Program-made: the position numbers and the translations under genes
Origin: Thermoanaerobaculia bacterium
Lineage (GTDB): Bacteria > Acidobacteriota > Thermoanaerobaculia > Multivoradales > UBA5704
Length of the DNA stretch: 64,000 bases
Direction of reading: 5' to 3'
Assembly: GCA_035544895.1 (NCBI GenBank)
Contig: DASZZM010000009.1
Coordinates: 3,797-67,796 of the forward strand
In this document: in pieces, positions 1-64,000 of the stretch
How the letters are laid out: each line of letters begins with the position of its first letter
How positions within the stretch are numbered: the stretch's first letter is position 1
Notes under the pieces: model-generated
Told to the model about the DNA's origin: nothing
Database searches by the model: none
What the model saw: only the letters and a program-made list of their open reading frames with translations

Positions 1-525
1 AGTCTCCGGCGGCTGGCCCTCTGCCGGGGATTGCGCTGCCGGCTCGTCTTGGCCGTCTTCCTTGGCTTCCAGCCCCGGCAGATCGAAGAGGGACTCGTCC
101 TCCGGCGGCGGCTCGGGAAGGGGTTTGCCATGGCGGGCGCGGCGCTCGAGGGCGCGGTCGAGCGCTTCGTCGACCATGCGGTCGAGCTCTTCCTGGGAGG
201 GGTCGGGCTCGTCGTGTGGAAGGAGCTCTTCGCCGCGGTAGCCGAGGCGGCGGAACGCCGCGACCAGCTCGGCGCGGGAGCTCTCCCCGCGGGCCGGCCG
301 GGTGGCGGCGGCGAAGAACTCCCCCTCGGACAGGCCGATGACGCGCAGCACCGCCAGGATGTGCCGCACCTTGAGATCCACCCTGCCGCCGAGGATGCGC
401 TGGAGGCCCTTTTCTCCGATGCCGAGCCTGCGCTCGACTTCGGCCACGGTGAAGCCCGCGGCCCGGATCGCCTGTCGCAGCAGCTTGGCGTAGCGAGCGA
501 CGTGCTGCTCTACGTTCTCGTCCAT
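1..525 (-). CDS. XRE-family helix-turn-helix transcriptional regulator, partial (C-terminus runs off the window edge)
   Basis: Reverse-complement translation from an ATG at 525-523 reads MDENVEQHVARYAKLLRQAIRAAGFTVAEVERRLGIGEKGLQRILGGRVDLKVRHILAVLRVIGLSEGEFF..., a classic XRE HTH motif. An in-frame stop lies immediately upstream of the ATG. It is absent from the ORF track because there is no stop inside the window. The opposing plus-strand ORF 31-645 is low-complexity. Confidence 0.55.
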   Translation of the reverse strand, partial: MDENVEQHVARYAKLLRQAIRAAGFTVAEVERRLGIGEKGLQRILGGRVDLKVRHILAVLRVIGLSEGEFFAAATRPARGESSRAELVAAFRRLGYRGEELLPHDEPDPSQEELDRMVDEALDRALERRARHGKPLPEPPPEDESLFDLPGLEAKEDGQDEPAAQSPAEGQPPET

Positions 526-656
526 AGCTCAACAGTGTACCAGATTCTGACCCACAGCCGGTCTTTTTGCGTCCCCCTTACCCCCAGCCCGTTGGTGTCG
601 TTGGTGCGCGAGAGGGAGGAGGCGTGCTTTCATCGTGTGTCGTAGCGGGGGCGCTG

Positions 657-732
657 GTGGGCCGCGCGCCAGCACTTGGACTACGCCAAAGGATGCTGGC
701 GCGCGGCCCACCAGCGCCCCCGGGAGCACCGT
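657..732. repeat. 28-bp perfect inverted repeat (gggggcgctggtgggccgcgcgccagca / tgctggcgcgcggcccaccagcgccccc) separated by a 20-nt loop, in a divergent intergenic region
   Basis: The exact reverse-complement arms are visible in the sequence. The element lies between the minus-strand HTH regulator gene and the plus-strand sugar operon. Confidence 0.8.
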
Positions 733-740
733 GATCGCGC

Positions 741-962
741 ATTCCCAAGACGAAATTGCCGCGAGAGGGTGGGGGCGTCCCCTTCCCCCGGAGGGGAGGT
801 AAGGGAGTCGAGAGGTCGCGGGGGGAGATCCAAAACGAAACTGCCGCGAGAGGGAGGGGGCGTCCCCTTCCCCCCCGGAGGGGAGGGAAGGGGATCGAGG
901 GGTTGCGGGGGGAGATCCGATCGACGCTTTGAGTAGTCCACCACCGCCACTTCGCAGTGCCG
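741..962. repeat. Two tandem copies (about 90 bp unit) of a structured G-rich intergenic repeat: [77 protein letters not shown]
   Basis: Unit 1 spans about 741-831. Unit 2 spans about 832-962 and carries an extended tail (gctttgagtagtccaccaccgccacttcgcagtgcc). A third copy lies at about 4178-4305. Each unit contains nested GGGG/CCCC hairpin-forming segments and G-tracts. Confidence 0.7.
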
Positions 963-1116
963 TCTCATCCCGAGGCTACCCACCATCTGTGCAAATCGGA
1001 CCTGAGAACTTTTTTTTGGATTATCATTGGGGCTCTGCTCGCTCGCGCGCCGCGCCGGGCGCCTGGCGTCGTCCATCCAGGCGACGCCTGGCGTGCCTCC
1101 GGCCGGCAGAAGACGC

Positions 1117-2196
1117 ATGAAGCCACCCAGCCACCCATCCCGCAGCAAGATCCTGTTCATCTGCGGGTCGCTCAACCAGACCACGCAGATGCACCAGATC
1201 GCGCGGGAGCTGCCCGAGCACGACCACTTCTATACTCCCTACTACGGGCACGGCACGATCGAAGCGCTGCGCCGCGCCCGCATGCTCGAGTTCACCGTCC
1301 TCGGCTACAAGCTGCGCCAGCGTTGCCTCGACTACCTCGCCCGCCACCGGCTGCCGCTCGACGTGCACGGCAGGGCGCGCGCCTACGACCTCGTGCTCAC
1401 CTGCTCCGACCTCATCGTGCCGCGCAACATCCGCCGCCACCGCGTGGTGCTGGTGCAGGAGGGCATCCTCGACCCCGCGGGACTGGCCTTTCGCCTCTGC
1501 CACGGGCTGCCGTTTCTGCCCCTCTGGCTCGCGGGAACCGCCACCACCGGCCTGTCCCACCGTTACGAGCGCTTCTGCGTGGCCAGCCATGGCTACCGCG
1601 ACCTCTTCGTGGCCAACGGCGTCCGCCCCGAGCGGATCGCGGTGACCGGCATCCCCAACTTCGACGACTGCCGGCGCTACGAGCGCAACGACTTCCCGCA
1701 TCGCCACTTCGTGCTGGTGTGCTCCTCCGACGCGCGCGAGACCTTCAAGCGCGACGACCGGCGCGCCTTCCTCGAGCGCTGCCTGGCGATCACGGGTAGC
1801 CGGCAGCTCATCTGGAAGCTCCATCCCAACGAGAACGTCGCCCGGGCGACCCGCGAGATCCAGGAGCTGGCGCCCGGCGCGCTGGTCTACGCCAGCGGCT
1901 GCGCCGAGGAGATGATCGCCAACTGCGACGTTCTCATCACCCAGTACTCCTCGACCGCTTTCGTCGGCGTGGCGCTGGGCAAAGAGGTGCACTCCTACTT
2001 CGGAGCCGTGGAGCTGCGCCGCCTGCTGCCGCTGCAAAACCGCGCCGCGGCGCGCAACATCGCCGCCGTCTGCCGCGAGCTGCTCAGCGGCAAGCAGACG
2101 CCGGGCGCGAAGCTCCTCTGGCTGGGCGGCCGGCGCGCTGCCCGCGCCGCACGGCCTTCCCGCGTCGCCGCCCTGCTGCGTTCGAGGGTGCGTTGA
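1117..2196 (+). CDS. GT-B-fold glycosyltransferase-like protein, possibly a SpsG/PseG-like UDP-sugar hydrolase/transferase
   Basis: ATG at 1117 (MKPPSHPSRSKILFICGSLNQ...), in frame inside the longer ORF 1027-2196. It is the first gene of a co-directional cluster with SpsF-like and NeuB-like genes, matching the SpsE/F/G arrangement. Its stop overlaps the next gene's start (TTGA). The family assignment rests only on weak pattern recognition. Confidence 0.5.
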   Translation: MKPPSHPSRSKILFICGSLNQTTQMHQIARELPEHDHFYTPYYGHGTIEALRRARMLEFTVLGYKLRQRCLDYLARHRLPLDVHGRARAYDLVLTCSDLIVPRNIRRHRVVLVQEGILDPAGLAFRLCHGLPFLPLWLAGTATTGLSHRYERFCVASHGYRDLFVANGVRPERIAVTGIPNFDDCRRYERNDFPHRHFVLVCSSDARETFKRDDRRAFLERCLAITGSRQLIWKLHPNENVARATREIQELAPGALVYASGCAEEMIANCDVLITQYSSTAFVGVALGKEVHSYFGAVELRRLLPLQNRAAARNIAAVCRELLSGKQTPGAKLLWLGGRRAARAARPSRVAALLRSRVR

Positions 2197-3049
2197 GGAT
2201 CCTGGTCGTCGTCCAGGCGCGGATGGGATCGACCCGGCTGCCCGGCAAGATCCTCCTGCCGCTCGCCGGGGCGCCGATGCTGAGCCGGCAGATTGAGCGC
2301 ATGCGCGCCGCCGCGACGCCGTTCGAGCTGGTGGTGGCGACGACCCACGATCCTGCCGACGACGCGGTCCACGACCTGTGCCGCCGGCTCGGCGTGCGAT
2401 CGACCAGCGGCCACCCCACCGACCTCCTCGACCGCCACTACCAGGCGGCGCGGCAGGCCGGGGCCGAGGTGGTGGTCAAGATCCCCTCCGACTGTCCGCT
2501 GATCGACCCTGACGCGATCGATCGCGTGCTCGGTTACTACCTGCGCCAGGCCGGAAGCTACGACTTCGTGAGCAACCTGCACCCGGCGAGCTGGCCCGAC
2601 GGCAACGACGTCGAGGTCCTGCCGTTCGCCATCCTGGAGACCGCCTGGAAGGAGGCCGCCCGGCCGCTCGAGCGCGAGCACACCACCCCGTTCGTCTGGG
2701 ACCAGCCGGAGCGCTTCCGTGCCGGCAACGTCCTCTGGGAGACCGGCGAGGACTTCTCGATGAGCCACCGCTTCACCGTCGACTATCCTGAAGACCATGC
2801 CTTCGCGGCGGCGGTCTTCGACGCCTTGTGGACGCCCGCCCGCCCGGTCTTTCCCCTGGCCGAGATCCTCGCGCTGCTCGACGCCCGGCCCGAAATCCTG
2901 GCCGTAAACCAGCGCTACGCCGGAGTCAACTGGTACCGCCACCACCTGGGAGAGCTCGCCACCGTCGCTCCCTCCCAGACCCGCTCGCCCGCGCCGGCGG
3001 CGGCGGGCCAGGGAAGCCCGCGCGATCGCCGAGAGGCGGAGGCGGGCCG

Positions 3050-3053
<4 letters not shown>
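2193..3053 (+). CDS. Acylneuraminate/sugar cytidylyltransferase family protein (SpsF/NeuA/PseF-like)
   Basis: N-terminus MRILVVVQARMGSTRLPGKILLPLAGAPML is the hallmark of this family. It has a TTG start overlapping the upstream stop, and its own stop overlaps the next GTG (GTGA). Confidence 0.75.
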
Positions 3054-4135
<1,082 letters not shown>

Positions 4136-4177
4136 GTGAGGTAGTGGATAAGACGAAACTGCGTGCGCCTAGGCCGA

Positions 4178-4305
4178 ATGTGCGCGCGTCAGGGGAGGGG
4201 GCGTCCCCTTCCCCCCCGGAGGGGTGGGAAGGGGATCGAGGGGTTGCGGGGGGAGATCCAATAGATGCTTTGAGTAGTTCACGACCGCCGCATCGCAGCG
4301 CCGAG
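4178..4305. repeat. Third copy of the G-rich structured intergenic repeat (full-length form with the gctttgagtagt...tcgcag tail)
   Basis: Near-identical over about 110 nt to copy 2 at 852-962. It lies between the transketolase N and C subunit genes. Confidence 0.7.
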
Positions 4306-4328
4306 AATCGGCATGGCCGGTGGCAACC

Positions 4329-5282
<954 letters not shown>

Positions 5283-5323
5283 GGCTCTTGCCGAGCCAGA
5301 TCAATCAATCGAGGTTCATCGCG

Positions 5324-6670
<1,347 letters not shown>

Positions 6671-6747
6671 CGAGGGGAGCCCGGTTGGCGTTCGAGCCGC
6701 ACCCGCCCGCAATGCCGCCAACACCGCGCGAGGAGAGCCCGCGCGGG

Positions 6748-7566
6748 ATGCGGGCCGATTTCTCGCTGGCTGACCGCGCCGCGGTGGTGACCGGGGCGGT
6801 CGGGCTGCTCGGCCGCCGCCATTGCCACGCGCTGGCCGCCGCCGGCGCCAACGTGGCGGTCGTCGATCTGGCGGCCACGGCGTGCGACGAGCTGGCGGCC
6901 GAGCTGCGCGAGGCGCACGGCCGCGACGCCTTCGGCTGCGCGGCCGACATCACCCGGCCCGCGGCGGTCGAGGCCTTGCGCGGCGCGGTGCTGGCGCGCT
7001 GGGGCCGCCTCGACGTCCTGGTCAACAACGCCGCGGTCAACGAGAAGGTGGAGAGCCCGCTCGCCGCCGGCGAGGTGCTGCGTTTCGAGAACTTCCCGCT
7101 CGAGCTGTGGGAAGAGTCGTTCCGGGTCAACGTCACCGGCACCTTCCTGTGCTGCCAGCGGCTGGGCGGCGAGATGGCGCGGCGGCGGGCCGGCAGCATC
7201 ATCAACATCGCTTCCACCTACGCCATGGTCGCGCCCGATCAGTCGCTCTACCGCCAGGCCGACGGCAGCCAGACCTTCTTCAAGTCGGCGGCCTACCCGA
7301 GCACCAAGGGGGCCATCCTCGCTCTGACCCGCTTTCTCGGCGCCTACTGGGGCCGCAGCGGCGTGCGCGTCAACGCGCTGTCGCCGGGGGGCGTCGAAAA
7401 TGGCCAGGACGCGGCCTTCGTGGCCCGCTATGCCGAGCGCACGCCGCTCGGGCGCATGGCCGAGCCAACGGACTACGCCGGCGCGCTGGTCTTCCTGGCG
7501 AGCGACGCCTCGAGCTATATGACCGGCGCCAACCTGGTCGTCGACGGCGGATGGACCGCATGGTGA
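6748..7566 (+). CDS. Short-chain dehydrogenase/reductase (SDR) family oxidoreductase
   Basis: Rossmann motif VVTGAVGLLG, the SDR motif NNAA, and catalytic YPSTK (YxxxK). AGGAGAG RBS 10 nt upstream of ATG 6748. Confidence 0.8.
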   Translation: MRADFSLADRAAVVTGAVGLLGRRHCHALAAAGANVAVVDLAATACDELAAELREAHGRDAFGCAADITRPAAVEALRGAVLARWGRLDVLVNNAAVNEKVESPLAAGEVLRFENFPLELWEESFRVNVTGTFLCCQRLGGEMARRRAGSIINIASTYAMVAPDQSLYRQADGSQTFFKSAAYPSTKGAILALTRFLGAYWGRSGVRVNALSPGGVENGQDAAFVARYAERTPLGRMAEPTDYAGALVFLASDASSYMTGANLVVDGGWTAW

Positions 7567-7576
7567 GCCGGCTCAA

Positions 7577-8278
7577 ATGCCGCCGCGGGACGATCGGGAG
7601 CGCCTGCCCGGGCCGCCGAGGAGAGAAGGCCGCGTGGTGAGCGCCGAGCTGGCCCGCCAGCGGGGATCCGCCGGGCCCGCGCCGGCGCTTCCGGATGCCG
7701 CCGAGCTCGCCGCCCGCGCCCGCCGTCTGGGCCTGGTGCTCACCGACAGCGACGGCGTCCTGACCGACGGCGGCGTGTACTACTCGGAGAGCGGCGAAGC
7801 GCTGCGCCGCTTCTCGGTGCGCGACGGTATGGGGATCGAGCGCCTGCGCGCGAGCGGCATCGCCACCGCCATCATCACGCGCGAGCAGTCGCAGCACGTC
7901 GCCCGGCGGGCCGAGAAGCTGCGCCTGCCCTACGTCTTCCTCGGCGTCCACGACAAGGCGGCCTACCTCCCGGCGGTGCTCCACGCCACCGGCCTGCCGC
8001 TCGAGTCGCTGGCCTTCATCGGCGACGACGTCAACGACCTCGGCCTGCTCGCCGCCATCGGCGAGCGCGGCCTGACCGCGGCGCCCGCCGACGCCATGCC
8101 GGAGGTCGCCGCCGCGTGCCACTACCGGTGCGCGGCACGCGGCGGCTTCGGCGCCTTCCGCGACTTTGCCGAGTGGATCCTGGAGTTGCGCCGCACCGCG
8201 CCGCCGGCCGGCGCGGCGTCCGGGCTCACGCCACCGAGCCCGGCGGCCGACCAGCCCGACCAGAAGGAGGAGCTATGA
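7577..8278 (+). CDS. KdsC-family HAD phosphatase (3-deoxy-ulosonate-phosphate / NulO-9-phosphate phosphatase-like)
   Basis: LVLTDSDGVLTDGGVYY ... FIGDDVNDLGLL are KdsC-family HAD motifs. GTG 7634 (preceded by GAGGAGAGAAGG) is an alternative start. The stop overlaps the next ATG (ATGA). Confidence 0.75.
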   Translation: MPPRDDRERLPGPPRREGRVVSAELARQRGSAGPAPALPDAAELAARARRLGLVLTDSDGVLTDGGVYYSESGEALRRFSVRDGMGIERLRASGIATAIITREQSQHVARRAEKLRLPYVFLGVHDKAAYLPAVLHATGLPLESLAFIGDDVNDLGLLAAIGERGLTAAPADAMPEVAAACHYRCAARGGFGAFRDFAEWILELRRTAPPAGAASGLTPPSPAADQPDQKEEL

Positions 8279-9177
8279 CGGGACCGAGCGTGCAGATCGG
8301 AGATCGCCGGGTCGGAGCGGGAGAGCCGGTCTACGTCATCGCCGAAATCGGCATCAACCACAACGGCTCTCTCGAGCTGGCCAAGAAGCTCATCGACGGC
8401 GCCTACCTCGCCGGCGCCGATGCGGTCAAGTTCCAGAAGCGGAGCCCGGAGCGCTGCGTGCCCAAGGAGCAGTGGCAGCTCGAGCGCGACACGCCCTGGG
8501 GGCGCATGAGCTACATCGACTACCGCCGGCGCATGGAGTTCGGCGAGGCGGAGTTCGCGGCCATCGACCGGCACTGCAGCGAGCGCGGCATCCGCTGGTT
8601 CGCTTCTTGCTGGGACGAGGAGTCGGTGGAGTTCGTCGAGCGTTTCGCGCCCCCCTGTCACAAGATCGCCTCGGCGTGCTTGACCGACGAGGGCCTGCTG
8701 CGCACAATGAGGGCGACTGGCCGTCCCCTGATCCTGTCGACCGGCATGTCGACCGGCGAGGAGATCGAGGAGGCCGTGGCGGTGCTGGGCCGCGACCAGC
8801 TGTTGCTGGCGCATTCGACGTCGACCTATCCCTGCCCGCCGAGCGACCTGAACCTGCGCATGGTCGAGACCTTGATCCGCATGTTCCCGGAGTGCCCGGT
8901 CGGCTACTCGGGCCACGAGACCGGCCTGGCGCCGACCTGGGCGGCGGTGGCGCTGGGCGCCACGTTCGTCGAGCGCCACATCACGCTGGACCGCGCGCTG
9001 TGGGGGAGCGACCAGGCGGCCTCGGTCGAAATCGGCGGCTTCATGCGCCTGGTCGGGAACATCCGCGACATCGAGAAGGCGCTCGGCGACGGGGTCAAGC
9101 GGGTCTATCCCGGCGAGCAGTCGCAGATCGAGAAGCTGCGCCGGGTCAAGGGGCGCGGGAGGGTGACGGCATCATGA
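8275..9177 (+). CDS. NeuB-family nonulosonic/ulosonic acid synthase (sialic-acid-synthase-like, SpsE-like)
   Basis: MTGPSVQIGDRRVGAGEPVYVIAEIGINHNGSLELAKKLIDGAYLAGADAVKFQKR is the NeuB/PseI/LegI N-terminal TIM-barrel signature. GAAGGAGG RBS. ATGA overlaps at both ends. Confidence 0.8.
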   Translation: MTGPSVQIGDRRVGAGEPVYVIAEIGINHNGSLELAKKLIDGAYLAGADAVKFQKRSPERCVPKEQWQLERDTPWGRMSYIDYRRRMEFGEAEFAAIDRHCSERGIRWFASCWDEESVEFVERFAPPCHKIASACLTDEGLLRTMRATGRPLILSTGMSTGEEIEEAVAVLGRDQLLLAHSTSTYPCPPSDLNLRMVETLIRMFPECPVGYSGHETGLAPTWAAVALGATFVERHITLDRALWGSDQAASVEIGGFMRLVGNIRDIEKALGDGVKRVYPGEQSQIEKLRRVKGRGRVTAS

Positions 9178-9989
9178 ACTGGTTGATCGTCTCGCCGGTG
9201 GTGATCGTGGCCGCGGGGATCACGCTGGTCCTGCTCGAGCGGCGCTTTCCGTACGACCGCGGGCAGCGTTTCTTGCGCGAGGGGTTCTTCACCGACCTGG
9301 TGTTCTACACGATCATCCAGAACTACGTGCTGGCGGTGGTGATCTCGGCGGTGATCCTCCGCATCGACGCCGGCACCGGGATGTCGCGGCTGCACCTGGT
9401 GTCGGGCTGGCCGATCGCGGTGCAGGTGATCTTCTTCGTGGTGACGCACGACCTTTATATCTACTGGTTCCACCGCTGGCAGCACAACAATACATTCTTG
9501 TGGCGGCTGCACGAGGCGCATCACTCGACCAAGCAGGTGGACTGGCTGGCCGGAGCGCGCTCGCACTGTTTCGAGATCCTGATCAATCAGACGGTCGAGT
9601 TCGCGCCGATGGTCTTCCTCGGCGCTCCGGCCGAGGTGCCGCTGATCAAGGGGATGGTCAGCGCGGTCTGGGGCATGTATATCCACTCGAACATCGACGT
9701 GCACACCGGCCGCCTGCAATGGGTGATCAACGGCCCCGAGGCCCACCGCTGGCACCACGCCACGGACCTCGAGCCGCCCGGGATGAATTTCAGCACCAAG
9801 ATCGCGCTCTGGGACTTCCTGTTCGGGACGGCGTACCTGCCGCGCGACGAGAGGAAGCCCACGCGCTACGGCCTGACGTACGTGGAGTTCCCGAGGGGAT
9901 ATCTGCGGCAGAACTTGTTCGCGTTCCGCCCCTTGAAGCCGGATATTCCGCCGCCGGTCGAGGATGGCGGGGGGGCGGCGGCGGGGTAG
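9174..9989 (+). CDS. Fatty-acid hydroxylase / sterol-desaturase superfamily integral membrane protein
   Basis: Histidine boxes HDLYIYWFHRWQH, HEAHH and HRWHH together with hydrophobic transmembrane segments. It is the last gene of the coupled operon. Confidence 0.75.
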   Translation: MNWLIVSPVVIVAAGITLVLLERRFPYDRGQRFLREGFFTDLVFYTIIQNYVLAVVISAVILRIDAGTGMSRLHLVSGWPIAVQVIFFVVTHDLYIYWFHRWQHNNTFLWRLHEAHHSTKQVDWLAGARSHCFEILINQTVEFAPMVFLGAPAEVPLIKGMVSAVWGMYIHSNIDVHTGRLQWVINGPEAHRWHHATDLEPPGMNFSTKIALWDFLFGTAYLPRDERKPTRYGLTYVEFPRGYLRQNLFAFRPLKPDIPPPVEDGGGAAAG

Positions 9990-10016
9990 GGGAGGAGGGC
10001 GGAGAAGGACAAGTCA

Positions 10017-11686
10017 TGCGCCAGCGGATTCTGCCGGTGCTGCAAGCTGCGGTGCTTGCCGTGGTTCTGGCCCCACCGCAGCCTGTCGCCTGCGCGGCAT
10101 CGCTCCCGCACACCGTGGCGTTTCCGCCGCGCCTTCTCCAACGCGACGCGCGGCCACAGCAGGTCGTCGCCGGGGTGGCGCCGGCCGCGGCCTCGCCGCC
10201 CAGGTTCGTCGTGACCAATGTCGAAGTTGGCCGACTGCCCATCGCTGCCGTGATCTCGCCGGACGAGCGCTGGGCCTACGTGCTCAGCGCGGCATCCGGC
10301 GAGATCGACGTGCTCGACCTGACGACCTCTACGCTGGCCCATCGCGTGCGGCTGCCCTACTTCATGGACGCCATCGGCATCTCGCCGTCTGGCGACGAGC
10401 TCTACGTCGCGGCTGCCGCGCCGCCCTTGACGGGTTACCCGACCGACGGCTCGTGCCCGTTTGTCACGCTCGCACCCACCTCGAGCGCCGTGCTGTTCAT
10501 CGACACCGCCTCGCTGACGATCACCAATCGCGTCTCGGCGCCCACCCTGATCATCGACCTGGTGCTCAGCCCCGATGGCAACACGCTGGTGGCGAGCACC
10601 GCGTCGGGCCTCGTCTTGATCGACCTGCGGACCCGCACCTCCACCGAGATTGCCACCGTCGGCAGGAGCGATCAGGAGGCGGCAGTCTTCGCGGCGAACG
10701 CCACCAAGGTCTTTGCCGTCCACAGCACCGACACGCTCACCATCTTCGACCTGGCGGGCCGCTCCGCCAGCAACGCCGTGACACCGCCTGGCTATATCTA
10801 CTTCGGCAACAACGTCAGCGCCACTCCCGGCGGCGACAGGGTCTTCGTCGACGCCTGCAATCCGAACTGCGACATGGCGGTGCTCGACGCCGCCAGCGGG
10901 GCCGTGGTCAAGGTAGTGCCCAACACCAGTCAAGGTTCGGGACTGTTGGTGACGCGCGACGGACGGCGTGCCTTCCTTCCCGATGGCGCCACGCTTCTCG
11001 ACTTGAGCACTCTGGAAGTCGTGGCAAACGGGGTGCTCCCCGGGTTTGGCGGGGTGGCGGGAGCGCTGTCGCCTGACGAATCCGTGCTCTTTGTCCGTCC
11101 CAGCGGCGGCCTCGACTTCAGCCTCGTCCTCTACGGCGGTCCGGTGAGCTACGACCTGGCCGCGATCGATACGGCGTCGCTGCAGACCTTGACCTACACG
11201 GTTCTCGACCAGCGCCAGGTGCGCTGCAGCTGGGCGTCGCCGCTCAGAATGTCGCGGAGCGGCCAGGTTCTGGTGGCTCCCAACCCAACCTTGAACACGG
11301 TCAGCCTGATCAGGGTCCAGAACGCGTCGCCCCCGGTGTGCGTGCCGGGCACCTTCAGCCTATGCTTGGGCGGTGGGCGCTTCGAGGTCACCGCCAGGTA
11401 CCTGACCGGGGCTGGGGAGTCGGGCGCGGCCCACGCGGCGCCGCTTACCTCGGACACCGGCGCTTTCTGGTTCTTCTCCGCCGCGAACTTGGAGGTGGTG
11501 GTGAAGGTCCTGAATGGATGCGCTGTGAACGGCAGCTACTGGGTCTTCGCCGCCGGCTTGACCGACGTCAACGTGGTGCTCACCGTCACCGACTCCCGGA
11601 CCGGCCTCGCGAAGACCTACATGAACCCGCAAGCCACCGCTTTCCGTCCGATCCAAGATACAGACTCCCTGGCCGTCTGCCCCTGA
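10017..11686 (+). CDS. Secreted beta-propeller repeat protein (YVTN/lactonase-like repeats)
   Basis: Signal peptide MRQRILPVLQAAVLAVVLAPPQPVACAAS. Repeated SPDG.../..D..T..L segments. GGAGGAGGGCGGAGAAGG RBS. The ORF-track start at 9500 is rejected. Confidence 0.65.
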
Positions 11687-11793
11687 CGGCGGTTAGCGGG
11701 CTAGCGTGCGGCGGGAAGGACCTGACTCTACAGCGACCGTCTGCGCAGGCTACGCTATCATGCAAGAACGCGCCCCGTGCGGAGGTCAGGACG

Positions 11794-12510
11794 ATGAGAG
11801 AGTACGAGGAAGAGGGCTGGCATGTGTTCGAGGAGAAGACGACGAAGTCCTTCGCCGTCTTCAAGGTGGACGCGTCACATGGACTCGATCGCCGCCTGTC
11901 CGGTCTCGTCACCCGCTACGAGTGGGAGGGCGCGAGCTGCCACATTCTCGCTCCCGGCTCGGAAGGGTGGTTGACCTTCGAAGGAGGGGTGGTGAAATGC
12001 AAGATACGGGTTGCCTGGTATTTTGCATGGGCCAAGAGCACGATCCTCTCGCAGATCAGGACCACCACGCTCGACGTATGCGGTACCCTGGCTCTCACGG
12101 GGAAGACGGTTTTTATCGTCCATGGCCACAATATCGCCAAGAGGGACGAGCTTCAGGCCCTCCTTGGCGGGCTGGGGCTGCAGACGATCGTGCTCGATGC
12201 GGAGGACAGCATGGGCATGACGATCATCGAGAAGCTGGAGTTTTACGCTCAGACGTGCGCCTTCGCCATCGTGCTGATGACTCCCGATGACCTGGCAGGA
12301 GCCAACGTGCGCGCCCGGCAGAACGTGGTGCTGGAGCTGGGCTGGTTCATGGCCAAGCTGGGTCGCCAGCGTGTGCTGCTCCTTTATACCGGAGACGTCG
12401 AGATTCCTTCGGATATCATGGGGATCGTTTACTTGCACTTCAAGGACAGCATCCGGGAAATCGAGGGTAGGATTCAGCAGCGGCTGCGCGGCTGCGGGAT
12501 GATTGCCTGA
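11794..12510 (+). CDS. TIR-like domain protein (PF10137/COG4271-type predicted nucleotide-binding TIR-like domain) with an uncharacterised approximately 100-aa N-terminal domain
   Basis: C-terminal half TVFIVHGHNIAKRDELQALLGGLGLQTIVLDAEDSMGMTIIEKLEFYAQTCAFAIVLMTPDD...RARQNVVLELGWFMAKLGRQRVLLLYTGDVEIPSDIMGIVYL matches the PF10137 pattern (rArQNVifElGyFlGkLGr.rV ... PSD..G). GGAGG RBS. The local GC content is visibly lower than the flanks. Confidence 0.7.
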   Translation: MREYEEEGWHVFEEKTTKSFAVFKVDASHGLDRRLSGLVTRYEWEGASCHILAPGSEGWLTFEGGVVKCKIRVAWYFAWAKSTILSQIRTTTLDVCGTLALTGKTVFIVHGHNIAKRDELQALLGGLGLQTIVLDAEDSMGMTIIEKLEFYAQTCAFAIVLMTPDDLAGANVRARQNVVLELGWFMAKLGRQRVLLLYTGDVEIPSDIMGIVYLHFKDSIREIEGRIQQRLRGCGMIA

Positions 12511-12613
12511 TCCTTCCTGCCGCCATTCGCGCCCTTTTCTAGCGGAATGGGTTCACGACTCTCGTCGATCTCTGCCGCTGAAGGTCGAGCGGCGTGGCCC
12601 TGCCACCCTAGGC

Positions 12614-13035
12614 TCAGGGCGCGAGGATGGTGCAATCGAGGGAAGGTATGCGCCCGAAGTCGCCGTCGAAAGTCAGAAGGTGTCCGCCGCAATCGAGGGC
12701 GGTTGCGGCTATCCAGATGTCATTGATCGGGATTGGCGTACCGGCTCGGCGCAGGTCGGCGAAGAGCCGGCCGTAGCGGCGGGCTACCGCGGGTGTCACC
12801 GGCAGGATCGAGACGAAGCTCTCCGCGAGGAACTCGCCGAGGACCGAGCGGTTTTCCCTTTCGCGCCGCCCCAGGCTGAAGGCAGCCTCCAACTCACCCA
12901 AGACAATGGTCGGGAGATAGATGATCTCGCAAGCGGCGATGATCTCGAGGACGCGCTCGTCTCCGGCCCTGAAACGAGAGTAGGCGGATGTATCGAGGAC
13001 CAGTCGACCGACGCCTTCAGCGCCAGAGAGGATCA
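12614..13035 (-). CDS. vapC: PIN-domain toxin (VapC family)
   Basis: MILSGAEGVGRLVLDTSAYSRF...IVLGELE...DIWIAATAL carries the PIN acidic residues. Its start overlaps the end of the upstream antitoxin gene. Confidence 0.75.
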
Positions 13036-13259
13036 TCGGTTGACCGTTGGGCCGCCAGCGCCTGGTTGAACTCCGCGAGGTCGTCCGGGTTCCAGGTCGC
13101 GTAGCGACCCAGCGTGCGCCGTCTCTCGTCCATCCCGACCGCGGCCGCGAGGATTTCGAGCACCGTCGCATTGACGCTCTGGCCCTTCGCCCGGCTGACG
13201 CTTTCCAGCCTGCGCCCGACCTCCTCCGAGACTCCGCGAATCGTCAGTTGCTTGCCCAT
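13017..13259 (-). CDS. vapB: VapB-type antitoxin
   Basis: MGKQLTIRGVSEEVGRRLESVSRAKGQSVNATVLEILAAA... is a small DNA-binding antitoxin overlapping the vapC start by about 19 nt. Confidence 0.6.
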   Translation of the reverse strand: MGKQLTIRGVSEEVGRRLESVSRAKGQSVNATVLEILAAAVGMDERRRTLGRYATWNPDDLAEFNQALAAQRSTDDPLWR

Positions 13260-13346
13260 GACAGCATGATAGCACAAATGTGCAGGCATGCCTCGCTCAG
13301 GGCATCTCATGCGGCCCCCTAGGTCGCCTCGCGCGAAGGATCTTGT

Positions 13347-13760
13347 TTAGCGGAATGGGTTTACGATCTCGAGCCCGTCGATCCGCCGCCCATGCTGGAG
13401 GTCCTCGGAGTAGAGGACCGAGCAGCTCGATCGCAGTGCCGCGCGCACGACAAGCGCATCCCATAGGGAGTAGCCATGGAGGCGATGGAGATCGATGGCG
13501 CCGAGGATGTCTTCGAGGCCGATGAGGAACAGATCGAAGCGCGCAAAGAGCTCCACTTTCCGGCGGGCAATCTCGGGCGGGACTCCCAGCTTCCGAGTGG
13601 CAGTCACGAAGTACTCCTGCAGGACCTGGCTCGAGACCACGCCGCTCGACCTTCGGCGGCAGAGGTCGACGAGAGCTAGCGCAGCCTCCTGCTTGTCGGG
13701 AGCGCCCTGATCGTCGGTGTAGACCAGGACGTTGCTGTCCAGAAAGCTACGGCCGGGCAT
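13347..13760 (-). CDS. vapC: PIN-domain toxin (VapC family), second copy
   Basis: MPGRSFLDSNVLVYTDDQGAPDKQEAALALV...GYSLWDALVVRAAL is a PIN domain. It overlaps the upstream antitoxin gene. Confidence 0.75.
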   Translation of the reverse strand: MPGRSFLDSNVLVYTDDQGAPDKQEAALALVDLCRRRSSGVVSSQVLQEYFVTATRKLGVPPEIARRKVELFARFDLFLIGLEDILGAIDLHRLHGYSLWDALVVRAALRSSCSVLYSEDLQHGRRIDGLEIVNPFR

Positions 13761-13974
13761 GGATCTCGTCGCGGTCGAACTTCCAGCCGCGCGAATTCCC
13801 TCGGCTTTCCCGCGAAAGCCGACCGAGCTCGGCAAGGTCTTCTTCGACAGTCGTTTTCGAGGTGATCTGTTCGAGATAGTCGCGCACCAGCTGGTTGACG
13901 CTCTTGCCCATGGCGGCGGCGACCTTCCGCGCCTCCTCGACCAGGCGCTCATCCACGGAGAGAGTAAGGTTCAT
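13747..13974 (-). CDS. vapB: Antitoxin (ribbon-helix-helix / VapB-like)
   Basis: MNLTLSVDERLVEEARKVAAAMGKSVNQLVRDYLEQI... GAGGAGG RBS. It overlaps the vapC start. Confidence 0.6.
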   Translation of the reverse strand: MNLTLSVDERLVEEARKVAAAMGKSVNQLVRDYLEQITSKTTVEEDLAELGRLSRESRGNSRGWKFDRDEIHARP

Positions 13975-14039
13975 GGAAGACCTCCTCGCACATAATACGT
14001 GAGCACGGAATGTGTGTCCAATAGTGCCTTCCCGGCCAT

Positions 14040-14106
14040 CCCGCAGGTCTCATGCTATAATGCCATAGCCTGCACGTCAGGGATCCGCGGGCCGGAGGGT
14101 CTCGCC
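14040..14106 (+). promoter_or_regulatory. Putative promoter/operator: TATAAT -10 hexamer embedded in a GCTAT-AATGCC-ATAGC palindrome, 45 nt upstream of the BNR gene start
   Basis: The segment catgctataatgccatagcctgcacgtcagg is duplicated with the gene at 16265-16330. TATAAT lies at 14056-14061. Confidence 0.35.
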
Positions 14107-16179
14107 ATGAATCGAGTCGAAACGCGGCGCGATGGGGTTGCCGCCGTTGCCCTGCTGCTCCTGGCCTTGCTCTCGTTGCCGGCCGCGGCGGCGGCAGGCC
14201 CGGGGGGCGAGGGGCTGGCTGCGGGTGGTTCCGATCTCGCCGCGGCCGCCGGAATCAGCGCGGGGAGGAGGAGCGGCTGGAGATCGATCGCGCCGGGAGC
14301 GGGGTTCGTCAGCGCCCTGGTAGTTACCCCGGGGCCGGATGGCCGGGTCTATGCCGCCACCGGCGACGCCGGTGTCTTTCGCAGCGACGACCATGGCGCC
14401 ACCTGGGTGCGCTCGAGCAGCGGCATCGCCGAGCCGAACGTTTTCGAGCTGCGTGCGGACCCGGCCGACCCGTTGACCCTCTACGCGGCCACCGCGGCCA
14501 GCCTCTACAAGACGACGGATGGCGGCATCTCCTGGCGGCCGATCTTTGCCGGGGAGTTCAAGGAAGGCCCCAACGGAGTCGCGGTCTCCGCGTCCGCGCC
14601 GCAAGTCCTCTACGCGACCACCCGCTTCGGCTTTTACGGCAGCACGGACGGTGGCGCCACCTGGGACTTCCACGGCCGTAAGCCGGCAGATGGGGAACCG
14701 CTCGGCTTCGAAGTCGATCCTCAGCGCCCGTCGATCGTTTACCTGCTCATGGGCAACGGGGTCTTCACCACATCGTCGGCGGGCCGAAGCTGGTCGAAGA
14801 TCCTGGATGTCGTTTCCGCCACCGACGCGGTGACGGCGCTCGCCATCGACCCCGCGCATCCCGACACCCTCCTTGCCGGCTCGACCCAGGTGCAGAAGAG
14901 CGTCGACGCGGGCGCGACCTGGTCTCCCTCCTTCTCGGGCATCCAGAAACGGTTTGCCGAGGTGACGAGCCTGGCCTTTCAGCCCGGGAACTCGGCGATC
15001 GTCTATGCGGGGACCGGCTGGGGCCCCGTCTACTACCCTCAGCCCGGCGTCGGCCAGATCTACAAGAGCACGGACGCGGGGACGACCTGGAGCCCGATGG
15101 TCGACGGACTCGGCACGGTCAACCGGCTCGTGGCCGATCCCTCCGATCCGCGGCGCGTTTTCGCGGCGATCGATCGCGGTGTGCTGCGCAGCGAGGACGC
15201 GGGGCTCACCTGGGAAGACTCCAACCGGGGCCTGACGGCCAGCCAGGTCGAGGCCATCACTCCCGATCCATCGGCCAGGGGAACTCTGTATGCTTCGCTG
15301 CAGGCCAATGACGAGTTCCTCGGCGTCTGGAAGAGCACCGATGCCGGCGCCACCTGGACGTCACGGGTCAAGGGGCTCGACACGGCCGGGCTTCCGACTC
15401 CCTATAATCCGCCCGGCCGCGTGATCGCGGTGCCCGGCGCCCCGCTATACGCGGCGGGATCCGGACGTCTCGACCGCAGCCGCGACGGCGGCGCCACCTG
15501 GCAGCGGCTCGACACCGGCAACAACAGCGTGATCGACGCCGCGGTCGATCCGGCCGCGACCAGCACTGTCTACGCGGTGGGCGAATACCGCACCGTCTGC
15601 CAGACGTTCTACTGCCCGCCCGTCGGCCTGGTGAGCGTCAGCAGGGACGGCGGCAACACCTTCGCCGACATCACCCGGCTGGTCAATCCGGCCGAGGAGA
15701 CGGGCGTGCTCGACTCCGTGGCGATCGCCCCGGGGACCGGGACCGTCTTGCTCTCCGGCGACCTCACCTTCAAGAGCACGGATCACGGAAGCAGCTGGAC
15801 GCGGCTCTCTCTCGGGCCGGACATCCGCAACCTTGTGCTCGATCCGGGGGCGCCCTCGACCCTCTATGCCATCAACGCGGCGATGGTCTGGCGGAGCACC
15901 GACGGCGGGGCGACCTGGACCTCCCCCAACGTGGGACTTCCCAAGGGCGGCGGTTGCGAGCTGCGCCGTGTCGCCGTCGATCCGAGCGGCTCGGGCCTCG
16001 TGGTCCTGGCCACCAGCCAGGGCGTCTTCTCGTCCTCCGACGGCGCGGCGACCTGGAGCCGGGTTTTCGGGCTCGAGCAGTTCTCCGTCCTGTCCGTGGC
16101 GGTCGATCCCTTCGATCCCAGGACGATCTACGCGGGGACTGCCGGCGGCGGCGGCCTGTTCGTCCAGACCAGGCGCTGA
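14107..16179 (+). CDS. Secreted BNR/Asp-box repeat beta-propeller protein (Ycf48/sortilin/glycoside-hydrolase-like propeller)
   Basis: Signal peptide MNRVETRRDGVAAVALLLLALLSLPAAAAA. At least 10 Asp-box motifs (SDDHGATW, TDGGISW, TDGGATW, VDAGATWS, TDAGTTWS, EDAGLTWE, RDGGATWQ, TDHGSSWT, TDGGATWT, SDGAATWS). The start is defined by the paralog and by GGAGGG upstream. The ORF-track start at 13999 is rejected. Confidence 0.8.
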   Translation: MNRVETRRDGVAAVALLLLALLSLPAAAAAGPGGEGLAAGGSDLAAAAGISAGRRSGWRSIAPGAGFVSALVVTPGPDGRVYAATGDAGVFRSDDHGATWVRSSSGIAEPNVFELRADPADPLTLYAATAASLYKTTDGGISWRPIFAGEFKEGPNGVAVSASAPQVLYATTRFGFYGSTDGGATWDFHGRKPADGEPLGFEVDPQRPSIVYLLMGNGVFTTSSAGRSWSKILDVVSATDAVTALAIDPAHPDTLLAGSTQVQKSVDAGATWSPSFSGIQKRFAEVTSLAFQPGNSAIVYAGTGWGPVYYPQPGVGQIYKSTDAGTTWSPMVDGLGTVNRLVADPSDPRRVFAAIDRGVLRSEDAGLTWEDSNRGLTASQVEAITPDPSARGTLYASLQANDEFLGVWKSTDAGATWTSRVKGLDTAGLPTPYNPPGRVIAVPGAPLYAAGSGRLDRSRDGGATWQRLDTGNNSVIDAAVDPAATSTVYAVGEYRTVCQTFYCPPVGLVSVSRDGGNTFADITRLVNPAEETGVLDSVAIAPGTGTVLLSGDLTFKSTDHGSSWTRLSLGPDIRNLVLDPGAPSTLYAINAAMVWRSTDGGATWTSPNVGLPKGGGCELRRVAVDPSGSGLVVLATSQGVFSSSDGAATWSRVFGLEQFSVLSVAVDPFDPRTIYAGTAGGGGLFVQTRR

Positions 16180-16264
16180 GCCGGGGTCCCTGCCACCCCG
16201 GGCTCAGGGCGCCTGGAGGCTCGCGATGGCGGGCCGCACCCCTGCCGCTCGTGCGCCCGGCCAC

Positions 16265-16330
16265 CCCGCAGGCGTCATGCTATAATGCCATAGCCCGCAC
16301 GTCAGGATCCGCGGGCGGGAGGGTTTCGCC
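16265..16330 (+). promoter_or_regulatory. Duplicate of the TATAAT/palindrome promoter-operator upstream of the second BNR paralog
   Basis: gtcatgctataatgccatagcccgcacgtcagg with TATAAT at 16281-16286, again 45 nt upstream of the ATG. Confidence 0.35.
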
Positions 16331-18397
16331 ATGAATCGAGTCGAAGCGCAGCGCGATGGGGTCGTCGCCACTGGCCTGCTGCTCCTGGGCTTGCTCTCCT
16401 TTCCGGCCGCCGCGGCGGCGGAGCCGGCGGGCGAGGGCCTTGCCGCGCGTGGCTCCGAAGTCGCGGTGGCCGGCGGCATCAGCGCGGGGAGGCGGAGCGG
16501 CTGGAGATCGATCGCGCCGGAAGCGGGGTTCGTCAGTGCCGTGGCGGTCGCGGCGGGGCCGGATGGCCGGGTCTTTGCCGCGACGAGCGAAGCCGGCGTG
16601 TTTCGCAGCGACGATCATGGCGCCACCTGGTTGCGCTCGAGCAGCGGCATCGCGGAGCCGAACGTTATCGAGCTGCGTGCCGACCCGGTCGACCCGTTGA
16701 CCCTCTACGCCGTCACCTCGTCCTGGCTCTACAAGACGACCGATGGGGGTGTCACCTGGCGGCCGATCTTCGCCGGGTATTTCAAGGAGGGCCTTAGCGG
16801 CTTGGCGATCTCGGCCTCGACGCCCAGCATTCTCTATGCGTCGACGCGCTTCGGTATCGATGGCAGCGCCGACGGCGGCGCCACCTGGGACGTCATCGGA
16901 CCGCACCCGCACTCATTCGGGCCGCTCGGCTTCGAAGTCGATCCCCAGCGCCCAGCGGTCGCTTACCTGCTCATGGGCTTCTCTGTCTTCGCTACCACGA
17001 CCGCCTGTCAAAGCTGGTCGAAGATCCTGAATAAAAATGGCGGCAGCGAAGCGGTGACGGCGCTCGCGATCGACCCGGCGCATCCCGACACCCTCCTTGC
17101 CGGCTCCACTCTGGTGGAAAAGAGCGTGGACGCGGGTGCGACCTGGTCTCCTTCCTCCTCGGGCATGGAGAAACGGTTTGTAGAGGTGACGAGCCTGGCC
17201 TTCCAGCCCGGGAGCTCGACGATCGTCTATGCAGGGACCGGCTGGGGCCCCCTCTTGTTCCCGCAGCCCGGCGCCGGCCAGATCTACAAGAGCACGGACG
17301 CGGGTGCGACCTGGACCTCCGTGGACGACGGCCTCGGCGTGGTCAACCGGCTGGTGGTCGATCCCTCCGACCCGCGGCGCGTTTTCGCGGCGATCGATCG
17401 CGGTGTGCTGCGCAGCGAGGACGCGGGATTGACCTGGGAAGACTCCAACCGGGGCCTGGCGGCGAGCCAGGTCGTGGCCGTCACTCCCGACCCGGCGGTC
17501 AGGGGGACGCTGTTCGCTTCGCTGCAGGCCAATGACGAGTTTCTCGGGGTCTGGAAGACCTCCGATGCCGGCGCCAGCTGGACGCCACGGGTCAAGGGGC
17601 TCGACACGGCCGGGCTTCCGACCCCCTATAACCCGCCCGGCCGCGTGATCGCGGTGCCGGGCGCCCCGCTCTACGCGGCGGGATCCGGACGTCTCGAGCG
17701 CAGCCTCGACGGCGGTGCAAGCTGGCAGCGGCTCGACACCGGCAGCGTGATCGACGCCGCCGTCGATCCGGGCGCGACCGGCACCGTGTACTCGGTGGGC
17801 GAATACCGAGACGTCTGCCAGGCGTTCCACTGCCCAACCCGCGGCATGGCAGCCGTCAGCAGGGACGGCGGCAACACCTTCACCGACATCACCCGGCTGG
17901 TCAATCCGGCCGATGCGCCGGGTGTGCTCGACTCCGTGGCGATCGCCCCGGGAACCGGGACCGTCTTCATCTCCGGCGACCTCACCTTCAAGAGCACGGA
18001 TCACGGAAGCAGCTGGACGCGGCTCTCTCTCGGGCCGGGAATCCGCAACCTCGTGCTCGATCCGGGGGCGCCGTTTACCCTCTACGCGGTCGACGCGGCG
18101 ACCGTCTGGCGGAGCACCGACGGCGGGGCGACCTGGAGCTCCCGCAACACGGGACTTCCCAAGGGCGGCGGTTTCGAGCTGCGCGGCGTCGCCGTCGACC
18201 CGAGCCGCTCGGGCCTCGCGGTCCTGGCCACCAGCCAGGGCGTCTTCACGTCCTCCGACGGCGCGGCGACCTGGACGCCGCTGCCGGGACTCGAGAAGCT
18301 CTCCGTCCTGTCCGCGGCGGTCGATCCCTTCGATCCCAAGACGATCTACGCGGGGACTGCCGGCGGCGGCGGGCTGTTCGTCCACACGCGGCGTTGA
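16331..18397 (+). CDS. Secreted BNR/Asp-box repeat beta-propeller protein, tandem paralog of 14107-16179
   Basis: About 85% identical at the protein level to the upstream gene over its full length, with the same Asp-box series and signal peptide. Confidence 0.8.
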   Translation: MNRVEAQRDGVVATGLLLLGLLSFPAAAAAEPAGEGLAARGSEVAVAGGISAGRRSGWRSIAPEAGFVSAVAVAAGPDGRVFAATSEAGVFRSDDHGATWLRSSSGIAEPNVIELRADPVDPLTLYAVTSSWLYKTTDGGVTWRPIFAGYFKEGLSGLAISASTPSILYASTRFGIDGSADGGATWDVIGPHPHSFGPLGFEVDPQRPAVAYLLMGFSVFATTTACQSWSKILNKNGGSEAVTALAIDPAHPDTLLAGSTLVEKSVDAGATWSPSSSGMEKRFVEVTSLAFQPGSSTIVYAGTGWGPLLFPQPGAGQIYKSTDAGATWTSVDDGLGVVNRLVVDPSDPRRVFAAIDRGVLRSEDAGLTWEDSNRGLAASQVVAVTPDPAVRGTLFASLQANDEFLGVWKTSDAGASWTPRVKGLDTAGLPTPYNPPGRVIAVPGAPLYAAGSGRLERSLDGGASWQRLDTGSVIDAAVDPGATGTVYSVGEYRDVCQAFHCPTRGMAAVSRDGGNTFTDITRLVNPADAPGVLDSVAIAPGTGTVFISGDLTFKSTDHGSSWTRLSLGPGIRNLVLDPGAPFTLYAVDAATVWRSTDGGATWSSRNTGLPKGGGFELRGVAVDPSRSGLAVLATSQGVFTSSDGAATWTPLPGLEKLSVLSAAVDPFDPKTIYAGTAGGGGLFVHTRR

Positions 18398-18602
18398 GCC
18401 CGGGGGGAAGGGCTGCGGCGCCGGCCGCCGCTCCCGCCATTGGCGGCACTCCCCGCAGGTCGGAAATGAGCCTGTCTCCTGCGTTGCGCTCGGTCGGACG
18501 CCCTCGACGTACTTCGACTACGCCTCGGTCGTCCGACCTTCGCGCGCCTTGGATCCAGGCACATTTGCGACGCCTCGCGGCGAGGACCGGTGAGAATGCG
18601 GG

Positions 18603-19856
18603 TTAGCTCGACTCGCGCCGCGCTTCGTCGGCCTGCAGGGCGAGGCGGAGCAGGGTCTCGACGAGGCCGTCTGACTTGCCGTTGACGATGTGCCCGATGA
18701 ACAGCCCGTCGGCCACAAGGCTCCTGACGGCGGCCACCGCGCCCGAAAACCTGATCGACGTGGGGCGAACGATCGCCACGGGCGGGAACCTCTTGCTCAG
18801 GAAATGGGTCGGCTCGGGAAAGATCAGGTTGCCCAGCAGGGTATCGCCTTTCAGGGACTCCGGATTGGTCTCCCCTTGCGCCTTCTTGAGGTCCGGGAAG
18901 GTCACCGAGCTCCCTGTCGAGCCGCGGAACCCGGTGTCCGTATCGGAGATCGGCAGCGTGTTGGCGGCCTTGTCCTGCCAGGTCTGGAAGTGCATGGTCT
19001 CGCTGGGGCCGATCGCCAGCAGGATGCGCAAGACCTCCAGGTTGGCGACGTTCTGCGCCAGTGTCGGGTAGAGGCTGGTGCCGCCCACCTCGATGAAGGC
19101 GAAGTGAAAACCCGCGGTGAAGGCGATCGCCTGGAGATGGGTGGAGATGGTGTTGGGGTTCTGGGTCGGGTCGGCGCTGATCGTGCTGCCGGCCGTGTCG
19201 TCGTCGGTGCGGGGGATCGCCGTGTGCTGGCCCTTGTTGAGATCCGGGACCGCCTGGACGAAGGTCGCGCCCGCATCGACCTCGGGGTTGGTGATGCTGC
19301 GGTAGCGGGACCAGAAGCTGGTGTCGATGGTGAGCTGGGTGAGGTTCGTCAGCCGTCCGCCGTCGCCGCGGTAGCTCTGGTTCGCCCCGGTCGCCTTGCT
19401 GCTCGGCAGGTGGCGGAAGCGCTCGAGGTTGACCGGAGATACGCCTTTCGATTCCAGGTACTTGGCGAGGAACGCCGCGTGGCTGATCTCGTCATCGGTG
19501 TTGTCGTGAATGTAGGTGTCCATGTCGCCGTCGAGAATCTGCAGGGCGGCGGTGTAGAGCGGGTTTCCTCCGTTGACCCCCGAAACTTCGTTGTCTTGCA
19601 GGCCGCCGAGCTCCGAGTATTGAATCCACAGATCGGTCTCGATCGTCTCCAGGGCTTGCAAGAACCTCAGGATCGCGATGTCACCCGCGGTGAGGGGTCC
19701 GCTGTCTTTCTCCTCGACGTCCAGGGCGGACAGGCCCTTCGGCAAGAGTCCGGCGCCCATGGTCGTCACCGCGCCCGCCGCCAACATCCCCCTCTTCAAG
19801 AACGTTCGCCGGTCGCTGCCGCTGGAAAATCCGCTTCCTTTGCGCTTCATCACCAT
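18603..19856 (-). CDS. TAT-exported ferritin-like domain protein
   Basis: Start MVMKRKGSGFSSGSDRRTFLKRGMLAAGAVTTMGAGLL has a twin-arginine motif (RRTFLK). The downstream segment DIAILRFLQALETIETDLWIQY... resembles a Ferritin_2-like domain. The ORF-track N-terminal extension (18603-20222) is rejected as Arg/Ser-rich read-through. Confidence 0.65.
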   Translation of the reverse strand: MVMKRKGSGFSSGSDRRTFLKRGMLAAGAVTTMGAGLLPKGLSALDVEEKDSGPLTAGDIAILRFLQALETIETDLWIQYSELGGLQDNEVSGVNGGNPLYTAALQILDGDMDTYIHDNTDDEISHAAFLAKYLESKGVSPVNLERFRHLPSSKATGANQSYRGDGGRLTNLTQLTIDTSFWSRYRSITNPEVDAGATFVQAVPDLNKGQHTAIPRTDDDTAGSTISADPTQNPNTISTHLQAIAFTAGFHFAFIEVGGTSLYPTLAQNVANLEVLRILLAIGPSETMHFQTWQDKAANTLPISDTDTGFRGSTGSSVTFPDLKKAQGETNPESLKGDTLLGNLIFPEPTHFLSKRFPPVAIVRPTSIRFSGAVAAVRSLVADGLFIGHIVNGKSDGLVETLLRLALQADEARRESS

Positions 19857-20076
19857 CCCCCTTTTTGCTGAATCTCGGGCCAGCGGCGTGCCGGCCCGAA
19901 TACTCGTGGCCTGCTCGATAGGAGAGCTCCTTGCCTGGACGGGTCCGCCGGGCGGCAAGGCGCCGGCGGCCCGCCTGCACAGTTCATCCCTGTCCGGGCG
20001 ATGCCGGTTCAAATGGTCCGGCGTGGCGGTGCCATTACTTGATGCATGGCGCCGCTGCTGGGCGCTTGACAGGCGC

Positions 20077-21639
20077 TCAGAGGTAGGGACATTGGATGCC
20101 GAGCGCGGCGAAGAATGCGCGCGGCACGGGCGCGAGGATGAGCAGCAGGAGCGCGAAGCTGAAGGCGCCGAGCGCCGCGCGGCCGCGGTCGACAGGCGTG
20201 ATGTCCTCGAGCGGCGGGGCATCCCGGGTCCCGGCGACGAAAAAGACGATGAAGGCCCAGGTCAGGAAGCCGCTCCAGACGAAGACCCCGAGCAGCAGCA
20301 GGCCGAACAGCGCGGCGGTGCCGATGGCATGCGCCCGGGTCCGGCCGAACAGGGCGTGAGCGATGTGGCCGCCGTCGAGCTGGCCGATCGGCAGCAGGTT
20401 GAGCGCGGTGACCAGCAGGCCGAGCCAGCCCGCGAAGGCCAGAGGATGGAGACGCAGCTGGTGGCCGGCCGCGATCTGGGAGCCCAGGGAGATCTTGGCG
20501 AGCAAGGCGAAGAGCATCGACGAGCCGACCTCGACGCCGCCGTGCAGCATGTCGCCGGACTCCGCGGGGCCGCTCACCACGACAGATTGCCGCAAGCCGT
20601 AGAGCAGGGCCGGAATGGCGATGGCCAGGCCGGCGAGCGGGCCGGCGACGGCGACGTCGAACAGCGCCCGGCGGTTCGGGGCCGGCGACCGCATGCTGAT
20701 GAACGCGCCGAAGGTCCCGAGGCCGAACGGGACCGGGATGAAATAGGGGAGAGTGACTTCGATGCGGTGCCAGCGGCCGGTGAAGTAGTGGCCCAGCTCA
20801 TGGACGCCGAGGATGGCCATGATGCCCAGGGCATAGGGAAGCCCGGTGGCCATCCTGCCCGGCTCGCGCCAGATGTTGAACCCCTGGTGGGCCGCCCCGG
20901 CGGCCGTGGTGGTGAGCACGGTGAGCAGCAGCAGAACGACGTTGAGCCAGGGAAACGCGGCCCGGCCGCGCTTCCTGCCGGCGGACGGATCGGGGATCGC
21001 CAGCAGGACGGGCCGGCCCTCGCCGTCCTCTTGCAGCATCGGCAAGTATCCCGTGCCGGCAAAGCGGCTCTCGAGCTCGCGGAAGGCCGCCTGCGGGTTG
21101 CCGAGCAGCGTCCCTTCGACCACGACCGCGCCGCCCGCGGCGGCCACGCTGCGCGGGGCGAAGACTCCCTCCGCCCGCCGGGCGAGCGCCATCGCGGTCT
21201 CGGCGGGGACCGCGGCGGCCGCGCCGGCGCCGGCAGTCCTCCTCCGGCGCGCCGGTGCCGCGGCGCGCAGCCGGAGGAGCGCCAGGAAGGAGACGACGAG
21301 GAACACCCAGAAGAAGATCGGGCTGATGGCCACGCCGAGCGCCGACAGGGTGAAGAACACCATGAGGGGCAGCACACACAGCAGCACCAGGAGCAAGACC
21401 CGCGGCAGGTCCCACCGCGCCGGCGCCGCCCCCCCGCCGGCCGCACCGGCCGAGCCGGGCAGCGGCGCGCCGCCCCGCAAGGCTTCGCCGCCCGGACCCT
21501 GCGCCTCCCCTGCCAGGGGCACCGGCTCGCCCCGGTCCCCGAGGGAGCTCTGGCTGGAGGCGCCGAGCGAACCCTCGCGGCGCTGCGTCACGAACATCCG
21601 GACGGCGACGAGGAGCAAGAGGACGATGGGCGCGATCAT
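20077..21639 (-). CDS. M50-family (site-2 protease-like) membrane metalloprotease
   Basis: HExxH motif VHELGHYF sits inside a polytopic membrane protein. The central loop is Ala/Gly/Arg-rich. Confidence 0.65.
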   Translation of the reverse strand: MIAPIVLLLLVAVRMFVTQRREGSLGASSQSSLGDRGEPVPLAGEAQGPGGEALRGGAPLPGSAGAAGGGAAPARWDLPRVLLLVLLCVLPLMVFFTLSALGVAISPIFFWVFLVVSFLALLRLRAAAPARRRRTAGAGAAAAVPAETAMALARRAEGVFAPRSVAAAGGAVVVEGTLLGNPQAAFRELESRFAGTGYLPMLQEDGEGRPVLLAIPDPSAGRKRGRAAFPWLNVVLLLLTVLTTTAAGAAHQGFNIWREPGRMATGLPYALGIMAILGVHELGHYFTGRWHRIEVTLPYFIPVPFGLGTFGAFISMRSPAPNRRALFDVAVAGPLAGLAIAIPALLYGLRQSVVVSGPAESGDMLHGGVEVGSSMLFALLAKISLGSQIAAGHQLRLHPLAFAGWLGLLVTALNLLPIGQLDGGHIAHALFGRTRAHAIGTAALFGLLLLGVFVWSGFLTWAFIVFFVAGTRDAPPLEDITPVDRGRAALGAFSFALLLLILAPVPRAFFAALGIQCPYL

Positions 21640-21661
21640 GGTCTGTTCACGTCGTCCGCGC

Positions 21662-22447
21662 TCAGACCAGCGCGAGGCGGATCAGCGACTCCAGGACGGC
21701 GTCGTCCACCTCCCCGGTCGCATCCAGTCCCTGCTGCGTCTGAAAGTCCACCAGCGCCGCCCGCGTCCGCGATCCTTGAAGTCCGTCCACCTTCCCGGGA
21801 TCGAAGCCGAGGAACATCAGGTAAAGCTGAGCCGCCCGGATGTCGACGTCCGGCACCGCTCCCGCTGAGAACTTCTGGAATTCCGCCCGCAACCGCGTGT
21901 CGTACTGATTCTTGGCGAATGACTTGCCGTTGTACCCCCTGGCGAAGGCGGTCCAGTCGTGGGCCTGCAAGGGAGCGTCGAGCCGCGAGCCCTGGAGGAA
22001 CGAGGCGACCGCCGCGAGCTGGCCGTCTTCGGAGTCGCTCATCGCCGCCACCATGGCTTCCACGTCCGCGAAGCCGGCGAGGGCAAAGTTCACGCCCAGG
22101 ATCTGCCCGAGCCCCCAAGAAGCGCTCTGCAGGGCGGCGGCGCGGTCCTTGGCGATCGCCTGCGCCAGCCGATCGTACTGGTGCGCCCCGCCCTTGCCGT
22201 AGCCGCCCGGCGTAGGATCGCTGATCTGGCCGTCGTCGAAGCGGCCCCCGGTCAGCTTGTGGAAGATGTGGCGCTCGAAGAGGATCTGCGGCCGGCGGTC
22301 CGCCAGGAACCCGCGGCAGGACGTCTCGACCGCCAGCAGGGACCAGATCTCCGGCGCGCCCACCGCCAGGGAGCGAGCGGTCGTGTCGAGGCCATCCCGG
22401 CTGAGGGCAAGCGACCGACTGACGAACTCCAGCGGCATCGGCGCCAT
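21662..22447 (-). CDS. N-acetylmuramidase-family (endolysin-like) protein with a C-terminal peptidoglycan-binding domain
   Basis: WGLGQILGVNFALAGFADVEAMVAAM... resembles the DUF3380/muramidase pattern. The C-terminal ALVDFQTQQGLDATGEVDDAVLESL is a PG_binding_1 motif. Confidence 0.6.
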   Translation of the reverse strand: MAPMPLEFVSRSLALSRDGLDTTARSLAVGAPEIWSLLAVETSCRGFLADRRPQILFERHIFHKLTGGRFDDGQISDPTPGGYGKGGAHQYDRLAQAIAKDRAAALQSASWGLGQILGVNFALAGFADVEAMVAAMSDSEDGQLAAVASFLQGSRLDAPLQAHDWTAFARGYNGKSFAKNQYDTRLRAEFQKFSAGAVPDVDIRAAQLYLMFLGFDPGKVDGLQGSRTRAALVDFQTQQGLDATGEVDDAVLESLIRLALV

Positions 22448-22620
22448 TGGCGTCTCCTTCGCGAAGAGTACCTGCTCGACGATATCAGGAAACCTGCGCA
22501 GCCTTGAGTTGAAGGGGGGCTTCCGGAGTTAATCTTTACACGGCAACCGACTCGCCCCGGAGGAATCCTGCTCGGAGCGATCCTGGAGAAAGCCGCGGGC
22601 AAGAGCTACGCCGATTTCCA

Positions 22621-22656
22621 TTGACAGGTGTCGAGAAATAGGCTCTACTGACACCC
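22621..22656 (+). promoter_or_regulatory. Putative sigma70-type promoter (perfect TTGACA -35) overlapping a GTGTC-N17-GACAC palindrome just upstream of vapB
   Basis: ttgacaggtgtcgagaaataggctctactgacaccc ATG. This is a typical autoregulated toxin-antitoxin operator layout. Confidence 0.35.
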
Positions 22657-22866
22657 ATGACGAAGACCCAGGTATACCTGCGCGAGGAGGAGCTGGCGGC
22701 TCTCCACGCCGTTGCGGAAAGATCTGGCAGAAGCGTGGCCGAGCTGGTGCGCGAGGCGATCAGGACGGTCTGGTTGCGGCCGGAGAGCAAGGGGCCGGTC
22801 GCCTTGTGGGATGGCCAACCTCGCCGCGCCGCCAGTGAGCACGACTCGATCTACGACGAGCCGTGA
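22657..22866 (+). CDS. vapB: Ribbon-helix-helix antitoxin (VapB/CopG-like)
   Basis: MTKTQVYLREEELAALHAVAERSGRSVAELVREAIRTVWL. Its stop overlaps the vapC start. Confidence 0.65.
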   Translation: MTKTQVYLREEELAALHAVAERSGRSVAELVREAIRTVWLRPESKGPVALWDGQPRRAASEHDSIYDEP

Positions 22867-23282
22867 TGCGCTCATCCGAACCGGTCTTCGTCGATACCGG
22901 AGCCTGGATCGCCCTGGCCCTCGCGCGCGATCCGCTGCACACGCAGGCGCGAGAGATCTGGGAGACGTTGCAAGGTGTAGGGGCTCGCCTGCGGACTTCG
23001 GTGCCCGTCGTCCTCGAAACTTTCACGTTTCTCGACCGCAACATCGCTCGCGACGTGGCCCTTGGCTGGAAGGACTCGCTCTCCGAGGTCGCCGGCCTGC
23101 GAATCCTCACGGTGAGGCCGGAGGATCTGGAGGAGGCGTGGCCGTACTTCCGGCGCCGGAACCTGCACAAGCTCTCGGCCGTGGACGCCACGAGCTTCGT
23201 CCTGATGACGCGCGCCAAGATTCGCACCGCTTTCGCGTTCGATCATCACTTCGCGGCCGCCGGGTTCCGCCTGGCAGGCTGA
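22863..23282 (+). CDS. vapC: PIN-domain toxin (VapC family), third copy
   Basis: MMRSSEPVFVDTGAWIALALARDPLHTQA...VVLETFTFLD...AVDATSFVLM is a PIN domain with its acidic residues. Confidence 0.75.
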   Translation: MMRSSEPVFVDTGAWIALALARDPLHTQAREIWETLQGVGARLRTSVPVVLETFTFLDRNIARDVALGWKDSLSEVAGLRILTVRPEDLEEAWPYFRRRNLHKLSAVDATSFVLMTRAKIRTAFAFDHHFAAAGFRLAG

Positions 23283-23323
23283 CAGACGGCGGTGCGCGCG
23301 GGTTAGAGTTGCCGCGCTCGGTA

Positions 23324-24517
23324 ATGCCAGGCTCGCGCCAGGAGACCTCAGTAGAGCGAGCCGCCGCCCGGGGGGCCGGCCGGAAAGCCGAGCTTTTCTT
23401 CCGGCGCCCGACCCCGGGCACGCTTGTGGTGACGCTTGCCGGCGCCTGGCAGCTCGGCGATCGATCCCCAGGCGGCGGGCCAGCTGCCGCGGCGGTCGAG
23501 GCCGAGCTCGAGGGCGGCGGGGAGCGGGTGCTCGCTCTCGACGGCAGCGAGCTCACAGCCTGGGACAGCTCGCTGCTTCTCTTCGTCGTGGAGGTGAGGG
23601 AGCTGGGCGCGCGGCGCCAGGTCGAGGTCGACCTCGGCGGGCTGCCCGCCGGAGTGCGCCGGCTGCTTGCCCTGGCCGAGGCGGTGCCCGAAGCAACCGA
23701 TGCCCGCGCCGCGCCGCCGCGCGCCCCCTGGCTGGAGAGGGTCGGCTTCGCCACCCTCGCCGTCGCCCGAGACGCCGGCGGACTGCTCGGATTCCTCGGC
23801 GAGACCGCGCTCGCCTGTGGGCGGCTGCTGCGCGGCAAGGCGCGCTACCGCCGGAGCGACCTCGCCCTGTTCATCCAGCAGGCCGGGGTCGAGGCGCTGC
23901 CCATCGTCGGCCTGATCAGCTTCCTGGTCGGACTCATCCTGGCTTTCGTCGGCGCCGTGCAGCTCGAGCGTTTCGGCGCCGCCATCTACGTCGCCGACCT
24001 GGTGGGTATTGCCATGGTGCGGGAGATGGGGGCGATGATGACCGGTATCGTCATGGCGGGACGCACCGGCGCCTCCTTCGCCGCCCAGCTCGGCACCATG
24101 AAGGTCACCCAGGAGATCGACGCCCTCACCACTCTGGGCATCTCGCCGATCGAGTTCCTGGTCCTCCCCCGGCTCGCCGCGCTCTGCCTGATGATGCCTC
24201 TGCTGTGCCTCTACTCGGACCTGCTGGGCGTCGCTGGAGGAGCCGTGGTGGGGACCGGCCTGCTGCACCTGTCGCTCGGCACTTACCTGCGCGAGACCGC
24301 CAGCGCCGTCAGCCTGGGGAACCTGTGGGGCGGCGTGCTCAAGGCTTTCGTCTATGGCATCCTGGTGGCGCTCGCGGGTTGCCGGCGCGGGCTCTCGGCC
24401 GGGACGAGCTCGGCGGCGGTGGGGCAGGCCGTCACCTCCGCCGTCGTCACCGGGATCGTCGCGATCATCACGGCCTGCGGGGTGTTCGCGGTGCTGTTTT
24501 ATGTGCTCGGGATCTGA
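23324..24517 (+). CDS. MlaE-family ABC permease with an N-terminal STAS (MlaB-like) domain fusion
   Basis: N-terminal segment LVVTLAGAWQLGDRSP...LDGSELTAWDSSLLLFVV is STAS-like. C-terminal segment GVEALPIVGLISFLVGLILAFVGAVQLERFGAAIYVADLVGIAMVREMGAMMTGIVMAGRTGASFAAQLGTMKVTQEIDAL is the MlaE/YrbE permease signature. The ORF-track start at 22712 is rejected. Confidence 0.75.
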   Translation: MPGSRQETSVERAAARGAGRKAELFFRRPTPGTLVVTLAGAWQLGDRSPGGGPAAAAVEAELEGGGERVLALDGSELTAWDSSLLLFVVEVRELGARRQVEVDLGGLPAGVRRLLALAEAVPEATDARAAPPRAPWLERVGFATLAVARDAGGLLGFLGETALACGRLLRGKARYRRSDLALFIQQAGVEALPIVGLISFLVGLILAFVGAVQLERFGAAIYVADLVGIAMVREMGAMMTGIVMAGRTGASFAAQLGTMKVTQEIDALTTLGISPIEFLVLPRLAALCLMMPLLCLYSDLLGVAGGAVVGTGLLHLSLGTYLRETASAVSLGNLWGGVLKAFVYGILVALAGCRRGLSAGTSSAAVGQAVTSAVVTGIVAIITACGVFAVLFYVLGI

Positions 24518-24532
24518 TCGAGGGTGACGACC

Positions 24533-25357
24533 ATGAGCTCGGCACGGCCGCAGGGGCCCGATTCCAGCCAGCCGCGGGAGGCGCACCTGACAGTCCGCGG
24601 CCTGACCATGTCCTATGGCAGCTTCGTGCTCATGCGCGGTATCGACTTTACGGTGCGGCGGGGCGACGTCTTCATCGTCATGGGGGGCAGCGGCAGCGGC
24701 AAGAGCACTCTGCTGCGCTACTTGCTCGGCCTCGAAGAGCCTGCTCCCGGCCAAGGCGAGGTCTTCTTCGGGGCCGAGAGCTTCACCCGCGCCGGCCCCG
24801 CGCGCCGCCAAGAAGTGCTGCGCGGGGTCGGCGTCCTCTACCAGGGTGGAGCGCTGTGGAGCGCGATGACGCTCGCCGAGAACGTGGCGCTGCCGCTCGA
24901 GCAGTACACCGACCTGTCCCCCGCCGCCATCGGCGAGCTTGCCTCGCTCAAGCTCTCGCTCGTCGGCCTGCGCGGCTTCGAGGACTTCTACCCTTCGCAG
25001 CTCAGCGGCGGCATGCAGAAGCGGGCGGCTCTCGCCCGCGCCATCGCCCTCGATCCGGAGATGCTGTTCTTCGACGAGCCCTCGGCCGGGCTCGATCCGC
25101 TCAGCTCGCGCCGCCTCGACGACCTCATCCTCGAGATGCGGGACAACCTTGGCTCGACCGTCGTGGTGGTCACCCACGAGCTGGCGAGCATCTTCGCCAT
25201 CGGCAGCAATGCTATCTTCCTCGATACGGAAAGCCGCTCCGTCATCGCTTCCGGCCCCCCCGCGGAGCTGCGCGAGCACGGGCCGGAAAGAGTCCGTCGC
25301 TTCCTCAACCGCGAGCGCGAAACCGCGGTGACCAGAGCCAGCGGCGCCCACCGATGA
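24533..25357 (+). CDS. MlaF-like ABC transporter ATP-binding protein
   Basis: Walker A GGSGSGKST, ABC signature LSGGMQKRAALARA, and Walker B LFFDEP. GTG 24524 is an alternative start. Confidence 0.85.
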   Translation: MSSARPQGPDSSQPREAHLTVRGLTMSYGSFVLMRGIDFTVRRGDVFIVMGGSGSGKSTLLRYLLGLEEPAPGQGEVFFGAESFTRAGPARRQEVLRGVGVLYQGGALWSAMTLAENVALPLEQYTDLSPAAIGELASLKLSLVGLRGFEDFYPSQLSGGMQKRAALARAIALDPEMLFFDEPSAGLDPLSSRRLDDLILEMRDNLGSTVVVVTHELASIFAIGSNAIFLDTESRSVIASGPPAELREHGPERVRRFLNRERETAVTRASGAHR

Positions 25358-26355
25358 AGAACAGGGCCAACCCCAAGCTCGTGGGCGCGTTCGTCGTCGG
25401 GGCCGTGGCGCTGGCGGTCGTCGGCGTCGGGGTGCTCGGCTCGGGCCGGCTGTTCCGCCAGGCGGTTCCTTTTGTGCTCTACTTCCCCGGCGGCGTCCAG
25501 GGGTTGAGGGTCGGGGCGCCGGTCAAATTCAAGGGGGTCGAGGTCGGCTCGGTCACCAACATCCTGCTCAACCTCGACCAGCCCGTATCGGGCGCCGCCC
25601 AGATCCCCGTCTTCATCGAGATCGACATGAAGAAGGTCCTGCGCAAGGGCGGGCCTCCCGATCTCGAGGATCCCGCCGTCTACCGCAAGTTCGTGGAGTG
25701 GGGGCTGCGCGCCCAGCTCGAAAGCGAGAGCCTGCTGACCGGCCAGCTGTTCGTGCAGCTCGACTTCCACCCCGAGATTCCGACGCGCTTCGTGCAGCCG
25801 CCGGACTACAGGTACCGGGAGCTGCCGACCGTTCCCAATCCCCTGGAGCGCGCGGGCCTGGCGGTCGAGGAGCTGCTCGCGGAGCTCAGGCGCGCCAACA
25901 TCTCGGGCCTGGCGCGCTCCGCCACCCAGGCGCTCGACGGCATCCACCGCTTCGTCGACTCGGCCGAGCTGCAGGCCGACGTCGTCGCCGTGGCCGCCAC
26001 CCTGCGCGGCGCGGACCGCGCCGTCGCCGACCTGCGCCGGGTGGCGAGCCACCTCGACCAGCAGGCGGCGCCGCTCCTGGCCAGCCTCGCCAGCACCTCC
26101 GAGCAGACCCGCCAGGCGGTCGCGCGCGCCGATTCCGCCATCGTTCGCGCCGATGCCGCGCTCGGACAGCTCCAGGCCACCCTCGCCGACGCGCGCTCCC
26201 AGGTCGAGCCCGGCTCGCCGGTGTCGAACAAGCTCTTGCGTACCCTCGATGAGACCGCCGCCGCGGCGCGCTCGGTGCGCGAGCTCGCCGACTACCTGCA
26301 GCGCAATCCGACCGCCCTGCTGCTCGGCCGGCCGGCGGCCGGGGAGCCGCGTTGA
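25354..26355 (+). CDS. MlaD/MCE-family substrate-binding protein
   Basis: N-terminal transmembrane helix followed by FPGGVQGLRVGAPVKFKGVEVGSVTNI (MCE domain) and a C-terminal coiled-coil region. ATGA coupling with mlaF. Confidence 0.75.
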   Translation: MKNRANPKLVGAFVVGAVALAVVGVGVLGSGRLFRQAVPFVLYFPGGVQGLRVGAPVKFKGVEVGSVTNILLNLDQPVSGAAQIPVFIEIDMKKVLRKGGPPDLEDPAVYRKFVEWGLRAQLESESLLTGQLFVQLDFHPEIPTRFVQPPDYRYRELPTVPNPLERAGLAVEELLAELRRANISGLARSATQALDGIHRFVDSAELQADVVAVAATLRGADRAVADLRRVASHLDQQAAPLLASLASTSEQTRQAVARADSAIVRADAALGQLQATLADARSQVEPGSPVSNKLLRTLDETAAAARSVRELADYLQRNPTALLLGRPAAGEPR

Positions 26356-27119
26356 CCTCCGGGATCCAGGTCGGCGGGGCGGTTGCCCTCGGACTGGCCC
26401 TGGCCGGTTGCTCGGCGCTCACGCCGCGGCCCGACCCGTCCCGCTTCTTCTACCTCGTGCCGCTCGGCGCCGAGGAAATCGCGCCGAGCGGGACCGGCGC
26501 CGAGGCAATCGCGCCGAGCGGGACCGGCGCCGAGGCAATCGCGCCGAGCGGCCCTGGCGCCGAGGCAATCGCAGGCAGCTCCGATGCGGCGGCCGCCGGC
26601 GGGGCGCAGCTCGCGGTCGGACTGGCGGAGATGGGCTTTCCCGCGTATCTCGACCGGCCCGAGTTGGTGACCCGGATCGCCGCCAACGAGCTTCGCCTGT
26701 CGTCCACCGACCGCTGGGCCGAGCCGCTGAAGGCGAGTTTCGAGCGGGTGCTGGCGGCGGACCTCGCGGCCCGGCTGGGGATCCGCGCGGTGGTGCGCTC
26801 GCCGTGGTACGGCACCACGCGGCTGGACTGCGTGCTGGTCATCGAAGTCGATCGCTTCGAGCCCGAGGTCGCACAGGGGGCACGGGGGGCACAGGGGCGC
26901 GCCTGGCTAGCTGCGCGCTGGACCATCAAGGACGGCGCCGGCAAGAAGACCCTGCGCAGCGGCAAATCGCTTCTCGACCGTCCACTCGCCGGCGGCGCAA
27001 CCCCTGGCAGAGCCGGCCCGGGGCAGGCGTCCGCCGCGGCGCTCAGCCAGGTCCTGGGCGACTTCAGCCGCGACCTCGCCCTCGCCGTGCGGCAGACCGT
27101 CCGCCCACCGGCGGGGTAG
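26352..27119 (+). CDS. ABC-transport auxiliary lipoprotein (YmbA/PqiC-like), containing EAIAPSGTGA tandem repeats
   Basis: Lipobox LALAGCSAL. TTG start coupled (TTGA) to the MCE gene. This is the fourth gene of the Mla/MCE operon. Confidence 0.55.
   Translation: MTSGIQVGGAVALGLALAGCSALTPRPDPSRFFYLVPLGAEEIAPSGTGAEAIAPSGTGAEAIAPSGPGAEAIAGSSDAAAAGGAQLAVGLAEMGFPAYLDRPELVTRIAANELRLSSTDRWAEPLKASFERVLAADLAARLGIRAVVRSPWYGTTRLDCVLVIEVDRFEPEVAQGARGAQGRAWLAARWTIKDGAGKKTLRSGKSLLDRPLAGGATPGRAGPGQASAAALSQVLGDFSRDLALAVRQTVRPPAG
26472..26575 (+). repeat. About 3.5 tandem copies of a 30-bp unit (gaggcaatcgcgccgagcgggaccggcgcc) encoding EAIAPSGTGA repeats inside the lipoprotein gene
   Basis: Direct repeats are visible in the sequence. 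The third copy has point changes (ggccctggc). Confidence 0.8.
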
Positions 27120-27170
27120 GGCAGCGCTTCTCCTTCAGGCTCCGACGAGCCAATATGGCAAGATGCTCCA

Positions 27171-27401
27171 ATGGCCTTCAGGAAGATGACCTTCACTCTT
27201 CCTGAGGAGCTCGCGAGGCGCTTCGTCAAGCGAGTGCCGGCCCGCGAGCGCTCGCGCTTCCTGGCCGAGGCGTTGGCCGAGAGGCTGGGCGAACGCGAAC
27301 GCCGGCTCATCCGTGCCTGTGAGATTGCCAATGGGGACCCGGAGATCTGGGCCATCGAAGCGGAGTTCGCTTCCTTGCCCGACGAGGTGACGGAGCCCTG
27401 A
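27171..27401 (+). CDS. Ribbon-helix-helix (CopG/antitoxin-like) small DNA-binding protein, with no obvious partner toxin
   Basis: MTFTLPEELARRFVKRVPARERSRFLAEALAERL is an RHH fold pattern. ATG 27186 is the likely true start. Confidence 0.45.
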   Translation: MAFRKMTFTLPEELARRFVKRVPARERSRFLAEALAERLGERERRLIRACEIANGDPEIWAIEAEFASLPDEVTEP

Positions 27402-27555
27402 GGCAGCCTGGTCTGCCACGGGACGCCGCCTGGTGGTCTGAGGTTCGTTCGTCGTCGCCGGGTGACGGCGGCCGAGCACCATCGTCATAGAGCAAGAAGC
27501 CTTTTCATTGGGATCGAAGCCGTGCGCCGACGGCGCTCGGCAGGAGGAGCAGGCC

Positions 27556-27855
27556 ATGCGTTCGTTTGCCAGCCTCAGCGAGGAGATCCTCGCCCTGGCG
27601 ATCTCGCAGGAGGAGGAGGACGCCAGGATCTATGACAGCTTCGCCATGGGGCTGCGGCAGGACCACCCCGAGGCGGCCCGGCAGTTCGAGGCCATGCGCG
27701 AGGAGGAGGACGGCCACCGCCACCGGTTGATCGAGCTCTACCGCCAGCGCTTCGGCGAGCACATCCCGCTGATCCGCCGCGACGACGTCAAACGCTTCGT
27801 CCGCCGCAAGCCGATCTTCGTCTTCCCGACCGGGATCCTGATCGGGAGCTCGTAG
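27556..27855 (+). CDS. Small rubrerythrin/ferritin-like diiron-motif protein
   Basis: Two E-x-x-H motifs (EEEDARIY...; EEEDGHRHRL) about 35 aa apart. GGAGGAG RBS before ATG 27556. Confidence 0.4.
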   Translation: MRSFASLSEEILALAISQEEEDARIYDSFAMGLRQDHPEAARQFEAMREEEDGHRHRLIELYRQRFGEHIPLIRRDDVKRFVRRKPIFVFPTGILIGSS

Positions 27856-27880
27856 GGGCCACGGACCGTGCGTCCTCTCC

Positions 27881-28252
27881 TTACAGCCCCAGCGCCTGAA
27901 CCTGCCGCACTTGCTCCTGAAGGAAGGCCAGATCGGCCGCCTGCCGGTCTTTTTTCGGCGGCGGTGGCGGAGTATGTATGTTGCACGCCGTGCAATCTGT
28001 GACGTTGCCACAGGTGACGTTGCAATTCGTCCGGGCGGTGCAGGCCACATTGGGGTTGGTTACCTGTACTGTGCACACAGCGCAGTTCGCGCCCGTATCT
28101 GCCCCACAGGTATTGGGTTTGCAGTCCACGGGGTCATAGTCCCCCTGGCCCTCGCCTTCGGCAAGCCAAGGTGGCGCCCCGTCCGGCTCGTCGCCGCGGA
28201 GGTAGGCTTCCGGAAAAACGCTGCTCGTCAGCTCCTTGTACTTGAAGATCAC
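27881..28252 (-). CDS. Kinase-associated small Cys/Thr-rich protein A (conserved termini, hypervariable core); family of four in this window
   Basis: GTG start preceded by GGGAGGTGA. N-terminus MIFKYKELTSSV...PWLAEG, core with 10 Cys (CxxC pairs), C-terminus DLAFLQEQVRQVQALGL. It lies 237 nt downstream of kinase A on the same strand. Confidence 0.6.
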   Translation of the reverse strand: MIFKYKELTSSVFPEAYLRGDEPDGAPPWLAEGEGQGDYDPVDCKPNTCGADTGANCAVCTVQVTNPNVACTARTNCNVTCGNVTDCTACNIHTPPPPPKKDRQAADLAFLQEQVRQVQALGL

Positions 28253-28488
28253 GGTTCACCTCCCTGGGGTATGCCCCGGTAGCACAGCCCCGCCCCTCAA
28301 CGCCATGCGGCGCTGGGCCCTACGGCCCGGCTCAGGCTGCGAGGCTCTGGGAGCAAGTTCTCGACCATTGCCTTGGATATGCCATATTCTGGAAACTATA
28401 GCAAACCATTAAAGCAACTAGCAAGGAAGATCGTGACGGCAAGTGAGACCCATGGGCCGGCCTTGCCCGCGCACGGGTGTGCCGCGCG

Positions 28489-31400
28489 TCAGGCCAGCAT
28501 CAACATCCAGATGTGCCCTTCCTCGTTCTCGCGCACCAGGTAGAAGGAGCGGTCGCCTGGACCGATGCACACCCACTTGAACGCCGAGTTCGCCGGCGGC
28601 TCCAGCACCAGCCGGACCACCCCGCTGCGGCTGTCGATCAGGAAGAGCCTGCCTTCGGCCAGGTAGACGAGCCGGCTGCCATCGCGCAGCCACTCGGGCA
28701 GGTCGCCCTTGGCGAGCCGGGAGGTGCGGCCCGATGAGAACGAATAGATGACGACATCTGGGCCCACGGTGCCGGCCAGCGAGCGCCCGTCGGCAGACCA
28801 GGAGGTGGCGGTGAAGCGATCCTTCCCACCGCCCGCGACCGGCAGCTCGTCGGGGGTACGCTCGCCCGGCGGCTTGCCCAGGTCGACCAGGGCCGTGCCC
28901 ACGTCATCGCCATGCAGCTTGAGAAGGCAGGAGAGCCTCCGGCCGTCCGGCGACCAGAGCGGAAAGTAGGTGGGGCCCGGCCCGTCGCTGCGGGTGATCT
29001 GCTCGAGCCCGCTGCCGTCCGGACGGATGGTCCACAGCTCGTAGCGCCCGCTGCGGTTCGAGTAGAAGGCGAGGCGGGAGCCGTCGGGGGACCAGACCGG
29101 CTGGCGGTCCTTGTAGCGGTCGTTGGTGAGCTGCCGGAGGTCACTGCCGTCTTGGCGGACGACGAACAGGTCTTCCTGCGGATGGGTCGAATGGAAGGCG
29201 ACCCAGCTGCCGTCCGGCGACACGTCGCAAGAGCGCACGAAACGCGAGCCCTCGGTGATCGCCTGCGACCGCCCGACCACCTGGCCTGCAGCGGGATCGA
29301 AGGCGACCTTCTCGAGGTTCGATTTGCCGTCGCGGGTGGCATAGACGATCCGCCGACCGTCGCGCGAGATGCTGAGCAGACCGCTCCACTGCGCAGGAGT
29401 TGACAGCGGCTCGGGCTCTCCCAGGCTTCGGCCCGTGGCCTCGTCGATGCCCAGGCGCCACAGGTTCATCGCGCCGCTGCGGTCGCTGGCGAAGTAGAGG
29501 TACTTGCCGTCAGGAGCCCAGGCCGGGCTCCAGTTGAGGTACTGGTCGTCGACGAGGGCGACCGTTTCGGCGCGGTCTGCCGAAAGCGCCGGGCCTCTGT
29601 CCGGCGCCGGTGGGGACGGCAGATCCCTGCCCAGCAGGTGATCGGCAGACGTCCCCGACCTCGGGGGACCGGTGCGGTCGGTCTGAATTGTCGAGATGAC
29701 TCGGCGCGCGCTGCCCCTGGCGACTCCCCAGTAAGCGATCCGCCAGCCGTGCGGCGACCAGGCCGGCTGCACCGCGTCGTCGGTGGCGAGCTGGCGTCTG
29801 GCGCCGGTCGCGACGGTGACCCGCCAGATCCTGCTCTCCGAGGATCTGATTGCCGGGTTGTTGACGCCCTCGCTGGCGCACAGCACCTCCGTGCCGTCGG
29901 GGGACCAGGCCGGGTTGTAGCCGAAGTCGGTAAGCCGGCGCACCGACTCCCCGGTGGCGCCCATGACGAAGATGCCTCCGCCGTCGCGCTCTGAGCGGAA
30001 CGCGATCTGCTGACCGTCGGGGGAGAAGGCGGGGTGAGTGTCCGATGCCGGTGAGTCGCGGCTGAGGTCGATCTGATTTCCCCCGCCCGCGCGCTGCAGG
30101 TAGATGTGGCTCCTGCCGCCTGAGGCTTTGGTATAGAGGAAGAAGTTGCCGTCCGGCGAGATGGTGGGGAACGACTCGCTCCCGGCGAAGTCGGTCAGCT
30201 GGGTGAAGGTCGCCCGGACCGGCTTCACGGTGCCGCCCGGCGGGGTGGACTTGACCGGACCGGAGCGCAGAAGCAGGTAGACGGCGACGGCGACCGCCAC
30301 CGCAAAGCCGGCGGCGGCAAGGCGTCGAGGGAGCTTCCCGGTCACGATGGCCGGAGGAGCGCCGGTTCCGGCCTCGCCCTCCGGCCGGGTGCCGGAAGAA
30401 GGCAACGCCGGCCCTCCGGCGGCTTCCGAAGCCCGGCCCGCGGAACCCTTCGAAGCCCGGCTCCTGACACCTTCGTCTCCACGCCCCGTCTCGGCTTCCA
30501 GCTCGCCTGGCCCAGCCCCGGCCTCCGCCGCCCCGACTTCGGCCGCGCCAGGACGGCCCGGCATCGCCCCGCCCGGAAAGGTGGGACGGTCGCTCAGGGT
30601 CTCCTCGCCCGTGCTCGCGAAGGCGCCGCCGCCCCCTGTCCGTCCGATCCCGGGCAGCGCCGCGATCTCGCCGAAGGCCGCCGCCACGTCGCGGGCGGTC
30701 TGTGGCCGCCGGCGGGGGTCTTTCTCGAGCAGCCGGTCGACCAGGGCGCCGAGCTGGCGCGGCAGGCCGGGACGGATCGTCGCGAGGGGCGGCGGGTGAT
30801 GGGTGAGGATGCGGCGCAGCGACTCGACGTGGCTGCCGCCGCGAAAGGGCGACTGGCCGGTGAGGAGCTCGTAGAGCAGCACGCCGAGCGAGAAGAGGTC
30901 CGAGCGGGCGTCGGCCTCGCCGCCGCGGACCTGCTCGGGCGAGATGGTGTGGAAGGTGCCCAGGACGATGCCTTCGGCGGTCAGCGACTGCTCGGCGCTC
31001 TGGCTGTCCTGCTGCCAGACCGACTTGACGAGGCCGAAGTCGAGGATCTTGACCGCTCCCGAGGCGGTGACCATGACGTTTTCGCTCTTCAGGTCGCGGT
31101 GCACGAAGCCGGCGGCGTGCGCCGCCGCCAGGCCGAGGGCGATCTCGCGGGCGAAGCGCACGGCGACGGCTGGATCGAGCGGCCCGCGCGCGGCCACTTC
31201 GGCGAGGCTTTCGCCCTCGACGTATTCCATGACCAGGGCGTCGCTGGCGCCGCCGCCACCGGAGTCGCCGGCGGTCACGAGAGCGAAGATCTGCACGATG
31301 GCGGGGTGGTTGAGCCGCGCCGCGGCCCGCGCTTCGCGGCGGAAGCGCTGGCGCTGGACTTCCGAGAGCGGCCCGTCGTGGCGGATGCGCTTGATGGCGA

Positions 31401-31698
31401 CGAGCCTGCCGAGGCGGTCGTCGAAGGCCAGGTACACCTCTCCCATGCCGCCGCGCCCGAGCCCCCGCTCCACGCGATAGGCGCCGATTCGGTCGCCGGG
31501 CCGCAGGGCAGAAGGGGAGGGACGGGAGGCCGGGTGCAGGGGGGAGCCGGCCTGGTCGAGAGGGGCGTCCTCGGCAGAACCTTCGGCCGACCGGGCTAGA
31601 GGGTGAGGTCTCTCGGCCGGGGTCTGCTCGCCGGCCGCCTCTGGCGAGCGCGCGGATGAATCGCCCTGGTTGACAGAAGGTTTCGGCCCCGGATGCAT
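28489..31698 (-). CDS. Transmembrane Ser/Thr protein kinase with a periplasmic TolB-like (PD40/WD40-like) beta-propeller, cassette A
   Basis: Kinase motifs GRGGMGEVYLAFD, VAIKRI, HRDLKSENVMV, ILDFGL and SDLFSLGVLLYELLTG. A Gly/Ala/Pro-rich linker is followed by the TM helix LAAAGFAVAVAVAVYLLL and then many FSPDG/WSPDG PD40 repeats. Confidence 0.85.
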   Translation of the reverse strand: MHPGPKPSVNQGDSSARSPEAAGEQTPAERPHPLARSAEGSAEDAPLDQAGSPLHPASRPSPSALRPGDRIGAYRVERGLGRGGMGEVYLAFDDRLGRLVAIKRIRHDGPLSEVQRQRFRREARAAARLNHPAIVQIFALVTAGDSGGGGASDALVMEYVEGESLAEVAARGPLDPAVAVRFAREIALGLAAAHAAGFVHRDLKSENVMVTASGAVKILDFGLVKSVWQQDSQSAEQSLTAEGIVLGTFHTISPEQVRGGEADARSDLFSLGVLLYELLTGQSPFRGGSHVESLRRILTHHPPPLATIRPGLPRQLGALVDRLLEKDPRRRPQTARDVAAAFGEIAALPGIGRTGGGGAFASTGEETLSDRPTFPGGAMPGRPGAAEVGAAEAGAGPGELEAETGRGDEGVRSRASKGSAGRASEAAGGPALPSSGTRPEGEAGTGAPPAIVTGKLPRRLAAAGFAVAVAVAVYLLLRSGPVKSTPPGGTVKPVRATFTQLTDFAGSESFPTISPDGNFFLYTKASGGRSHIYLQRAGGGNQIDLSRDSPASDTHPAFSPDGQQIAFRSERDGGGIFVMGATGESVRRLTDFGYNPAWSPDGTEVLCASEGVNNPAIRSSESRIWRVTVATGARRQLATDDAVQPAWSPHGWRIAYWGVARGSARRVISTIQTDRTGPPRSGTSADHLLGRDLPSPPAPDRGPALSADRAETVALVDDQYLNWSPAWAPDGKYLYFASDRSGAMNLWRLGIDEATGRSLGEPEPLSTPAQWSGLLSISRDGRRIVYATRDGKSNLEKVAFDPAAGQVVGRSQAITEGSRFVRSCDVSPDGSWVAFHSTHPQEDLFVVRQDGSDLRQLTNDRYKDRQPVWSPDGSRLAFYSNRSGRYELWTIRPDGSGLEQITRSDGPGPTYFPLWSPDGRRLSCLLKLHGDDVGTALVDLGKPPGERTPDELPVAGGGKDRFTATSWSADGRSLAGTVGPDVVIYSFSSGRTSRLAKGDLPEWLRDGSRLVYLAEGRLFLIDSRSGVVRLVLEPPANSAFKWVCIGPGDRSFYLVRENEEGHIWMLMLA

Positions 31699-31810
31699 CT
31701 TCGCGCTCCAGGCCTTGGCGGCGCGACGATTGGTGAGCAGGCCTCGACCTTGAGCTAGAGAAGGATAGCAGAAGAAACGAAAGGCTTGTGGTCGGGCCGC
31801 ACGAAAAGGC

Positions 31811-32125
31811 TCATCCTCCGGCGGTCCGCGCCGAGATACCCTGGGCCAGAATCTCCCTCACCTGCTCCTGGAGGATGGCCAGATTCGTCGCTTTTTTCTT
31901 CTCGGGAGGGAGACAGGGGTTCTCCTCGTGCTCGGCAGTGCAACATGGGCTGTTTCCACTGCCGGGGTCGCCTTTTCCTTCGTCCTCTTCGTCCTTGCAC
32001 TTCTGGGTAGTGCAGCCCGGGGTGTCGTAGTCCTTGGCGAGCCACGGCTCCGTTCCGTCGAGCTCGCCGTCGGGAGGGGCTTGGGGCGACACGGGGCGCA
32101 TCAGCTCCTTGTATCTGAAGGCCAT
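31811..32125 (-). CDS. Kinase-associated small Cys/Thr-rich protein B
   Basis: ATG preceded by AGGAGGTGAGAA. N-terminus MAFRYKELMRPV...PWLAKD, core with 5 Cys, C-terminus NLAILQEQVREILAQGI. It lies 120 nt downstream of kinase B. Confidence 0.6.
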   Translation of the reverse strand: MAFRYKELMRPVSPQAPPDGELDGTEPWLAKDYDTPGCTTQKCKDEEDEGKGDPGSGNSPCCTAEHEENPCLPPEKKKATNLAILQEQVREILAQGISARTAGG

Positions 32126-32244
32126 TTCTCACCTCCTGGGACATGTCATGGCAATGCTGCCTGAACTGTGCTACAGCGACCAACGTATCTTAGCGACTAA
32201 TCCGAGAACTGACAAGAGTCATGCTCGAGCCTCTCGACGCCCAC

Positions 32245-35200
32245 TCAGCCCATCGTGAGCATCCAGATGTGGCCCTCGCCACGCTTGTGTGCCAGGTAAA
32301 GGACGCGGTCGTCCGGGCCGACGCTTACCCAGGTGAAGGTCGAGCCCGGCGGCGCTGCCAGCACCGGCCGCGCCGCGCGGCTGCGGACATCCAGCAGAAA
32401 GACTTTCTCGCCATCCAGGTAGACGAGGCGGCGGCCATCGTGCAGCCACTGCGGAAGACTGCCGCTTTCCGTTACCTTGGAATAGCGCGCGGTCTGAAAG
32501 GAATAGAGCACCACGCCAGGCCGATCGGTATCGCCTGCCAGCCACTGGCCGTCGGGTGACCAGGAAGTGGCTTCGAAAACCCCGCCGGCGTAGGCGGGCA
32601 GCTCGGCGGAGACACGGTGGGCCAGCGGCCTGCCGAGGTCGATCAGCGCGGTCACCCGCAGGTTCAGCAGGCAGGCCAGCCGCCGGCCGTCCGGCGACCA
32701 CAGCGGGTTGACCGCGCTCCGGTCGTTGCTGCTCGTGAGCTCTTCCAACCGGCTGCCGTCGGGCCGGATGCTCCACAGCTCATAACGGCCGCTGCGGTTC
32801 GAGTAAAAGGCAACTCGCGATCCGTCCGGCGACCAGACCGGCCGGCGGTTCCTGTAGCTGTCGTTGGTGAGCTGTCTCAGCTCGCTGCCGTCGGAGCGGA
32901 CGATGAAGACGTTCTCTTGCGGCACCTGGGAGTGGAACGCGATCCAGCGCCCGTCGGGGGAAGCGTCGCAACTGCTTACCAAGCGAGAGCCGCCGATGAG
33001 GACCCGCGGCGCCTCGACGGCCAGACCGGCGATCGGGTCGAAGGCGGCTTTCTCCAGGCCCGACTTGTCGTTGCGAGTGGCATAAGCAATCCGCCGGCCG
33101 TCCCTGGAGATGCTCAGCAGCCCGCTCCACCGGGCAGGCGTCGACAGCGGTTCGGGGCGCCCCAGGGCCTGGCCCGTGGTCTCGTCGGCCGCTACCCGCC
33201 ACAGGTTCATCGAGCCGTTCCGGTCGCTGGCGTAATAGACATGTTTTCCGTCGGGGGCCCAGACCGGATTCCAGTTCAGATACTGGTCGTCGACGAGCGG
33301 CACGGCTTGTTCGCCGGCCGCCAGGCCGCGGCGGTCTGCCGGGATTGTCCACAGGACCCGGCGTCCCTTGCCCATCGGTATCCCCAGGTAGGCGATCCGC
33401 AGGCCGTGCGGCGACCAGCTCGGCTGCGCCGCATCGCCCCTGGTGACCAGTTGTCTCGCGCCGGTCGCTACCTTGACTCGCCAGAGCTGGCTGTCGGGCC
33501 CGCGCGTCTGAGGATCGGTCACCCTTTCGGTGGCGCAGAGCACTTCCGTGCCGTCGGGCGACCAGGCGGGGGCGTAAGCGAAATCGGTGAGGCGGCGCAC
33601 CGACTCACCGGTCGAGCCCATGAGGAAGATCCCGCCGCCGTCGCGCTCCGAACGGAAGGCGATCTGCTGGCCATCGGGGGAGAAAGCCGGCTCGGTGTCC
33701 GACGACGGCGAGTCGCGGCTGAGGTCGATCGCGTTGCCCCCGCCGACCCGCTGCAGAAAGATGTGGCTCTTGGCCCCCGTCGCCCTGGTGTAGAGAAAGA
33801 AGTTGCCGTCAGGCGAGAGGCTGGGGGAAGACTCTGTCCCCTCGAAGTCGGTGAGCTGACTGAAGGTCGCCCGGATCGGCGCCGCCGCGTCCGTCCTGGA
33901 GCCAGCCTTGCCCGTGCCGGAGTGGAGCAGCAGGTAGCCGGCCACGGCGGCCGCCAACGCGAGGATGGCAGCGGCGAGGCGGACAGGCAGCTTCCTGGTC
34001 GCCATGACCGGGGGAGCGCCGGTCCCGGCATCGCCCTCCGCCAGCCGGCCGGAGGAATGCCGTACCGGCGCGAGGGCGCCTCCCGAGGCCCGGCCCACGG
34101 CGTCTTGCGAGACCCGGCCCATGCCGCGATCGCCAGGCCACCCCGTCTCCTCCTCCGACTTCGCCGGCATGGCCTCTGCCTCGCCGTAGCCGCTCGCCAG
34201 CGCCCCACCGGGAAAGGTGGGCCGATCGCTCAGAGTTTCTTCGCCCGTGCTCGCGAACCCGCCGCCACCTCCCGGCCCTCCGAAACCGGGCAGAGCCGCG
34301 ATCTCGCCGAGGGCCGCCGCCACGTCGCGGGCGCTCTGCTGCCGTCGCCGCGGGTCTTTCTCGAGCAGCCGCTCGACCAGGGCGCCGAGCTCGCGCGGCA
34401 GGCCGGGACAGACCGTCGAAAGCGGCGGCGGCTGGTAGGTGAGGATGCGGCGCAGCGACTCGACGTGGCTGGCGCCGCGAAAGGGCGACTGGCCGGCCAG
34501 CAGCTCGTAGAGCAGGACGCCGAGCGAGAAGAGGTCCGAGCGGGCGTCGGCCTCGCCGCCGCGGACCTGCTCGGGCGAGATGGTGTGGTACGTGCCCAGC
34601 ACGATGCCCTCGGCGGTCAGCGACTGCTCGTCGCCCTGGCTGTCTCCTTGCCAGACCGACTTGACCAGGCCGAAGTCGAGGATCTTGACCGCCCTCGAGG
34701 CGGCGACCATGACGTTCTCGGTCTTGAGGTCGCGGTGCACGAAGCCGGCGGCGTGCGCCGCCGCCAGGCCGAGCGCGATCTCGCGGGCGAAGCGCACGGC
34801 GACGGCGGGATCGAGCGGCCCGCGCGCCACCATGTCGGCGAGGCTCTCGCCCTCGACGTATTCCATGATCAGGGCGTCGCCGCCGCCGCCGGAGTCGCCG
34901 GCGGTCACGAGATCGAAGATCTGCACGATGGCCGGGTGGTTGAGCCGCGCCGCCGCCCGCGCCTCGCGGCGGAAGCGCTGGCGCTGGACTTCCGAGAGCG
35001 GCCCGTCGTGGCGGATGCGCTTGATGGCGACCAACCTGCCGAGGCGGTCGTCGAAGGCCAGGTACACCTCTCCCATGCCGCCGCGCCCGAGCTGGCGCTC
35101 TACGCGATAGGCGCCGATCCGTTCGCCGGGCCGCAGAGGGGAAGGGGAGGGACGGGAGGCGTCGCCTCCTCTCCCTACATGCCCTGGTCCAGGGTCTGCC

Positions 35201-35262
35201 GAAGCTGGTCGCGAAGGAGGGCCAGCTCCGCTGCCTGCCGGTACCCGGGGTCCTTCTTGCAT
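32245..35262 (-). CDS. Transmembrane Ser/Thr kinase with TolB-like propeller, cassette B
   Basis: Same architecture as kinase A and strongly similar to it. The annotated ATG start at 35262 overlaps the 3' end of small-protein gene C by about 88 nt; no alternative in-frame start exists downstream of the overlap. Confidence 0.85.
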   Translation of the reverse strand: MQEGPRVPAGSGAGPPSRPASADPGPGHVGRGGDASRPSPSPLRPGERIGAYRVERQLGRGGMGEVYLAFDDRLGRLVAIKRIRHDGPLSEVQRQRFRREARAAARLNHPAIVQIFDLVTAGDSGGGGDALIMEYVEGESLADMVARGPLDPAVAVRFAREIALGLAAAHAAGFVHRDLKTENVMVAASRAVKILDFGLVKSVWQGDSQGDEQSLTAEGIVLGTYHTISPEQVRGGEADARSDLFSLGVLLYELLAGQSPFRGASHVESLRRILTYQPPPLSTVCPGLPRELGALVERLLEKDPRRRQQSARDVAAALGEIAALPGFGGPGGGGGFASTGEETLSDRPTFPGGALASGYGEAEAMPAKSEEETGWPGDRGMGRVSQDAVGRASGGALAPVRHSSGRLAEGDAGTGAPPVMATRKLPVRLAAAILALAAAVAGYLLLHSGTGKAGSRTDAAAPIRATFSQLTDFEGTESSPSLSPDGNFFLYTRATGAKSHIFLQRVGGGNAIDLSRDSPSSDTEPAFSPDGQQIAFRSERDGGGIFLMGSTGESVRRLTDFAYAPAWSPDGTEVLCATERVTDPQTRGPDSQLWRVKVATGARQLVTRGDAAQPSWSPHGLRIAYLGIPMGKGRRVLWTIPADRRGLAAGEQAVPLVDDQYLNWNPVWAPDGKHVYYASDRNGSMNLWRVAADETTGQALGRPEPLSTPARWSGLLSISRDGRRIAYATRNDKSGLEKAAFDPIAGLAVEAPRVLIGGSRLVSSCDASPDGRWIAFHSQVPQENVFIVRSDGSELRQLTNDSYRNRRPVWSPDGSRVAFYSNRSGRYELWSIRPDGSRLEELTSSNDRSAVNPLWSPDGRRLACLLNLRVTALIDLGRPLAHRVSAELPAYAGGVFEATSWSPDGQWLAGDTDRPGVVLYSFQTARYSKVTESGSLPQWLHDGRRLVYLDGEKVFLLDVRSRAARPVLAAPPGSTFTWVSVGPDDRVLYLAHKRGEGHIWMLTMG

Positions 35263-35477
35263 CCCGAAGAGGGGTTTTGCTCGGAGTTAGGAGGAGGACA
35301 CTCGGGCCCGGGTTTTTCGCGGCATCCGTCGGTCCGATTCCCGATCGTGACGGGAGGGGGACAGTCTTCGGTGTCCCCGCAGTCTTCGCGATGCTCCGAT
35401 GGATGGGGACAGTCTCCCTTATCCTCCTTCGCCGCCAGCCCGACGCTGCCGACCAGGTCCTTGTACTTGAAGGCCAT
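35175..35477 (-). CDS. Kinase-associated small Cys/Thr-rich protein C
   Basis: ATG preceded by GGGGGTGATGA. N-terminus MAFKYKDLVGSV, core with 6 Cys plus PPP motifs, C-terminus ELALLRDQLRQTLDQGM. It lies 128 nt downstream of kinase C. Confidence 0.6.
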   Translation of the reverse strand: MAFKYKDLVGSVGLAAKEDKGDCPHPSEHREDCGDTEDCPPPVTIGNRTDGCREKPGPECPPPNSEQNPSSGCKKDPGYRQAAELALLRDQLRQTLDQGM

Positions 35478-35604
35478 TCATCACCCCCTGGGGAAAACCC
35501 CGCGATGGCCGTTCCCCTCCAAGAGGAACCAGCATGAGCGCAGCCCCTCGAACAGTGGGCCGCGGATCTCAAGATTAAAGAGATGATAGCAGAGAAAGCG
35601 ATGC

Positions 35605-38600
35605 TCAGCTCACCGCCAGCATCCAGATATGGCCTTCGCCGCTCTCGCGCACCAGGTAGACGGCACGGTCGTCCGGGGCGATGCTCAGCCCGAAGAAGGA
35701 CGAATTGGCCGCGGGCTCCAGCATCAGCCGCGTCTGCCGGGTGCGGACGTCCACCAGGAAGAGCTTGCCCGCGTCGAGGTAGAGGAGGTGGCGGCCGTCG
35801 TGCAGCCAGTGCGGATTGAAGCCCCGCTCGGTCAGCCGGGAGCACCGGTGGCTGCTGAACGAGTAGAGCCCGATGCCCGGGAGGTTCGTCTGGTCTGGCC
35901 GCATGAATGTGCCCGCCAGCCAGCGCCCGTCGGACGACCAGGCGCTGGCCTCGAAGATTCCTTCGCAGCCGCCGGCCACGGGCAGCGCGGCGGGCACGCG
36001 CTCGGCCGGCGGCCGGGCGAGGTCGATCAGCGCCGTGCCACGCGCATCCAGAAAAACGCCGGCAAGCCAACGGCCGTCCGGTGACCACGACGGAACGACG
36101 ATGCCGGGGCCTCGCGTCCGGGTGATCTGCTCGAGCCTGCTGCCGTCGGGGAGAATGGTCCACAGCTCGTACCTGCCGCTGCGGTTCGAGTAGAAGGCAA
36201 GGCGCGAGCCGTCCGGCGACCAGACCGGGACGCGGTCATTGAATCGGTCGTTGGTGAGCTGCCGCAGCTCGCCGCCGTCCAGGCGGATGACGAAGAGGTC
36301 TTCCTGCGGGACCAGGGAGTGGAAGGCGATCCGCCGGCCGTCGGGCGAGACCTCGCAGGAGCGCACGTGACGCGAGCCCTGAAGAAGCGCCCGCGACGTT
36401 CCCGCGGGCCGGCCGGCCACCGGATCGAAAGCGATCGTTTCCAGGGCCGACCTGCTGTCGCGGCTCTCGTAGACGATCCGCCGGCCGTCCCGGGCGACGC
36501 TCGGCAGCCCGCTCCACCGGGACGGCGTGGTCAGCGCCTCGGGCTCCCCCAGCGGCTTGCCCGTGGCCTCGTCGAGAGCCACCCGCCAGAGATTCATCGA
36601 GCCGCCGCGGTCGCTGGCGAAGTAAAGGTGAGCGCCGTCCGGCGCCCACGCCGGGCTCCAGTTGAGGTGCTGGTCGTCGACGACCGGCAAGGCCTCGCCC
36701 GTGCTCACCGGGGTGGCGCGGTCGGCGGGGATCGTCGACACCACGCGGTGCGCCGTGCCGGCGGCAAGGCCCCAGTACGCGATGCGCCGGCCGTGCGGCG
36801 ACCAGCTCGGCTGCAGACCTTCGCCTTCGAACACCAGGCGCTTGGAACCGCTCGCCACGCTCACCCGCCAGAGCCGGCTGGCGGAAGTCCTGCTGGCTGG
36901 ATCGTCCGTCGAGGCGGTCGCGCACAGCACTTCGCTGCCGTCGGGCGACCAGGCCGGGTTGTAGCCGAAGTCGGTGAGGCGCCGAACCGATTCGCCGGTG
37001 GCGCCCATGACGAAGATGCCTCCACCGGTGCGCTCCGAGCGGAAAGCGATCTGCTGGCCGTCAGGGGAGAAGGCCGGCTGCGTGTCGGATGCCGGCGAGT
37101 CGCCAGTGAGATCGATCGGGTTGCCGCCGCCCACGCGCTGCAGGAAAATGTGGGTCGCGCCCCGGGTCGCCCTGCCGTAGAGGAAGAAAGCGCCGTCCGG
37201 CGAGATGCTGGGGAAAGACTCTGTCCCCTCGAAGTCGGTGAGCTGGGTAAAGCTAGCGCCGACCGCCGCCCCTGCCGCCGGAAGGGCCGGCCTGTTCGCG
37301 CCGGGGCGCAGCAGGAGATAGCCGCCCATGGCAGCGAGCACCGCGAGCGCCGCGAGCGCCGCAAGCACCGCGGCGCCGAGCCGCAGACGCAGCCTTCCTG
37401 CCCCAGCGTCCCGGGCGCCCGCACCCGGGCCGGTGCGGGCGTCGGTCGCGGCAAGGCCGGGGGCATGGCCTTCTCCCGGCAGCCCGGCGCCCTCCCTTCC
37501 TTCCTGCTCCTCCGCGGCCCCCGGCGCGGCCGGCAGCGCCGCGCCGGGAAAGGTGGGGCGGTCGCTCAGCGTCTGCTCGGCCGCGCTCGCGAAGCCGCCG
37601 GCCCCGCCGTCTCCGTCTCCGATACCGGGCAGGGCGGCGATCTCGCCGAGCGCCGCCGCCACGTCGCGGGCGGTCTGCGGCCGCCGCCGCGGGTCCTTCT
37701 CGAGCAGCCGCTCGACCAGCGCGCCGAGCTCGCGCGGCAGCCCGGGAAGGATCGTCGAGAGCGGCGGCGGGTGGAGAGTGAGGATGCGCCGCAGCGACTC
37801 GACGTGGCTGCCGCCGCGGAAGGGCGACTGGCCGCTGACGAGCTCGTAGAGCAGCACGCCGAGCGAGAAGAGGTCCGAGCGGGCGTCGGCCTCGCTGCCC
37901 CGCACCTGCTCGGGCGAGATGGTGTGGAAGGTGCCCAGCACGACGCCCTCGGCGGTCAGCGACTGCTCCGCGTTCTGGCTCTCCTCCAGCCAGACCGACT
38001 TGACCAGGCCGAAATCGAGGATCTTGACCCGCCCCGAGGCGGTGACCATGACGTTCTCGCTCTTCAGGTCGCGGTGTACGAAGCCGGCGGCGTGCGCCGC
38101 CGCCAGGCCGAGCGCGATCTCGCGGGCGAAGCGCACGGCGACGGCCGGATCGAGGGGCCCGCGCGCCACCATCTCGGCGAGGCTTTCGCCCTCGACGTAC
38201 TCCATGACCAGGGCGTCGCCGGCGCCGCTGGCGTCGACCGTGAGCAGATCGAAGATCTGCACGATGGCCGGGTGGTTGAGCTGCGCCGCCGCCCGCGCCT
38301 CGCGGCGGAAGCGCTGGCGCTGGACGTCCGAGAGCGGCCCGTCGTGGCGGATGCGCTTGATGGCCACGAGCCTGCCCAGGCGGTCGTCGAAGGCGAGGTA
38401 CACCTCGCCCATGCCGCCGCGTCCGAGCCGCCGCTCCACGCGATAGGCGCCGATCCGTTCGCCGGACCGCAGGTCTGAGCTGGAAGAACGGGGGGTGGGG
38501 CGGCGGGGCGCCTCTTCCGCGGCGGATCCGCCGGCCGAGCCCGCGGGAGACTCAGCCTCGGCCGAGGTCTGCTCGCCGGACTCTTCGGGAGCGCGCGCGG

Positions 38601-38646
38601 ATGAGTCGCCTTGGTGGCTGGAAGGTTTCGGCCCAGGCTTCATCAT
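35605..38646 (-). CDS. Transmembrane Ser/Thr kinase with TolB-like propeller, cassette C
   Basis: True start MMKPGPKPSSHQGDSSARAPEESGEQ matches the kinase A N-terminus (MHPGPKPSVNQGDSSARSPEAAGEQ). AGGAG RBS. The ORF-track 1465-aa version is a read-through fusion with an Arg/Pro-rich junk N-terminus. The start lies 33 nt after the stop of the TIR-NACHT gene. Confidence 0.85.
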   Translation of the reverse strand: MMKPGPKPSSHQGDSSARAPEESGEQTSAEAESPAGSAGGSAAEEAPRRPTPRSSSSDLRSGERIGAYRVERRLGRGGMGEVYLAFDDRLGRLVAIKRIRHDGPLSDVQRQRFRREARAAAQLNHPAIVQIFDLLTVDASGAGDALVMEYVEGESLAEMVARGPLDPAVAVRFAREIALGLAAAHAAGFVHRDLKSENVMVTASGRVKILDFGLVKSVWLEESQNAEQSLTAEGVVLGTFHTISPEQVRGSEADARSDLFSLGVLLYELVSGQSPFRGGSHVESLRRILTLHPPPLSTILPGLPRELGALVERLLEKDPRRRPQTARDVAAALGEIAALPGIGDGDGGAGGFASAAEQTLSDRPTFPGAALPAAPGAAEEQEGREGAGLPGEGHAPGLAATDARTGPGAGARDAGAGRLRLRLGAAVLAALAALAVLAAMGGYLLLRPGANRPALPAAGAAVGASFTQLTDFEGTESFPSISPDGAFFLYGRATRGATHIFLQRVGGGNPIDLTGDSPASDTQPAFSPDGQQIAFRSERTGGGIFVMGATGESVRRLTDFGYNPAWSPDGSEVLCATASTDDPASRTSASRLWRVSVASGSKRLVFEGEGLQPSWSPHGRRIAYWGLAAGTAHRVVSTIPADRATPVSTGEALPVVDDQHLNWSPAWAPDGAHLYFASDRGGSMNLWRVALDEATGKPLGEPEALTTPSRWSGLPSVARDGRRIVYESRDSRSALETIAFDPVAGRPAGTSRALLQGSRHVRSCEVSPDGRRIAFHSLVPQEDLFVIRLDGGELRQLTNDRFNDRVPVWSPDGSRLAFYSNRSGRYELWTILPDGSRLEQITRTRGPGIVVPSWSPDGRWLAGVFLDARGTALIDLARPPAERVPAALPVAGGCEGIFEASAWSSDGRWLAGTFMRPDQTNLPGIGLYSFSSHRCSRLTERGFNPHWLHDGRHLLYLDAGKLFLVDVRTRQTRLMLEPAANSSFFGLSIAPDDRAVYLVRESGEGHIWMLAVS

Positions 38647-38681
38647 CGCGCTCCTAGAAAGAAACTCGCTCGCAGTGTCGT

Positions 38682-41600
38682 TCACGTCCCGAGGCCGCCC
38701 ACCGGCGGCAGAACAACGCGAAAGCCCGGACTCCCCAGCTCGAACGACGGGGGCCTGGAGTACCGGTAGGCCGCGCGCGCGGCATCCGCGTCGTTCCAGT
38801 AACCGCCGCCGCGCAGGACGCGGGCGCCGCCGGGGGAGGCTGGCGCGCCGACTTCGCCGACCTCGTCGAGCGCATCGGCGTCGACGGTCGAAGAATCGAA
38901 GATCACTCCCTTCTCGGTGCTCGTCGAGGGACTCAGCGTCCATTCCCAGACGTTGCCATGTACGTCGTAGAGGCCCCAGGGGTTGGCGGGCTTCTCGCCG
39001 ACCCGGTGGGTGCGGCGGTCGGAGTTGGCCTCGTACCAGCCGGCGCGGGCGAGCGCCCCCTCCCGGTCGCCGCTCCAGTAGAGGCTCTTCGTGCCCGCCC
39101 GGCAGACGTACTCCCACTCCTCCTCGGCCGGCAGGCGCGCGCCGCGCGCCCAGGCGAAGACCGACGACAACCAGCGGCAGAAGGAGACCGCCTCGTACCA
39201 GGTGACCCCGGCCGCCGGGTGGTGGGCCAGCTCCTCCCGCGCCACCTCTTCCCAGTCCGCGAACCGGCGCTCGGGATCGAAGGCCGCGTACTGGGCGCGG
39301 GTTACCGGAACCGCGGCGCAGCGGAACGGCCGCGCGATCGTCACCTGGTGACGAGGGTGCTCGTCCCGGCTTCCCTCGCCCTTCAGGCTCCCCATCCAGA
39401 ACCACCCGGCGGGGATCTCTCGCCAGAGGGGCACGCGGCCGTCCACCGAGGTCTCGATCCCGGCGAACAGCTCTTCGGCCGCCGCGGGCGGCCGGATGTG
39501 ATCGTAGAGGCGGGCACGGAGCGCGGCCCCTTCCCGGGCGTGATCGGGGAACTGGCGGGCGACCTCCCGGACCGCCTGGTCGAGGAAGAAGAGGTCGTTG
39601 CCGTTGCGGGTCCGCCGGCGGAGCTGATCGAGGAGGGCGAGCACCCGCCGGGGTTCTCCGACCAGCTCGGGCAGGCGACCGTAGACCTCCCGCCTCTCCT
39701 CCCACTCCTCGCTGAGCACGAGGATCTCCCGCACGGTGTCGTCGCGAAGGGTCTGCGCGGTGGCCAGGGCGCGCAGGCCGAGGGGGCGGTTCTCCTGCAC
39801 CAGGGCGCGCACCAGCTCGTCCGGGGCCTCGACCTGGCCGACCAGCAGGGAGAAGGGCTCCGCCCAGCGGCTCTGGTCCTGCTCCGCGGTGATCGTCCGG
39901 GCGCGGGCGAGGACGGCCGCCCGCCCCTTGTCGCCGCGGTACTCCTCGGCCAGGCGCTCGGCGGCCAGGGCCTCGCGGAAGGTGCGGTGCCAGAAGCGCC
40001 AATCGGCATCGGGACCATCGTGAGGGCCGAGGATGCCGGTGCGCTCGGCGAGCTCGTCGAAGAACGGCCGCAGCCCCTGCCGCCAGCGCGGCACCCGCTC
40101 CAGGGCCCGGCAGACCTCCTCCGCCTCGGGCTGGTACAACCGCTCCTCGAGACGGCTCCGCGGCTCGGCATCCCGGTTGTCCACCGTCATCGAGAACGCG
40201 AGGTGGCGAAGGGCCTTGCGGACCGCCGCCGGACGCTCGATGGGGAGCCCCTCATGGAACCTGTGCTTGCCTTCGAGGAGGAGCTCGAAGACCTGATCGT
40301 AGAGCCGGGTACGGTTGCGGTCGGGGGCGGTTCCGCGCTCGAAGAGGAGGGCCATCAGGGTAAGGTAGAGGGGGTTGCCGGCGAGCTCGGACAGCCCCGG
40401 CCCGTCGAGGGAGGCGAGCGCTTCGGCGGCCCGCGCCTCGTCCGGCCTGCCCGTGGCGCGGCCGAACCAGCGGGCGAGGAATTCGCGGCGGCGCTCGCCA
40501 TTGAAGGGAAGCAGGACGAGCTCGCGGAAGGCGCTCCCCGGCCGGCGATAGCCGATGGGCCGGCTGGCCACCACCAGCGGCGAAGCCGGCCAGGTGGCGG
40601 CGAGGTCGCGCAGCAGCTCTTCGGCCTGCTCATGCTCGTCGCGGGGAACCTCGTCGAGACCGTCCAAGAGCACGAGCAGGCGCCCCTGCTGCCCCTCGCG
40701 GTCGAGGACCGCCTTCAACCCCGGGGCCGGATGGCCGGCGAGCTCCAGGCGGCGGACGACGCGGTCGAGCAGCGGCCGGCCCTCGTGCAGCAGACGAGGC
40801 AGCGATTCGTAAAGAGGCACCCAGGGGCGGTTCTCCTGCCGCGCCAGGCTGGCCGACAGGTGGCGCAGGAGGAGCGTCTTGCCGGCGCCCGGATCGCCCA
40901 GCACCACCCAGCGGCCGGTGACCCAAGGGTGGGCGGCGCGGTCCAGACCGAGCACCTCGCGCAGGCCGAGCGAACGGGCCAGGCGCTCGGACTTGGGCTC
41001 CGGAGCGACCGCCTGCAGGGTCTCGGGCTGGAGCTCCAACTGGACGTAGACCCGGTCGAGCAGCTCCCCTTCGGCCTGGCGCTGGAAGTAGGGGGCCAGC
41101 CGCTCGTGGTCGGCGGCCACCTGGCGCAGCCAGACTCCGAGCAGGCCGCGGCCGGGGCCCTGCTGGCGCAGAGACCGCAGCTCCTCGCGCAGGGGTCCGA
41201 GGGCGGCGACCCGGTCCGGCTCGTCCTCCCCGAGGTTCTCCTCCAAGACTTCGACGATGCGCAGGGCGGCGGCGACCGGGTCCTCGGCGGCGGTTGCCCA
41301 GACCAGGGCGGCCGAAGCGGCGCATGCCCAGGAGGGCTGGCCGTCGAGCTTCTCGGGCGCGAGCCCGAGGCACGAGGCGATGGCGCGCCGGAGGACTTTG
41401 CTGCCGAGGAGCGGGGTCAGCCAGCCGACGAGCCGGGTGCGCAGGGCGGCAGGCAGCCCGGAATCGGGCGAGGCCGGGATCTCGATGCCGGCAGGCAGGG
41501 CGGGGAGGTTGCGGCGGTCGCTCGAGCCGAGGATACCGGAGAGCAGCTCCCGGAGCCCGCGGCGGTACTTCTCCTCGCCGGCCTCCCGGAAATCGACGAA

Positions 41601-41951
41601 CTGGATCTGGTCGAAAAAGGGGGGCAGTGGGGTCTCGACCAGGTGGACGAGGTGGAGCTTTCCCTCGTGCCAGTCCTGGCGGGTGGCGAGGAAGCTCTGC
41701 CACTCGTCGGAGACTCGCGGGGACGCGAGCGCCTCGGGGGTGATGACGAGGATCAGCTGGCCGGCCCGGTCGAGACCCGCCTGGAGCTGCCCGATCCAGG
41801 AGCGGCCGCTCGCCAGATCGGTTTCGTCGAGGAAGACCTTCCCCGGCCGGTTCGCGGCGGCAAGGCCGGCCTCGAGGCCGCGGTGGAGGACCTCCACCCA
41901 GGCCTGATAGCGGTGGGCATAGCTCAGGAACGCCGTGTAGTGCTCGGGCAT
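38682..41951 (-). CDS. TIR-NACHT-FGE-sulfatase (DUF323) STAND NTPase; bacterial NLR-like protein
   Basis: N-terminal TIR ([15 protein letters not shown]...[37 protein letters not shown]...SDEW). NACHT with Walker A GDPGAGKT and Walker [13 protein letters not shown]-terminal FGE-sulfatase domain ([23 protein letters not shown]..., [45 protein letters not shown]). The ORF-track start at 42050 adds 33 aa. Confidence 0.8.
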
Positions 41952-42017
41952 ATGAAGGAATGATAGGGCAGCGGCGGGGGTGCGCACGAGCTCATGGAAC
42001 CCGGCTCCCGATGACGA

Positions 42018-42033
42018 GCAATGCCGCCGCCAG
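42018..42033 (-). promoter_or_regulatory. Candidate sigma54 (-24/-12) promoter TGGCGGCGGCATTGCT upstream of the TIR-NACHT gene
   Basis: The reverse complement of gcaatgccgccgcca gives TGGC-N8-TTGC with consensus GG/GC spacing. It sits about 55 nt upstream of the 41951 start, in the spacer after the sigma54 activator gene. This is a pattern match only. Confidence 0.3.
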
Positions 42034-42115
42034 CAGGGCCGCGGCCCCACGCACGTGGTTCCAGGCCACAGCCAAGAGCCGAGAGAAGTCTCAGCGTCCC
42101 CATCGCGCTCCTACA

Positions 42116-44053
<1,938 letters not shown>

Positions 44054-44329
44054 GCCGGTCGGGAAGCGGGCGAACAGCTTCCGGCATCCGCCGCCAGTCG
44101 GCGCGCCTCGCTCCTCGAGGCAGGCCGCGAGGAGACGCCGCGCCGGCAGAGCCGGATCGCCACTTCTATAGGAAGGCTATGTTTTCACAGAACGGGATGG
44201 CTGCCGCCGGATCGGCTTACGCCGAACCGGCGGTTCTCCCCGCCGCTCCTCGGTGCGACCGGGCAGGATTGCGGCAGCCTGGCCAACCCGCGTCGTACCT
44301 GCAGAGCCGCGAATCAGCGGCCTCGCGCT

Positions 44330-44602
44330 CTACGGGCCCAGCGCCAGGGCCTGCCGCAGCTGCTCCTGGAGAAGGCCCAGATTGGCAGCCAGCCGCGGCG
44401 TTTTTTGGTCCTTGCGTGCGCCTGAGGGCGAGCAGGGCGCCGTTTGGCCACAGGTCGGGACACACTGCGCGGTATTGTCCTTGCAGCTCTCCTGTTTGCA
44501 CTCCCCGTCGGCTGCTGCCCACGGTTCCATTCCGTCCGGCCATCCACCCCAAGGCCGGGCCACCGGCAGCACACTACTCATTAGATCCTTGTGCTTGAAA
44601 AT
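44330..44602 (-). CDS. Kinase-associated small Cys/Thr-rich protein D
   Basis: Likely GTG start (MIFKHKDLMSSV) preceded by AAGGAGGTGACC; the ORF-track start at 44611 adds MTV. The core has 6 Cys (ECKQESCKD...CVPTCGQTAPCSP). The C-terminus is NLGLLQEQLRQALALGP. It lies about 200 nt downstream of kinase D. Confidence 0.6.
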   Translation of the reverse strand: MFKHKDLMSSVLPVARPWGGWPDGMEPWAAADGECKQESCKDNTAQCVPTCGQTAPCSPSGARKDQKTPRLAANLGLLQEQLRQALALGP

Positions 44603-44805
44603 CACGGTCACCTCCTTGGGGCAGCCCCGGCGAAGTCGTCCCGTTTCCCCTCCGTCCCTTGCTTGCGTGCCTCGACTCGCGCCGAGCGCGCCAGGGACAA
44701 GAAAGGCCGACCCAGGTCGCGCTCGAATCCTCGACGAGTCGAGACCTGGAGCGAACAGTCAGCGATGCGGGAATTATAGACCGAAGACGGCAACCCGCAA
44801 GCCCA

Positions 44806-47800
44806 TCAGCTCGGCGAGCTCAGGGTCAGCATCCAGACATGCCCTTCGTCGCTCCCGCGCACCAGGGAGAGGAAGCGGTCCGCGGGGCCGATGCTCAGCC
44901 AGTAGAACGCCGAGCTCGCGGGAGGCTCCAGCACCGGCTGGACCTCGCGAGTGCGGGCGTCGAGCAGAAAGAGCTTGCCTTCGTCGAGATAGAGAAGACG
45001 GCTGCTGTCGTGCAGCCAGTGAGGGAAGGAGCCGTGGCCGGTCAACCGCGAGTAGCGGCCGGACTGGAAAGAATAGACCACGACGTCGCCGTCGATGCTC
45101 CCCGCCAGCCAACGCCCGTCGGGCGACCACGAGGTGGCATTGAAACCTTCATTCGTGCCGCTGGCGGGCGGCAGCTCGGTGGACACGCGCCCCGCCGGGT
45201 GCCTGGCAAGGTCGACCAGCGCGGTGCCGCGCAGGTTGAGGAAGCAGGCCAGCTTCCGCCCGTCCGGCGACCAGATCGGGTTGAAGGTGGGGCCCGGACC
45301 GTCCGCACTCGTGATCTGCTCGAGCCCGCTGCCGTCGGGGCGGATGATCCACAGCTCGTAGCGGCCGCTGCGGTTCGAGTAGAACGCGATGCGGGAGCCG
45401 TCCGGCGACCAGACAGGCCCGCGGTCCTTGTAGCGGTCGTTGGTGAGCTGCCGCAGGCCGCTGCCGTCCGGGTGGACGATGAAGAGGTCTTCCTGAGGGA
45501 AGGTCGAGTTGAAAGCGATCCAGCGGCCGTCCGGCGAAGCGTCGCAGAAGCGCACGAAGCGCGAGCCCTGGGTGACCGGCTGGAGCGGCCCCATCACCCG
45601 GCCGGCGGTGGGATCGAAGGCGACCCTCTCGATGTTCGATTTGCCGTCGCGGGTGGCATAGGCGATCCGCCGGCCGTCCCGCGAGATGCTGAGCAACCCG
45701 CTCCATGGCGAGGGCGCCGACAGCGGCTCGGGCCCTCCAAGCGGCTTGCCGGTCGCCTCGTCGATCGCCACCCGCCACAGGTTCATGGCCCCGCTGCGGT
45801 CGCTGGCGAAATACACGTACTTGCCGTCCGGCGCCCAGATCGGGCTCCAGTTGAGGTACTGGTCGTCGACGAGCGGCACCGCCTCGCGGCTGCCCACCGG
45901 GCTGGTGCGGTCCGCCGGAATCGTCCACAGCACCCGGTGCCCGGCGCCGCCTGACGTCCCGGGGAGGCCCCAGTAGGCGATGCGCCGGCCGTGCGGCGAC
46001 CAGCTCGGCTGCACCGCGTCGGCCTCGAGCACCAGACGTCTGGCGCCGGTCGCGACGTCGATCCGCCAGATCCGGCTGTCGGATGTCCTGACGGCGGGGT
46101 CGGCCACCCCTTCGGTGGCGCACAGCACCTCCGTCGCGTCCGGCGACCAGGCCGGGTTGTAGCAGTTGAAGTCGGTCAGGCGCCGCACCGACTCGCCGGT
46201 GGCGCCCATGAGAAAGATGCCGCCGCCGTCGCGCTCCGAGCGGAAGGCGATCTGCTGGCCGTCGGACGAGAAGGCCGGCTGCGTATCCGATGCCGGGGAG
46301 TCGCGGCTGAGATCGATGGAGTTGCCGCCGCCGGCGCGCTGCAGGTAGATGTGGCTCCTGCCGCCCGCGGTCTTGCAGTAGGCGAAGTAATTGCCGTCCG
46401 GCGAGAGGCTGGGGAAGGTCTCGCTCCCCGGCAAGTCGGTGAGCTGGGCGAAGGTCGCCCGGACCGGCGCCCCCGCACCCGCCGCCGCGGCCGCCCTGCC
46501 GGCGCCGGAGCGCCAGAGCAGGTAGCCGGCGCCGGCGGCGAGCGCCAGCAGGGCCGCGGCGGCAACCCATAGGGGGGGTCTTCCGGGGTTCTTGCCTTCG
46601 CCAGGGCCAAGGCCGGCGCTGGGCCTCGCGGCGACGGGCTCCTGCTGGCCAGGTCCCTGCTGGATGCCGGGGGTCCATGCGCCGGCGGCCGTACCGGGAG
46701 TCCATGCGCCAGGTCCTTGCTGGGCGCTGGGAGGCCATGCGCCGGGTGTCTGCTGCTTGCCGGAAGCCCGCGCACCGGGTTCCTGTCGCGCGCCGGCACT
46801 CCGGGGCGAAGTTTCCTGCTGCCCGCCAGGGCTCCCGGCGGCGGTGGGCGGTTGGCGGTGGGGGCTCAAGGCGCCAGGCCGTTGCAGGGCAGGACGCTCG
46901 GCCTCCTCCTCCGCACCCAAGCTCTCCAGCGCCTCTTCTACGCTCGGCTGCTCGACTCCCGCGAAGGTGGGCATGTCGCTCACCGTCCGCTCGGCCGCGC
47001 TCTCCGAGGCGGCGGCCAGGCCGGTCGAGGCGGCGATCTCTTCGAGGGCCTGGGCCACGTCCAGGGCGCTGCGCGGCCGCCGCCGGGGGTCCTTCTCGAG
47101 CAGGCGCTCGACCAGCGCGGCGAGCTCGCGCGGCAGGCCGGGGCAGGTCATGTCGAGCGGCGGGGGCCGGTGGGTGAGCACCCGGCGCAGCGAGTCCACG
47201 TGGCTGCTGCCGCGGAACGGCGACTGGCTGGTGGTCAGCTCGTAGAGCAGCACCCCGAGCGAGAACAGGTCGGAGCGGGCATCGGCGTGCCCGCCCCTGA
47301 CTTGCTCGGGCGAGATGGTATGGAAGGTGCCCATCACCAGGCCCTCGGCGGTCAGCGAGTCCTCCTTGCCCTCCTCCCGCCAGAACGACTTCACCAGCCC
47401 GAAGTCGAGGATCTTGACCCGCCCCGCGGGGGTGACCATGACGTTTTCGGTCTTGAGGTCGCGGTGCACGAAGCCGGCGGCATGCGCCGCTTGGAGGCCG
47501 AGCGCGATCTCGCGGCCCAGGCGCACGGCCAGGGCCGGGTCGAGCGGCCCTTGCGCCTCCACCATCTCCGCCAGGGTCCTGCCCTCGACGTACTCGAGGA
47601 CCAGGGTGTCGCCGCCGTCGTCCTCGACGAGGTCGAAGACCTGCACCAGGGCCGGATGGTTGAGCCGCGCCGCCGCGCGCGCTTCGCGGCGGAAGCGCTG
47701 CCGCTGCACGTCCGACAGCGGCCCGTCGTGGCGGATGCGCTTGATCGCCACCAGCCTTCCCAGCCGGTCGTCGAAGGCAAGGAAGACCTCCCCCATGCCG

Positions 47801-48099
47801 CCGCGCCCGAGGCGCCGCTCCACGCGATAAGCGCCGATCCGCTCGCCGGGCCGCAGGGAGCGGCTGGAGCCGCGGGCGGCCCCCTCTTCGTCGCTGTCTT
47901 CGGCGGGAGGAGGAGAGTCCGGCCGCTCGGCAGGCGACTCGTCCCGCGCCAATGCTTCGGCTGACTGGGGAGGGAAGTCTCCTCGGCTGGAAGGGGCGCT
48001 CGGCCTGGTAGGCTTGCGAGTCATCGAGCATGGCAAGGATAGCAGAAGAGCCGGATGCCAAGATCGCCGCGCGGCATCGTGGCCGTTGGCGTAGTGCAT
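44806..48099 (-). CDS. Transmembrane Ser/Thr kinase with TolB-like propeller, cassette D
   Basis: Same kinase, TM and PD40 architecture. The linker is long and Pro/Gly/Gln-rich. The start is uncertain (48099, or internal ATG about 48024, MTRKPTRP). Confidence 0.8.
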   Translation of the reverse strand: MHYANGHDAARRSWHPALLLSLPCSMTRKPTRPSAPSSRGDFPPQSAEALARDESPAERPDSPPPAEDSDEEGAARGSSRSLRPGERIGAYRVERRLGRGGMGEVFLAFDDRLGRLVAIKRIRHDGPLSDVQRQRFRREARAAARLNHPALVQVFDLVEDDGGDTLVLEYVEGRTLAEMVEAQGPLDPALAVRLGREIALGLQAAHAAGFVHRDLKTENVMVTPAGRVKILDFGLVKSFWREEGKEDSLTAEGLVMGTFHTISPEQVRGGHADARSDLFSLGVLLYELTTSQSPFRGSSHVDSLRRVLTHRPPPLDMTCPGLPRELAALVERLLEKDPRRRPRSALDVAQALEEIAASTGLAAASESAAERTVSDMPTFAGVEQPSVEEALESLGAEEEAERPALQRPGALSPHRQPPTAAGSPGGQQETSPRSAGARQEPGARASGKQQTPGAWPPSAQQGPGAWTPGTAAGAWTPGIQQGPGQQEPVAARPSAGLGPGEGKNPGRPPLWVAAAALLALAAGAGYLLWRSGAGRAAAAAGAGAPVRATFAQLTDLPGSETFPSLSPDGNYFAYCKTAGGRSHIYLQRAGGGNSIDLSRDSPASDTQPAFSSDGQQIAFRSERDGGGIFLMGATGESVRRLTDFNCYNPAWSPDATEVLCATEGVADPAVRTSDSRIWRIDVATGARRLVLEADAVQPSWSPHGRRIAYWGLPGTSGGAGHRVLWTIPADRTSPVGSREAVPLVDDQYLNWSPIWAPDGKYVYFASDRSGAMNLWRVAIDEATGKPLGGPEPLSAPSPWSGLLSISRDGRRIAYATRDGKSNIERVAFDPTAGRVMGPLQPVTQGSRFVRFCDASPDGRWIAFNSTFPQEDLFIVHPDGSGLRQLTNDRYKDRGPVWSPDGSRIAFYSNRSGRYELWIIRPDGSGLEQITSADGPGPTFNPIWSPDGRKLACFLNLRGTALVDLARHPAGRVSTELPPASGTNEGFNATSWSPDGRWLAGSIDGDVVVYSFQSGRYSRLTGHGSFPHWLHDSSRLLYLDEGKLFLLDARTREVQPVLEPPASSAFYWLSIGPADRFLSLVRGSDEGHVWMLTLSSPS

Positions 48100-48166
48100 G
48101 GGCGAAATAGATGACTTGCTATTAGTGATTGCGCGCGACGCGCCGCATCTCCTCCTCTCAGTTTTC

Positions 48167-48222
48167 GGATAGGGACGCTCTATCTCAACAGATAGGCCGG
48201 CTGGCCGCCGCGGCGGCCAGCA
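48167..48222 (+). promoter_or_regulatory. Overlapping GATAG/CTATC palindromes (ggatagggacgctctatctcaacagatagg) followed by a 22-bp perfect palindrome gctggccgccgcggcggccagc, upstream of the He_PIG gene
   Basis: The motif block recurs upstream of the paralog at 50948-50976. It is a likely operator for a shared regulator. Confidence 0.3.
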
Positions 48223-48400
48223 TTCTCCCGCCTCATGCGTAACCTCTCAGGTCAAAGGGTTTAGAGCCGCGCCCCCAGAAGGCTCCGAGGTGGCACCGGA
48301 CCTGCTCTATACGGCAGACGAATCGATCACTCGAGAAAGCAGCGAGGCGCAGATGAGCTCGATGCTCAACAGTTTCTCTTACAGGAAAACGGAGGATACG

Positions 48401-50794
48401 ATGAGAGCCAAGACGAGGAATACCTGCTTGCTGGCGGTCGCGCTCCTGCTCGCGGTGAATCAGGCCGCGCTGGCGGGCAGCTTTCAGCCTGGCAACATCC
48501 TGACCGCACCCAACGTCCATTTCGACAAGACCAACGGCTACGTGGTCCGCATCAGCAACGTCTCCGAGGACAAGACCGGCGTGCAGGTCACCCTCTACGA
48601 CGCCAACGGCAAGACCCTCAAGTCCGTCCACCGGTCGCTCGCCGCGCACGCGCTGTGGTCGGCGAACCTGAGAGATTGGAGCAAGTCGATCGGCACCGGC
48701 GACGATCCGGCCCTCGGCGACTACATGATCTTCGCCGGCGACCAGGCGGTGCTCATCGGCGGCGGCTTCAGCCTCGGCCCGGAAGGCCCGACCGGGGGAT
48801 CGTTCGTCTCCTCGTCCGAATGCGACCGCTGCAAGACCTTCTGGGTCTTCTGGAGCGGCGGCGGCGGCTTCCATACCGACCTGGTGGTGTACAGCCAGCC
48901 CTCGCTGACCGGCAGCAACGCCGTCCGCGTCACTCCCTACGACGACACCGGCTCCCAGGGCGACAGCGTGACCATCGACAATCCGCCGACGACGTCGGTC
49001 TATGACGTCGCCAACCTCGTCGCCGGCACCTTCAACGGCGGCGACCGGACCTCGGGCACCCTCAAGGTCGAGCTTCCGGCGGCCGGCGGCGAGGTGCGCG
49101 TGCGCATTTTCGCTCCTTCCGGCAAGGCCGAAGAGGAGAAGGGATGGTGCGACATCCCTCGCGTTGATCTGAGCCAGCCGCCCCCGCCGCCGCCGTCCGC
49201 GGCAGCCTGCAAATCGTTTGCGGCCACTCCGGCGTCCATCGTGTCCGGCGATCACGCGACTCTCTCCTGGAGCGTCTCGAACGCGCAATCCGGATCGATC
49301 GACCAGGGCGTCGGCTCGATCGCCGTGCCCAGCGGCTTCACCGTGGTCTCGCCGGCGGGGCCCACCAAGTACACCTTGACGGTGCAAGGCAACGACGGGT
49401 CGGCCATCTCCTGCTTCGCCAACGTGGACGTCACTCCTCCCGGCAATCAGTGCACCGCGCTAACCCTCACCGGCCCCTCCACCGCCTCCGGGAAGGTCGG
49501 GACTCCCTTCTCACTCAGCCTGCAGTCGAGCGGCACCCTGAGCGCGAACAGCCTGCCGCCCGGCCTGGCGCTCAACGGCAGCACCATCAGCGGCACGCCG
49601 ACCACGCAAGGGACTTACACCGCGCATGTGATCGCCAACAGCCCGGGTGCCTGCGCCCCGATCGACCTGAAGATCGTCATCTCCATCGACCCGGCGCCTT
49701 CGCCGACTTGCAGCGCCGGCAACCCCAGCCTGACCGTCCCGTCCACCGCCAAGGGGAAAGTCGGCAATTCCTTCTCCCTCACCCTCACGGTAAGCAATGC
49801 GGACACCCTGACCGCCGGCAACCTGCCGCCGGGCCTCAGCCTCAGCGGCAACGTCATCAGCGGCACGCCGACCAGTGAAGGGGTCTACGACGTGGCGGTG
49901 GTGGCCGCCAACCAGTGCGGCAACGTCAATCGGCACATCACCATCACCATCGAGCATTGCGACCAGCCCCCGACGTGCACTAAGCCCAGCCTGTATGCCA
50001 AGTCCTCGGCGTCCGGCAAGGTGGGCTCCCCCTTCTCGCTCGAGATCCAGGTGAGCGACGGAGCGTCTCTCTCCGCCTCGAGCCTGCCCCCGGGCCTGAG
50101 CCTCAAGGACAACGTCATCAGCGGCACGCCGACCCAGGAGGGGAGCTACGACGTGACGGTGACGGCCACCAACTCCTGCGACAAGGCCAGCCTGCACATC
50201 ACCATCAAGGTCGAGCGCTGCGATCAGCCCCCGACCTGCACCAAGCCCAGCGTCTACGGCAAGTCCTCGGCGTCCGGCAAGGTGGGCTCGATGTTCTCGC
50301 TCGATCTCCAGGTCAGCGACGGCGCGACCCTCTCGGCCAGCAACCTGCCGCCCGGCCTCGAGATCGATGGCGGCAAGATCTACGGCACGCCGACCAAGGA
50401 GGGCAGCTACGACGTGCAGGTGACGGCCAAGAACTCCTGCGGCGAGGCCGGCCTGCACATCACCATCACCGTCGACAAGTGCGATACCCCTCCGACCCCT
50501 CCCGACTGCAAGGAGCCCTACACCCATGTTCCGGACAAGGTCTCCTGCAAGGTCGGCAAGGACTTCTACCTCGATCTGAAAGTCACCGGCACCATGCCGC
50601 TCGAATACAGCCCCAAGGACCTTCCGGAAGGGATCGAGCTGGATACCGACAACAACCAGCTCAAGGGAAGTCCGCACAAGAAGGGCTCCTACACCGCGGT
50701 CATCCGGGCCCACAACGCCTGCGGCAAGTTCAACCAGAAGATCGAGTTCGACGTCAAGGGCGAGAACGAGGACGATGGTGGCGGCAATAACTGA
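48401..50794 (+). CDS. Secreted protein with an N-terminal unknown domain and about five He_PIG (putative Ig / dystroglycan-type) repeats
   Basis: ATG 48401 preceded by GGAGGATACG. Signal peptide MRAKTRNTCLLAVALLLAVNQAALAGS. Repeats of LPPGLSL..N.ISGTPT.EG.YDV.V.A.N.CG separated by CDQPPTCTKPS linkers. The in-frame upstream extension of the ORF track is rejected. Confidence 0.75.
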   Translation: MRAKTRNTCLLAVALLLAVNQAALAGSFQPGNILTAPNVHFDKTNGYVVRISNVSEDKTGVQVTLYDANGKTLKSVHRSLAAHALWSANLRDWSKSIGTGDDPALGDYMIFAGDQAVLIGGGFSLGPEGPTGGSFVSSSECDRCKTFWVFWSGGGGFHTDLVVYSQPSLTGSNAVRVTPYDDTGSQGDSVTIDNPPTTSVYDVANLVAGTFNGGDRTSGTLKVELPAAGGEVRVRIFAPSGKAEEEKGWCDIPRVDLSQPPPPPPSAAACKSFAATPASIVSGDHATLSWSVSNAQSGSIDQGVGSIAVPSGFTVVSPAGPTKYTLTVQGNDGSAISCFANVDVTPPGNQCTALTLTGPSTASGKVGTPFSLSLQSSGTLSANSLPPGLALNGSTISGTPTTQGTYTAHVIANSPGACAPIDLKIVISIDPAPSPTCSAGNPSLTVPSTAKGKVGNSFSLTLTVSNADTLTAGNLPPGLSLSGNVISGTPTSEGVYDVAVVAANQCGNVNRHITITIEHCDQPPTCTKPSLYAKSSASGKVGSPFSLEIQVSDGASLSASSLPPGLSLKDNVISGTPTQEGSYDVTVTATNSCDKASLHITIKVERCDQPPTCTKPSVYGKSSASGKVGSMFSLDLQVSDGATLSASNLPPGLEIDGGKIYGTPTKEGSYDVQVTAKNSCGEAGLHITITVDKCDTPPTPPDCKEPYTHVPDKVSCKVGKDFYLDLKVTGTMPLEYSPKDLPEGIELDTDNNQLKGSPHKKGSYTAVIRAHNACGKFNQKIEFDVKGENEDDGGGNN

Positions 50795-50822
50795 GCCCCC
50801 GTCATGAGCCCCGGCTAGCGCC

Positions 50823-50868
50823 CCCGCATCTCCCACCTCCCTGCAAAGGGTCCGGTGGGAGATGCGGG
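50823..50868 (+). terminator. Stem-loop (15-bp perfect stem cccgcatctcccacc / ggtgggagatgcggg, 16-nt loop) immediately after the He_PIG gene stop; GC-type intrinsic terminator without a T-tract
   Basis: The inverted repeat is visible in the sequence, and the same hairpin follows the paralog at 53111-53150. Confidence 0.45.
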
Positions 50869-50947
50869 CCCCTTCCCACCTCCCGGCGCGTTGCCACCCG
50901 GCAGCGCGCCGGCGCTTTTCCGGCCTCTCTCTCCCTCTCGTTTTTCG

Positions 50948-50976
50948 GATAGGAGCAGTCTATCCGAACAGATAGA
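50948..50976 (+). promoter_or_regulatory. Second copy of the GATAG/CTATC overlapping-palindrome motif (ggataggagcagtctatccgaacagatag) upstream of He_PIG paralog 2
   Basis: Conserved relative to 48167-48196. Confidence 0.3.
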
Positions 50977-51183
50977 CAGGCCGGCCGCCGCGGCCATCGC
51001 GCCCGCTCCAGTCTAGCTCCTAACAATCTCATTACAAAAGAGTTATAGCCGAGTCGCGGACCTGCTCCCGGAGTGGCACCGGACCTGCTCTATACCCAAG
51101 CAGAATCGATCACTCGAGAAAGCCGCGAGGCACGGATGAGCTCGATGCCCAACAGTTTCTCTGACGAGGATGTGGAGGATACG

Positions 51184-53055
51184 ATGAGAGCGCAGACGAG
51201 GAATATTTGCTTGCCGGCGGTCGCGCTCCTGCTCGCGGTCAATCAGGCCGCGCTGGCGGGCAGCTTTCAGCCCGGCAACGTCCTGACCGCCCCCGGCGTT
51301 CACTTCGACAAGACCAACGGCTACGTGGTCCGCGTCAGCAACGTCTCCGAAGACGCCACCGGCGTGCAGGTCACTCTCTACGACTCCAACGGCAAGACCC
51401 TCAAGTCCGTCCACCGGTCGCTCGCCGCGCACGCGCTGTGGTCGGCGAACCTGAGAGATTGGAGCAAGTCGATCGGCACCGCCGACGACCCCGCCCTCGG
51501 CGCCTACATGATCTTCGCCGGCGACCAGGCGGTGCTCATCGGCGGCGGCTTCAGCCTCGGCCCCGAAGGCCCGACGGGGGGATCGTTCATCTCCTCGGCC
51601 GAGTGCGACCGCTGCAAGACTTTCTGGGTCTTCTGGAGCGGCGGCGGCGGCTTCCATACCGACATGGTGATCTACAACCAGCCTTCGTTGACCGGAAGCA
51701 ACCAGGTCCGCGTCACACCCTACGACGACACCGGGTCGCGAGGCGACAGCGTGGTCATCGACAATCCCCCGACGAGCTCGACCTACGACGTCGCCAACCT
51801 CGTCGCCGGCGCCTTCAACGGCGGCGACCGGACCTCGGGCACTCTCAAGGTCGAGCTGCCCTCGGCCGGCGGCGACGTGCGGGTGCGCATCTTCTCTCCA
51901 TCAGGCAAGGCCGAAGAGGAACGCGGGTGGTGCGACATCCCTCCCGTTGATTTGAGCCAGCCGCCCCCGCCGCCGCCGTCCGCGGCCGCCTGCAAGTCGT
52001 TCGCGGCGACTCCCGCGGCCATCGCGTCCGGCGATCACGCGACTCTCTCCTGGAGCGTCTCCAACGCGCAATCCGGATCGATCGATCAGGGCGTCGGCTC
52101 GGTCGCCGTGCCCAGCGGCTTCGCCGTGGTCTCGCCGGTGGCGACCACCAAGTACACCTTGACGCTGCAAGGCAACGACGGCTCGACCGTCTCCTGCTCG
52201 ACGACCGTGGGCGCCAGCCAGCAAGAGCCGCCGTGCTCGCTGCCCACCCTCTCCGGCCCCGCCAGCGCCTCCGGGAAGGTCGGGATCCCGTTCTCCCTCG
52301 GCCTGCAGTCGAGCGGAGGCACCCTGAACGCGAGCAGCCTGCCGCCCGGACTGGCGCTCAACGGCAGCACCATCGGCGGCACGCCGACCAAGGACGGGAC
52401 CTACAACGTGCAGCTGACCGCCGCGGCCTCCTGCGGCATGGCCGGCCTGAAGATCGCCATCACCATCCAGCCCGGCGATCAGCCACCCCCGCCGGGGACG
52501 TGCACCAAACCGACCCTGGGCGGCCCGTCCTCCGCGTCGGGGAAGGTCGGCATTGCGTTCTCCCTCACCCTGCAGGCGAGCGGAGCCAACCTGACCGCGG
52601 GCAGCCTGCCGCCGGGCCTCAGCCTCTACGGCAACGTCATCGGCGGCACGCCGACCAGAGAAGGGGTCTACGACGTGCAGCTGGTGGCCGCGAGCTCCTG
52701 CGGCAAGGCCAACCTCCACATCACCATCACCGTCGAGCATGGCGATCAGCCGCCCGCGCCTCCCGGCTGCAAGGAGCCTTACGCCCACGTTCCCGACAAG
52801 GTCTCCGGCAAGGTCGGCAAGAGTTTCTACCTCGACCTGAAAGTCACCGGCACCCTGCCGCTCGAATACAGCCCGAAGGACCTTCCGGAAGGCGTCGAGC
52901 TCGATACCGACCACAACGAGCTCAAGGGCACCCCGACCAAGAAGGGCTGCTACTACGCGGTCATCCGGGCCCACAACTCCTGCGGCAAGTTCAACCAGAA
53001 GATCGAGATCGACGTCAAGGGCGAGAACGAGGACGGCGGCGGCGGCGGTGACTGA
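51184..53055 (+). CDS. Secreted He_PIG-repeat protein, paralog of 48401-50794 (about four Ig-like repeats)
   Basis: The same GGAGGATACG-ATG start context and signal peptide MRAQTRNICLPAVALLLAVNQAALAGS. A conserved leader of about 110 nt precedes it. The N-terminal domain is about 90% identical to that of paralog 1. Confidence 0.75.
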   Translation: MRAQTRNICLPAVALLLAVNQAALAGSFQPGNVLTAPGVHFDKTNGYVVRVSNVSEDATGVQVTLYDSNGKTLKSVHRSLAAHALWSANLRDWSKSIGTADDPALGAYMIFAGDQAVLIGGGFSLGPEGPTGGSFISSAECDRCKTFWVFWSGGGGFHTDMVIYNQPSLTGSNQVRVTPYDDTGSRGDSVVIDNPPTSSTYDVANLVAGAFNGGDRTSGTLKVELPSAGGDVRVRIFSPSGKAEEERGWCDIPPVDLSQPPPPPPSAAACKSFAATPAAIASGDHATLSWSVSNAQSGSIDQGVGSVAVPSGFAVVSPVATTKYTLTLQGNDGSTVSCSTTVGASQQEPPCSLPTLSGPASASGKVGIPFSLGLQSSGGTLNASSLPPGLALNGSTIGGTPTKDGTYNVQLTAAASCGMAGLKIAITIQPGDQPPPPGTCTKPTLGGPSSASGKVGIAFSLTLQASGANLTAGSLPPGLSLYGNVIGGTPTREGVYDVQLVAASSCGKANLHITITVEHGDQPPAPPGCKEPYAHVPDKVSGKVGKSFYLDLKVTGTLPLEYSPKDLPEGVELDTDHNELKGTPTKKGCYYAVIRAHNSCGKFNQKIEIDVKGENEDGGGGGD

Positions 53056-53110
53056 GCCCCGGGTCCTGAGCCCCCGCTAGCTCACCTTCCGGCGCGCCTT
53101 CCGATCCCCG

Positions 53111-53150
53111 CATCTCCCACCTCCTTGCAAGAGGTCCGGTGGGAGATGCT
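53111..53150 (+). terminator. Stem-loop gcatctcccacc / ggtgggagatgc (12-bp stem) after He_PIG paralog 2
   Basis: Duplicate of the hairpin at 50823-50868. Confidence 0.4.
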
Positions 53151-53222
53151 GGCCCCAAAACGGCTACGTAATAGACGGCGTGCGGGAGCCTCGCCGGCGG
53201 CGCGGGCTCCTCCTCCGAGCGC

Positions 53223-53516
53223 GTGCTCGCCGGCACCAGCGGCGGCGGGATCTGGCAGACCAACGATGGCGGCGGCTCTTGGACCCGGTCTCCGGGGGTC
53301 GCCCTCCTTCCCGTGTCGAGCCTCGCGATTGACGCCACCGATTCATCCGTTCTCTATGTCGGCACCGATTCCTCCGGCACCTGGAAGAGCCGCGATCGCG
53401 GCGTTCACTGGCAGGAGGCTGACCGTGGGCTGCCCCAGCTCACCATCCGCGCGCTGGCGATTGATCCCAGAAACCCGGATCGGCTCTTCGCGGATCACAG
53501 TGCCTTAGAGCGATAG
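53223..53516 (+). pseudogene. Short BNR/Asp-box fragment (97 codons), probably a remnant of a propeller gene like those at 14-18 kb
   Basis: GIWQTNDGGGSWTRS, GTDSSGTWKSRDRGVHWQE and LAIDPRNPDRLFA resemble the N-terminal blades of the BNR proteins, but the ORF is far too short for a propeller and has a GTG start with no signal peptide. Confidence 0.3.
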
Positions 53517-53593
53517 GGCGCGGTGACGGCGGACTACGCCGCCGGGCGGCCGCAGGCCTACCGCCCGGGGGGCTTCGGCCCTCCGGGCTGGCT

Positions 53594-54813
53594 TTACCGC
53601 GGGAAGCTCCGAGCCGGCACCCCCGGCGCGCCGCCGTCAGGGAGGAAGCGGGGGCGGCCGCGAGGAGTCCGCGCCAGAGCGCGGCCCAAGGCCTCGAGGC
53701 TGTCGAGGTTGTGGACGGGGCGGTGCTCGTCGACGTGGGCGAGGAGGGCGCGGACACCCTGGGCGCGGGGCTGAAAGCCTGCCCAGCGTAGGAGGGGGTT
53801 GAGCCAGACGAGGCGGCGGCAAGAGCGGTGGAGGCGGTCGGCTTCGGCGGCCAGGCCCGGCTCGGGGTCGCGGTCGAGGCCGTCGGTGACCAGCAGCACC
53901 ACGGCGCCGTGTCCGAGGACGCGCCGCGACCAGGAGCGGTTGAACTCGCGCAGGCAGGAGCGCAGGCGCGTGCCGCCCGCCCAGTCGACCACCTGACGGC
54001 CGCAACGCGCCAGCGCCTCGTCGGGGTCGCGGCGGCGCAGGATCCGCGTCACCGGCGTCAGCCGGGTGGCGAAGAGGAAGGCGTGGACGCGGGTGCGCGC
54101 GCCGAGCAGGGCGTGCAGGAAATGCAGCAGCATCTCCGAGTAGCGCCCCATCGATCCCGAGACGTCGCACAGGACGACCAGCGGCGGCGGCGCCTCGACG
54201 CGGCTGCGGAAGCGCAGCGGAGCCAGGTCTCCGAAGGTCTTCGCGCTGTCGCGCGCGGTGCGCGCCAGGTCGATGCGCGCACCGTGCGGATCGGAACGGA
54301 ATCGGCGCGTGCGCACCGGCCGCGGCCCGATCGCCATGCCGGCGACGATGCGCTTGGCGCGCGCCAGGTCCTCGGCGCTCATCTGCTCGAAATCGCGCGT
54401 GCGCAAGACCTCGTCGGCGGAGAAGGTCAGCGCGGCGTCCGGCTGAGGACAGCGGGCGCGCTCGAGGCGCGCCCGCTCGCCCTCCGCGGACTGCCGCCAC
54501 GCCTCGGCGACCCGCCGCGACACGGCGGGCGGGCGCGGCAGGCGCAGGTGCGGCAGGATCTGCGCCAGCGCGCCGGCCCCGCCCGGGGCAAGCGGGTCGC
54601 GCCAGAACAGCCGGAAAGCCTGGTCGAAGAGCTCGCGGTCCTCCGGGCGCTTGACCAGGACCGCGTGCAGCGCCCAGTACAGCTCGCCGCGGCGCGACAC
54701 GTCCACGGCCGCGGCGGCGGCCAGGGCATCGAGCGCGCTCGCCGTCCCCAGCCGGAGGCCGGCGCGGCGCAGCAGCCGGGTGAAGTGGACGACGTTTGCC
54801 CCCAGTTGCGAGC

Positions 54814-54819
<6 letters not shown>
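53594..54819 (-). CDS. coxE: VWA-domain protein of the CoxE family (vWA-MoxR-associated)
   Basis: The GTG start overlaps the coxD stop. The CoxE-like pattern ends in a VWA MIDAS region (LVVLCDVSGSMGRYSE). The ORF-track N-terminal extension is rejected as Arg/Gly-rich junk. Confidence 0.65.
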
Positions 54820-55719
<900 letters not shown>

Positions 55720-55734
55720 AACCGGTTGGCTACT

Positions 55735-56562
55735 CTAGGAGCAGGCCTGGATGGCACGCCTGGCCATGACCGTGACCAGGTGGACCAGGTACTCGGGGCT
55801 CGCCTCGCCGATCTGGCGCAGCTGCCCGGGCGTCACCAGGGTCGAGTCCGCGGCGACCGCCTCGATCTGATCGCGGCTGAAGCGCTCGGCCAGCGCCGCC
55901 TCCAGGACGGGGAGGCGGAAGGCGTGGGTCCCGGCGCCGGTCACCGCGACGCGCACGCCACCCGACCCTGCCCGGGTCCTGGCCACCATCACTCCGACCA
56001 AGGCGTATTTCGACGCGCGGTGGGGGAACTTGGCGTAGGCGGAGCGCTCGGGGACCGGGAAGCGCACGGCGCGGATGATCTCGTCGCCCGCGAGCGCGGT
56101 GGTGAACAGGCCGGTGAAGAAGTCGCCGGCGGCGATGGAGCGGCGGTCGGTCTCGATCGTCGCGCCCAGGGCGAGCACGGCGGCGGGGTAGTCGGCGGCC
56201 GGATCGGCGTGCGCGAGCGACCCGCCGATCGTGCCGCGGTTGCGCACCTGCGCGTCGCCGATGCCGGCGGCGAGGCCGGCCAGCCCCGGGATGCGCCGCC
56301 GCACCTCGGCCGAGGTGGCGACCTCGTCATGGGTGGCGAGGGCGCCAATGACCAGGTCGTCGCCGGCGGAGCGGATCTGCCGCAGCTCGCCGATCTCCGC
56401 GAGGCCCGCCAGCGACACCAGGTCCGAGGGCTCCGCGAGGTCGAGCTTGAGCACCGGCAGCAGGCTCTGGCCGCCGGCCAGGAGCTTGGCGGCCCCCTTG
56501 GCGCGCAGCAGCGCGGACGCATCGGCGAGCGATTGCGGGCGATGAAACTCGAAGCTTCTCAT
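55735..56562 (-). CDS. coxM: FAD-binding medium subunit of a xanthine-dehydrogenase-family molybdenum hydroxylase (CoxM-like)
   Basis: [45 protein letters not shown]... is the CO dehydrogenase flavoprotein domain pattern. Confidence 0.8.
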
Positions 56563-58963
56563 GCTGCCTGGTCTCCTTTGGCGGGCCTGGCGGCCCTATC
56601 GGCCCCTGCCGCGCGGATGGCCCGCCAGACCTTCTCCGGGGTCGCCGGCATGTCGAGGTGCGTGACGCCGAGCGGGGCCAGGGCGTCGAGCACGGCGTTG
56701 ATGACCGCGGGGGGTACGCCGATGGCGCCCACCTCGCCCACGCCCTTGATGCCCGTCGGGTTGTGCGTGCACGGCGTGGCGTGGTTGCCGGTGCGGAACA
56801 TCGGCAAGTCGGCGGCGCGCGGCATGCAATAGCTCATGTACGAGCCGGACAGAAGCTGCCCCTCGGCATCGTAGACGCACTCCTCGTAGAGAGCCTGGCC
56901 GATGCCGTGCGCCAGGCCGCCGTGCGCCTGGCCGTCGACGATCATCGGATTGATCACCACCCCGACGTCGTCGGCGATGGCGACGTCGACCACCTCGACC
57001 ACACCCGTCTCCGGATCGATTTCGACCTCGACGGCGTGGCAGCCGGCGGGGAAGGTGAAGTTCTTGGGATCGTAGAAGGCCGCGTCCTCGAGTCCGGGCT
57101 CGACCGACTCGATCGGGTAGTTGTGCGGCACGTAGGCGGCGAAGGCAATCTCGCCGAAGCTCTTCTCGCGGTCGGTGCCGGCGACCCGGAACTTGCCCCC
57201 CTCGAACTCGACGTCGGCGACGCTGGCCTCGAGCAGATGGGCCGCCACCTTCTTGCCCTTGTCGACGATCTTGTCGATCGCCTTGACGATCGCCGAGCCG
57301 CCAACCGCGGCCGACCGCGAGCCGTAGGTCCCCATCCCGAAGGGGATGCGGTCGGTGTCGCCATGCACGATCTCGACGTTGGCGTACGGAATGCCGAGCC
57401 GGTCGGCGACGAGCTGGGCGAACGTCGTCTCGTGGCCTTGCCCATGGCTGTGGGTGCCGGTGAAGACGACGACGCTGCCGGTCGGGTTCACGCGCACGGT
57501 CGCCGCCTCGTACAGCCCGGCGCGCGCGCCGATCGCGCCGGCGAGGGCGGAGGGCGCGATGCCGCAGGCCTCGATGTAGGTCGAGACCCCGAAGCCGCGC
57601 AGCTTGCCGCGCGCCCGCGAAGCGGCCTGGCGCTCGGCGAAGCGCGGGTAGTCGATCTCGCTCAGGGCCAGGTCGAGCGTGGCGTGATAGTCGCCGGTGT
57701 CGTACTGCAGGGCGACGGGCGTCTGATAGGGGAACTGGTCCGGGCGGATGAAGTTCCGGCGCCGGATCTCGACGCGGTCGGCGCCGGTCTCGCGCGCCGC
57801 CTTGTCCACCAGGCGCTCGAGCAGGTAGGTGGCCTCGGGACGCCCCGCCCCGCGCACGGCGTCGACCGGGACGGTGTGGGTGAAGATCGCCTTCACCTCG
57901 GCGTAGATGGCGGGGATCACGTAGGGGCCGGAGAGCAGCGTCGCGTACAGGTAGGTGGGGATGCCCGGGCCGAAGGTCGACAGGTACGCCCCCATGTTGG
58001 CCAGGGTGCGGACGCGGAGCGCGAGGAACTTGCCGTCCGCGTCGAGGGCGAGCTCGGCGTGGCTCAGGTGGTCGCGGCCGTGGGCGTCGGAGAGGAAGGA
58101 TTCGCTGCGCTCGGCGGTCCACTTGACCGGGCGGCCGACCCGCTTGGAGGCCCACAGCACCAGCAACTCCTCGGCGTAATGGAAGATCTTCGATCCGAAG
58201 CCGCCGCCCACGTCGGGCGCGACGACGCGCAGCTTGTGCTCGGGGACCTTGAGGGTAAAGGCGCCGAGCAGCAGCCGCGTCAGGTGCGGGTTCTGCGACG
58301 TGGTGTAGAGCGTGTAGCGCTCTTCGGCGTCGTCGTAGTGGCCATTGGCGGCGCGCGGCTCGATGGCGTTGGGGATGGTGCGGTTGTTGACCAGGTCGAT
58401 CGAGACCACGCGGTCGGCCTTGGCGAAGGCGGCGTCGGTGGCCGCGGCGTCGCCCAGGTGCCAGTCGAAGCAGACGTTGCCGGCGGCCTCGTCCCACACC
58501 AGGGGAGCGCCGGAGGCAACCGCGCCGCGTAGCTGGGCGACGGCCGGCCGCGCCTCGTAGTCGACGTCGACAAGCTGGGCCGCGTCCCTGGCCTGGGCCC
58601 TGGTCGCGGCGACGACCATCGCCACCGGGTCCCCGGCGTGCCGCACTTTGCCCAGCGCGAGGGCCGGGTGCGGCGGCTCGACCATGTTCGAGCCGTCCTT
58701 GTTCTTGATCAGCCAGCCGCAGGGCAGGCCGCCCAGCCCGTCGGCGGCCACGTCCTCGCCGGTCAGGACGGCGAGCACGCCGGCCGCGGCCAGGGCGCGC
58801 GAGCCGTCGATCGAGCGGATCGCGGCATGCGCGTGCGGCGAGCGCACGAACACGGCCCACGCCTGCTCGGGGAGCACGAGGTCGTCGGTGTACCTCCCCT
58901 TGCCGAGCAGGAAGCGCCGGTCCTCGCGGCGCGGCACGGAAGCGCCGATGCCTTCGGGATGGC

Positions 58964-58967
<4 letters not shown>
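56559..58967 (-). CDS. coxL: Molybdopterin-binding large subunit, form-II CoxL-like (xanthine dehydrogenase family)
   Basis: 802 aa. The active-site loop [14 protein letters not shown] matches the form-II AYRGAGR variant rather than the form-I AYxCSFR motif. Stops and starts are coupled with flanking genes. Confidence 0.85.
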
Positions 58968-59542
<575 letters not shown>

Positions 59543-59813
59543 AAACCTCCCCTTCACGCAAGGGCGTGCCAATGGCCGCAGGATGCGTTTTGGCCGCGCT
59601 ATGGTATCGCCACGCCTTCGCCCGGCGCAAGCCGCGGGTGCTGGAAGACTCCGCGGCAATCGCTTGTCCCCATTTCCAGCGGGAGATCGTATCCAGAGAT
59701 AGGTACCGCTAGACCGCCGGTCAGCGTGCTCCGGGGGGCGACGAAAGCGGTGTAGCCTACCTCTGACATTCCGCTGACGTTCCGCACGTTCCGAGTCGGC
59801 GGGAGGAGACAAG

Positions 59814-61544
59814 ATGGCAAGCAAGCTGGCGGCGAGTCGTCTTCGCGGCGGCGGACCGCTCGTGGCGGTCCTGCTCTGTTGCGGCTGTGCGGCCCAGCCG
59901 CGTCCGGCGGGCCCGGCAGGCCCGATCGTGGCGGCGGATGCCGGCCGATCCTGCGCCAGCGCCATTCCGGGTGTCGAGACGGTCGATGCCTCGCGGGCGC
60001 TGCGGCGGCAGCACGGTCTGGCCGAGGACGTCCACGGCGCGATGATCGTCGAGGTCCTGGCGGGCGGTCCGGCGGCGCAGGCCGGCCTCGCCGTCTGGGA
60101 CGTGGTCGAACGGATCGACGATCAAGAGATCCTCAGCACCAGCGACTTCGACGACAGGATGAACGAGGCGAAATGCGGCGACACCCTGCGGGTGACCTTC
60201 CGGCGAGGCGGCGCGCAACGTACGACGAGCATCATCCCCGTCGACTCGATGGGCTTCTACACCGCTGCCTGCCGGCAGGGGCTGGCCACCGGATGCTTCC
60301 GGCAGGGGTGGCTCATCGCCGCCGGGGTGGGCGTCGCCGCCGACGGCAAGCGCGCCGAGGAGCTGTACGACCAGGCCTGCCGACTCGGCTCGGGAGGGGC
60401 CTGCTGCGAGCTGGCGCGGAGCCGGAGCGAGCCCGAGCGCGCACGGGAACGGGTCGAGCTGCTCGAGCGCGCCTGCGCGCTCCACTATGCCGGCGGCTGT
60501 GTCGATCTCGCGTTCCGTTACTCGACCGGCGAGGACGGGGTGGCGAGAGACGACACTCGGGCAGCGCCACTCTTCGTCGCGGCGTGCGACGGCGGCGAAC
60601 CTGCCGGCTGTTTCAACGCCGGGCTGACGCTTGCCGAAGGGCGCGGCGCCCCCGCCGACCTCGCGGCGGCGGTCGTGGCCTACGAGGACGGGTGCCGTGG
60701 CGGCATCTCGGCGGCGTGCTCCAACCTGGGGCTCGCCTATGACGAAGGCCGAGGCGTGGCGGCAGCGCCGGACAAGGCGGCGACGTTCTATCTCCGCGGC
60801 TGCACCGGCAGCTCGCTGACCCCTGGCAGCGCCACCGCGTGCAGGAATCTCGGAGTGCTGTTGCGTGACGGCAGGGGCGTGGAGCAGGACCCCGGCCAGG
60901 CCGTCGAGCTCTTCACCCAGGTCTGCGATGGCATGCCCGCCGATCCCCATGATCAGAACGCCGAGGACGACGCGGCCGCCGCCGCCGCCAGCGCCTGCTC
61001 GCTGCTCGGGGCGCAGTACGCGCACGGCAGCGGCGTGGCAGCGGATTGGGACCGCGCGATCGCCCTTTCGAAGCAAGGCTGCGCCGGCGGCGATGCCTTC
61101 GGGTGCTTCAATCTCGGCGCCGTCTATCTCAATGGCGAAGGCGCCGGCCGCGACGAGGCCACCGCGCTCTCCTATTTCCGCAGCGCCTGCGACAGAGGCG
61201 ACGGCAAAGGATGCTTCCAGGTCGCGCTCATGTTCTCACAGGGACTCGGCGCCGCGCGCAGCGATGAGCAGGCCGCCGCCTTCTACCAGAGAGCCTGCGA
61301 CGCGGGAAGCGGCACGGGATGCGTCAACCTGGGCGGGATGTACACCAGCGACGTGAGCAAGACCCTCGCCCTGTTCGAGCGTGGCTGCGACCTGGGCGAG
61401 CCGGTCGCTTGCTTCAACCTGGCCAATCACTACACCGACGGCACCGGCGTCAAGGCCGACCCGGCGCGCGCCGCCGCGCTGTACGCGCAGGCCTGCAGCG
61501 GCGGTTACGAGGCCGCCTGCGCCAAGGCCTCGCCGCCTCGCTGA
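59814..61544 (+). CDS. Lipoprotein with an N-terminal PDZ domain followed by about 10 Sel1-like repeats
   Basis: Lipobox [14 protein letters not shown] region [32 protein letters not shown]. Repeated ...A..LY..AC..G...GC.NLG..Y..G.GV..D motifs (HcpB-like Sel1 repeats). Confidence 0.7.
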
Positions 61545-61754
61545 CAGCACCGGCAACGGTTAACATTCTTGCCTTGGACCGTCTCGCTGAAAAACGTCGA
61601 TCGGGAATCGCTCGCCCTCAGCACCAGCCCGGTGTTCCTTCGCCTCATGCAGGCGGCGCACGAGGAACTGGAGAGGGGTGACAGCGTCTCCCTGGAGGAG
61701 ATCAAGCGGGAGCTCGGCTGAGGCCGCGCCGGCCTGCTTGAGCGAGGCGGGACA

Positions 61755-63728
61755 CTAACAAGAGCCCGAGGCGGCCCCCGAGGCGGACGACGACTCGGTG
61801 CGGTCCGGGATGGCGAGGACGGCGCAGCCCCAGAGCTGGGTTGCCAGGTCCTCGATCAGGACTCCGAGGGCCTGGTGGCCGGGGGGCGGCCGCGGCGGTG
61901 CCAGACGGAGGGCGTGCCGGCGGTTCCAGAGGTCGGCGGCGCGGGCGTCGAGACGCTGGTGGGTGATGACGACGGTGCCGCGGGCGTCGCTCCAGGCGAA
62001 GGAGATGCGCAGCGGCCCGGGGAGGGAGTTGCGGTCCCCGGCCGCGGGGGCGGCCTGCGTCAGGAGGATTGCCGGCCCCGGGGCGGCCGCGCCGTCCGCC
62101 GCCTGGGCCCCGGCCGCCGGCGGCTCCTCCAGCAGCGCCACACTCACCTGCAGCGGGGCCGCCACGCTGTCGCCGGCGAGGCTGCGGCGCAGGCGGGCCG
62201 CGGCCACGCTCTCGGGAGTCGACGAGCGCACCCAGCGCGCGGTGCGCACTTCCTGGCCGCCGGCGAGCAGCGAGACCGTCACCGAACGCTCGCGCCCGGC
62301 GGGGGAGGCATCCGCCTGGTACCACAGGTGCCAGCGCGCGGCGAGAGCGCCGAGCGCGGGCGCGAGCGACGCGCGGTAGGGGACGACCAGGCCGGCGGTA
62401 GGCCGCACCAGCGCCGCCAGGGCCACGTCCTCCATCTCGAAGCGCGGCGTCAGGAGCCGCACGTCCGGCGCGACGGGCAGCTGCTTGCCGCGCGCCTTCT
62501 GGATCAGCATGTAGAGAAGAGGCAGGAAGGGGATGGCGCCGGGGGTATGAGGATCTTCCCAGGTCTGCCGCCGGAAGCGCGAGTAGTCGTCCTCCGGCAC
62601 CGCCTCGCGCCCGCCAGCCAGGCGGTGGATCGGCAAGGCCAGGGTCACCCAGCCGTAGGCGGCCAGCAAGCGGGCCGTCTCTCCCAGCGCCAGCGCCGTG
62701 CCCTCGTCCGCGGCGGCTGGAGCAGCCAGGGCGATCGGGGCGGCAGCGGCGGGCCGCGTGGGACCGGCATGGCCGCCGGCCCCTTCAGGGTCGGTGGCGG
62801 CCGCCGTGGGCGCGGCGACCGTGGCGGCCGCGGCGGGAGCGATGGCCGTGGCGGCCGCGGCGGCAGTGAGCTGGTGCAGCTCGGCGGCGGACAGGGCCGG
62901 CAGGTCGGCGACCAGCAGCAGGGCATGCGGACCCCGGGTGACGGCCTCGGCAAGCGAGGTCACCAGCCGGTCGCACTGCCGGCGCACGGTCGCCGGCGGC
63001 GGCGGAGGGGAGGGGGCGAAGAGCGTTGCCCGCGGGTCGCGGCGCGACTGGCCGGCGAGGGCGGCAAGGACTTCCTCGATGGCCGCGGCCTCCCGGCTCG
63101 GCGCGAGCACGGTGCGCGGGTCGGGATCGGCGACCACGATCTCGACCGTCCCGAGCTCGGCGAGCTGGCCCGCCTGGTACGCCAGCGCGATGGCGGCCTC
63201 GAAGACCGTGTTCGGGTGAGCGAGGACGCGGTCGAAATAGATCCGCAGGCTCCACGGATGCGCCGTCGCGGCCAGCGGCTCCAGCCGCAGGACGGGGCGC
63301 GCCTTGCCGTCCTCGAGCACCAGGAAGTGGGCGGGCTCGAGGTCGCTCATGCCATGGAGCTCCGGCACCGCGAACCGCACGTAGCCGGGCGCCTTGGGGT
63401 CGGCGGGCTGAGCGTCGCTCAGCCTGAGGTCGCGCAAGCCCTTGCCCAGGGGCTGCTCGAACACGAGCTCGACCTCGCGCACGCTTAACCGCTCGGTAAG
63501 CGACGGGAGCTCCTTCCCGGGACCGCTGGGCTGGGCTCCCGCGCCGCCCGCGCCGCCCAGAGCCAGGGCAGCAGCCACCGCCAGAGCGGCAATCGAGCCG
63601 CGCCGGCGCCGCAAGGCTCCGCTCAGCCAGGCCGCACGCGAACGGCAGCAGCCCGCCGCACCGGGCCGCGGGTCGCGAAGAAGTTGCGAAGGCGCGTTGG
63701 ATTCGTGCACCGGCAGAGATTCTCTCAA
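61755..63728 (-). CDS. Large secreted Ala/Pro-rich hypothetical protein
   Basis: It is the longest ORF in the region and has a balanced composition including aromatic residues. A signal-peptide-like segment RRRRGSIAALAVAAALALGGAGGAGAQ is present. The start is ambiguous; the first about 40 codons may be upstream read-through. The opposing plus-strand ORF 61875-63488 is Gly/Arg-rich. Confidence 0.45.
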   Translation of the reverse strand: MRESLPVHESNAPSQLLRDPRPGAAGCCRSRAAWLSGALRRRRGSIAALAVAAALALGGAGGAGAQPSGPGKELPSLTERLSVREVELVFEQPLGKGLRDLRLSDAQPADPKAPGYVRFAVPELHGMSDLEPAHFLVLEDGKARPVLRLEPLAATAHPWSLRIYFDRVLAHPNTVFEAAIALAYQAGQLAELGTVEIVVADPDPRTVLAPSREAAAIEEVLAALAGQSRRDPRATLFAPSPPPPPATVRRQCDRLVTSLAEAVTRGPHALLLVADLPALSAAELHQLTAAAAATAIAPAAAATVAAPTAAATDPEGAGGHAGPTRPAAAAPIALAAPAAADEGTALALGETARLLAAYGWVTLALPIHRLAGGREAVPEDDYSRFRRQTWEDPHTPGAIPFLPLLYMLIQKARGKQLPVAPDVRLLTPRFEMEDVALAALVRPTAGLVVPYRASLAPALGALAARWHLWYQADASPAGRERSVTVSLLAGGQEVRTARWVRSSTPESVAAARLRRSLAGDSVAAPLQVSVALLEEPPAAGAQAADGAAAPGPAILLTQAAPAAGDRNSLPGPLRISFAWSDARGTVVITHQRLDARAADLWNRRHALRLAPPRPPPGHQALGVLIEDLATQLWGCAVLAIPDRTESSSASGAASGSC

Positions 63729-63842
63729 AACCAGTGTCGATCTCGCGCCGCCCCGTTCGTCGCTACAGTAGAGCCAGGGCTAAACCGGTCGAGACCGCCC
63801 GGAAGCCCGGCTCCGCAACCGCAACCTGAAGGAGACACCACG

Positions 63843-64000
63843 ATGCGATTCATGATCCTGGTCAAGGCCGACAAGAACACCGAGGCGGGCGTTCTCCCGA
63901 GCGAGAAGCTCCTTGCCGAGATGGGGAAGTACAACGAGGAGCTGGTGAAAGCCGGTGTGCTGCTGGCGGCCGAGGGGTTGCAGCCGAGCTCGAAGGGCGC
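63843..64000 (+). CDS. YciI-like (YCII-related / Dabb-type) small protein, 5' partial within the window
   Basis: MRFMILVKADKNTEAGVLPSEKLLAEMGKYNEELVKAGVLLAAEG is a typical YciI-family N-terminus. AAGGAGACA RBS. The gene runs off the window end. Confidence 0.5.
   Translation, partial: MRFMILVKADKNTEAGVLPSEKLLAEMGKYNEELVKAGVLLAAEGLQPSSKG

Follow-up and report, generated by a model that had tools for sequence, protein, structure and literature searches.

Trigger recognition by single-protein TIR NADases is known in very few cases, of which SpbK and the phage portal protein provide the clearest. SpbK is encoded on ICEBs1 of Bacillus subtilis, where this single gene is sufficient for defense. The protein has a 94-aa N-terminal domain joined by a linker to its TIR domain, and it is activated when the phage portal protein clusters SpbK. 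In a second group of systems, represented by Cap12 (TIR-STING and TIR-SAVED) and PycTIR, TIR domains are combined with STING, SAVED or cNMP-binding sensors, and a CD-NTase or cyclase is encoded by an adjacent gene. For the TIR-STING protein SfSTING, E84 is catalytic, R78 and N80 contact the substrate, and D110 is supplied by the partner TIR. PF10137-type TIRs of known function are defense effectors. A third point of comparison is the PADLOC family PDC-S35, a single-gene, guilt-by-embedding candidate derived from genes inside BREX, DISARM or type I RM systems. Most PADLOC PDCs remain unvalidated candidates, and no mention of "PDC-S35" was found in the searchable literature.

The window analyzed here, a stretch of 64 kb of Thermoanaerobaculia DNA, contains an intact gene for a two-domain protein of 238 aa at 11794..12510 (+), stop codon included. 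An identical protein (P0001), from a Thermoanaerobaculia bacterium MAG, is annotated as "nucleotide-binding protein". The reading frame runs from an ATG at 11794 to a stop at 12508-12510, and its translation agrees exactly with that given in the original prediction for this locus. An in-frame extension of the ORF reaches back to 11338 but overlaps the upstream gene. Because of this overlap, and because all homologues share an equivalent start Met in the alignment and a Shine-Dalgarno-like GGAGG lies 8 nt 5' of the ATG (11781..11785, +), we take 11794 as the correct start. An Rfam search of the region gave no match, shuffled sequences folded as well as the 5' leader did (z = +1.1), and a search of the locus for a terminator-like site found none.

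The C-terminal domain (aa 103-235; 12100..12498, +) is of the Cap12/PycTIR type, as judged by Pfam, PADLOC, Foldseek and a PDB profile search. The PF10137-type assignment in the original prediction was confirmed by a match to PF10137 (CAP12-PCTIR_TIR) that is far above chance level (E=9.6e-34; 116.4 bits against a cutoff of 24.7) and that aligns aa 106-217 with profile positions 2-118 of 119. Foldseek placed the TIR domains of TIR-STING proteins (9lmq and 7un8) at the top of its PDB matches, and a profile search of PDB sequences with the TIR domain returned Cap12 and PycTIR only. A profile alignment sets RARQNVxLE over R78-D-N80-V-V-F-E84 of SfSTING, with R175, N177, E181 and D207 corresponding to SfSTING R78, N80, E84 and D110. 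The predicted catalytic glutamate, E181, lies in the motif R175-Q-N177-V-V-L-E181 and is encoded at 12334..12336 (+). Together with F107, these residues complete the NADase active-site set known from TIR-STING, and R175, N177, E181 and D207 are invariant in an alignment of 32 family members. Conservation of this kind points to a NADase with an intact catalytic site. The window protein thus has the catalytic set of Cap12 and PycTIR, R-x-N-x-x-x-E plus an Asp in trans, and a dependence of activity on oligomerization would be expected.

The TIR subfamily is shared with Cap12 and PycTIR, for which 9lmq, 7un8 and 8jsj are the closest matches, but the sensors and signal-generating enzymes of those systems are missing from both the protein and the locus. 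The window TIR lies C-terminal to an unrelated domain of about 100 aa. NCBIfam equivalog models for Cap12 score the window protein at 34 bits against a cutoff of 450, and the PycTIR model aligns over the TIR part only (E=1.2e-13, aa 120-221). Searches with Pfam, NCBIfam and PADLOC models found no CD-NTase, cyclase, STING, SAVED or cNMP-binding domain. The genes that lie up to about 10 kb away in the window include no cyclase, no CD-NTase and no ThsA-like partner, and across the contexts of 9 homologues no CD-NTase and no conserved neighbor of any kind was found. A conserved partner gene was rejected on this basis, and the description of the gene as stand-alone held.

These results bear on the idea that the protein is an orphan effector whose N-terminal domain binds a second messenger derived from nucleotides, the product of a cyclase, a CD-NTase or a TIR acting in trans, as in CBASS Cap12, PycTIR and Thoeris effectors. 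The nearest solved TIRs, from TIR-STING and PycTIR, do belong to ligand-activated effectors; the N-terminal domain is also found on 2-TM effectors, an architecture typical for CBASS and Pycsar (see below), and its invariant Thr, Lys and Trp could conceivably form a phospho-ligand site. We nevertheless regard this idea as quite improbable, given that no enzyme to generate a signal lies beside the window gene or its counterparts in the 9 other contexts, and that no similarity between the N-terminal domain and sensors of the STING, SAVED, cNMP-binding or SLOG/Macro kinds could be detected.

Absence of an adjacent effector also weighs on a proposal of another sort, that the TIR domain produces a signal in the manner of Thoeris ThsB, or acts on a different nucleotide or nucleoside substrate (MilB/NDT-like), and is not a bulk depleter of NAD+. 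TIR domains are able to make cADPR isomers, the product of SpbK being N1-cADPR, and among the phage matches to this TIR one carries the annotation CMP/hydroxymethyl-CMP hydrolase. However, no ThsA-type effector neighbor (SIR2/SLOG, Macro, TM and similar) was found. In one TIR phylogeny the PF10137 TIRs form clade 6, separate from the ThsB-type TIRs (PF08937) of clades 5 and 7; TIRs of CBASS and Pycsar are regarded as NAD+-depleting effectors, and the NAD-binding residues of SfSTING are kept in the window protein. A signal-producing or alternative enzyme therefore seems to us highly unlikely.

The candidate defense family PDC-S35 shares the overall plan, with an N-terminal region of about 70-140 aa followed by this TIR subtype and a total length of about 220-300 aa. 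The PADLOC comparison that had been proposed for the gene did return PDC-S35 models, at up to E=3.2e-47 and 159 bits, but over the TIR half only (aa 102-235; profile positions ~117-254 of 264), whereas reference members of PDC-S35 match the models over their full length with 245-360 bits. The TIR halves are clearly homologous, while the N-terminal domain of the window protein is of a different, unmodelled type. This TIR subtype bears at least 28 BLAST-unrelated N-terminal regions among 72 genomes.

The N-terminal region was originally described as resembling nothing recognizable. It is instead a conserved domain (aa 1-98; 11794..12087, +), present in more than 100 full-length homologues, for the most part from Acidobacteriota, and it may serve as a sensor or regulator. 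Two of its residues, T16 and W44, are invariant, and K18, G55, G65 and S86 are nearly so. The window protein itself matches PF09650 (PHA_gran_rgn) below threshold (16.6 bits against a cutoff of 26.6; E=0.0099, aa 40-90). The same domain also makes up free-standing proteins of about 100 aa, and hhalign relates the alignment of the N-terminal domain to that of these proteins with a probability of 99.7% (E=7e-26, 90 columns). PF09650 is matched by 15 of 19 of the related ~100-aa proteins (best E=7e-12), which their source annotations name "polyhydroxyalkanoic acid system family protein". Motifs common to the N-terminal domain and these ~100-aa proteins include T-x-K-x-F, the invariant Trp, G-x-x-G and an (F)PAT-like sequence. 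These comparisons make the N-terminal domain a distant relative of the PF09650 family. PF09650 proteins are stand-alone and of uncharacterized function, while the window protein is a fusion with a TIR domain.

The predicted topology of the N-terminal domain is beta-beta-alpha-beta-beta-beta-beta-alpha. Structure prediction, which had been suggested as a check, placed the domain in a KA1/helix-grip-like fold class (AlphaFold pLDDT about 77); the full-length model has a pTM of 0.52, and how the domains are oriented toward each other is uncertain. Identity to proteins with KA1/helix-grip folds (SRPBCC, TBP-like) is 3-13%, with no relationship at the sequence level, and the modelled likeness is one of fold class alone, not evidence for homology or for lipid binding. 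A sequence search found no solved structures for the family.

Fusion of the N-terminal domain is not limited to TIR. It also occurs on proteins that hydropathy predicts to contain two hydrophobic helices (2-TM), and 5 of 7 of these match PADLOC models for the CBASS "2TM effector", with E values of 2e-4 to 9e-3. The 2-TM/SLATT assignment is based on these weak matches and on hydropathy, since wider searches gave little: a word-indexed search with a broad alignment of the N-terminal domain recovered just 7 stand-alone PF09650 proteins, and a 2-TM fusion protein used as the query recovered just 3 proteins, all of which lacked Pfam annotation. Unannotated neighbors of the genes encoding the N-terminal domain gave zero Pfam matches. 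No description of the domain fused to either TIR or 2-TM effectors was found in the searchable literature. The rate of divergence of the N-terminal domain exceeds that of the TIR domain by a factor of 1.4, with a mean pairwise identity of 43% versus 60%, and it is the less conserved of the two in 99% of pairs. This faster divergence, together with the swap onto a different effector, makes the N-terminal domain a plausible sensor, as suggested in the original prediction.

[quoted passage not shown] In this gene a killer domain that is well understood is joined to an N-terminal domain that is small, conserved and amenable to structure prediction, and that is itself reused on a second killer module. 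It therefore makes a plausible one-gene defense switch, since a TIR "suicide" enzyme is combined with a domain that is also carried by a predicted membrane-disrupting effector. We favor the reading that the protein is a self-contained sensor-effector, a stand-alone SpbK-like sensor-TIR NADase, and give it an even chance of being correct. The role in defense is argued from homology, and the NADase activity, its control by oligomerization and the nature of the trigger are likewise inferred. The resting protein would be inactive, as a monomer or dimer. The N-terminal domain of about 98 aa would serve as the module for trigger sensing or control of assembly, and binding of a trigger there would cluster the protein. 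A multimeric phage protein would be the likeliest trigger, with a small hydrophobic, lipid or phospho-ligand as the alternative. Clustered TIR domains would then stack head-to-tail and hydrolyze NAD+; in this TIR type the active site is completed only by stacking, which here would bring together E181 of one subunit and D207 of its neighbor. Loss of NAD+ would lead to arrest or death of the cell, that is, to abortive infection.

The likeness to SpbK is one of plan. [quoted passage not shown] No SpbK chains occur among the sequence or fold matches to the window protein, which places the two TIR domains in different subfamilies. A more far-reaching form of the defense reading is that the PF09650-like domain is a hitherto unrecognized sensor or regulator of conflict systems, mislabelled as "PHA granule", which swaps effectors (a Cap12-type TIR NADase in one case and a CBASS-like 2-TM disruptor in the other) and whose free ~100-aa forms act either as separate regulators or as decoys. 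In that case the window gene would found a new, largely acidobacterial family of single-gene abortive-infection systems with a new mode of trigger recognition. We put this forward tentatively and consider it doubtful. The gene offers a handle on a new type of sensor and on the true role of the PF09650 family, as well as on immunity or stress-suicide in the Acidobacteriota, a phylum that is dominant in soil yet has received little study.

Another possible role for the protein is physiological. Here the N-terminal domain would sense an endogenous cue, such as a membrane or storage-lipid surface or a metabolite, and the TIR domain would lower NAD+ as part of dormancy or a stress response in soil Acidobacteriota. 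Proteins of the KA1/SRPBCC-like fold class predicted for the N-terminal domain often bind lipids or small ligands, not proteins, which would count against defense and in favor of such a switch. Relatives of the domain are annotated as the PHA-system family PF09650, although this link to PHA is mere annotation of uncharacterized proteins. When its profile was run on the fetched viral, phage and plasmid loci, the N-terminal domain was found in none. Against such a switch, the TIR subtype is common on plasmids and phages (1178 plasmid records, 5 phage records and 30 IMG/VR contigs), its PF10137-type relatives of known function are those of defense systems, and the N-terminal domain has as its other fusion partner a 2-TM killer module of CBASS-like type.

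The history of the gene also bears on this physiological switch. Horizontal acquisition had been proposed because the gene is visibly AT-richer than its surroundings. The difference itself is real: GC content is 59.8%, compared with a window mean of 70.2%, and the gene is the lowest-GC 717-bp stretch of the 64 kb (717-bp windows have a mean of 70.2% and an sd of 3.6%, and only 0.03% are as low). GC3 is 0.795, within the normal range of genes in the window (mean 0.866, sd 0.055, minimum 0.757). As GC2 is 0.41 while GC3 is normal, the dip reflects mostly amino-acid composition. The gene is syntenic in two pairs of related genomes, where its divergence is like that of flanking genes (66% versus 50-64% for flanking genes in one pair and 78% versus 69-86% in the other). 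Normal GC3, synteny and neighbor-like divergence thus lend little weight to a recent horizontal acquisition. A metagenome scan with the upstream protein, in search of syntenic relatives that lack the TIR/VapBC block and would thereby document an insertion, yielded no orthologous loci; its matches were confined to the C-terminal ~115-aa domain of that protein, at loci without members of the TIR family. From its synteny and divergence in the two pairs, the TIR gene looks more like a stable resident than a fast-turnover defense gene. The family sits outside classical defense islands, and housekeeping genes form the setting in 5 of 9 contexts, as they do in the flanks of the window. We consider the physiological switch unlikely; if true, a defense-type effector would have become stably built into host regulation.

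The gene had also been described as flanked by VapBC modules. Two pairs of PIN and ribbon-helix-helix genes do lie just downstream, on the minus strand at 12614-13259 and 13347-13974, but the upstream neighbor encodes a secreted repeat protein, so the modules are not found on both sides. The first pair consists of a VapC-like PIN toxin (12614..13036, -; Pfam PIN E=3.4e-15), for which a start at the Met of MILSGAEG is likely, and a VapB-like, FitA-type ribbon-helix-helix antitoxin (13017..13259, -; PF22513, E=2.8e-7). In the second, a VapC-like PIN toxin (13347..13760, -; Pfam PIN E=1.7e-6; probable start) is preceded by a ribbon-helix-helix/DUF6364 antitoxin (13747..13974, -), with a sigma-70-like promoter motif at 14020-13992 (-). 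Two PIN-gene relics lie between the TIR gene and these pairs. One is a copy of 13342-13366 that represents a PIN gene 3' end encoding VNPFR-stop (12534..12558, -), and the other is an inverted internal segment of the second PIN gene, encoding LVDLCR followed by a stop that replaces an Arg codon (12559..12597, +; 95% match to 13637-13675).

This arrangement could suggest that the TIR gene is a toxin-like addiction or stability element of a small toxin-antitoxin island, with the N-terminal domain as a cis-acting inhibitor or the VapBC genes functionally coupled to it. The relics abut the TIR stop codon, and the TIR gene and the two VapBC pairs form a 2.3-kb block whose GC content is lower than that of any other 2.3-kb stretch in the window. 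VapBC or other toxin-antitoxin genes occur within 3.5 kb in 4 of the 9 homologue contexts, and lie directly downstream in both the window and L086. Yet such genes are absent from the other 5 contexts, and genomes without VapBC suggest that the TIR gene is independent of them; the VapBC genes of the window are on the opposite strand with a promoter-like site of their own. VapBC modules beside the homologues are not orthologous to one another, and a functional TIR-VapBC link was rejected for this reason. We judge an addiction element to be very improbable, and the association with VapBC reflects at most co-location in a hotspot. Other neighbors of the homologues are restricted to particular lineages, with DinB_2 upstream in the L004/L088 lineage only and Amidohydro_3 in L001/L086 only.

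The protein sequence quoted in the original prediction matches exactly the translation of the 238-amino acid ORF at 11794-12510 on the forward strand. An in-frame extension upstream to 11338 runs into the upstream gene ending at 11686, the equivalent methionine is the first residue in all aligned homologues, and GGAGG lies 8 nt 5' of the ATG; the annotated start is therefore sound. An identical protein occurs in a Thermoanaerobaculia (Acidobacteriota) MAG, where it is named only "nucleotide-binding protein". The lower GC content claimed for the gene was borne out: at 59.8%, versus 70.2% for the window, it is the lowest-GC 717-bp stretch of the 64 kb, and the lowest 2.3-kb stretch comprises the gene and the downstream toxin-antitoxin genes. 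With the Pfam, VapBC and PIN-fragment results described below, all elements of the initial observation (ORF, PF10137 TIR, low GC, VapBC pairs and PIN relics) are thus real.

Residues 106-217 are, as had been proposed, a PF10137-type TIR domain, the Cap12/Pycsar effector TIR (Pfam: 116 bits, cutoff 24.7, E=9.6e-34), and a clear member of that family. When all PDB sequences were searched by profile, only Cap12 and PycTIR came up; by fold, the AlphaFold2 model (pLDDT 77) most resembles the TIR-STING TIR domains 9lmq and 7un8 among PDB entries. In the profile alignment to PDB sequences, R175-Q-N177-V-V-L-E181 falls on R78-D-N80-V-V-F-E84 of the TIR-STING protein SfSTING, with D110 as the counterpart of D207. 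According to the published SfSTING structure, catalysis falls to the glutamate E84, the substrate is held by R78 and N80, and the partner TIR contributes D110. R175, N177, E181, D207, F107 and the VHGH strand do not vary across 32 family members. With these residues conserved, the machinery for oligomerisation-dependent NAD+ cleavage is intact, and from it we infer the activity itself. That the TIR domain instead produces a signal, or acts on another substrate, is the least probable of the readings weighed here.

The N-terminal region, originally thought to resemble nothing recognizable, is a conserved domain (N-domain, residues 1-98) with more than 100 homologue clusters and a distant kinship to PF09650. 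Full-length homologues of 240-260 amino acids fill these >100 database clusters at 40-78% identity, with sources including Thermoanaerobaculia, Pyrinomonadaceae and Ca. Angelobacter; in the species-representative set of genomes, the complete N-domain-TIR architecture is found only in Acidobacteriota and one unclassified MAG. The first ~98 residues can be aligned family-wide, with T16 and W44 invariant and K18, G55, G65 and S86 nearly so, and the N-domain has evolved at 1.4 times the rate of the TIR domain, yet is not hypervariable. AlphaFold2 predicts a beta-beta-alpha-beta-beta-beta-beta-alpha order (pLDDT about 77-85), and Foldseek gave a weak pointer to the same fold class; our search found no solved structure related to the N-domain in sequence.

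Used by itself in an exhaustive profile search, the N-domain recovered only 55 representative proteins in three groups: TIR fusions, free-standing proteins of ~100 amino acids, and proteins of 278-415 amino acids with a different C-terminus. The free-standing group aligns with the N-domain at an hhalign probability of 99.7% (E=7e-26), and 15 of its 19 members match PF09650, an uncharacterised Pfam family called "putative polyhydroxyalkanoic acid system protein". The TIR protein itself scores only 16.6 bits against PF09650, below the 26.6-bit cutoff; its N-domain is therefore a distant relative rather than a formal member. One free-standing PF09650-like gene (P0142) lies 44 nt 3' of an unannotated 395-amino acid ORF, which has no Pfam match, and upstream of a DUF433 gene, an arrangement seen in three contigs (L091 3770-5303, L092 and L093); the pair may be a split, two-gene form of the sensor-effector arrangement. 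A 415-amino acid metagenomic protein (P0139) carries the N-domain twice in tandem before a hydrophobic C-terminal region, which hints that the N-domain may act as a dimer.

In the 278-415-amino acid group the same N-domain is followed by two hydrophobic helices, and five of the seven proteins give weak but consistent PADLOC matches to the CBASS "2TM effector". Conversely, the TIR subtype, recognized by VF(I/V)VHGH...IIEK(F/L)E...TPDD...RARQNVxLELG, occurs behind at least 28 N-terminal regions unrelated by BLAST, across 72 representative bacterial and archaeal genomes, and is carried on mobile elements (1178 plasmid records, 5 phage records and 30 IMG/VR contigs). A single sensor-like domain is here paired with two kinds of killer module, and one of these modules sits behind many N-termini; such modularity is typical of defence effectors. 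A PF09650-like domain fused to a Cap12-type TIR, with a sister 2-TM fusion, is undescribed in the searchable literature. One relative of the subtype, from a Pyrinomonadaceae MAG (L011 7623-8435), has an N-terminal region that also looks TIR-like (HVYISYSRLDEE...) and is possibly a TIR-TIR protein.

PADLOC's model for this TIR subtype, PDC-S35, is a single-gene candidate drawn from genes embedded in BREX, DISARM and type I RM systems. The window protein resembles PDC-S35 in its TIR half alone, at 159 bits, whereas PDC-S35 reference proteins match the models end to end with 245-360 bits. Plasmids of Klebsiella and E. coli very commonly carry PDC-S35-type TIR genes (about 985 records); an example is 106034-106933 of the K. 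pneumoniae virulence plasmid pCR-HvKP4-VIR, which has a P-loop NTPase, a DUF3800 protein and VapBC as its neighbours. Escherichia phage vB_EcoM-689R2 has such a gene at 3105-3866. Such plasmid and phage genes are annotated merely as "nucleotide-binding protein" or "TIR-like". Identity as a Cap12, PycTIR or ThsB component was tested and rejected, for the protein lacks the sensor domains, and the gene the partners, that define those systems.

In the best-supported model, to which we give about an even chance, the protein is sensor and effector in one, like SpbK of B. subtilis. SpbK is an inactive dimer at rest; clustering of its N-domains on the dodecameric phage portal protein activates the NADase and permits a head-to-tail TIR assembly like that of TIR-STING. 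The window protein has the same layout, but the sensor domains are not homologous, that of SpbK being a four-helix bundle and that of the window protein a predicted alpha+beta domain. A trigger perceived there would switch on the NADase in SpbK-like fashion. The gene is a well-defined, experimentally tractable candidate for which functional claims are inferential.

Within some 10 kb of the gene there is no sign of a CD-NTase, a cyclase, a ThsA-type effector or another defence system, in keeping with the predicted single-gene status. An orphan effector answering to a messenger made in trans seems rather improbable. The gene showed no Rfam element, no structured leader and no intrinsic terminator, and no partner gene is common to nine homologue neighbourhoods. 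Two minus-strand PIN and ribbon-helix-helix (VapBC-like) pairs, identified by Pfam, follow the gene as reported, and the 103-nt spacer 3' of its stop codon holds two fragments (12534-12597) that derive from the second PIN gene: one repeats its final codons (VNPFR-stop) in direct orientation, and the other is an inverted piece from its interior in which an arginine has become a stop. These fragments are evidence of past recombination between VapC paralogues here. Toxin-antitoxin modules occur within 3.5 kb in four of the nine neighbourhoods; since these are not orthologous to one another, the VapBC-TIR association is co-location at most. An addiction element of toxin-antitoxin type is accordingly rated very unlikely.

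Upstream lie a sugar/nonulosonic-acid cluster and then a secreted repeat protein. The cluster (2828-9177; transketolase-like, class-III aminotransferase, SDR, HAD-type hydrolase and NeuB-family synthase) is likely a nonulosonic-acid/sugar biosynthesis operon, and is followed by an ORF (about 9176-9989) with histidine-box motifs and no Pfam match. The last ~115 amino acids of the repeat protein (~11335-11683) form a separately conserved domain (DTGAFWFF, YWVFAAGLTDV) for which no Pfam family was found. Beyond the VapBC pairs are duplicated BNR/sortilin-like genes, a muramidase and Mla transport genes; the tandem duplicates, encoding a secreted protein (14031-16186 and 16256-18405), include the leader region and are 87% identical in nucleotides and 80% in protein.

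Horizontal acquisition is the weakest part of the original prediction. Among window genes GC3 averages 0.866 (sd 0.055, minimum 0.757), and the 0.795 of this gene is inside their range; its GC2 (0.41) is the lowest of all, so the GC dip is largely an effect of protein composition. Within each of two pairs of related genomes the gene keeps its locus (DinB_2 - TIR - Na/H exchanger for one pair, amidohydrolase - TIR ... LuxC for the second), with divergence similar to that of flanking genes (66% vs 50-64% and 78% vs 69-86%, respectively). This indicates vertical inheritance under purifying selection in these pairs, and recent acquisition is not demonstrated. The stable loci, together with the fold class of the N-domain, favor a non-defence NAD+ switch cued by an endogenous lipid or metabolite, which we consider unlikely although more probable than the other alternatives. 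The window context is unlike both syntenic loci, so the gene has relocated at some point. A metagenome scan with the upstream protein, meant to find an empty syntenic site, yielded 238 soil-metagenome relatives that matched only its last ~115 amino acids. In two related genomes (L001 and L086) the TIR gene has a luxE-like gene on one side and a luxC-like gene on the other, and is next to an amidohydrolase, with different toxin-antitoxin modules inserted around it, which suggests a hotspot for small cassettes within an otherwise conserved locus.

Follow-up and report, generated by a model that had tools for sequence, protein, structure and literature searches.

Four small genes lying among membrane kinase genes raise the question of what their products are for, and why one of them runs into the kinase gene downstream of it. 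A sequence-only reading of part of this locus had taken the strong translation signals and the tight, partly overlapping packing as signs that the small proteins are made in excess of the kinases, as substrates, ligands or titrating partners. We consider it fairly probable that the small proteins, termed A-D, are lanthipeptide-type precursors of a split synthetase and that the 88-nt overlap is the scar of a rearrangement.

An array of kinase and small-gene modules

Four two-gene modules in tandem make up the locus, and in each of them a membrane Ser/Thr kinase gene is followed by a small gene that starts 119-236 nt 3′ of it. The kinase of a module consists of a cytoplasmic kinase domain, one transmembrane segment and a periplasmic PD40 propeller. 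Within the window, by which we mean the whole 64-kb stretch of DNA that was analysed, the small-protein family has exactly four members, each 3′ of a kinase:

27881-28252, minus strand: small gene A, 123 aa, GTG start, six C-x3-T motifs
28256-28264, minus strand: SD of A, GGGAGGTGA, duplex energy -16.8 kcal/mol
28489-31698, minus strand: kinase A, 1069 aa; Ser/Thr kinase, transmembrane segment, PD40 beta-propeller; full-length N-terminus
31811-32125, minus strand: small gene B (VHQ90_01735), 104 aa, ATG start, no C-x3-T/S motif
32126-32137, minus strand: SD of B, AGGAGGTGAGAA, duplex energy -16.2 kcal/mol
32245-35262, minus strand: kinase B ORF, 1005 aa; paralog homology only from ~35160; catalytic motifs intact
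35175-35477, minus strand: small gene C, 100 aa, ATG start
35478-35488, minus strand: SD of C, GGGGGTGATGA
35605-38646, minus strand: kinase 3, 1013 aa from MMKPGPKPS; upstream partner of small gene C
42116-44053, minus strand: FHA-GAF-sigma54 activator, directly downstream of unit D
44330-44605, minus strand: small gene D, 91 aa, GTG start at 44605
44606-44617, minus strand: SD of D, AAGGAGGTGACC, duplex energy -16.6 kcal/mol
44806-48024, minus strand: kinase D, start uncertain (MTRKPTRPS at 48024); upstream partner of small gene D

Small gene D falls beyond the range 27881-35477 of the earlier reading, and C, apparently D too, seems absent from the NCBI annotation. The SD strings of all four genes and the GTG starts of A and D are borne out by the sequence, as is the exceptional strength of the sites: their SD/anti-SD duplex energies (-16.0 to -16.8 kcal/mol) are the strongest in the window, surpassing those of all 37 large ORFs (median -8.5, minimum -15.6 kcal/mol), a heuristically chosen comparison set in which, for each ORF, the most favorable among as many as 8 candidate starts was counted. 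At the kinase starts, the energies are -7.0 (kinase A), -6.5 (kinase 3) and -1.9 kcal/mol (kinase B, ATG 35262), the last value, for the 20 nt upstream of the ATG, amounting to essentially no SD. Being paralogous copies of a single conserved element, CCCAGGAGGTGA, the four strong sites do not count as independent observations; in the C ortholog of the relative L002, the SD is AGGAGGTGATGA. Promoter-like sites lie 5′ of A and B. The tight packing, on the other hand, did not hold up: apart from the overlap of C with kinase B, the gaps between genes are 112-236 nt.

The kinase domains of A, B and 3 are ~90% identical, their propeller regions are ~64% identical with dS ~0.7, and the peptide cores diverge too. 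The FHA-GAF-sigma54 activator is a possible phospho-Thr reader for the kinases.

The junction of small gene C and kinase B

The overlap itself is as the sequence-only reading had described it. ATG 35262 lies inside gene C, and the kinase B ORF reads in the -1 frame relative to C, its first codons running across C residues 72-100 and hence across the predicted C-terminal helix (residues 77-99), the one part of protein C that is not predicted to be disordered. Two features define the junction:

35175-35262, minus strand: C/kinase B overlap, 88 nt; last 29 codons of C including the stop, first ~29 codons of the kinase
35152-35160, minus strand: rearrangement breakpoint; upstream of it the C 3′ flank (as in L002), downstream of it kinase A-like sequence

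Among canonical codons, ATG 35262 is the sole in-frame ATG, GTG or TTG upstream of the kinase domain, and the next such starts after the C stop (ATG 35076 and GTG 35067) both fall within the glycine-rich loop; between the C stop and ATG 35076, only the near-cognate CTG 35136 and ATC 35118 are available. In the overlap, GC3 is 0.86 in the C frame vs 0.38 in the kinase frame; the overlapped codons show the codon bias of gene C only.

Past the breakpoint, which lies 16-23 nt after the C stop, the sequence matches kinase A from codon ~57 (ASRPSPS...), the kinase A homology of kinase B beginning ~18 nt after the stop. The native N-terminal ~56 codons of kinase B, its ribosome-binding site and the intergenic region are missing. 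The relative L002 shows 97% identity as far as 15-16 nt beyond the C stop and then carries toxin-antitoxin genes and no kinase, and in 12/12 other small-gene-to-kinase junctions the kinase starts at or after the small-gene stop. The comparison of relatives that had been proposed as a check on the overlap therefore finds it absent from both, and the idea that it belongs to a packing or expression design is contradicted by the unique breakpoint and by the lack of codon adaptation in the kinase frame.

A rearrangement would have joined DNA 16-23 nt past the C stop to codon ~57 of kinase B, deleting the start, the ribosome-binding site and the upstream spacer of the kinase. In this DNA of 70% GC, the kinase frame stays open by chance back to an ATG inside C, and kinase B would now be either weakly translated from the SD-less ATG 35262 or an incipient pseudogene. 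Judged from the sequence, the 88-nt overlap thus looks to be a rearrangement scar, an accident rather than a design.

Two regulatory schemes were tried for this junction and rejected. Translational coupling of the pair is at odds with a start 88 nt before the C stop, an SD of -1.9 kcal/mol and a nonconserved overlap. For a programmed -1 frameshift yielding a C-kinase B fusion, reading through 35175-35262 gave no canonical slippery heptamer X XXY YYZ, and folding downstream of the overlap was no better than that of shuffled sequence (z = -0.46).

Two other accounts of the junction bear on how the scar is read. An assembly chimera of the near-identical kinase paralogs, which would leave no real overlap, is hardly credible: although the ~90% identity of the kinase domains and the breaking of short-read contigs nearby (L001 ends at 35063) would favor such an error, the breakpoint lies in unique sequence outside the repeated part, and an independent Logan contig (run SRR12277192) that covers 36808-35063 at 100% identity crosses the junction, which is therefore present in reads. 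To the account in which kinase B is a dead gene, its start lost by 5′ truncation and ATG 35262 an ORF-finder artefact of high-GC DNA, we assign somewhat less than an even chance. The missing SD and the low GC3 of the kinase frame in the overlap speak for it, as do a gene-call collection that holds no product with this start and the fact that family motifs are fewest in the neighboring small genes, B and C. Against it, the 1005-codon ORF is intact with all Hanks-type motifs (GRGGMGEVY, VAIK, HRDLK, DFG and SPEQ; Pkinase E-value 4.9e-47), and kinase B, with a pairwise dN/dS of 0.36-0.41, does not differ in this from its paralogs and so gives no sign yet of decay, even if a recent truncation would not have left a trace. 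Moreover, kinases found elsewhere can have just ~8 residues ahead of their kinase domain, so kinase B may be active despite a short or foreign N-terminus.

A small-protein family beside lyase and kinase-LanC genes

The small ORFs had been suspected of being more than cryptic reading frames, and they are indeed real genes: three independent searches, of representative proteins, genome loci and metagenome contigs, recovered the family, with both termini and synteny conserved. A profile search of 1.84 billion representative proteins gave 34 matches, of which 32 are small proteins; 79 further family genes came from 80 species-representative genome loci, and copies occur in metagenome contigs as well. 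Within the species-representative set, the genomes with the family are mostly Acidobacteriota, and no Pfam or NCBIfam model matches it. The proteins share an N-terminal motif, MAFxYxDL(MxSV), followed by a disordered, hypervariable core rich in Cys, Pro and Thr with repeated C-x3-T/S units, and by a conserved C-terminal helix. Of 250 core Cys, 139 (32 expected) have a Ser or Thr at C+4, as do 165 of 267 Cys (37 expected) in an independent survey set. The motif counts in the window are uneven (A 6, D 2, C 1, B 0), and proteins B and C may thus go without modification. For C and its ortholog, dN/dS is ~0.9 from only 16 substitutions, so constraint on the C core is weak or undetectable.

The 80-locus survey shows GGAGG at -16 to -4 in 61/79 family genes. 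A strong SD is thus a family-wide trait that fits high translation, as expected of an enzyme substrate; of the earlier proposal that the strong SDs signal excess product, this much survives, but the overlap has no part in it. In the same survey, the gene directly upstream of the family member encodes a kinase-PD40 protein in 47/66 cases, and 45/79 family genes lie directly upstream of another pair, a lyase and a kinase-LanC fusion. The cassette of kinase, small gene, 362-442 aa protein and kinase plus LANC_like protein is found at L003, L006, L010-L013 and L096, and L014 carries it without the upstream kinase. The stand-alone protein, of 360-440 aa, has a phospho-Ser/Thr-lyase fold, with no detectable sequence match in Pfam, NCBIfam or the PDB; it is encoded in at least 259 species-representative genomes, and there are at least 1181 such proteins, all annotated as hypothetical or unnamed. 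The best NCBIfam match of the kinase-LanC fusion is the LanL model, over positions 237-808 only and at 116-118 bits against a cut-off of 650, so the fusion is without the lyase part; it retains the HxDxxxxN, DFG, GxAHG, WCNG and CCG motifs. Together, the two proteins look like a split lanthipeptide synthetase.

Because homologs elsewhere adjoin the lyase and kinase-LanC genes, with the strong SD conserved across the family, the small proteins are probably abundant enzyme substrates, namely RiPP precursors. The earlier suggestion of substrates thus stands in part, with the enzyme redirected: the split synthetase is more likely than the adjacent membrane kinase to be the modifying enzyme. Ser and Thr residues of the peptides would be phosphorylated and then eliminated by the split synthetase, and the dehydrated residues would be cross-linked to Cys as (methyl)lanthionine, the strong SD providing high-level output of the substrate. 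No lyase or LanC homolog lies within the 64-kb window, whose copies would be served by a synthetase encoded elsewhere in the genome, as with the dispersed prochlorosin precursors. Held against the usual marks of a LanA, the genes adjoin a synthetase in 45/79 homologs elsewhere and not in the window, have Cys and Ser/Thr at a recurring spacing (C+4), and carry conserved termini, either of which may be the recognition segment, around a variable core.

Some observations sit less easily with precursors. Cys lies N-terminal to its putative Thr partner, a ring direction seen less often among characterised lanthipeptides, and this counts against the precursor reading. In Thermoanaerobaculia and Holophagales, every candidate precursor is paired with a membrane Ser/Thr kinase, and a pure precursor model does not account for the steady kinase-PD40 pairing.

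This pairing, present in all four window units as well as in most surveyed cases, speaks for the original proposal, which we regard as unlikely: that the adjacent kinases have the small proteins as their substrates, ligands or titrating partners, and that overlap and strong SDs are a design for excess expression. The small-gene SDs are far stronger than those of the kinases, promoter-like sites precede A and B, an FHA-sigma54 activator adjoins unit D, and the divergence of propellers and peptide cores beside ~90% identical kinase domains is compatible with cognate pairs; yet the overlap is a nonconserved breakpoint, and the family also accompanies the lyase and kinase-LanC genes where there is no kinase-PD40 gene (L014 and many surveyed loci). 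Nor do the small proteins have a signal peptide; to act directly as ligands of the periplasmic propeller, they would have to be exported. A putative ligand or partner role toward the adjacent kinase is nonetheless possible, and the modules could be cognate receptor-ligand pairs, that is, private peptide-signalling channels in tandem, a proposal we hold to be distinctly unlikely. After maturation by the split synthetase and export, each peptide would be recognised by the periplasmic propeller of its own kinase, which would signal via phospho-Thr readers such as the neighboring FHA-sigma54 activator; if true, this would amount to a quorum or kin-recognition system of Acidobacteriota that is mediated by lanthipeptides, works through Hanks kinases and draws on an as yet undescribed architecture of lanthipeptide synthetase. 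That the small proteins are unmodified, Cys-rich metal- or redox-binding cytoplasmic proteins merely co-occurring with kinases would agree with cores rich in Cys, His, Asp and Glu and with a window devoid of a synthetase, but it is very unlikely given the frequent position directly upstream of lyase and kinase-LanC genes, the predicted disorder and hypervariability of the cores, and a C+4 Ser/Thr periodicity expected for enzyme recognition or ring formation and not for metal sites.

Relation to known systems and significance

A close parallel to the proposed precursor system is class IV LanL/LanA (e.g., venezuelin VenL/VenA), with which it shares a Hanks-type kinase domain fused to a LanC-like cyclase, the putative zinc-ligand motifs WCNG and CCG, a phospho-lyase fold, and small Cys- and Ser/Thr-rich peptide genes directly upstream. 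The partner enzyme nevertheless falls outside class IV, the lyase fold being on a separate protein and the LanL scores far under the cut-off; the candidate precursors also differ in their two conserved termini, C-x3-T/S repeats and paired membrane kinase-PD40 genes. Class V LxmK/LxmY (lexapeptide) and the HopA1-type thioamitide lyases differ in that the kinase here is fused to a LanC-like cyclase, whereas in class V the kinase is a separate, APH-like protein and the cyclase is not known to be LanC-like. Prochlorosin, with one ProcM and many dispersed ProcA, offers a parallel in its diversified precursor paralogs, which are hypervariable in the core and conserved in the parts that serve recognition, and in precursors encoded away from the synthetase, as would be the case in the window; its synthetase is of a different class and lacks paired kinases, and modification in trans is for the window a supposition.

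Small, highly expressed peptide genes beside membrane kinases with extracytoplasmic sensors are familiar from NisA/NisK (nisin), AgrD/AgrC and ComC/ComD. As in such cassettes, peptide and putative sensor diverge together among the window paralogs; unlike them, the modules have a Hanks-type Ser/Thr kinase with a PD40 propeller in place of a histidine kinase. Class III leader recognition relies on a conserved motif in a predicted helix, of which the conserved helix of the small proteins could by analogy be a counterpart, although here it stands at the peptide C-terminus. Class III LanKC (CurKC, ThurKC and SalKC) and class VI LanKCb follow the same logic of kinase, lyase and cyclase but as single polypeptides, where here it is split. 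Class III cyclases are without zinc ligands (PMC7268733), and class VI (He et al. 2023, as cited in PMC12328550) is to date known from streptococci alone (PMC12328550).

The literature searched gave no description of a system of lyase, kinase-LanC fusion and precursor, one that is common in soil Acidobacteriota and to which the small genes most likely belong. The overlap, by comparison, is ordinary, a scar in high-GC DNA that cautions against taking long out-of-frame overlaps as regulation. The small genes mark a widespread system in which a new precursor family is combined with a kinase-LanC fusion and a stand-alone lyase. If the precursor reading is true, this would be a new synthetase architecture for lanthipeptide biosynthesis, would supply a precursor model for genome-mining tools in Acidobacteriota, and could tie RiPP production to Hanks-kinase signalling.

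Layout of the array and translation signals of the small genes

Within the window (GC ~70%), which NCBI protein names assign to a Thermoanaerobaculia (Acidobacteriota) MAG, a unit consisting of a membrane Ser/Thr kinase gene and then a small gene for a Cys/Pro/Thr-rich protein is repeated, with intergenic gaps of 127, 119, 236, and 200 nt. HMM searches over the six reading frames found exactly four small-family members and four PD40-type kinases:

Features of the kinase/small-gene array
about 48024-44806, minus strand, kinase D (Pkinase, hydrophobic segment, PD40 repeats)
44605-44330, minus strand, small D
44053-42116, minus strand, FHA-GAF-sigma54 activator
42050-38682, minus strand, TIR-NACHT-FGE protein
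38646-35605, minus strand, kinase 3 (Pkinase, hydrophobic segment, PD40 repeats)
35477-35175, minus strand, small C
35262-32245, minus strand, kinase B (Pkinase, hydrophobic segment, PD40 repeats)
32125-31811, minus strand, small B
31698-28489, minus strand, kinase A (Pkinase, hydrophobic segment, PD40 repeats)
28252-27881, minus strand, small A
beyond small A, at the low-coordinate end of the array, a truncated, convergent rubrerythrin-like gene

Small A and small B carry NCBI locus tags (VHQ90_01725 and VHQ90_01735), whereas small C and small D appear in the protein collection from Logan assemblies only, so both C, which the kinase B call overlaps, and D are probably missing from the deposited annotation. 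A 1122-aa protein with TIR, NACHT, FGE, and sulfatase domains (38682-42050, minus strand) is encoded between units D and 3; its architecture is NLR/STAND-like, a type found in anti-phage defence proteins. Immediately downstream of small D, an FHA-GAF-sigma54-activator-HTH protein is encoded (42116-44053, minus strand), whose FHA domain could plausibly read the output of a Ser/Thr kinase.

The Shine-Dalgarno (SD) strings and start codons of the four small genes (GTG for A and D) are exactly those of the sequence-only reading, which was also correct in calling the SDs unusually strong. Predicted duplexes of these SDs with the 3′ end of 16S rRNA reach -16.0 to -16.8 kcal/mol, stronger than for each of 37 large ORFs picked in the window, although the most favourable candidate start was taken for every ORF (median -8.5); kinase A scored -7.0, kinase 3 -6.5, and the kinase B ATG -1.9 kcal/mol. 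This strength extends to the whole family: At 80 loci from other genomes, kept out of 259 for all context counts, GGAGG occurred at -16 to -4 in 61 of 79 small-family genes and an SD of 7 nt or longer in 30 of the 79, and the element CCCAGGAGGTGA was still recognisable in distant loci as well as in the window. The small C SD (35478-35488) reads GGGGGTGATGA in the window and AGGAGGTGATGA in L002, a 97%-identical relative (1300-1317), a single A-to-G change having weakened the GGAGG core beside the truncated kinase B. As for other signals, a search by reading for sigma-54 promoters yielded one plausible match 5′ of A and none for B and C, so that such promoters were discarded as an explanation, and no terminator or attenuator structure 3′ of the small genes was supported (z-scores of -0.6 to +0.65).

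The junction of gene C and kinase B

The sole canonical start of kinase B upstream of its kinase domain is indeed the ATG at 35262, 88 nt inside gene C, and no usable canonical start follows the C stop, as the next ATG (35076) and GTG (35067) fall inside the glycine-rich loop. Candidate non-canonical starts past C were limited to CTG 35136 and ATC 35118, both rejected as lying at least 27 nt from the SD-like run GGGAGAGGAGG found directly after the stop of C. Because the same run also follows gene A, where no gene comes next, it is flanking sequence common to the paralogs rather than a ribosome-binding site. A fusion of C to kinase B through programmed -1 frameshifting was likewise rejected, since a slippery heptamer is lacking and downstream structure was not significant. 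The junction is crossed at 100% identity by a Logan contig from run SRR12277192.

An alignment of the 5′ regions showed that kinases A, 3, and D have in common an N-terminal extension of ~70 residues (MxPGPKPSxxQGDSSAR...), which kinase B matches only from ASRPSPS on, i.e., from kinase A codon ~57. This homology starts ~18 nt past the stop of C, and the bases in between, GGGAGAGGAGGCGACG, are the usual small-gene 3′ flank (small A has TAAGGAGAGGACGCACG). In L002, the ortholog of C has the same 3′ flank, followed by a PemK/antitoxin/PIN region without a kinase. Third-position GC within the overlap was 0.86 in the C frame versus 0.38 in the kinase frame, compared with 0.87 for kinase B overall. 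The kinase has its own start at each of 12 small-gene-to-kinase junctions in other genomes, located 45 to 301 nt after the small-gene stop in 11 of them. In the remaining one (L031, 1782-2573), the stop of a 263-aa family member, which has CTIAT repeats and a long additional tail at its C-terminus, and the ATG of the following kinase overlap by 4 nt. The notion of a conserved or designed overlap thus did not hold, as the overlap is absent from all of these comparable junctions and from L002; it is a rearrangement scar, an ordinary accident. Since some kinases at the 12 junctions have only about 8 residues ahead of the kinase domain, the lost extension of kinase B is probably dispensable, though its start codon is not.

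All catalytic motifs are intact in kinase B, whose pairwise dN/dS (0.36 to 0.41) matches that of its paralogs; branch-specific relaxation was rejected, the pairwise values being indistinguishable from those of the other paralogs. Kinase B is either still weakly expressed or just silenced. An exact-product look-up returned no record in the gene-call collection, and the 5′ end of a kinase B ortholog in the relative was out of reach, as short-read contigs break in the near-identical kinase domain. The kinase domains of A, B, and 3 (28489-38646) are ~90% identical with a dS of 0.16 to 0.21, versus ~0.7 for linker and propeller, which may reflect gene conversion limited to the kinase domain or a much stronger constraint there.

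The structural difference from L002 next to C may be an insertion in the window or a loss in the relative, and several further differences occur close by. The region downstream of the array is variable (21662-27855 versus L002 1633-4114): in place of the window's truncated rubrerythrin-like gene (27556-27855), whose match is limited to positions 1-80 of a 137-position model, L002 encodes a PemK toxin, and between an antitoxin-like gene and a PIN/RHH pair the window carries an extra ~3.8 kb (23301-27142; MlaD, ABC auxiliary lipoprotein). The ABC_trans_aux lipoprotein (26352-27119, plus strand) has a tandem repeat, (EAIAPSGTGA) x3, near its N-terminus. On the other side, two large He_PIG/PKD-repeat proteins (48290-53055, plus strand) are encoded in a stretch that stands out from the rest of the window by a lower GC (0.65) and a negative GC skew.

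The small-protein family and its neighbours in other genomes

Small proteins A to D have no match in Pfam or NCBIfam. Word-indexed homolog searches recover few family members, and an exhaustive profile search was required, which gave 34 matches among 1.84 billion representative proteins, 32 of them proteins of 72 to 146 aa. All members have in common an N-terminus, M(A/S)FxYxDL(M/V)xxV, and a C-terminus, RxAAxLALLQEQLRQxLAQG, with a hypervariable core between them in which Pro, Gly, Thr, Glu, Cys, and Asp are abundant; AlphaFold predicts small C to be disordered except for a helix at residues 77-99. The core contains repeats such as CPDDT, CEEGT, CGINT, and CTIAT. A Ser or Thr followed four residues after 139 of 250 Cys, against 32 expected from shuffling, and after 165 of 267 in an independent set of 63 proteins (37 expected). 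Among small genes upstream of the lyase described below, one precursor subfamily has five to seven CTPSPP repeats in place of C-x3-T (among L025, L026, L033, L057, and L088), while a second, downstream of the kinase-LanC gene, has exactly two CGQxT-type motifs with an acidic stretch between them. Several other members of 140 to 220 aa have an added coiled-coil-like tail.

In MAG chromosomes and on contigs from soil metagenomes, two genes come after the small gene, the first for a 362-442 aa lyase-fold protein and the second for a 772-861 aa fusion of Pkinase and LANC_like domains (kinase-LanC). The lyase family has at least 1181 members, none with a Pfam domain, and no sequence match in PDB; among the matches listed, source names read "hypothetical protein" except for one JGI label beginning "putative intracel…". 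Kinase-LanC matches the class IV LanL model best, over the kinase and cyclase parts only, and retains the catalytic motifs of the kinase as well as GxAHG, WCNG, and CCG motifs of LanC type. Canonical LanC has CHG at the position of CCG, which is invariant in the LanC-like domains from L006, L010, L012, L013, and L014, which would make Cys rather than His the third putative zinc ligand. Lyase and kinase-LanC together look like a split lanthipeptide synthetase.

Scanning species-representative genomes with the lyase alignment gave 259 loci, mostly from Thermoanaerobaculia, Holophagales, and other Acidobacteriota, with a few from Chloroflexota, Gemmatimonadota, Armatimonadota, and Actinomycetota. 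For such a locus search, alignment A7 proved too diverse, and scanning genomes with the small-protein alignment gave no hits. Nearly all kept loci that extend far enough have a kinase-LanC gene after the lyase. Of the 79 small-family genes there, 45 lie directly upstream of a lyase, 47 of 66 directly downstream of a kinase-PD40 gene, and 13 have a further kinase-PD40 gene after them, an arrangement shared with the window. A close relative carries a fifth unit (L003), with a lyase gene after the small gene.

A precursor-peptide reading

The best reading of the small genes is that they encode highly translated precursor peptides for a lanthipeptide-like system. This agrees with the earlier suggestion that they encode substrates, but the enzyme would be a different one, the split synthetase rather than the adjacent kinases. 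Since the synthetase is not encoded in the 64-kb window, it would have to act in trans on the copies there. The precursor reading does not explain the tight pairing with kinase-PD40 genes. Homogenised kinase domains beside otherwise diverged kinases, together with hypervariable peptide cores, are compatible with cognate sensor-peptide pairs, as a speculation.

Full-text literature searches on lanthipeptides in Acidobacteriota/Thermoanaerobaculia, class VI, and stand-alone lyases yielded no account of a lyase plus kinase-LanC architecture. The acidobacterial clusters of a 2026 coral-microbiome paper are others, namely class III AciKC and class II ThaM (PMC13083261), and class VI denotes streptococcal LanKCb (PMC12328550); domain-based miners would sort every protein that combines Pkinase and LANC_like domains into class III/IV (PMC7268733). 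The small proteins most likely belong to a lanthipeptide-type system of this architecture, and their SD strength is a trait of the family.

Follow-up and report, generated by a model that had tools for sequence, protein, structure and literature searches.

A TIR-NACHT-FGS gene within a receptor-kinase array of a Thermoanaerobaculia bacterium: a likely NLR-like immune receptor

In the 64,000-nucleotide stretch of DNA analyzed here (the window), a gene for a TIR-NACHT-FGE-sulfatase protein, designated TNF, lies among four kinase genes and a sigma54-type activator gene. This arrangement raises the question of whether TNF is a defense gene that was inserted into a signaling array or is itself part of the kinase/small-protein system, two readings that the initial annotation of the locus had left side by side.

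The TNF gene, its domains, and its promoter

TNF occupies positions 38682..41951 of the minus strand, as the initial annotation had implied, and encodes 1,089 amino acids. Read from its longest start, the open reading frame spans 38682..42050 (minus strand); the ATG at 41951 is the start that agrees with the N terminus of 19 aligned orthologues. A disrupted pseudogene had also been considered. The reading frame contains neither a frameshift nor an internal stop and is colinear with the 19 orthologues over its full length, and the gene was judged intact from its translation, the Pfam matches, the orthologue alignment, and an AF2 model of the protein (mean pLDDT, 77.7). All three domains initially proposed scored above their Pfam cut-offs, in the order TIR_2, NACHT, and FGE-sulfatase.

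The TIR effector domain (PF13676; residues 8 to 135; 41547..41930, minus strand) was matched with an E value of 5.3e-16 and 59.7 bits, against a cut-off of 28. All 20 aligned sequences share Glu83 (codon 41703..41705). It sits at the beginning of the alpha-C helix, where catalytic TIR domains carry the glutamate of SxWCxxE; in the model, a helix covers residues 80 to 90 and contains this residue. A profile search aligned the segment S77-P-R-V-x-D-E83 with S-E-W-C-H-Y-E of TLR1, and the same search also matched AbTIR, SARM1/tir-1, and Cat1, all of which are NADases. A helical linker (residues 136 to 348; 40908..41546, minus strand), with helices over residues 168 to 299 in the model, connects the TIR to the NACHT domain.

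The NACHT nucleotide-binding domain (PF05729; residues 349 to 497; 40461..40907, minus strand) was matched at 7.1e-14 and 52.4 bits (cut-off, 26.7). Its Walker A motif, GDPGAGKT (40875..40898, minus strand), is invariant in the orthologue alignment and has the form GxxGxGK[ST], which together with the score above the gathering threshold identifies TNF as a NACHT-clade STAND NTPase. The Walker B motif, LLDGLDEV (DGLDE at 40650..40664, minus strand), was also recognized in the orthologue alignment, as was a TSRP sensor-1 motif, within which (T/A)SRPIGYR is invariant or nearly so in 20 sequences. Invariant residues of the domain are G352, D353, P354, G355, G357, and K358, then D430, G431, L432, D433, and E434, and finally R464. 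The NACHT domain is followed by an associated helical and winged-helix region (residues 498 to 830; 39462..40460, minus strand), assigned from a conserved motif and Foldseek. It harbors an NLR-type winged-helix His motif (39957..39995, minus strand) in which W654, H655, R656, R659, and E660 are invariant. A Walker B of the form hhhhD[GAS]hDE, the TSRP motif, and the winged-helix His, all of them present in TNF, are NACHT-STAND features, reportedly described by Koonin and Aravind in 2000 and known from NLR structures. As seen with Foldseek, the central ~550 residues align with NLRP3, NLRC4, and NOD2 at E values of 7e-11 to 1e-9, and RPP1 was matched as well. No variation was seen in Walker A, Walker B, TSRP, the winged-helix His, or TIR Glu83 across 20 orthologues of 48 to 93% identity. 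At the sequence level, then, TNF is an intact NLR-like protein, with its TIR glutamate and NACHT motifs conserved. At the C terminus is an FGE-sulfatase/FGS domain of C-type-lectin fold (PF03781; residues 845 to 1080; 38712..39419, minus strand), matched at 1.5e-40 and 139.9 bits (cut-off, 23.3).

A -10-like hexamer, TATCAT (41960..41965, minus strand), is located 8 nt upstream of the TNF ATG. In 20 of 20 orthologous loci checked, a TAnnnT box occurs 6 to 13 nt before the ATG, against a background of 1.4%, and the upstream DNA of these loci is otherwise unalignable. No Shine-Dalgarno (SD) sequence precedes the start in any of the 20 orthologues. The box emerged only by orthologue comparison; a consensus scan of positions 38500 to 42300 found neither a sigma70 promoter nor a terminator. 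TATCAT is probably TNF's own promoter, giving rise to a leaderless or near-leaderless mRNA. With this box and without an SD sequence, TNF looks like a self-contained unit.

Homologues of TNF and its proposed function

We found more than 260 homologues of TNF, mostly in Thermoanaerobaculia. Across the class the protein is conserved at 52 to 78% identity with a stable length of ~1,080 residues; its mean column identity of 60% is unusually high for a defense sensor, which speaks against a defense reading. Some relatives retain the NACHT-FGS body at 46 to 61% identity and carry an Mrr_cat nuclease, CHAT, or HTH in place of the TIR domain. These relatives with other effectors diverge upstream of about residue 270, where the tblastn matches of Mrr-type and other-effector relatives begin.

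The genomic position of TNF orthologues differs in nearly every lineage, and no accessory gene within 4 kb of them is common to more than a few loci. Their contexts include HepT/MNT with HEPN-DUF499 and DUF1156 at one locus, a ParE toxin-antitoxin at another, a DGR beside a NACHT-FGE paralogue at locus L002, and nSTAND1-WD40 and TIR-Pkinase-FGE neighbors. Several orthologues lie outside defense islands, among housekeeping genes for heme synthesis, the SAM cycle, and polysaccharide synthesis. PADLOC v2 returned no family-level match (best, mad8 at 2e-4 over 42 residues, and Aga_TIR at 2.6e-3), and the NCBIfam model of the EruA NACHT antiphage protein (NF058535) reached 46 bits against a cut-off of 1000. 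The housekeeping neighbors and the lack of a PADLOC v2 or NCBIfam family match are further observations that do not favor a defense role.

A comparison of GC and codon usage with the neighbors, suggested in the initial annotation, did not flag TNF as foreign: the gene is typical for the window, and its GC3 of 0.90 is that of the adjoining genes. No tRNA or Rfam match flanks TNF, no integrase or transposase was found in the annotated ORFs, and no relatives were found on IMG/VR viral contigs; plasmid-borne relatives share at most 31% identity. The native composition, the lack of flanking mobile-element genes and tRNAs, and the lack of viral-contig relatives also count against a defense reading.

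The domains, the conservation of their motifs, the swapping of effectors, the variable context, and the conserved -10 box are what was observed. On this basis, TNF is likely a cytoplasmic, single-protein NLR-like immune receptor, organized as effector, STAND NTPase, and FGS sensor, and an autonomous cassette present here as a lineage-specific insertion. Ligand binding, oligomerization, NADase activity, and the defense phenotype are properties that we infer. At rest, the NACHT module would be closed and ADP bound, as the conserved winged-helix His motif suggests. A putative invader-derived molecule, or a host molecule altered by the invader, would be bound by the C-terminal lectin-fold FGS domain, upon which nucleotide exchange would allow the NACHT modules to oligomerize. 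The N-terminal TIR domains, once clustered, would form active NAD+-cleaving sites using Glu83, and depletion of NAD+ or a TIR-made nucleotide signal might then lead to growth arrest or death of the infected cell (abortive infection).

The same architecture might serve a non-defense role, in which an endogenous or environmental ligand would trigger TIR-mediated dormancy or programmed cell death, or in which the protein would act as a "guard" of a host process. The high conservation and stable length across the class, the many orthologues with housekeeping neighbors, the native composition, and the lack of a local DGR or template repeat are consistent with such a switch. Nevertheless, we consider it unlikely, since the exchange of the N terminus (TIR, Mrr, CHAT, or HTH) on a conserved body is a conflict-system signature, defense-type neighbors occur at several loci, variability within the protein peaks at the end of the FGS domain predicted to bind the ligand, and the genomic position changes from lineage to lineage.

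The kinase array and its linkage to TNF

The activator gene upstream of TNF (FHA-GAF-Sigma54_activat-HTH_8; 42116..44053) and the kinase C gene downstream (Pkinase plus PD40; 35605..38646) were identified with Pfam, as were three more Pkinase-PD40 genes (44806..48099, 32245..35262, and 28489..31698). All are on the minus strand, so the common orientation of TNF, the kinase cassettes, and the activator holds as first described. Each of the Pkinase-PD40 genes is followed by a Cys-rich ORF of ~100 amino acids. The PD40 kinases are predicted to have one transmembrane helix and a periplasmic propeller, and TNF is predicted to be cytoplasmic.

The TNF stop codon, TGA (38684..38682, minus strand), is followed by a 35-nt spacer, which with the kinase C ATG spans 38644..38681 (minus strand; AGGAG, 38651..38655; ATG, 38644..38646). 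The AGGAG ribosome-binding site described initially was therefore found, and the gap of 33 nt becomes one of 35 nt. As no terminator follows TNF, kinase C is probably transcribed by read-through. Moreover, at a 93% identical locus of the same lineage (L084), the stop codon of TNF and the start codon of the kinase gene overlap in the sequence ATGA, suggesting translational coupling. The claim that TNF is almost certainly cotranscribed with kinase C is thus better put as plausible read-through, given the short spacer with its SD sequence, the lack of a terminator-like site, and the overlap at L084.

The linkage is not kept more widely. Only 1 of the 42 orthologous loci, L084, has the kinase array, the small ORFs, and the activator nearby, so that the co-occurrence with PD40 kinases that might have been expected in other genomes is limited to a near-identical lineage; the arrangement is kept in these two strains. 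Array genes are lacking at some 20 independent loci with 5 kb or more of flanking sequence to one side, and a 78% identical orthologue, flanked by 10 kb both upstream and downstream, has no PD40 kinases, small ORFs, or activator. Where other orthologues do have kinases nearby, these are TIR-kinase fusions located in the cytoplasm and not PD40 receptor kinases. Three activator homologues (62 to 70% identity) have unrelated surroundings, with Pkinase-TPR kinases adjoining two of them. A search for an "empty site" found no activator-kinase junction without TNF, and contigs bearing relatives of the small proteins proved to be short or to be that of L084 itself.

Between the activator gene and TNF lie 164 nt (41952..42115, minus strand). 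The 93% identical relative has a 71-nt spacer here, and homology between the two spacers is limited to the last ~21 nt. Directly after the activator stop is the 13-nt sequence TAGGAGCGCGATG (42101..42113, minus strand), a copy of the kinase C SD and start codon. The exact 11-mer GGAGCGCGATG occurs only at 42101 and 38644 on the minus strand, where ~0.1 occurrences would be expected in the whole window, as calculated from base composition. L084 has no such copy at the equivalent position, and the sequence may be a trace left when TNF was inserted.

Sigma54 control of TNF was also considered and rejected. The single upstream match, TGGCGGCGGCATTGCT, located 66 to 81 nt before the ATG, has 2 mismatches and is not kept in L084, and scanning for the sigma54 consensus yielded 15 matches where 18.8 would be expected.

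Given the co-occurrence at 1 of 42 loci and TNF's own -10-like box in the orthologues checked, the evidence leans toward a defense gene inserted into a signaling array and away from an NLR-like protein that belongs to the kinase system. The position of TNF in the array is most likely an incidental, lineage-specific insertion. The proposal of a composite sensor-effector locus working with the kinases is unsupported; the link fails outside one lineage.

A TNF that works as part of the kinase/small Cys-rich protein/FHA-sigma54 system, for instance as a phosphorylation-controlled executioner or checkpoint or through coregulation with the receptor kinases, strikes us as improbable. The shared strand, the short SD-bearing gap without a terminator, the overlap at L084, the arrangement kept in two strains, and the sigma54-like match all point in its direction. 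So do the TIR-Pkinase-FGE proteins beside other orthologues, suggesting that kinase and STAND switches share effectors and sensors. However, 41 of the 42 orthologous loci are without PD40 kinases, small ORFs, and the activator; any kinases beside other orthologues are cytoplasmic fusions; TNF has its own conserved -10 box; the sigma54-like match is imperfect, absent from L084, and one of a total below chance; and transmembrane kinases with a periplasmic propeller stand against a cytoplasmic TNF. We regard as very improbable a further version in which TNF is a receptor wired into a hypervariable receptor-kinase/Cys-rich-peptide array, the TNF promoter drives the PD40 kinase, and the kinases, directly or via the FHA-sigma54 activator, tune or license the TIR-NACHT protein. 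If true, it would represent a bacterial counterpart of plant surface receptor kinases cooperating with intracellular TIR-NLRs. Overall, the kinase link, once the special-looking aspect of this locus, is confined to one lineage.

The C-terminal domain and comparison with known systems

Catalysis by FGE (SUMF1) involves two cysteines, human C336 and C341, in a C-terminal RGGS...C....C segment. Cysteines at these positions are absent from all 20 aligned sequences. A PDB search with the FGS domain gave TvpA (2y3c) as the best match at 2.7e-16, and human FGE was matched at 1.8e-8, confined to residues 86 to 182 of the domain query. TvpA is a DGR variable protein with a lectin fold and is nonenzymatic. 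The lack of the catalytic cysteines and the closest solved match to TvpA suggest a binding or sensor module and not a formylglycine enzyme, and the FGS domain is therefore predicted to be a ligand sensor. The sensor role initially assigned to this module agrees with the TvpA match and the FGS literature, with the correction that the FGE catalytic cysteines are absent. TNF diverges most over its last 84 residues (35% mean identity, versus 43 to 66% elsewhere), and the C-terminal half of the domain was modeled poorly (pLDDT below 50).

That TNF is a SUMF1/EgtB/PvdO-family enzyme, as the strong FGE-sulfatase Pfam match and the name [quoted passage not shown] in NCBI and JGI homologue records would have it, is hardly credible, given the cysteines missing in 20 of 20 sequences, the 40 to 58 bits reached with the NCBIfam PvdO, EgtB, and SenA equivalogs against cut-offs of 360 to 500, a nonenzymatic closest solved relative, the fusion to TIR and NACHT domains, and the lack of a sulfatase gene among the annotated parts of the window. 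Database names such as "formylglycine-generating enzyme" and "SUMF1/EgtB/PvdO family nonheme iron enzyme" give a misleading picture of such proteins.

TNF was also considered as a DGR target. A blastn search with the last 719 nt of the gene found no template-like repeat in the window, and no RVT (reverse transcriptase) or Avd domain was found in its annotated ORFs; a template might lie elsewhere in the genome. Between TNF and its L084 counterpart, the FGS region differs by loop indels, and the VR-equivalent stretch is nearly identical.

TIR-STAND-FGS proteins are already in the literature, and TNF is a further member of a type catalogued computationally. A census of defense-associated STAND proteins, with 589 clades, includes FGE-sulfatase sensors (Nature 2026, PMC13581612). 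Among the bNACHT antiphage proteins, an "antigen receptor-type" layout of effector (TIR is listed), NACHT, and C-terminal FGS has been described (Kibby et al., 10.1101/2022.07.19.500537). TNF has the same three-part layout with intact NACHT motifs; however, no tested bNACHT family model matches it, and the bNACHT passages of Kibby et al. do not demonstrate defense by an FGS-type member. A STAND-FGS core that combines with exchangeable N-terminal effectors, TIR among them, has been reported, with FGS proposed to bind invader molecules (Kaur, Burroughs, Iyer, and Aravind; eLife 2021, PMC8195603; eLife 2020, PMC7159879). The relatives of TNF show the same effector swapping. Those systems often come with a DGR, or with effector-associated domains whose effectors are encoded by separate genes (PMC8195603, PMC7159879), whereas the TNF window has no DGR, template repeat, or adaptor partner, and the hosts emphasized there are cyanobacteria, in contrast to Thermoanaerobaculia. 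The DGR-diversified NACHT/nSTAND1-CLec targets likewise combine NACHT with a C-terminal lectin fold of the FGE subtype, sometimes with an N-terminal TIR, and as of 2024 STAND-linked lectin-fold sensors were experimentally uncharacterized (PNAS 2024, PMC10907252). TNF resembles them in layout, and the L002 orthologue locus, with its DGR, adds to the likeness, but no reverse transcriptase, Avd, or template repeat is near TNF. With SUMF1, EgtB, and PvdO, TNF has the fold family PF03781 in common, without the catalytic Cys and with scores far below the cut-offs; to Avs (AVAST) and the other defense STANDs modeled in PADLOC v2, it has no family HMM match.

The Thermoanaerobaculia clade provides a tractable comparative set, with swapped effectors (TIR, Mrr, CHAT, and HTH), a fast-evolving sensor tip, and, next to the start codon, a conserved promoter from which leaderless expression is predicted. 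In plant TIR-NLRs (RPP1 and ROQ1) and in SARM1, oligomerization assembles the TIR domains into an NADase. The mechanism proposed for TNF would be analogous to that of these proteins and of NLRP3 and NLRC4, in line with a NACHT fold matching NLRP3, NLRC4, and NOD2. The plant and animal NLRs differ in having an LRR sensor where TNF has a lectin-fold FGS, and sequence identity is only 13 to 17%. The relationship is one of mechanistic analogy and shared module ancestry, not orthology, and TNF offers a clean case of an intact NLR-like receptor with a lectin-fold sensor instead of repeats.

The TIR-NACHT-FGS gene and its relatives

Since long spurious ORFs are common at the G+C content of the window (~70%), real frames were told from spurious ones by third-position GC. 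The minus-strand ORF of the TIR-NACHT-FGE-sulfatase gene (TNF; 38682..41951 (-)) is open from 42110 and ends at 38682, and the ATG at 41951, which gives the same N-terminus as in 19 aligned orthologues, yields a protein of 1089 amino acids. As the initial annotation had proposed, this protein carries TIR_2 (residues 8-135, E = 5.3e-16), NACHT (residues 349-497, E = 7.1e-14) and FGE-sulfatase (residues 845-1080, E = 1.5e-40) domains, all three above the Pfam curated cut-offs. The frame contains neither a frameshift nor an internal stop, which excludes the disrupted pseudogene that had also been considered. TNF is a genuine, intact receptor gene of TIR-NACHT-FGS type, FGS being the lectin-fold C-terminal domain.

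Motif conservation was read from an alignment of 20 orthologues with 48-93% identity to the window protein. No or almost no variation was seen in the Walker A motif (GDPGAGKT), the Walker B motif, (T/A)SRP and a 13-residue motif that corresponds to the winged-helix His motif of animal NLRs. The AlphaFold2 model (mean pLDDT 77.7) was good in the TIR, NACHT and helical parts and poor at residues 950-1089. Its top Foldseek PDB matches were NLRP3, NLRC4, NOD2 and NLRP9 (~550 aligned columns, E 7e-11 to 3e-9), with RPP1, the TLR1 TIR domain and EgtB lower in the list. Overall, the protein is a complete NLR-like switch. A TIR-region profile matches TLR1, TLR6 and TLR2, and also the NAD+ hydrolases AbTIR and SARM1/tir-1, plus Cat1. 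Glu83 is invariant in the same alignment and lies at the start of the modeled helix 80-90; in the profile alignment, S77-P-R-V-x-D-E83 stands opposite S-E-W-C-H-Y-E of TLR1, and the position aligned with E83 is that of the catalytic Glu of NADase TIRs.

A protein search returned 266 homologues at E <= 1e-10; those carrying an organism name belong to Thermoanaerobaculia or Acidobacteriota MAGs, and many are full length (~1080 aa) with 46-93% identity. In some relatives, the NACHT-FGE body is retained at 46-61% identity with Mrr_cat, CHAT or HTH where TIR would be, the similarity to the query beginning at approximately residue 270. Conflict systems typically exchange effectors in this way while the switch and sensor are conserved. 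At 23-38% identity, Chloroflexota, Chlorobiaceae, Planctomycetota and other phyla encode more distant NACHT-FGE proteins, and the match of cyanobacterial relatives is confined to the NACHT part. Two orthologues with 77% (L085, ~9700-10000) and 78% identity (L091, 10001-10880) have late gene-call starts (986 and 794 aa, respectively), and in L085 TIR-coding sequence lies upstream of the called start, out of frame; frameshifts or misassembly may have affected the TIR part.

Elsewhere in the window, a second TIR protein, unrelated to TNF (11338-12510 (+), 390 aa), has a C-terminal CAP12/Pycsar-type TIR (PF10137, 2.7e-33; PADLOC candidate PDC-S35, 1e-46). It adjoins a PIN-domain ORF (13347-13952 (-)) in a lower-GC stretch (0.615-0.655), and the two may form a small defence islet ~26 kb from TNF.

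Orthologous neighbourhoods and the kinase array

Defence-type neighbours of TNF orthologues comprise HEPN-DUF499 and a DUF1156 methyltransferase alongside a HepT/MNT pair; a ParE toxin-antitoxin pair; a DGR (at L002); and an nSTAND1-WD40 protein (at L004). Housekeeping or biosynthetic neighbours (haem synthesis, polysaccharide synthesis, NRPS and SAM-cycle genes) are frequent among orthologues and, together with unusually high conservation, speak for a non-defence or guard-type role; set beside the effector swapping and the defence-type neighbours, we consider this role unlikely. At L002 (1-4521; 12.2-Mb genome OZ375331.1), the TNF orthologue is 5.5 kb away from a DGR (RVT_1 + bAvd) that adjoins a NACHT-FGE-sulfatase paralogue. 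At L004, two STAND receptors are adjacent, an nSTAND1-WD40 protein (6061-9186 (+), 1041 aa) being encoded directly upstream of a 60% TNF orthologue on the same strand.

In the window, TNF is flanked upstream by an FHA-GAF-sigma54-HTH_8 activator (42116..44053 (-)) and downstream by a Pkinase-PD40 kinase (kinase C, 35605..38646 (-)). The activator has a 100% identical counterpart in an NCBI Thermoanaerobaculia MAG, which establishes the origin of the window. Another three Pkinase-PD40 genes lie on its strand, and a ~100-aa Cys-rich ORF follows each of the kinases, in agreement with the initial annotation. The close spacing to kinase C was likewise found, with AGGAG inside, although the distance from the TNF stop (TGA, 38684..38682) to the kinase ATG (38646) measures 35 nt instead of 33 nt. 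No terminator-like site was found after TNF, so transcription likely reads through into kinase C, as the suggested co-transcription would have it.

We searched 42 genomic and metagenomic loci that encode orthologues with 45% identity or more, using the window's kinases, activator and four small proteins. Only L084, the locus of a 93% identical relative, has these genes, PD40 kinases included, beside the TNF orthologue, in the same order as the window (kinase, small ORF, activator, TNF, kinase, small ORF). They are all missing from ~20 independent loci whose flank reaches 5 kb or more on one side; these include the locus of a 78% orthologue, which has 10 kb of flank in both directions and lies among MacB/FtsX genes. 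A kinase is nearby in three orthologous loci, and the readable architectures are cytoplasmic TIR-Pkinase-FGE-sulfatase or TIR/SEFIR-Pkinase fusions, not PD40 receptor kinases. The window's kinases have one transmembrane helix each, which places their PD40 propellers outside the cytoplasm, and no such helix was found in TNF. A functional tie to the kinase array, for which the shared strand and probable read-through speak, appears less likely still than a non-defence or guard-type role. Between the two options initially raised, the inserted defence gene is favoured over membership in the kinase/small-protein system: TNF sits inside the array in a single lineage only, and insertion is the best explanation for this position.

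The TIR-kinase fusions are sister receptors with a kinase instead of NACHT as the central module. The one at L095 (9138-11618 (-), 826 aa) has the effector and sensor of TNF, and that at L112 (5835-7655 (-)) has its effector; both adjoin the TNF orthologue.

Between the window (27881-48099 (-)) and L084, the kinase/small-protein cassettes are hypervariable. Identity is 93% for TNF, 98.6% for the activator and 89% for kinase A, only 65-73% for the downstream kinases, mostly through divergence in the PD40 part, and only 36-38% for the small Cys-rich proteins; three cassettes follow TNF in the window and two in L084. At the N-terminus, the small proteins share M[AI]F[KR][YH]K[DE]L; their Cys-rich middle varies, and LA.L.EQLRQ marks a helix at the C-terminus. 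They gave no Pfam or NCBIfam match, and only 24 representatives among 1.84 billion proteins matched at E <= 1e-3. Each of two He_PIG/PKD Ig-like genes divergent from kinase A (48173-50794 and 51049-53055) has a sigma54-type promoter match at its 5' end (48291-48306 and 51074-51089 (+), respectively); the two matches are identical, TGGCACCGGACCTGCT, with one mismatch to consensus, and the genes are plausible targets of the activator.

Probable promoter, junctions and possible insertion traces

The upstream DNA of the orthologues is unalignable, apart from a hexamer near the ATG. In all 20 loci with a placeable start (two being duplicates of each other), a TAnnnT hexamer (TATCAT, TATGAT, TATAAT, TACAAT and similar) lies 6-13 nt before the ATG, against 1.4% of comparable window segments, and none of the 20 has a Shine-Dalgarno before the start. 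The window copy is TATCAT (41965..41960 (-)). From this pattern, we infer that TNF is transcribed from a promoter of its own into a leaderless or near-leaderless mRNA, so that the gene looks self-contained.

DNA comparison with L084 revealed a mosaic: identity is 94-95.5% up to the activator stop, homology is absent from most of the TNF 5' spacer, identity is 90.8% in a stretch that starts 21 nt ahead of the TNF ATG, spans TNF and takes in the first ~1.1 kb of kinase C, ~76% in the PD40 parts and later cassettes, and 89-97% in the Mla genes. At the 3' junction, the 35-nt spacer of the window contrasts with an ATGA stop/start overlap in L084. The TAGGAGCGCGATG directly after the activator stop exactly repeats the sequence at 38644..38656, which holds the SD and start of kinase C; its 11-mer core has only these two occurrences on this strand, with ~0.1 expected in the whole window, as estimated from base composition. 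The duplication may be the footprint of an insertion at an ancestral activator-kinase junction; it remains a lead, since the copy is absent from L084 and a search for an empty site (the junction without TNF) found none. The ATG in the duplicated sequence (42103..42101) opens a ~60-codon ORF across the TNF start, out of frame with TNF (42050-42103 (-)), which is probably not a gene. TNF is ordinary for the window in GC content and codon usage, and the window annotation yielded no tRNA, RNA family, integrase or transposase; therefore, the insertion is not recent, or the gene derives from a related genome.

The predicted FGS sensor, proposed mechanism and known systems

Among solved structures, the C-terminal domain is nearest in sequence to Treponema denticola TvpA (2y3c, 2.7e-16), a lectin-fold variable protein that a DGR diversifies; this match outranks PvdO, SUMF2 and human FGE (1.8e-8). 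The human FGE match stops short of the catalytic C-terminal segment, none of 20 sequences has a cysteine at the segment holding the two catalytic cysteines of FGE, and the NCBIfam models of PvdO, EgtB and SenA score it at 40-58 bits versus cut-offs of 360-500. An FGE-type enzyme, as database names have it, is extremely improbable; of the FGE domain initially annotated, the sensor module stands, and we regard the domain as a predicted sensor rather than an enzyme. Within the protein, the last 84 residues evolve fastest (35% mean pairwise identity versus 43-66% in other segments; 65% to the 93% relative versus 87-98% elsewhere). Between the window and L084, the differences in this region are loop indels, and the VR-equivalent stretch is nearly identical. 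Local DGR diversification of TNF was rejected: the window holds no template-repeat-like copy of its 3' end and so no sign of local DGR activity.

The TNF protein probably acts on its own, as a cytoplasmic immune receptor made of a single protein. If it works like plant TIR-NLRs, SARM1 and bacterial STAND defence proteins, a ligand would bind the FGS domain, the ADP-locked NACHT would be released and oligomerise, and the clustered TIR domains would cleave NAD+, leading to growth arrest or death.

TNF shares the "effector - NACHT - FGS" layout known for bacterial NACHT proteins, for which bioRxiv 10.1101/2022.07.19.500537 counts FGS among two "antigen receptor-type" sensors and lists TIR as an effector. 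Kaur et al. describe the STAND-FGS combination as widespread, with the N-terminus displaced by effectors including TIR (PMC8195603; PMC7159879). DGR-diversified NACHT-CLec targets, some with TIR, have been described (PMC10907252), and that source calls STAND-linked lectin-fold sensors experimentally uncharacterised; a 2026 census of defence STANDs includes FGE-sulfatase-like sensors (PMC13581612). Since this layout is already described and none of the PADLOC and NCBIfam family models claims the TNF protein, TNF is an additional case of a known type (TIR-NACHT-FGS) from an under-sampled class, and it is chiefly useful as a well-defined example of NLR-like proteins with an FGS sensor, offering a probable promoter conserved at the start codon and natural effector swaps.
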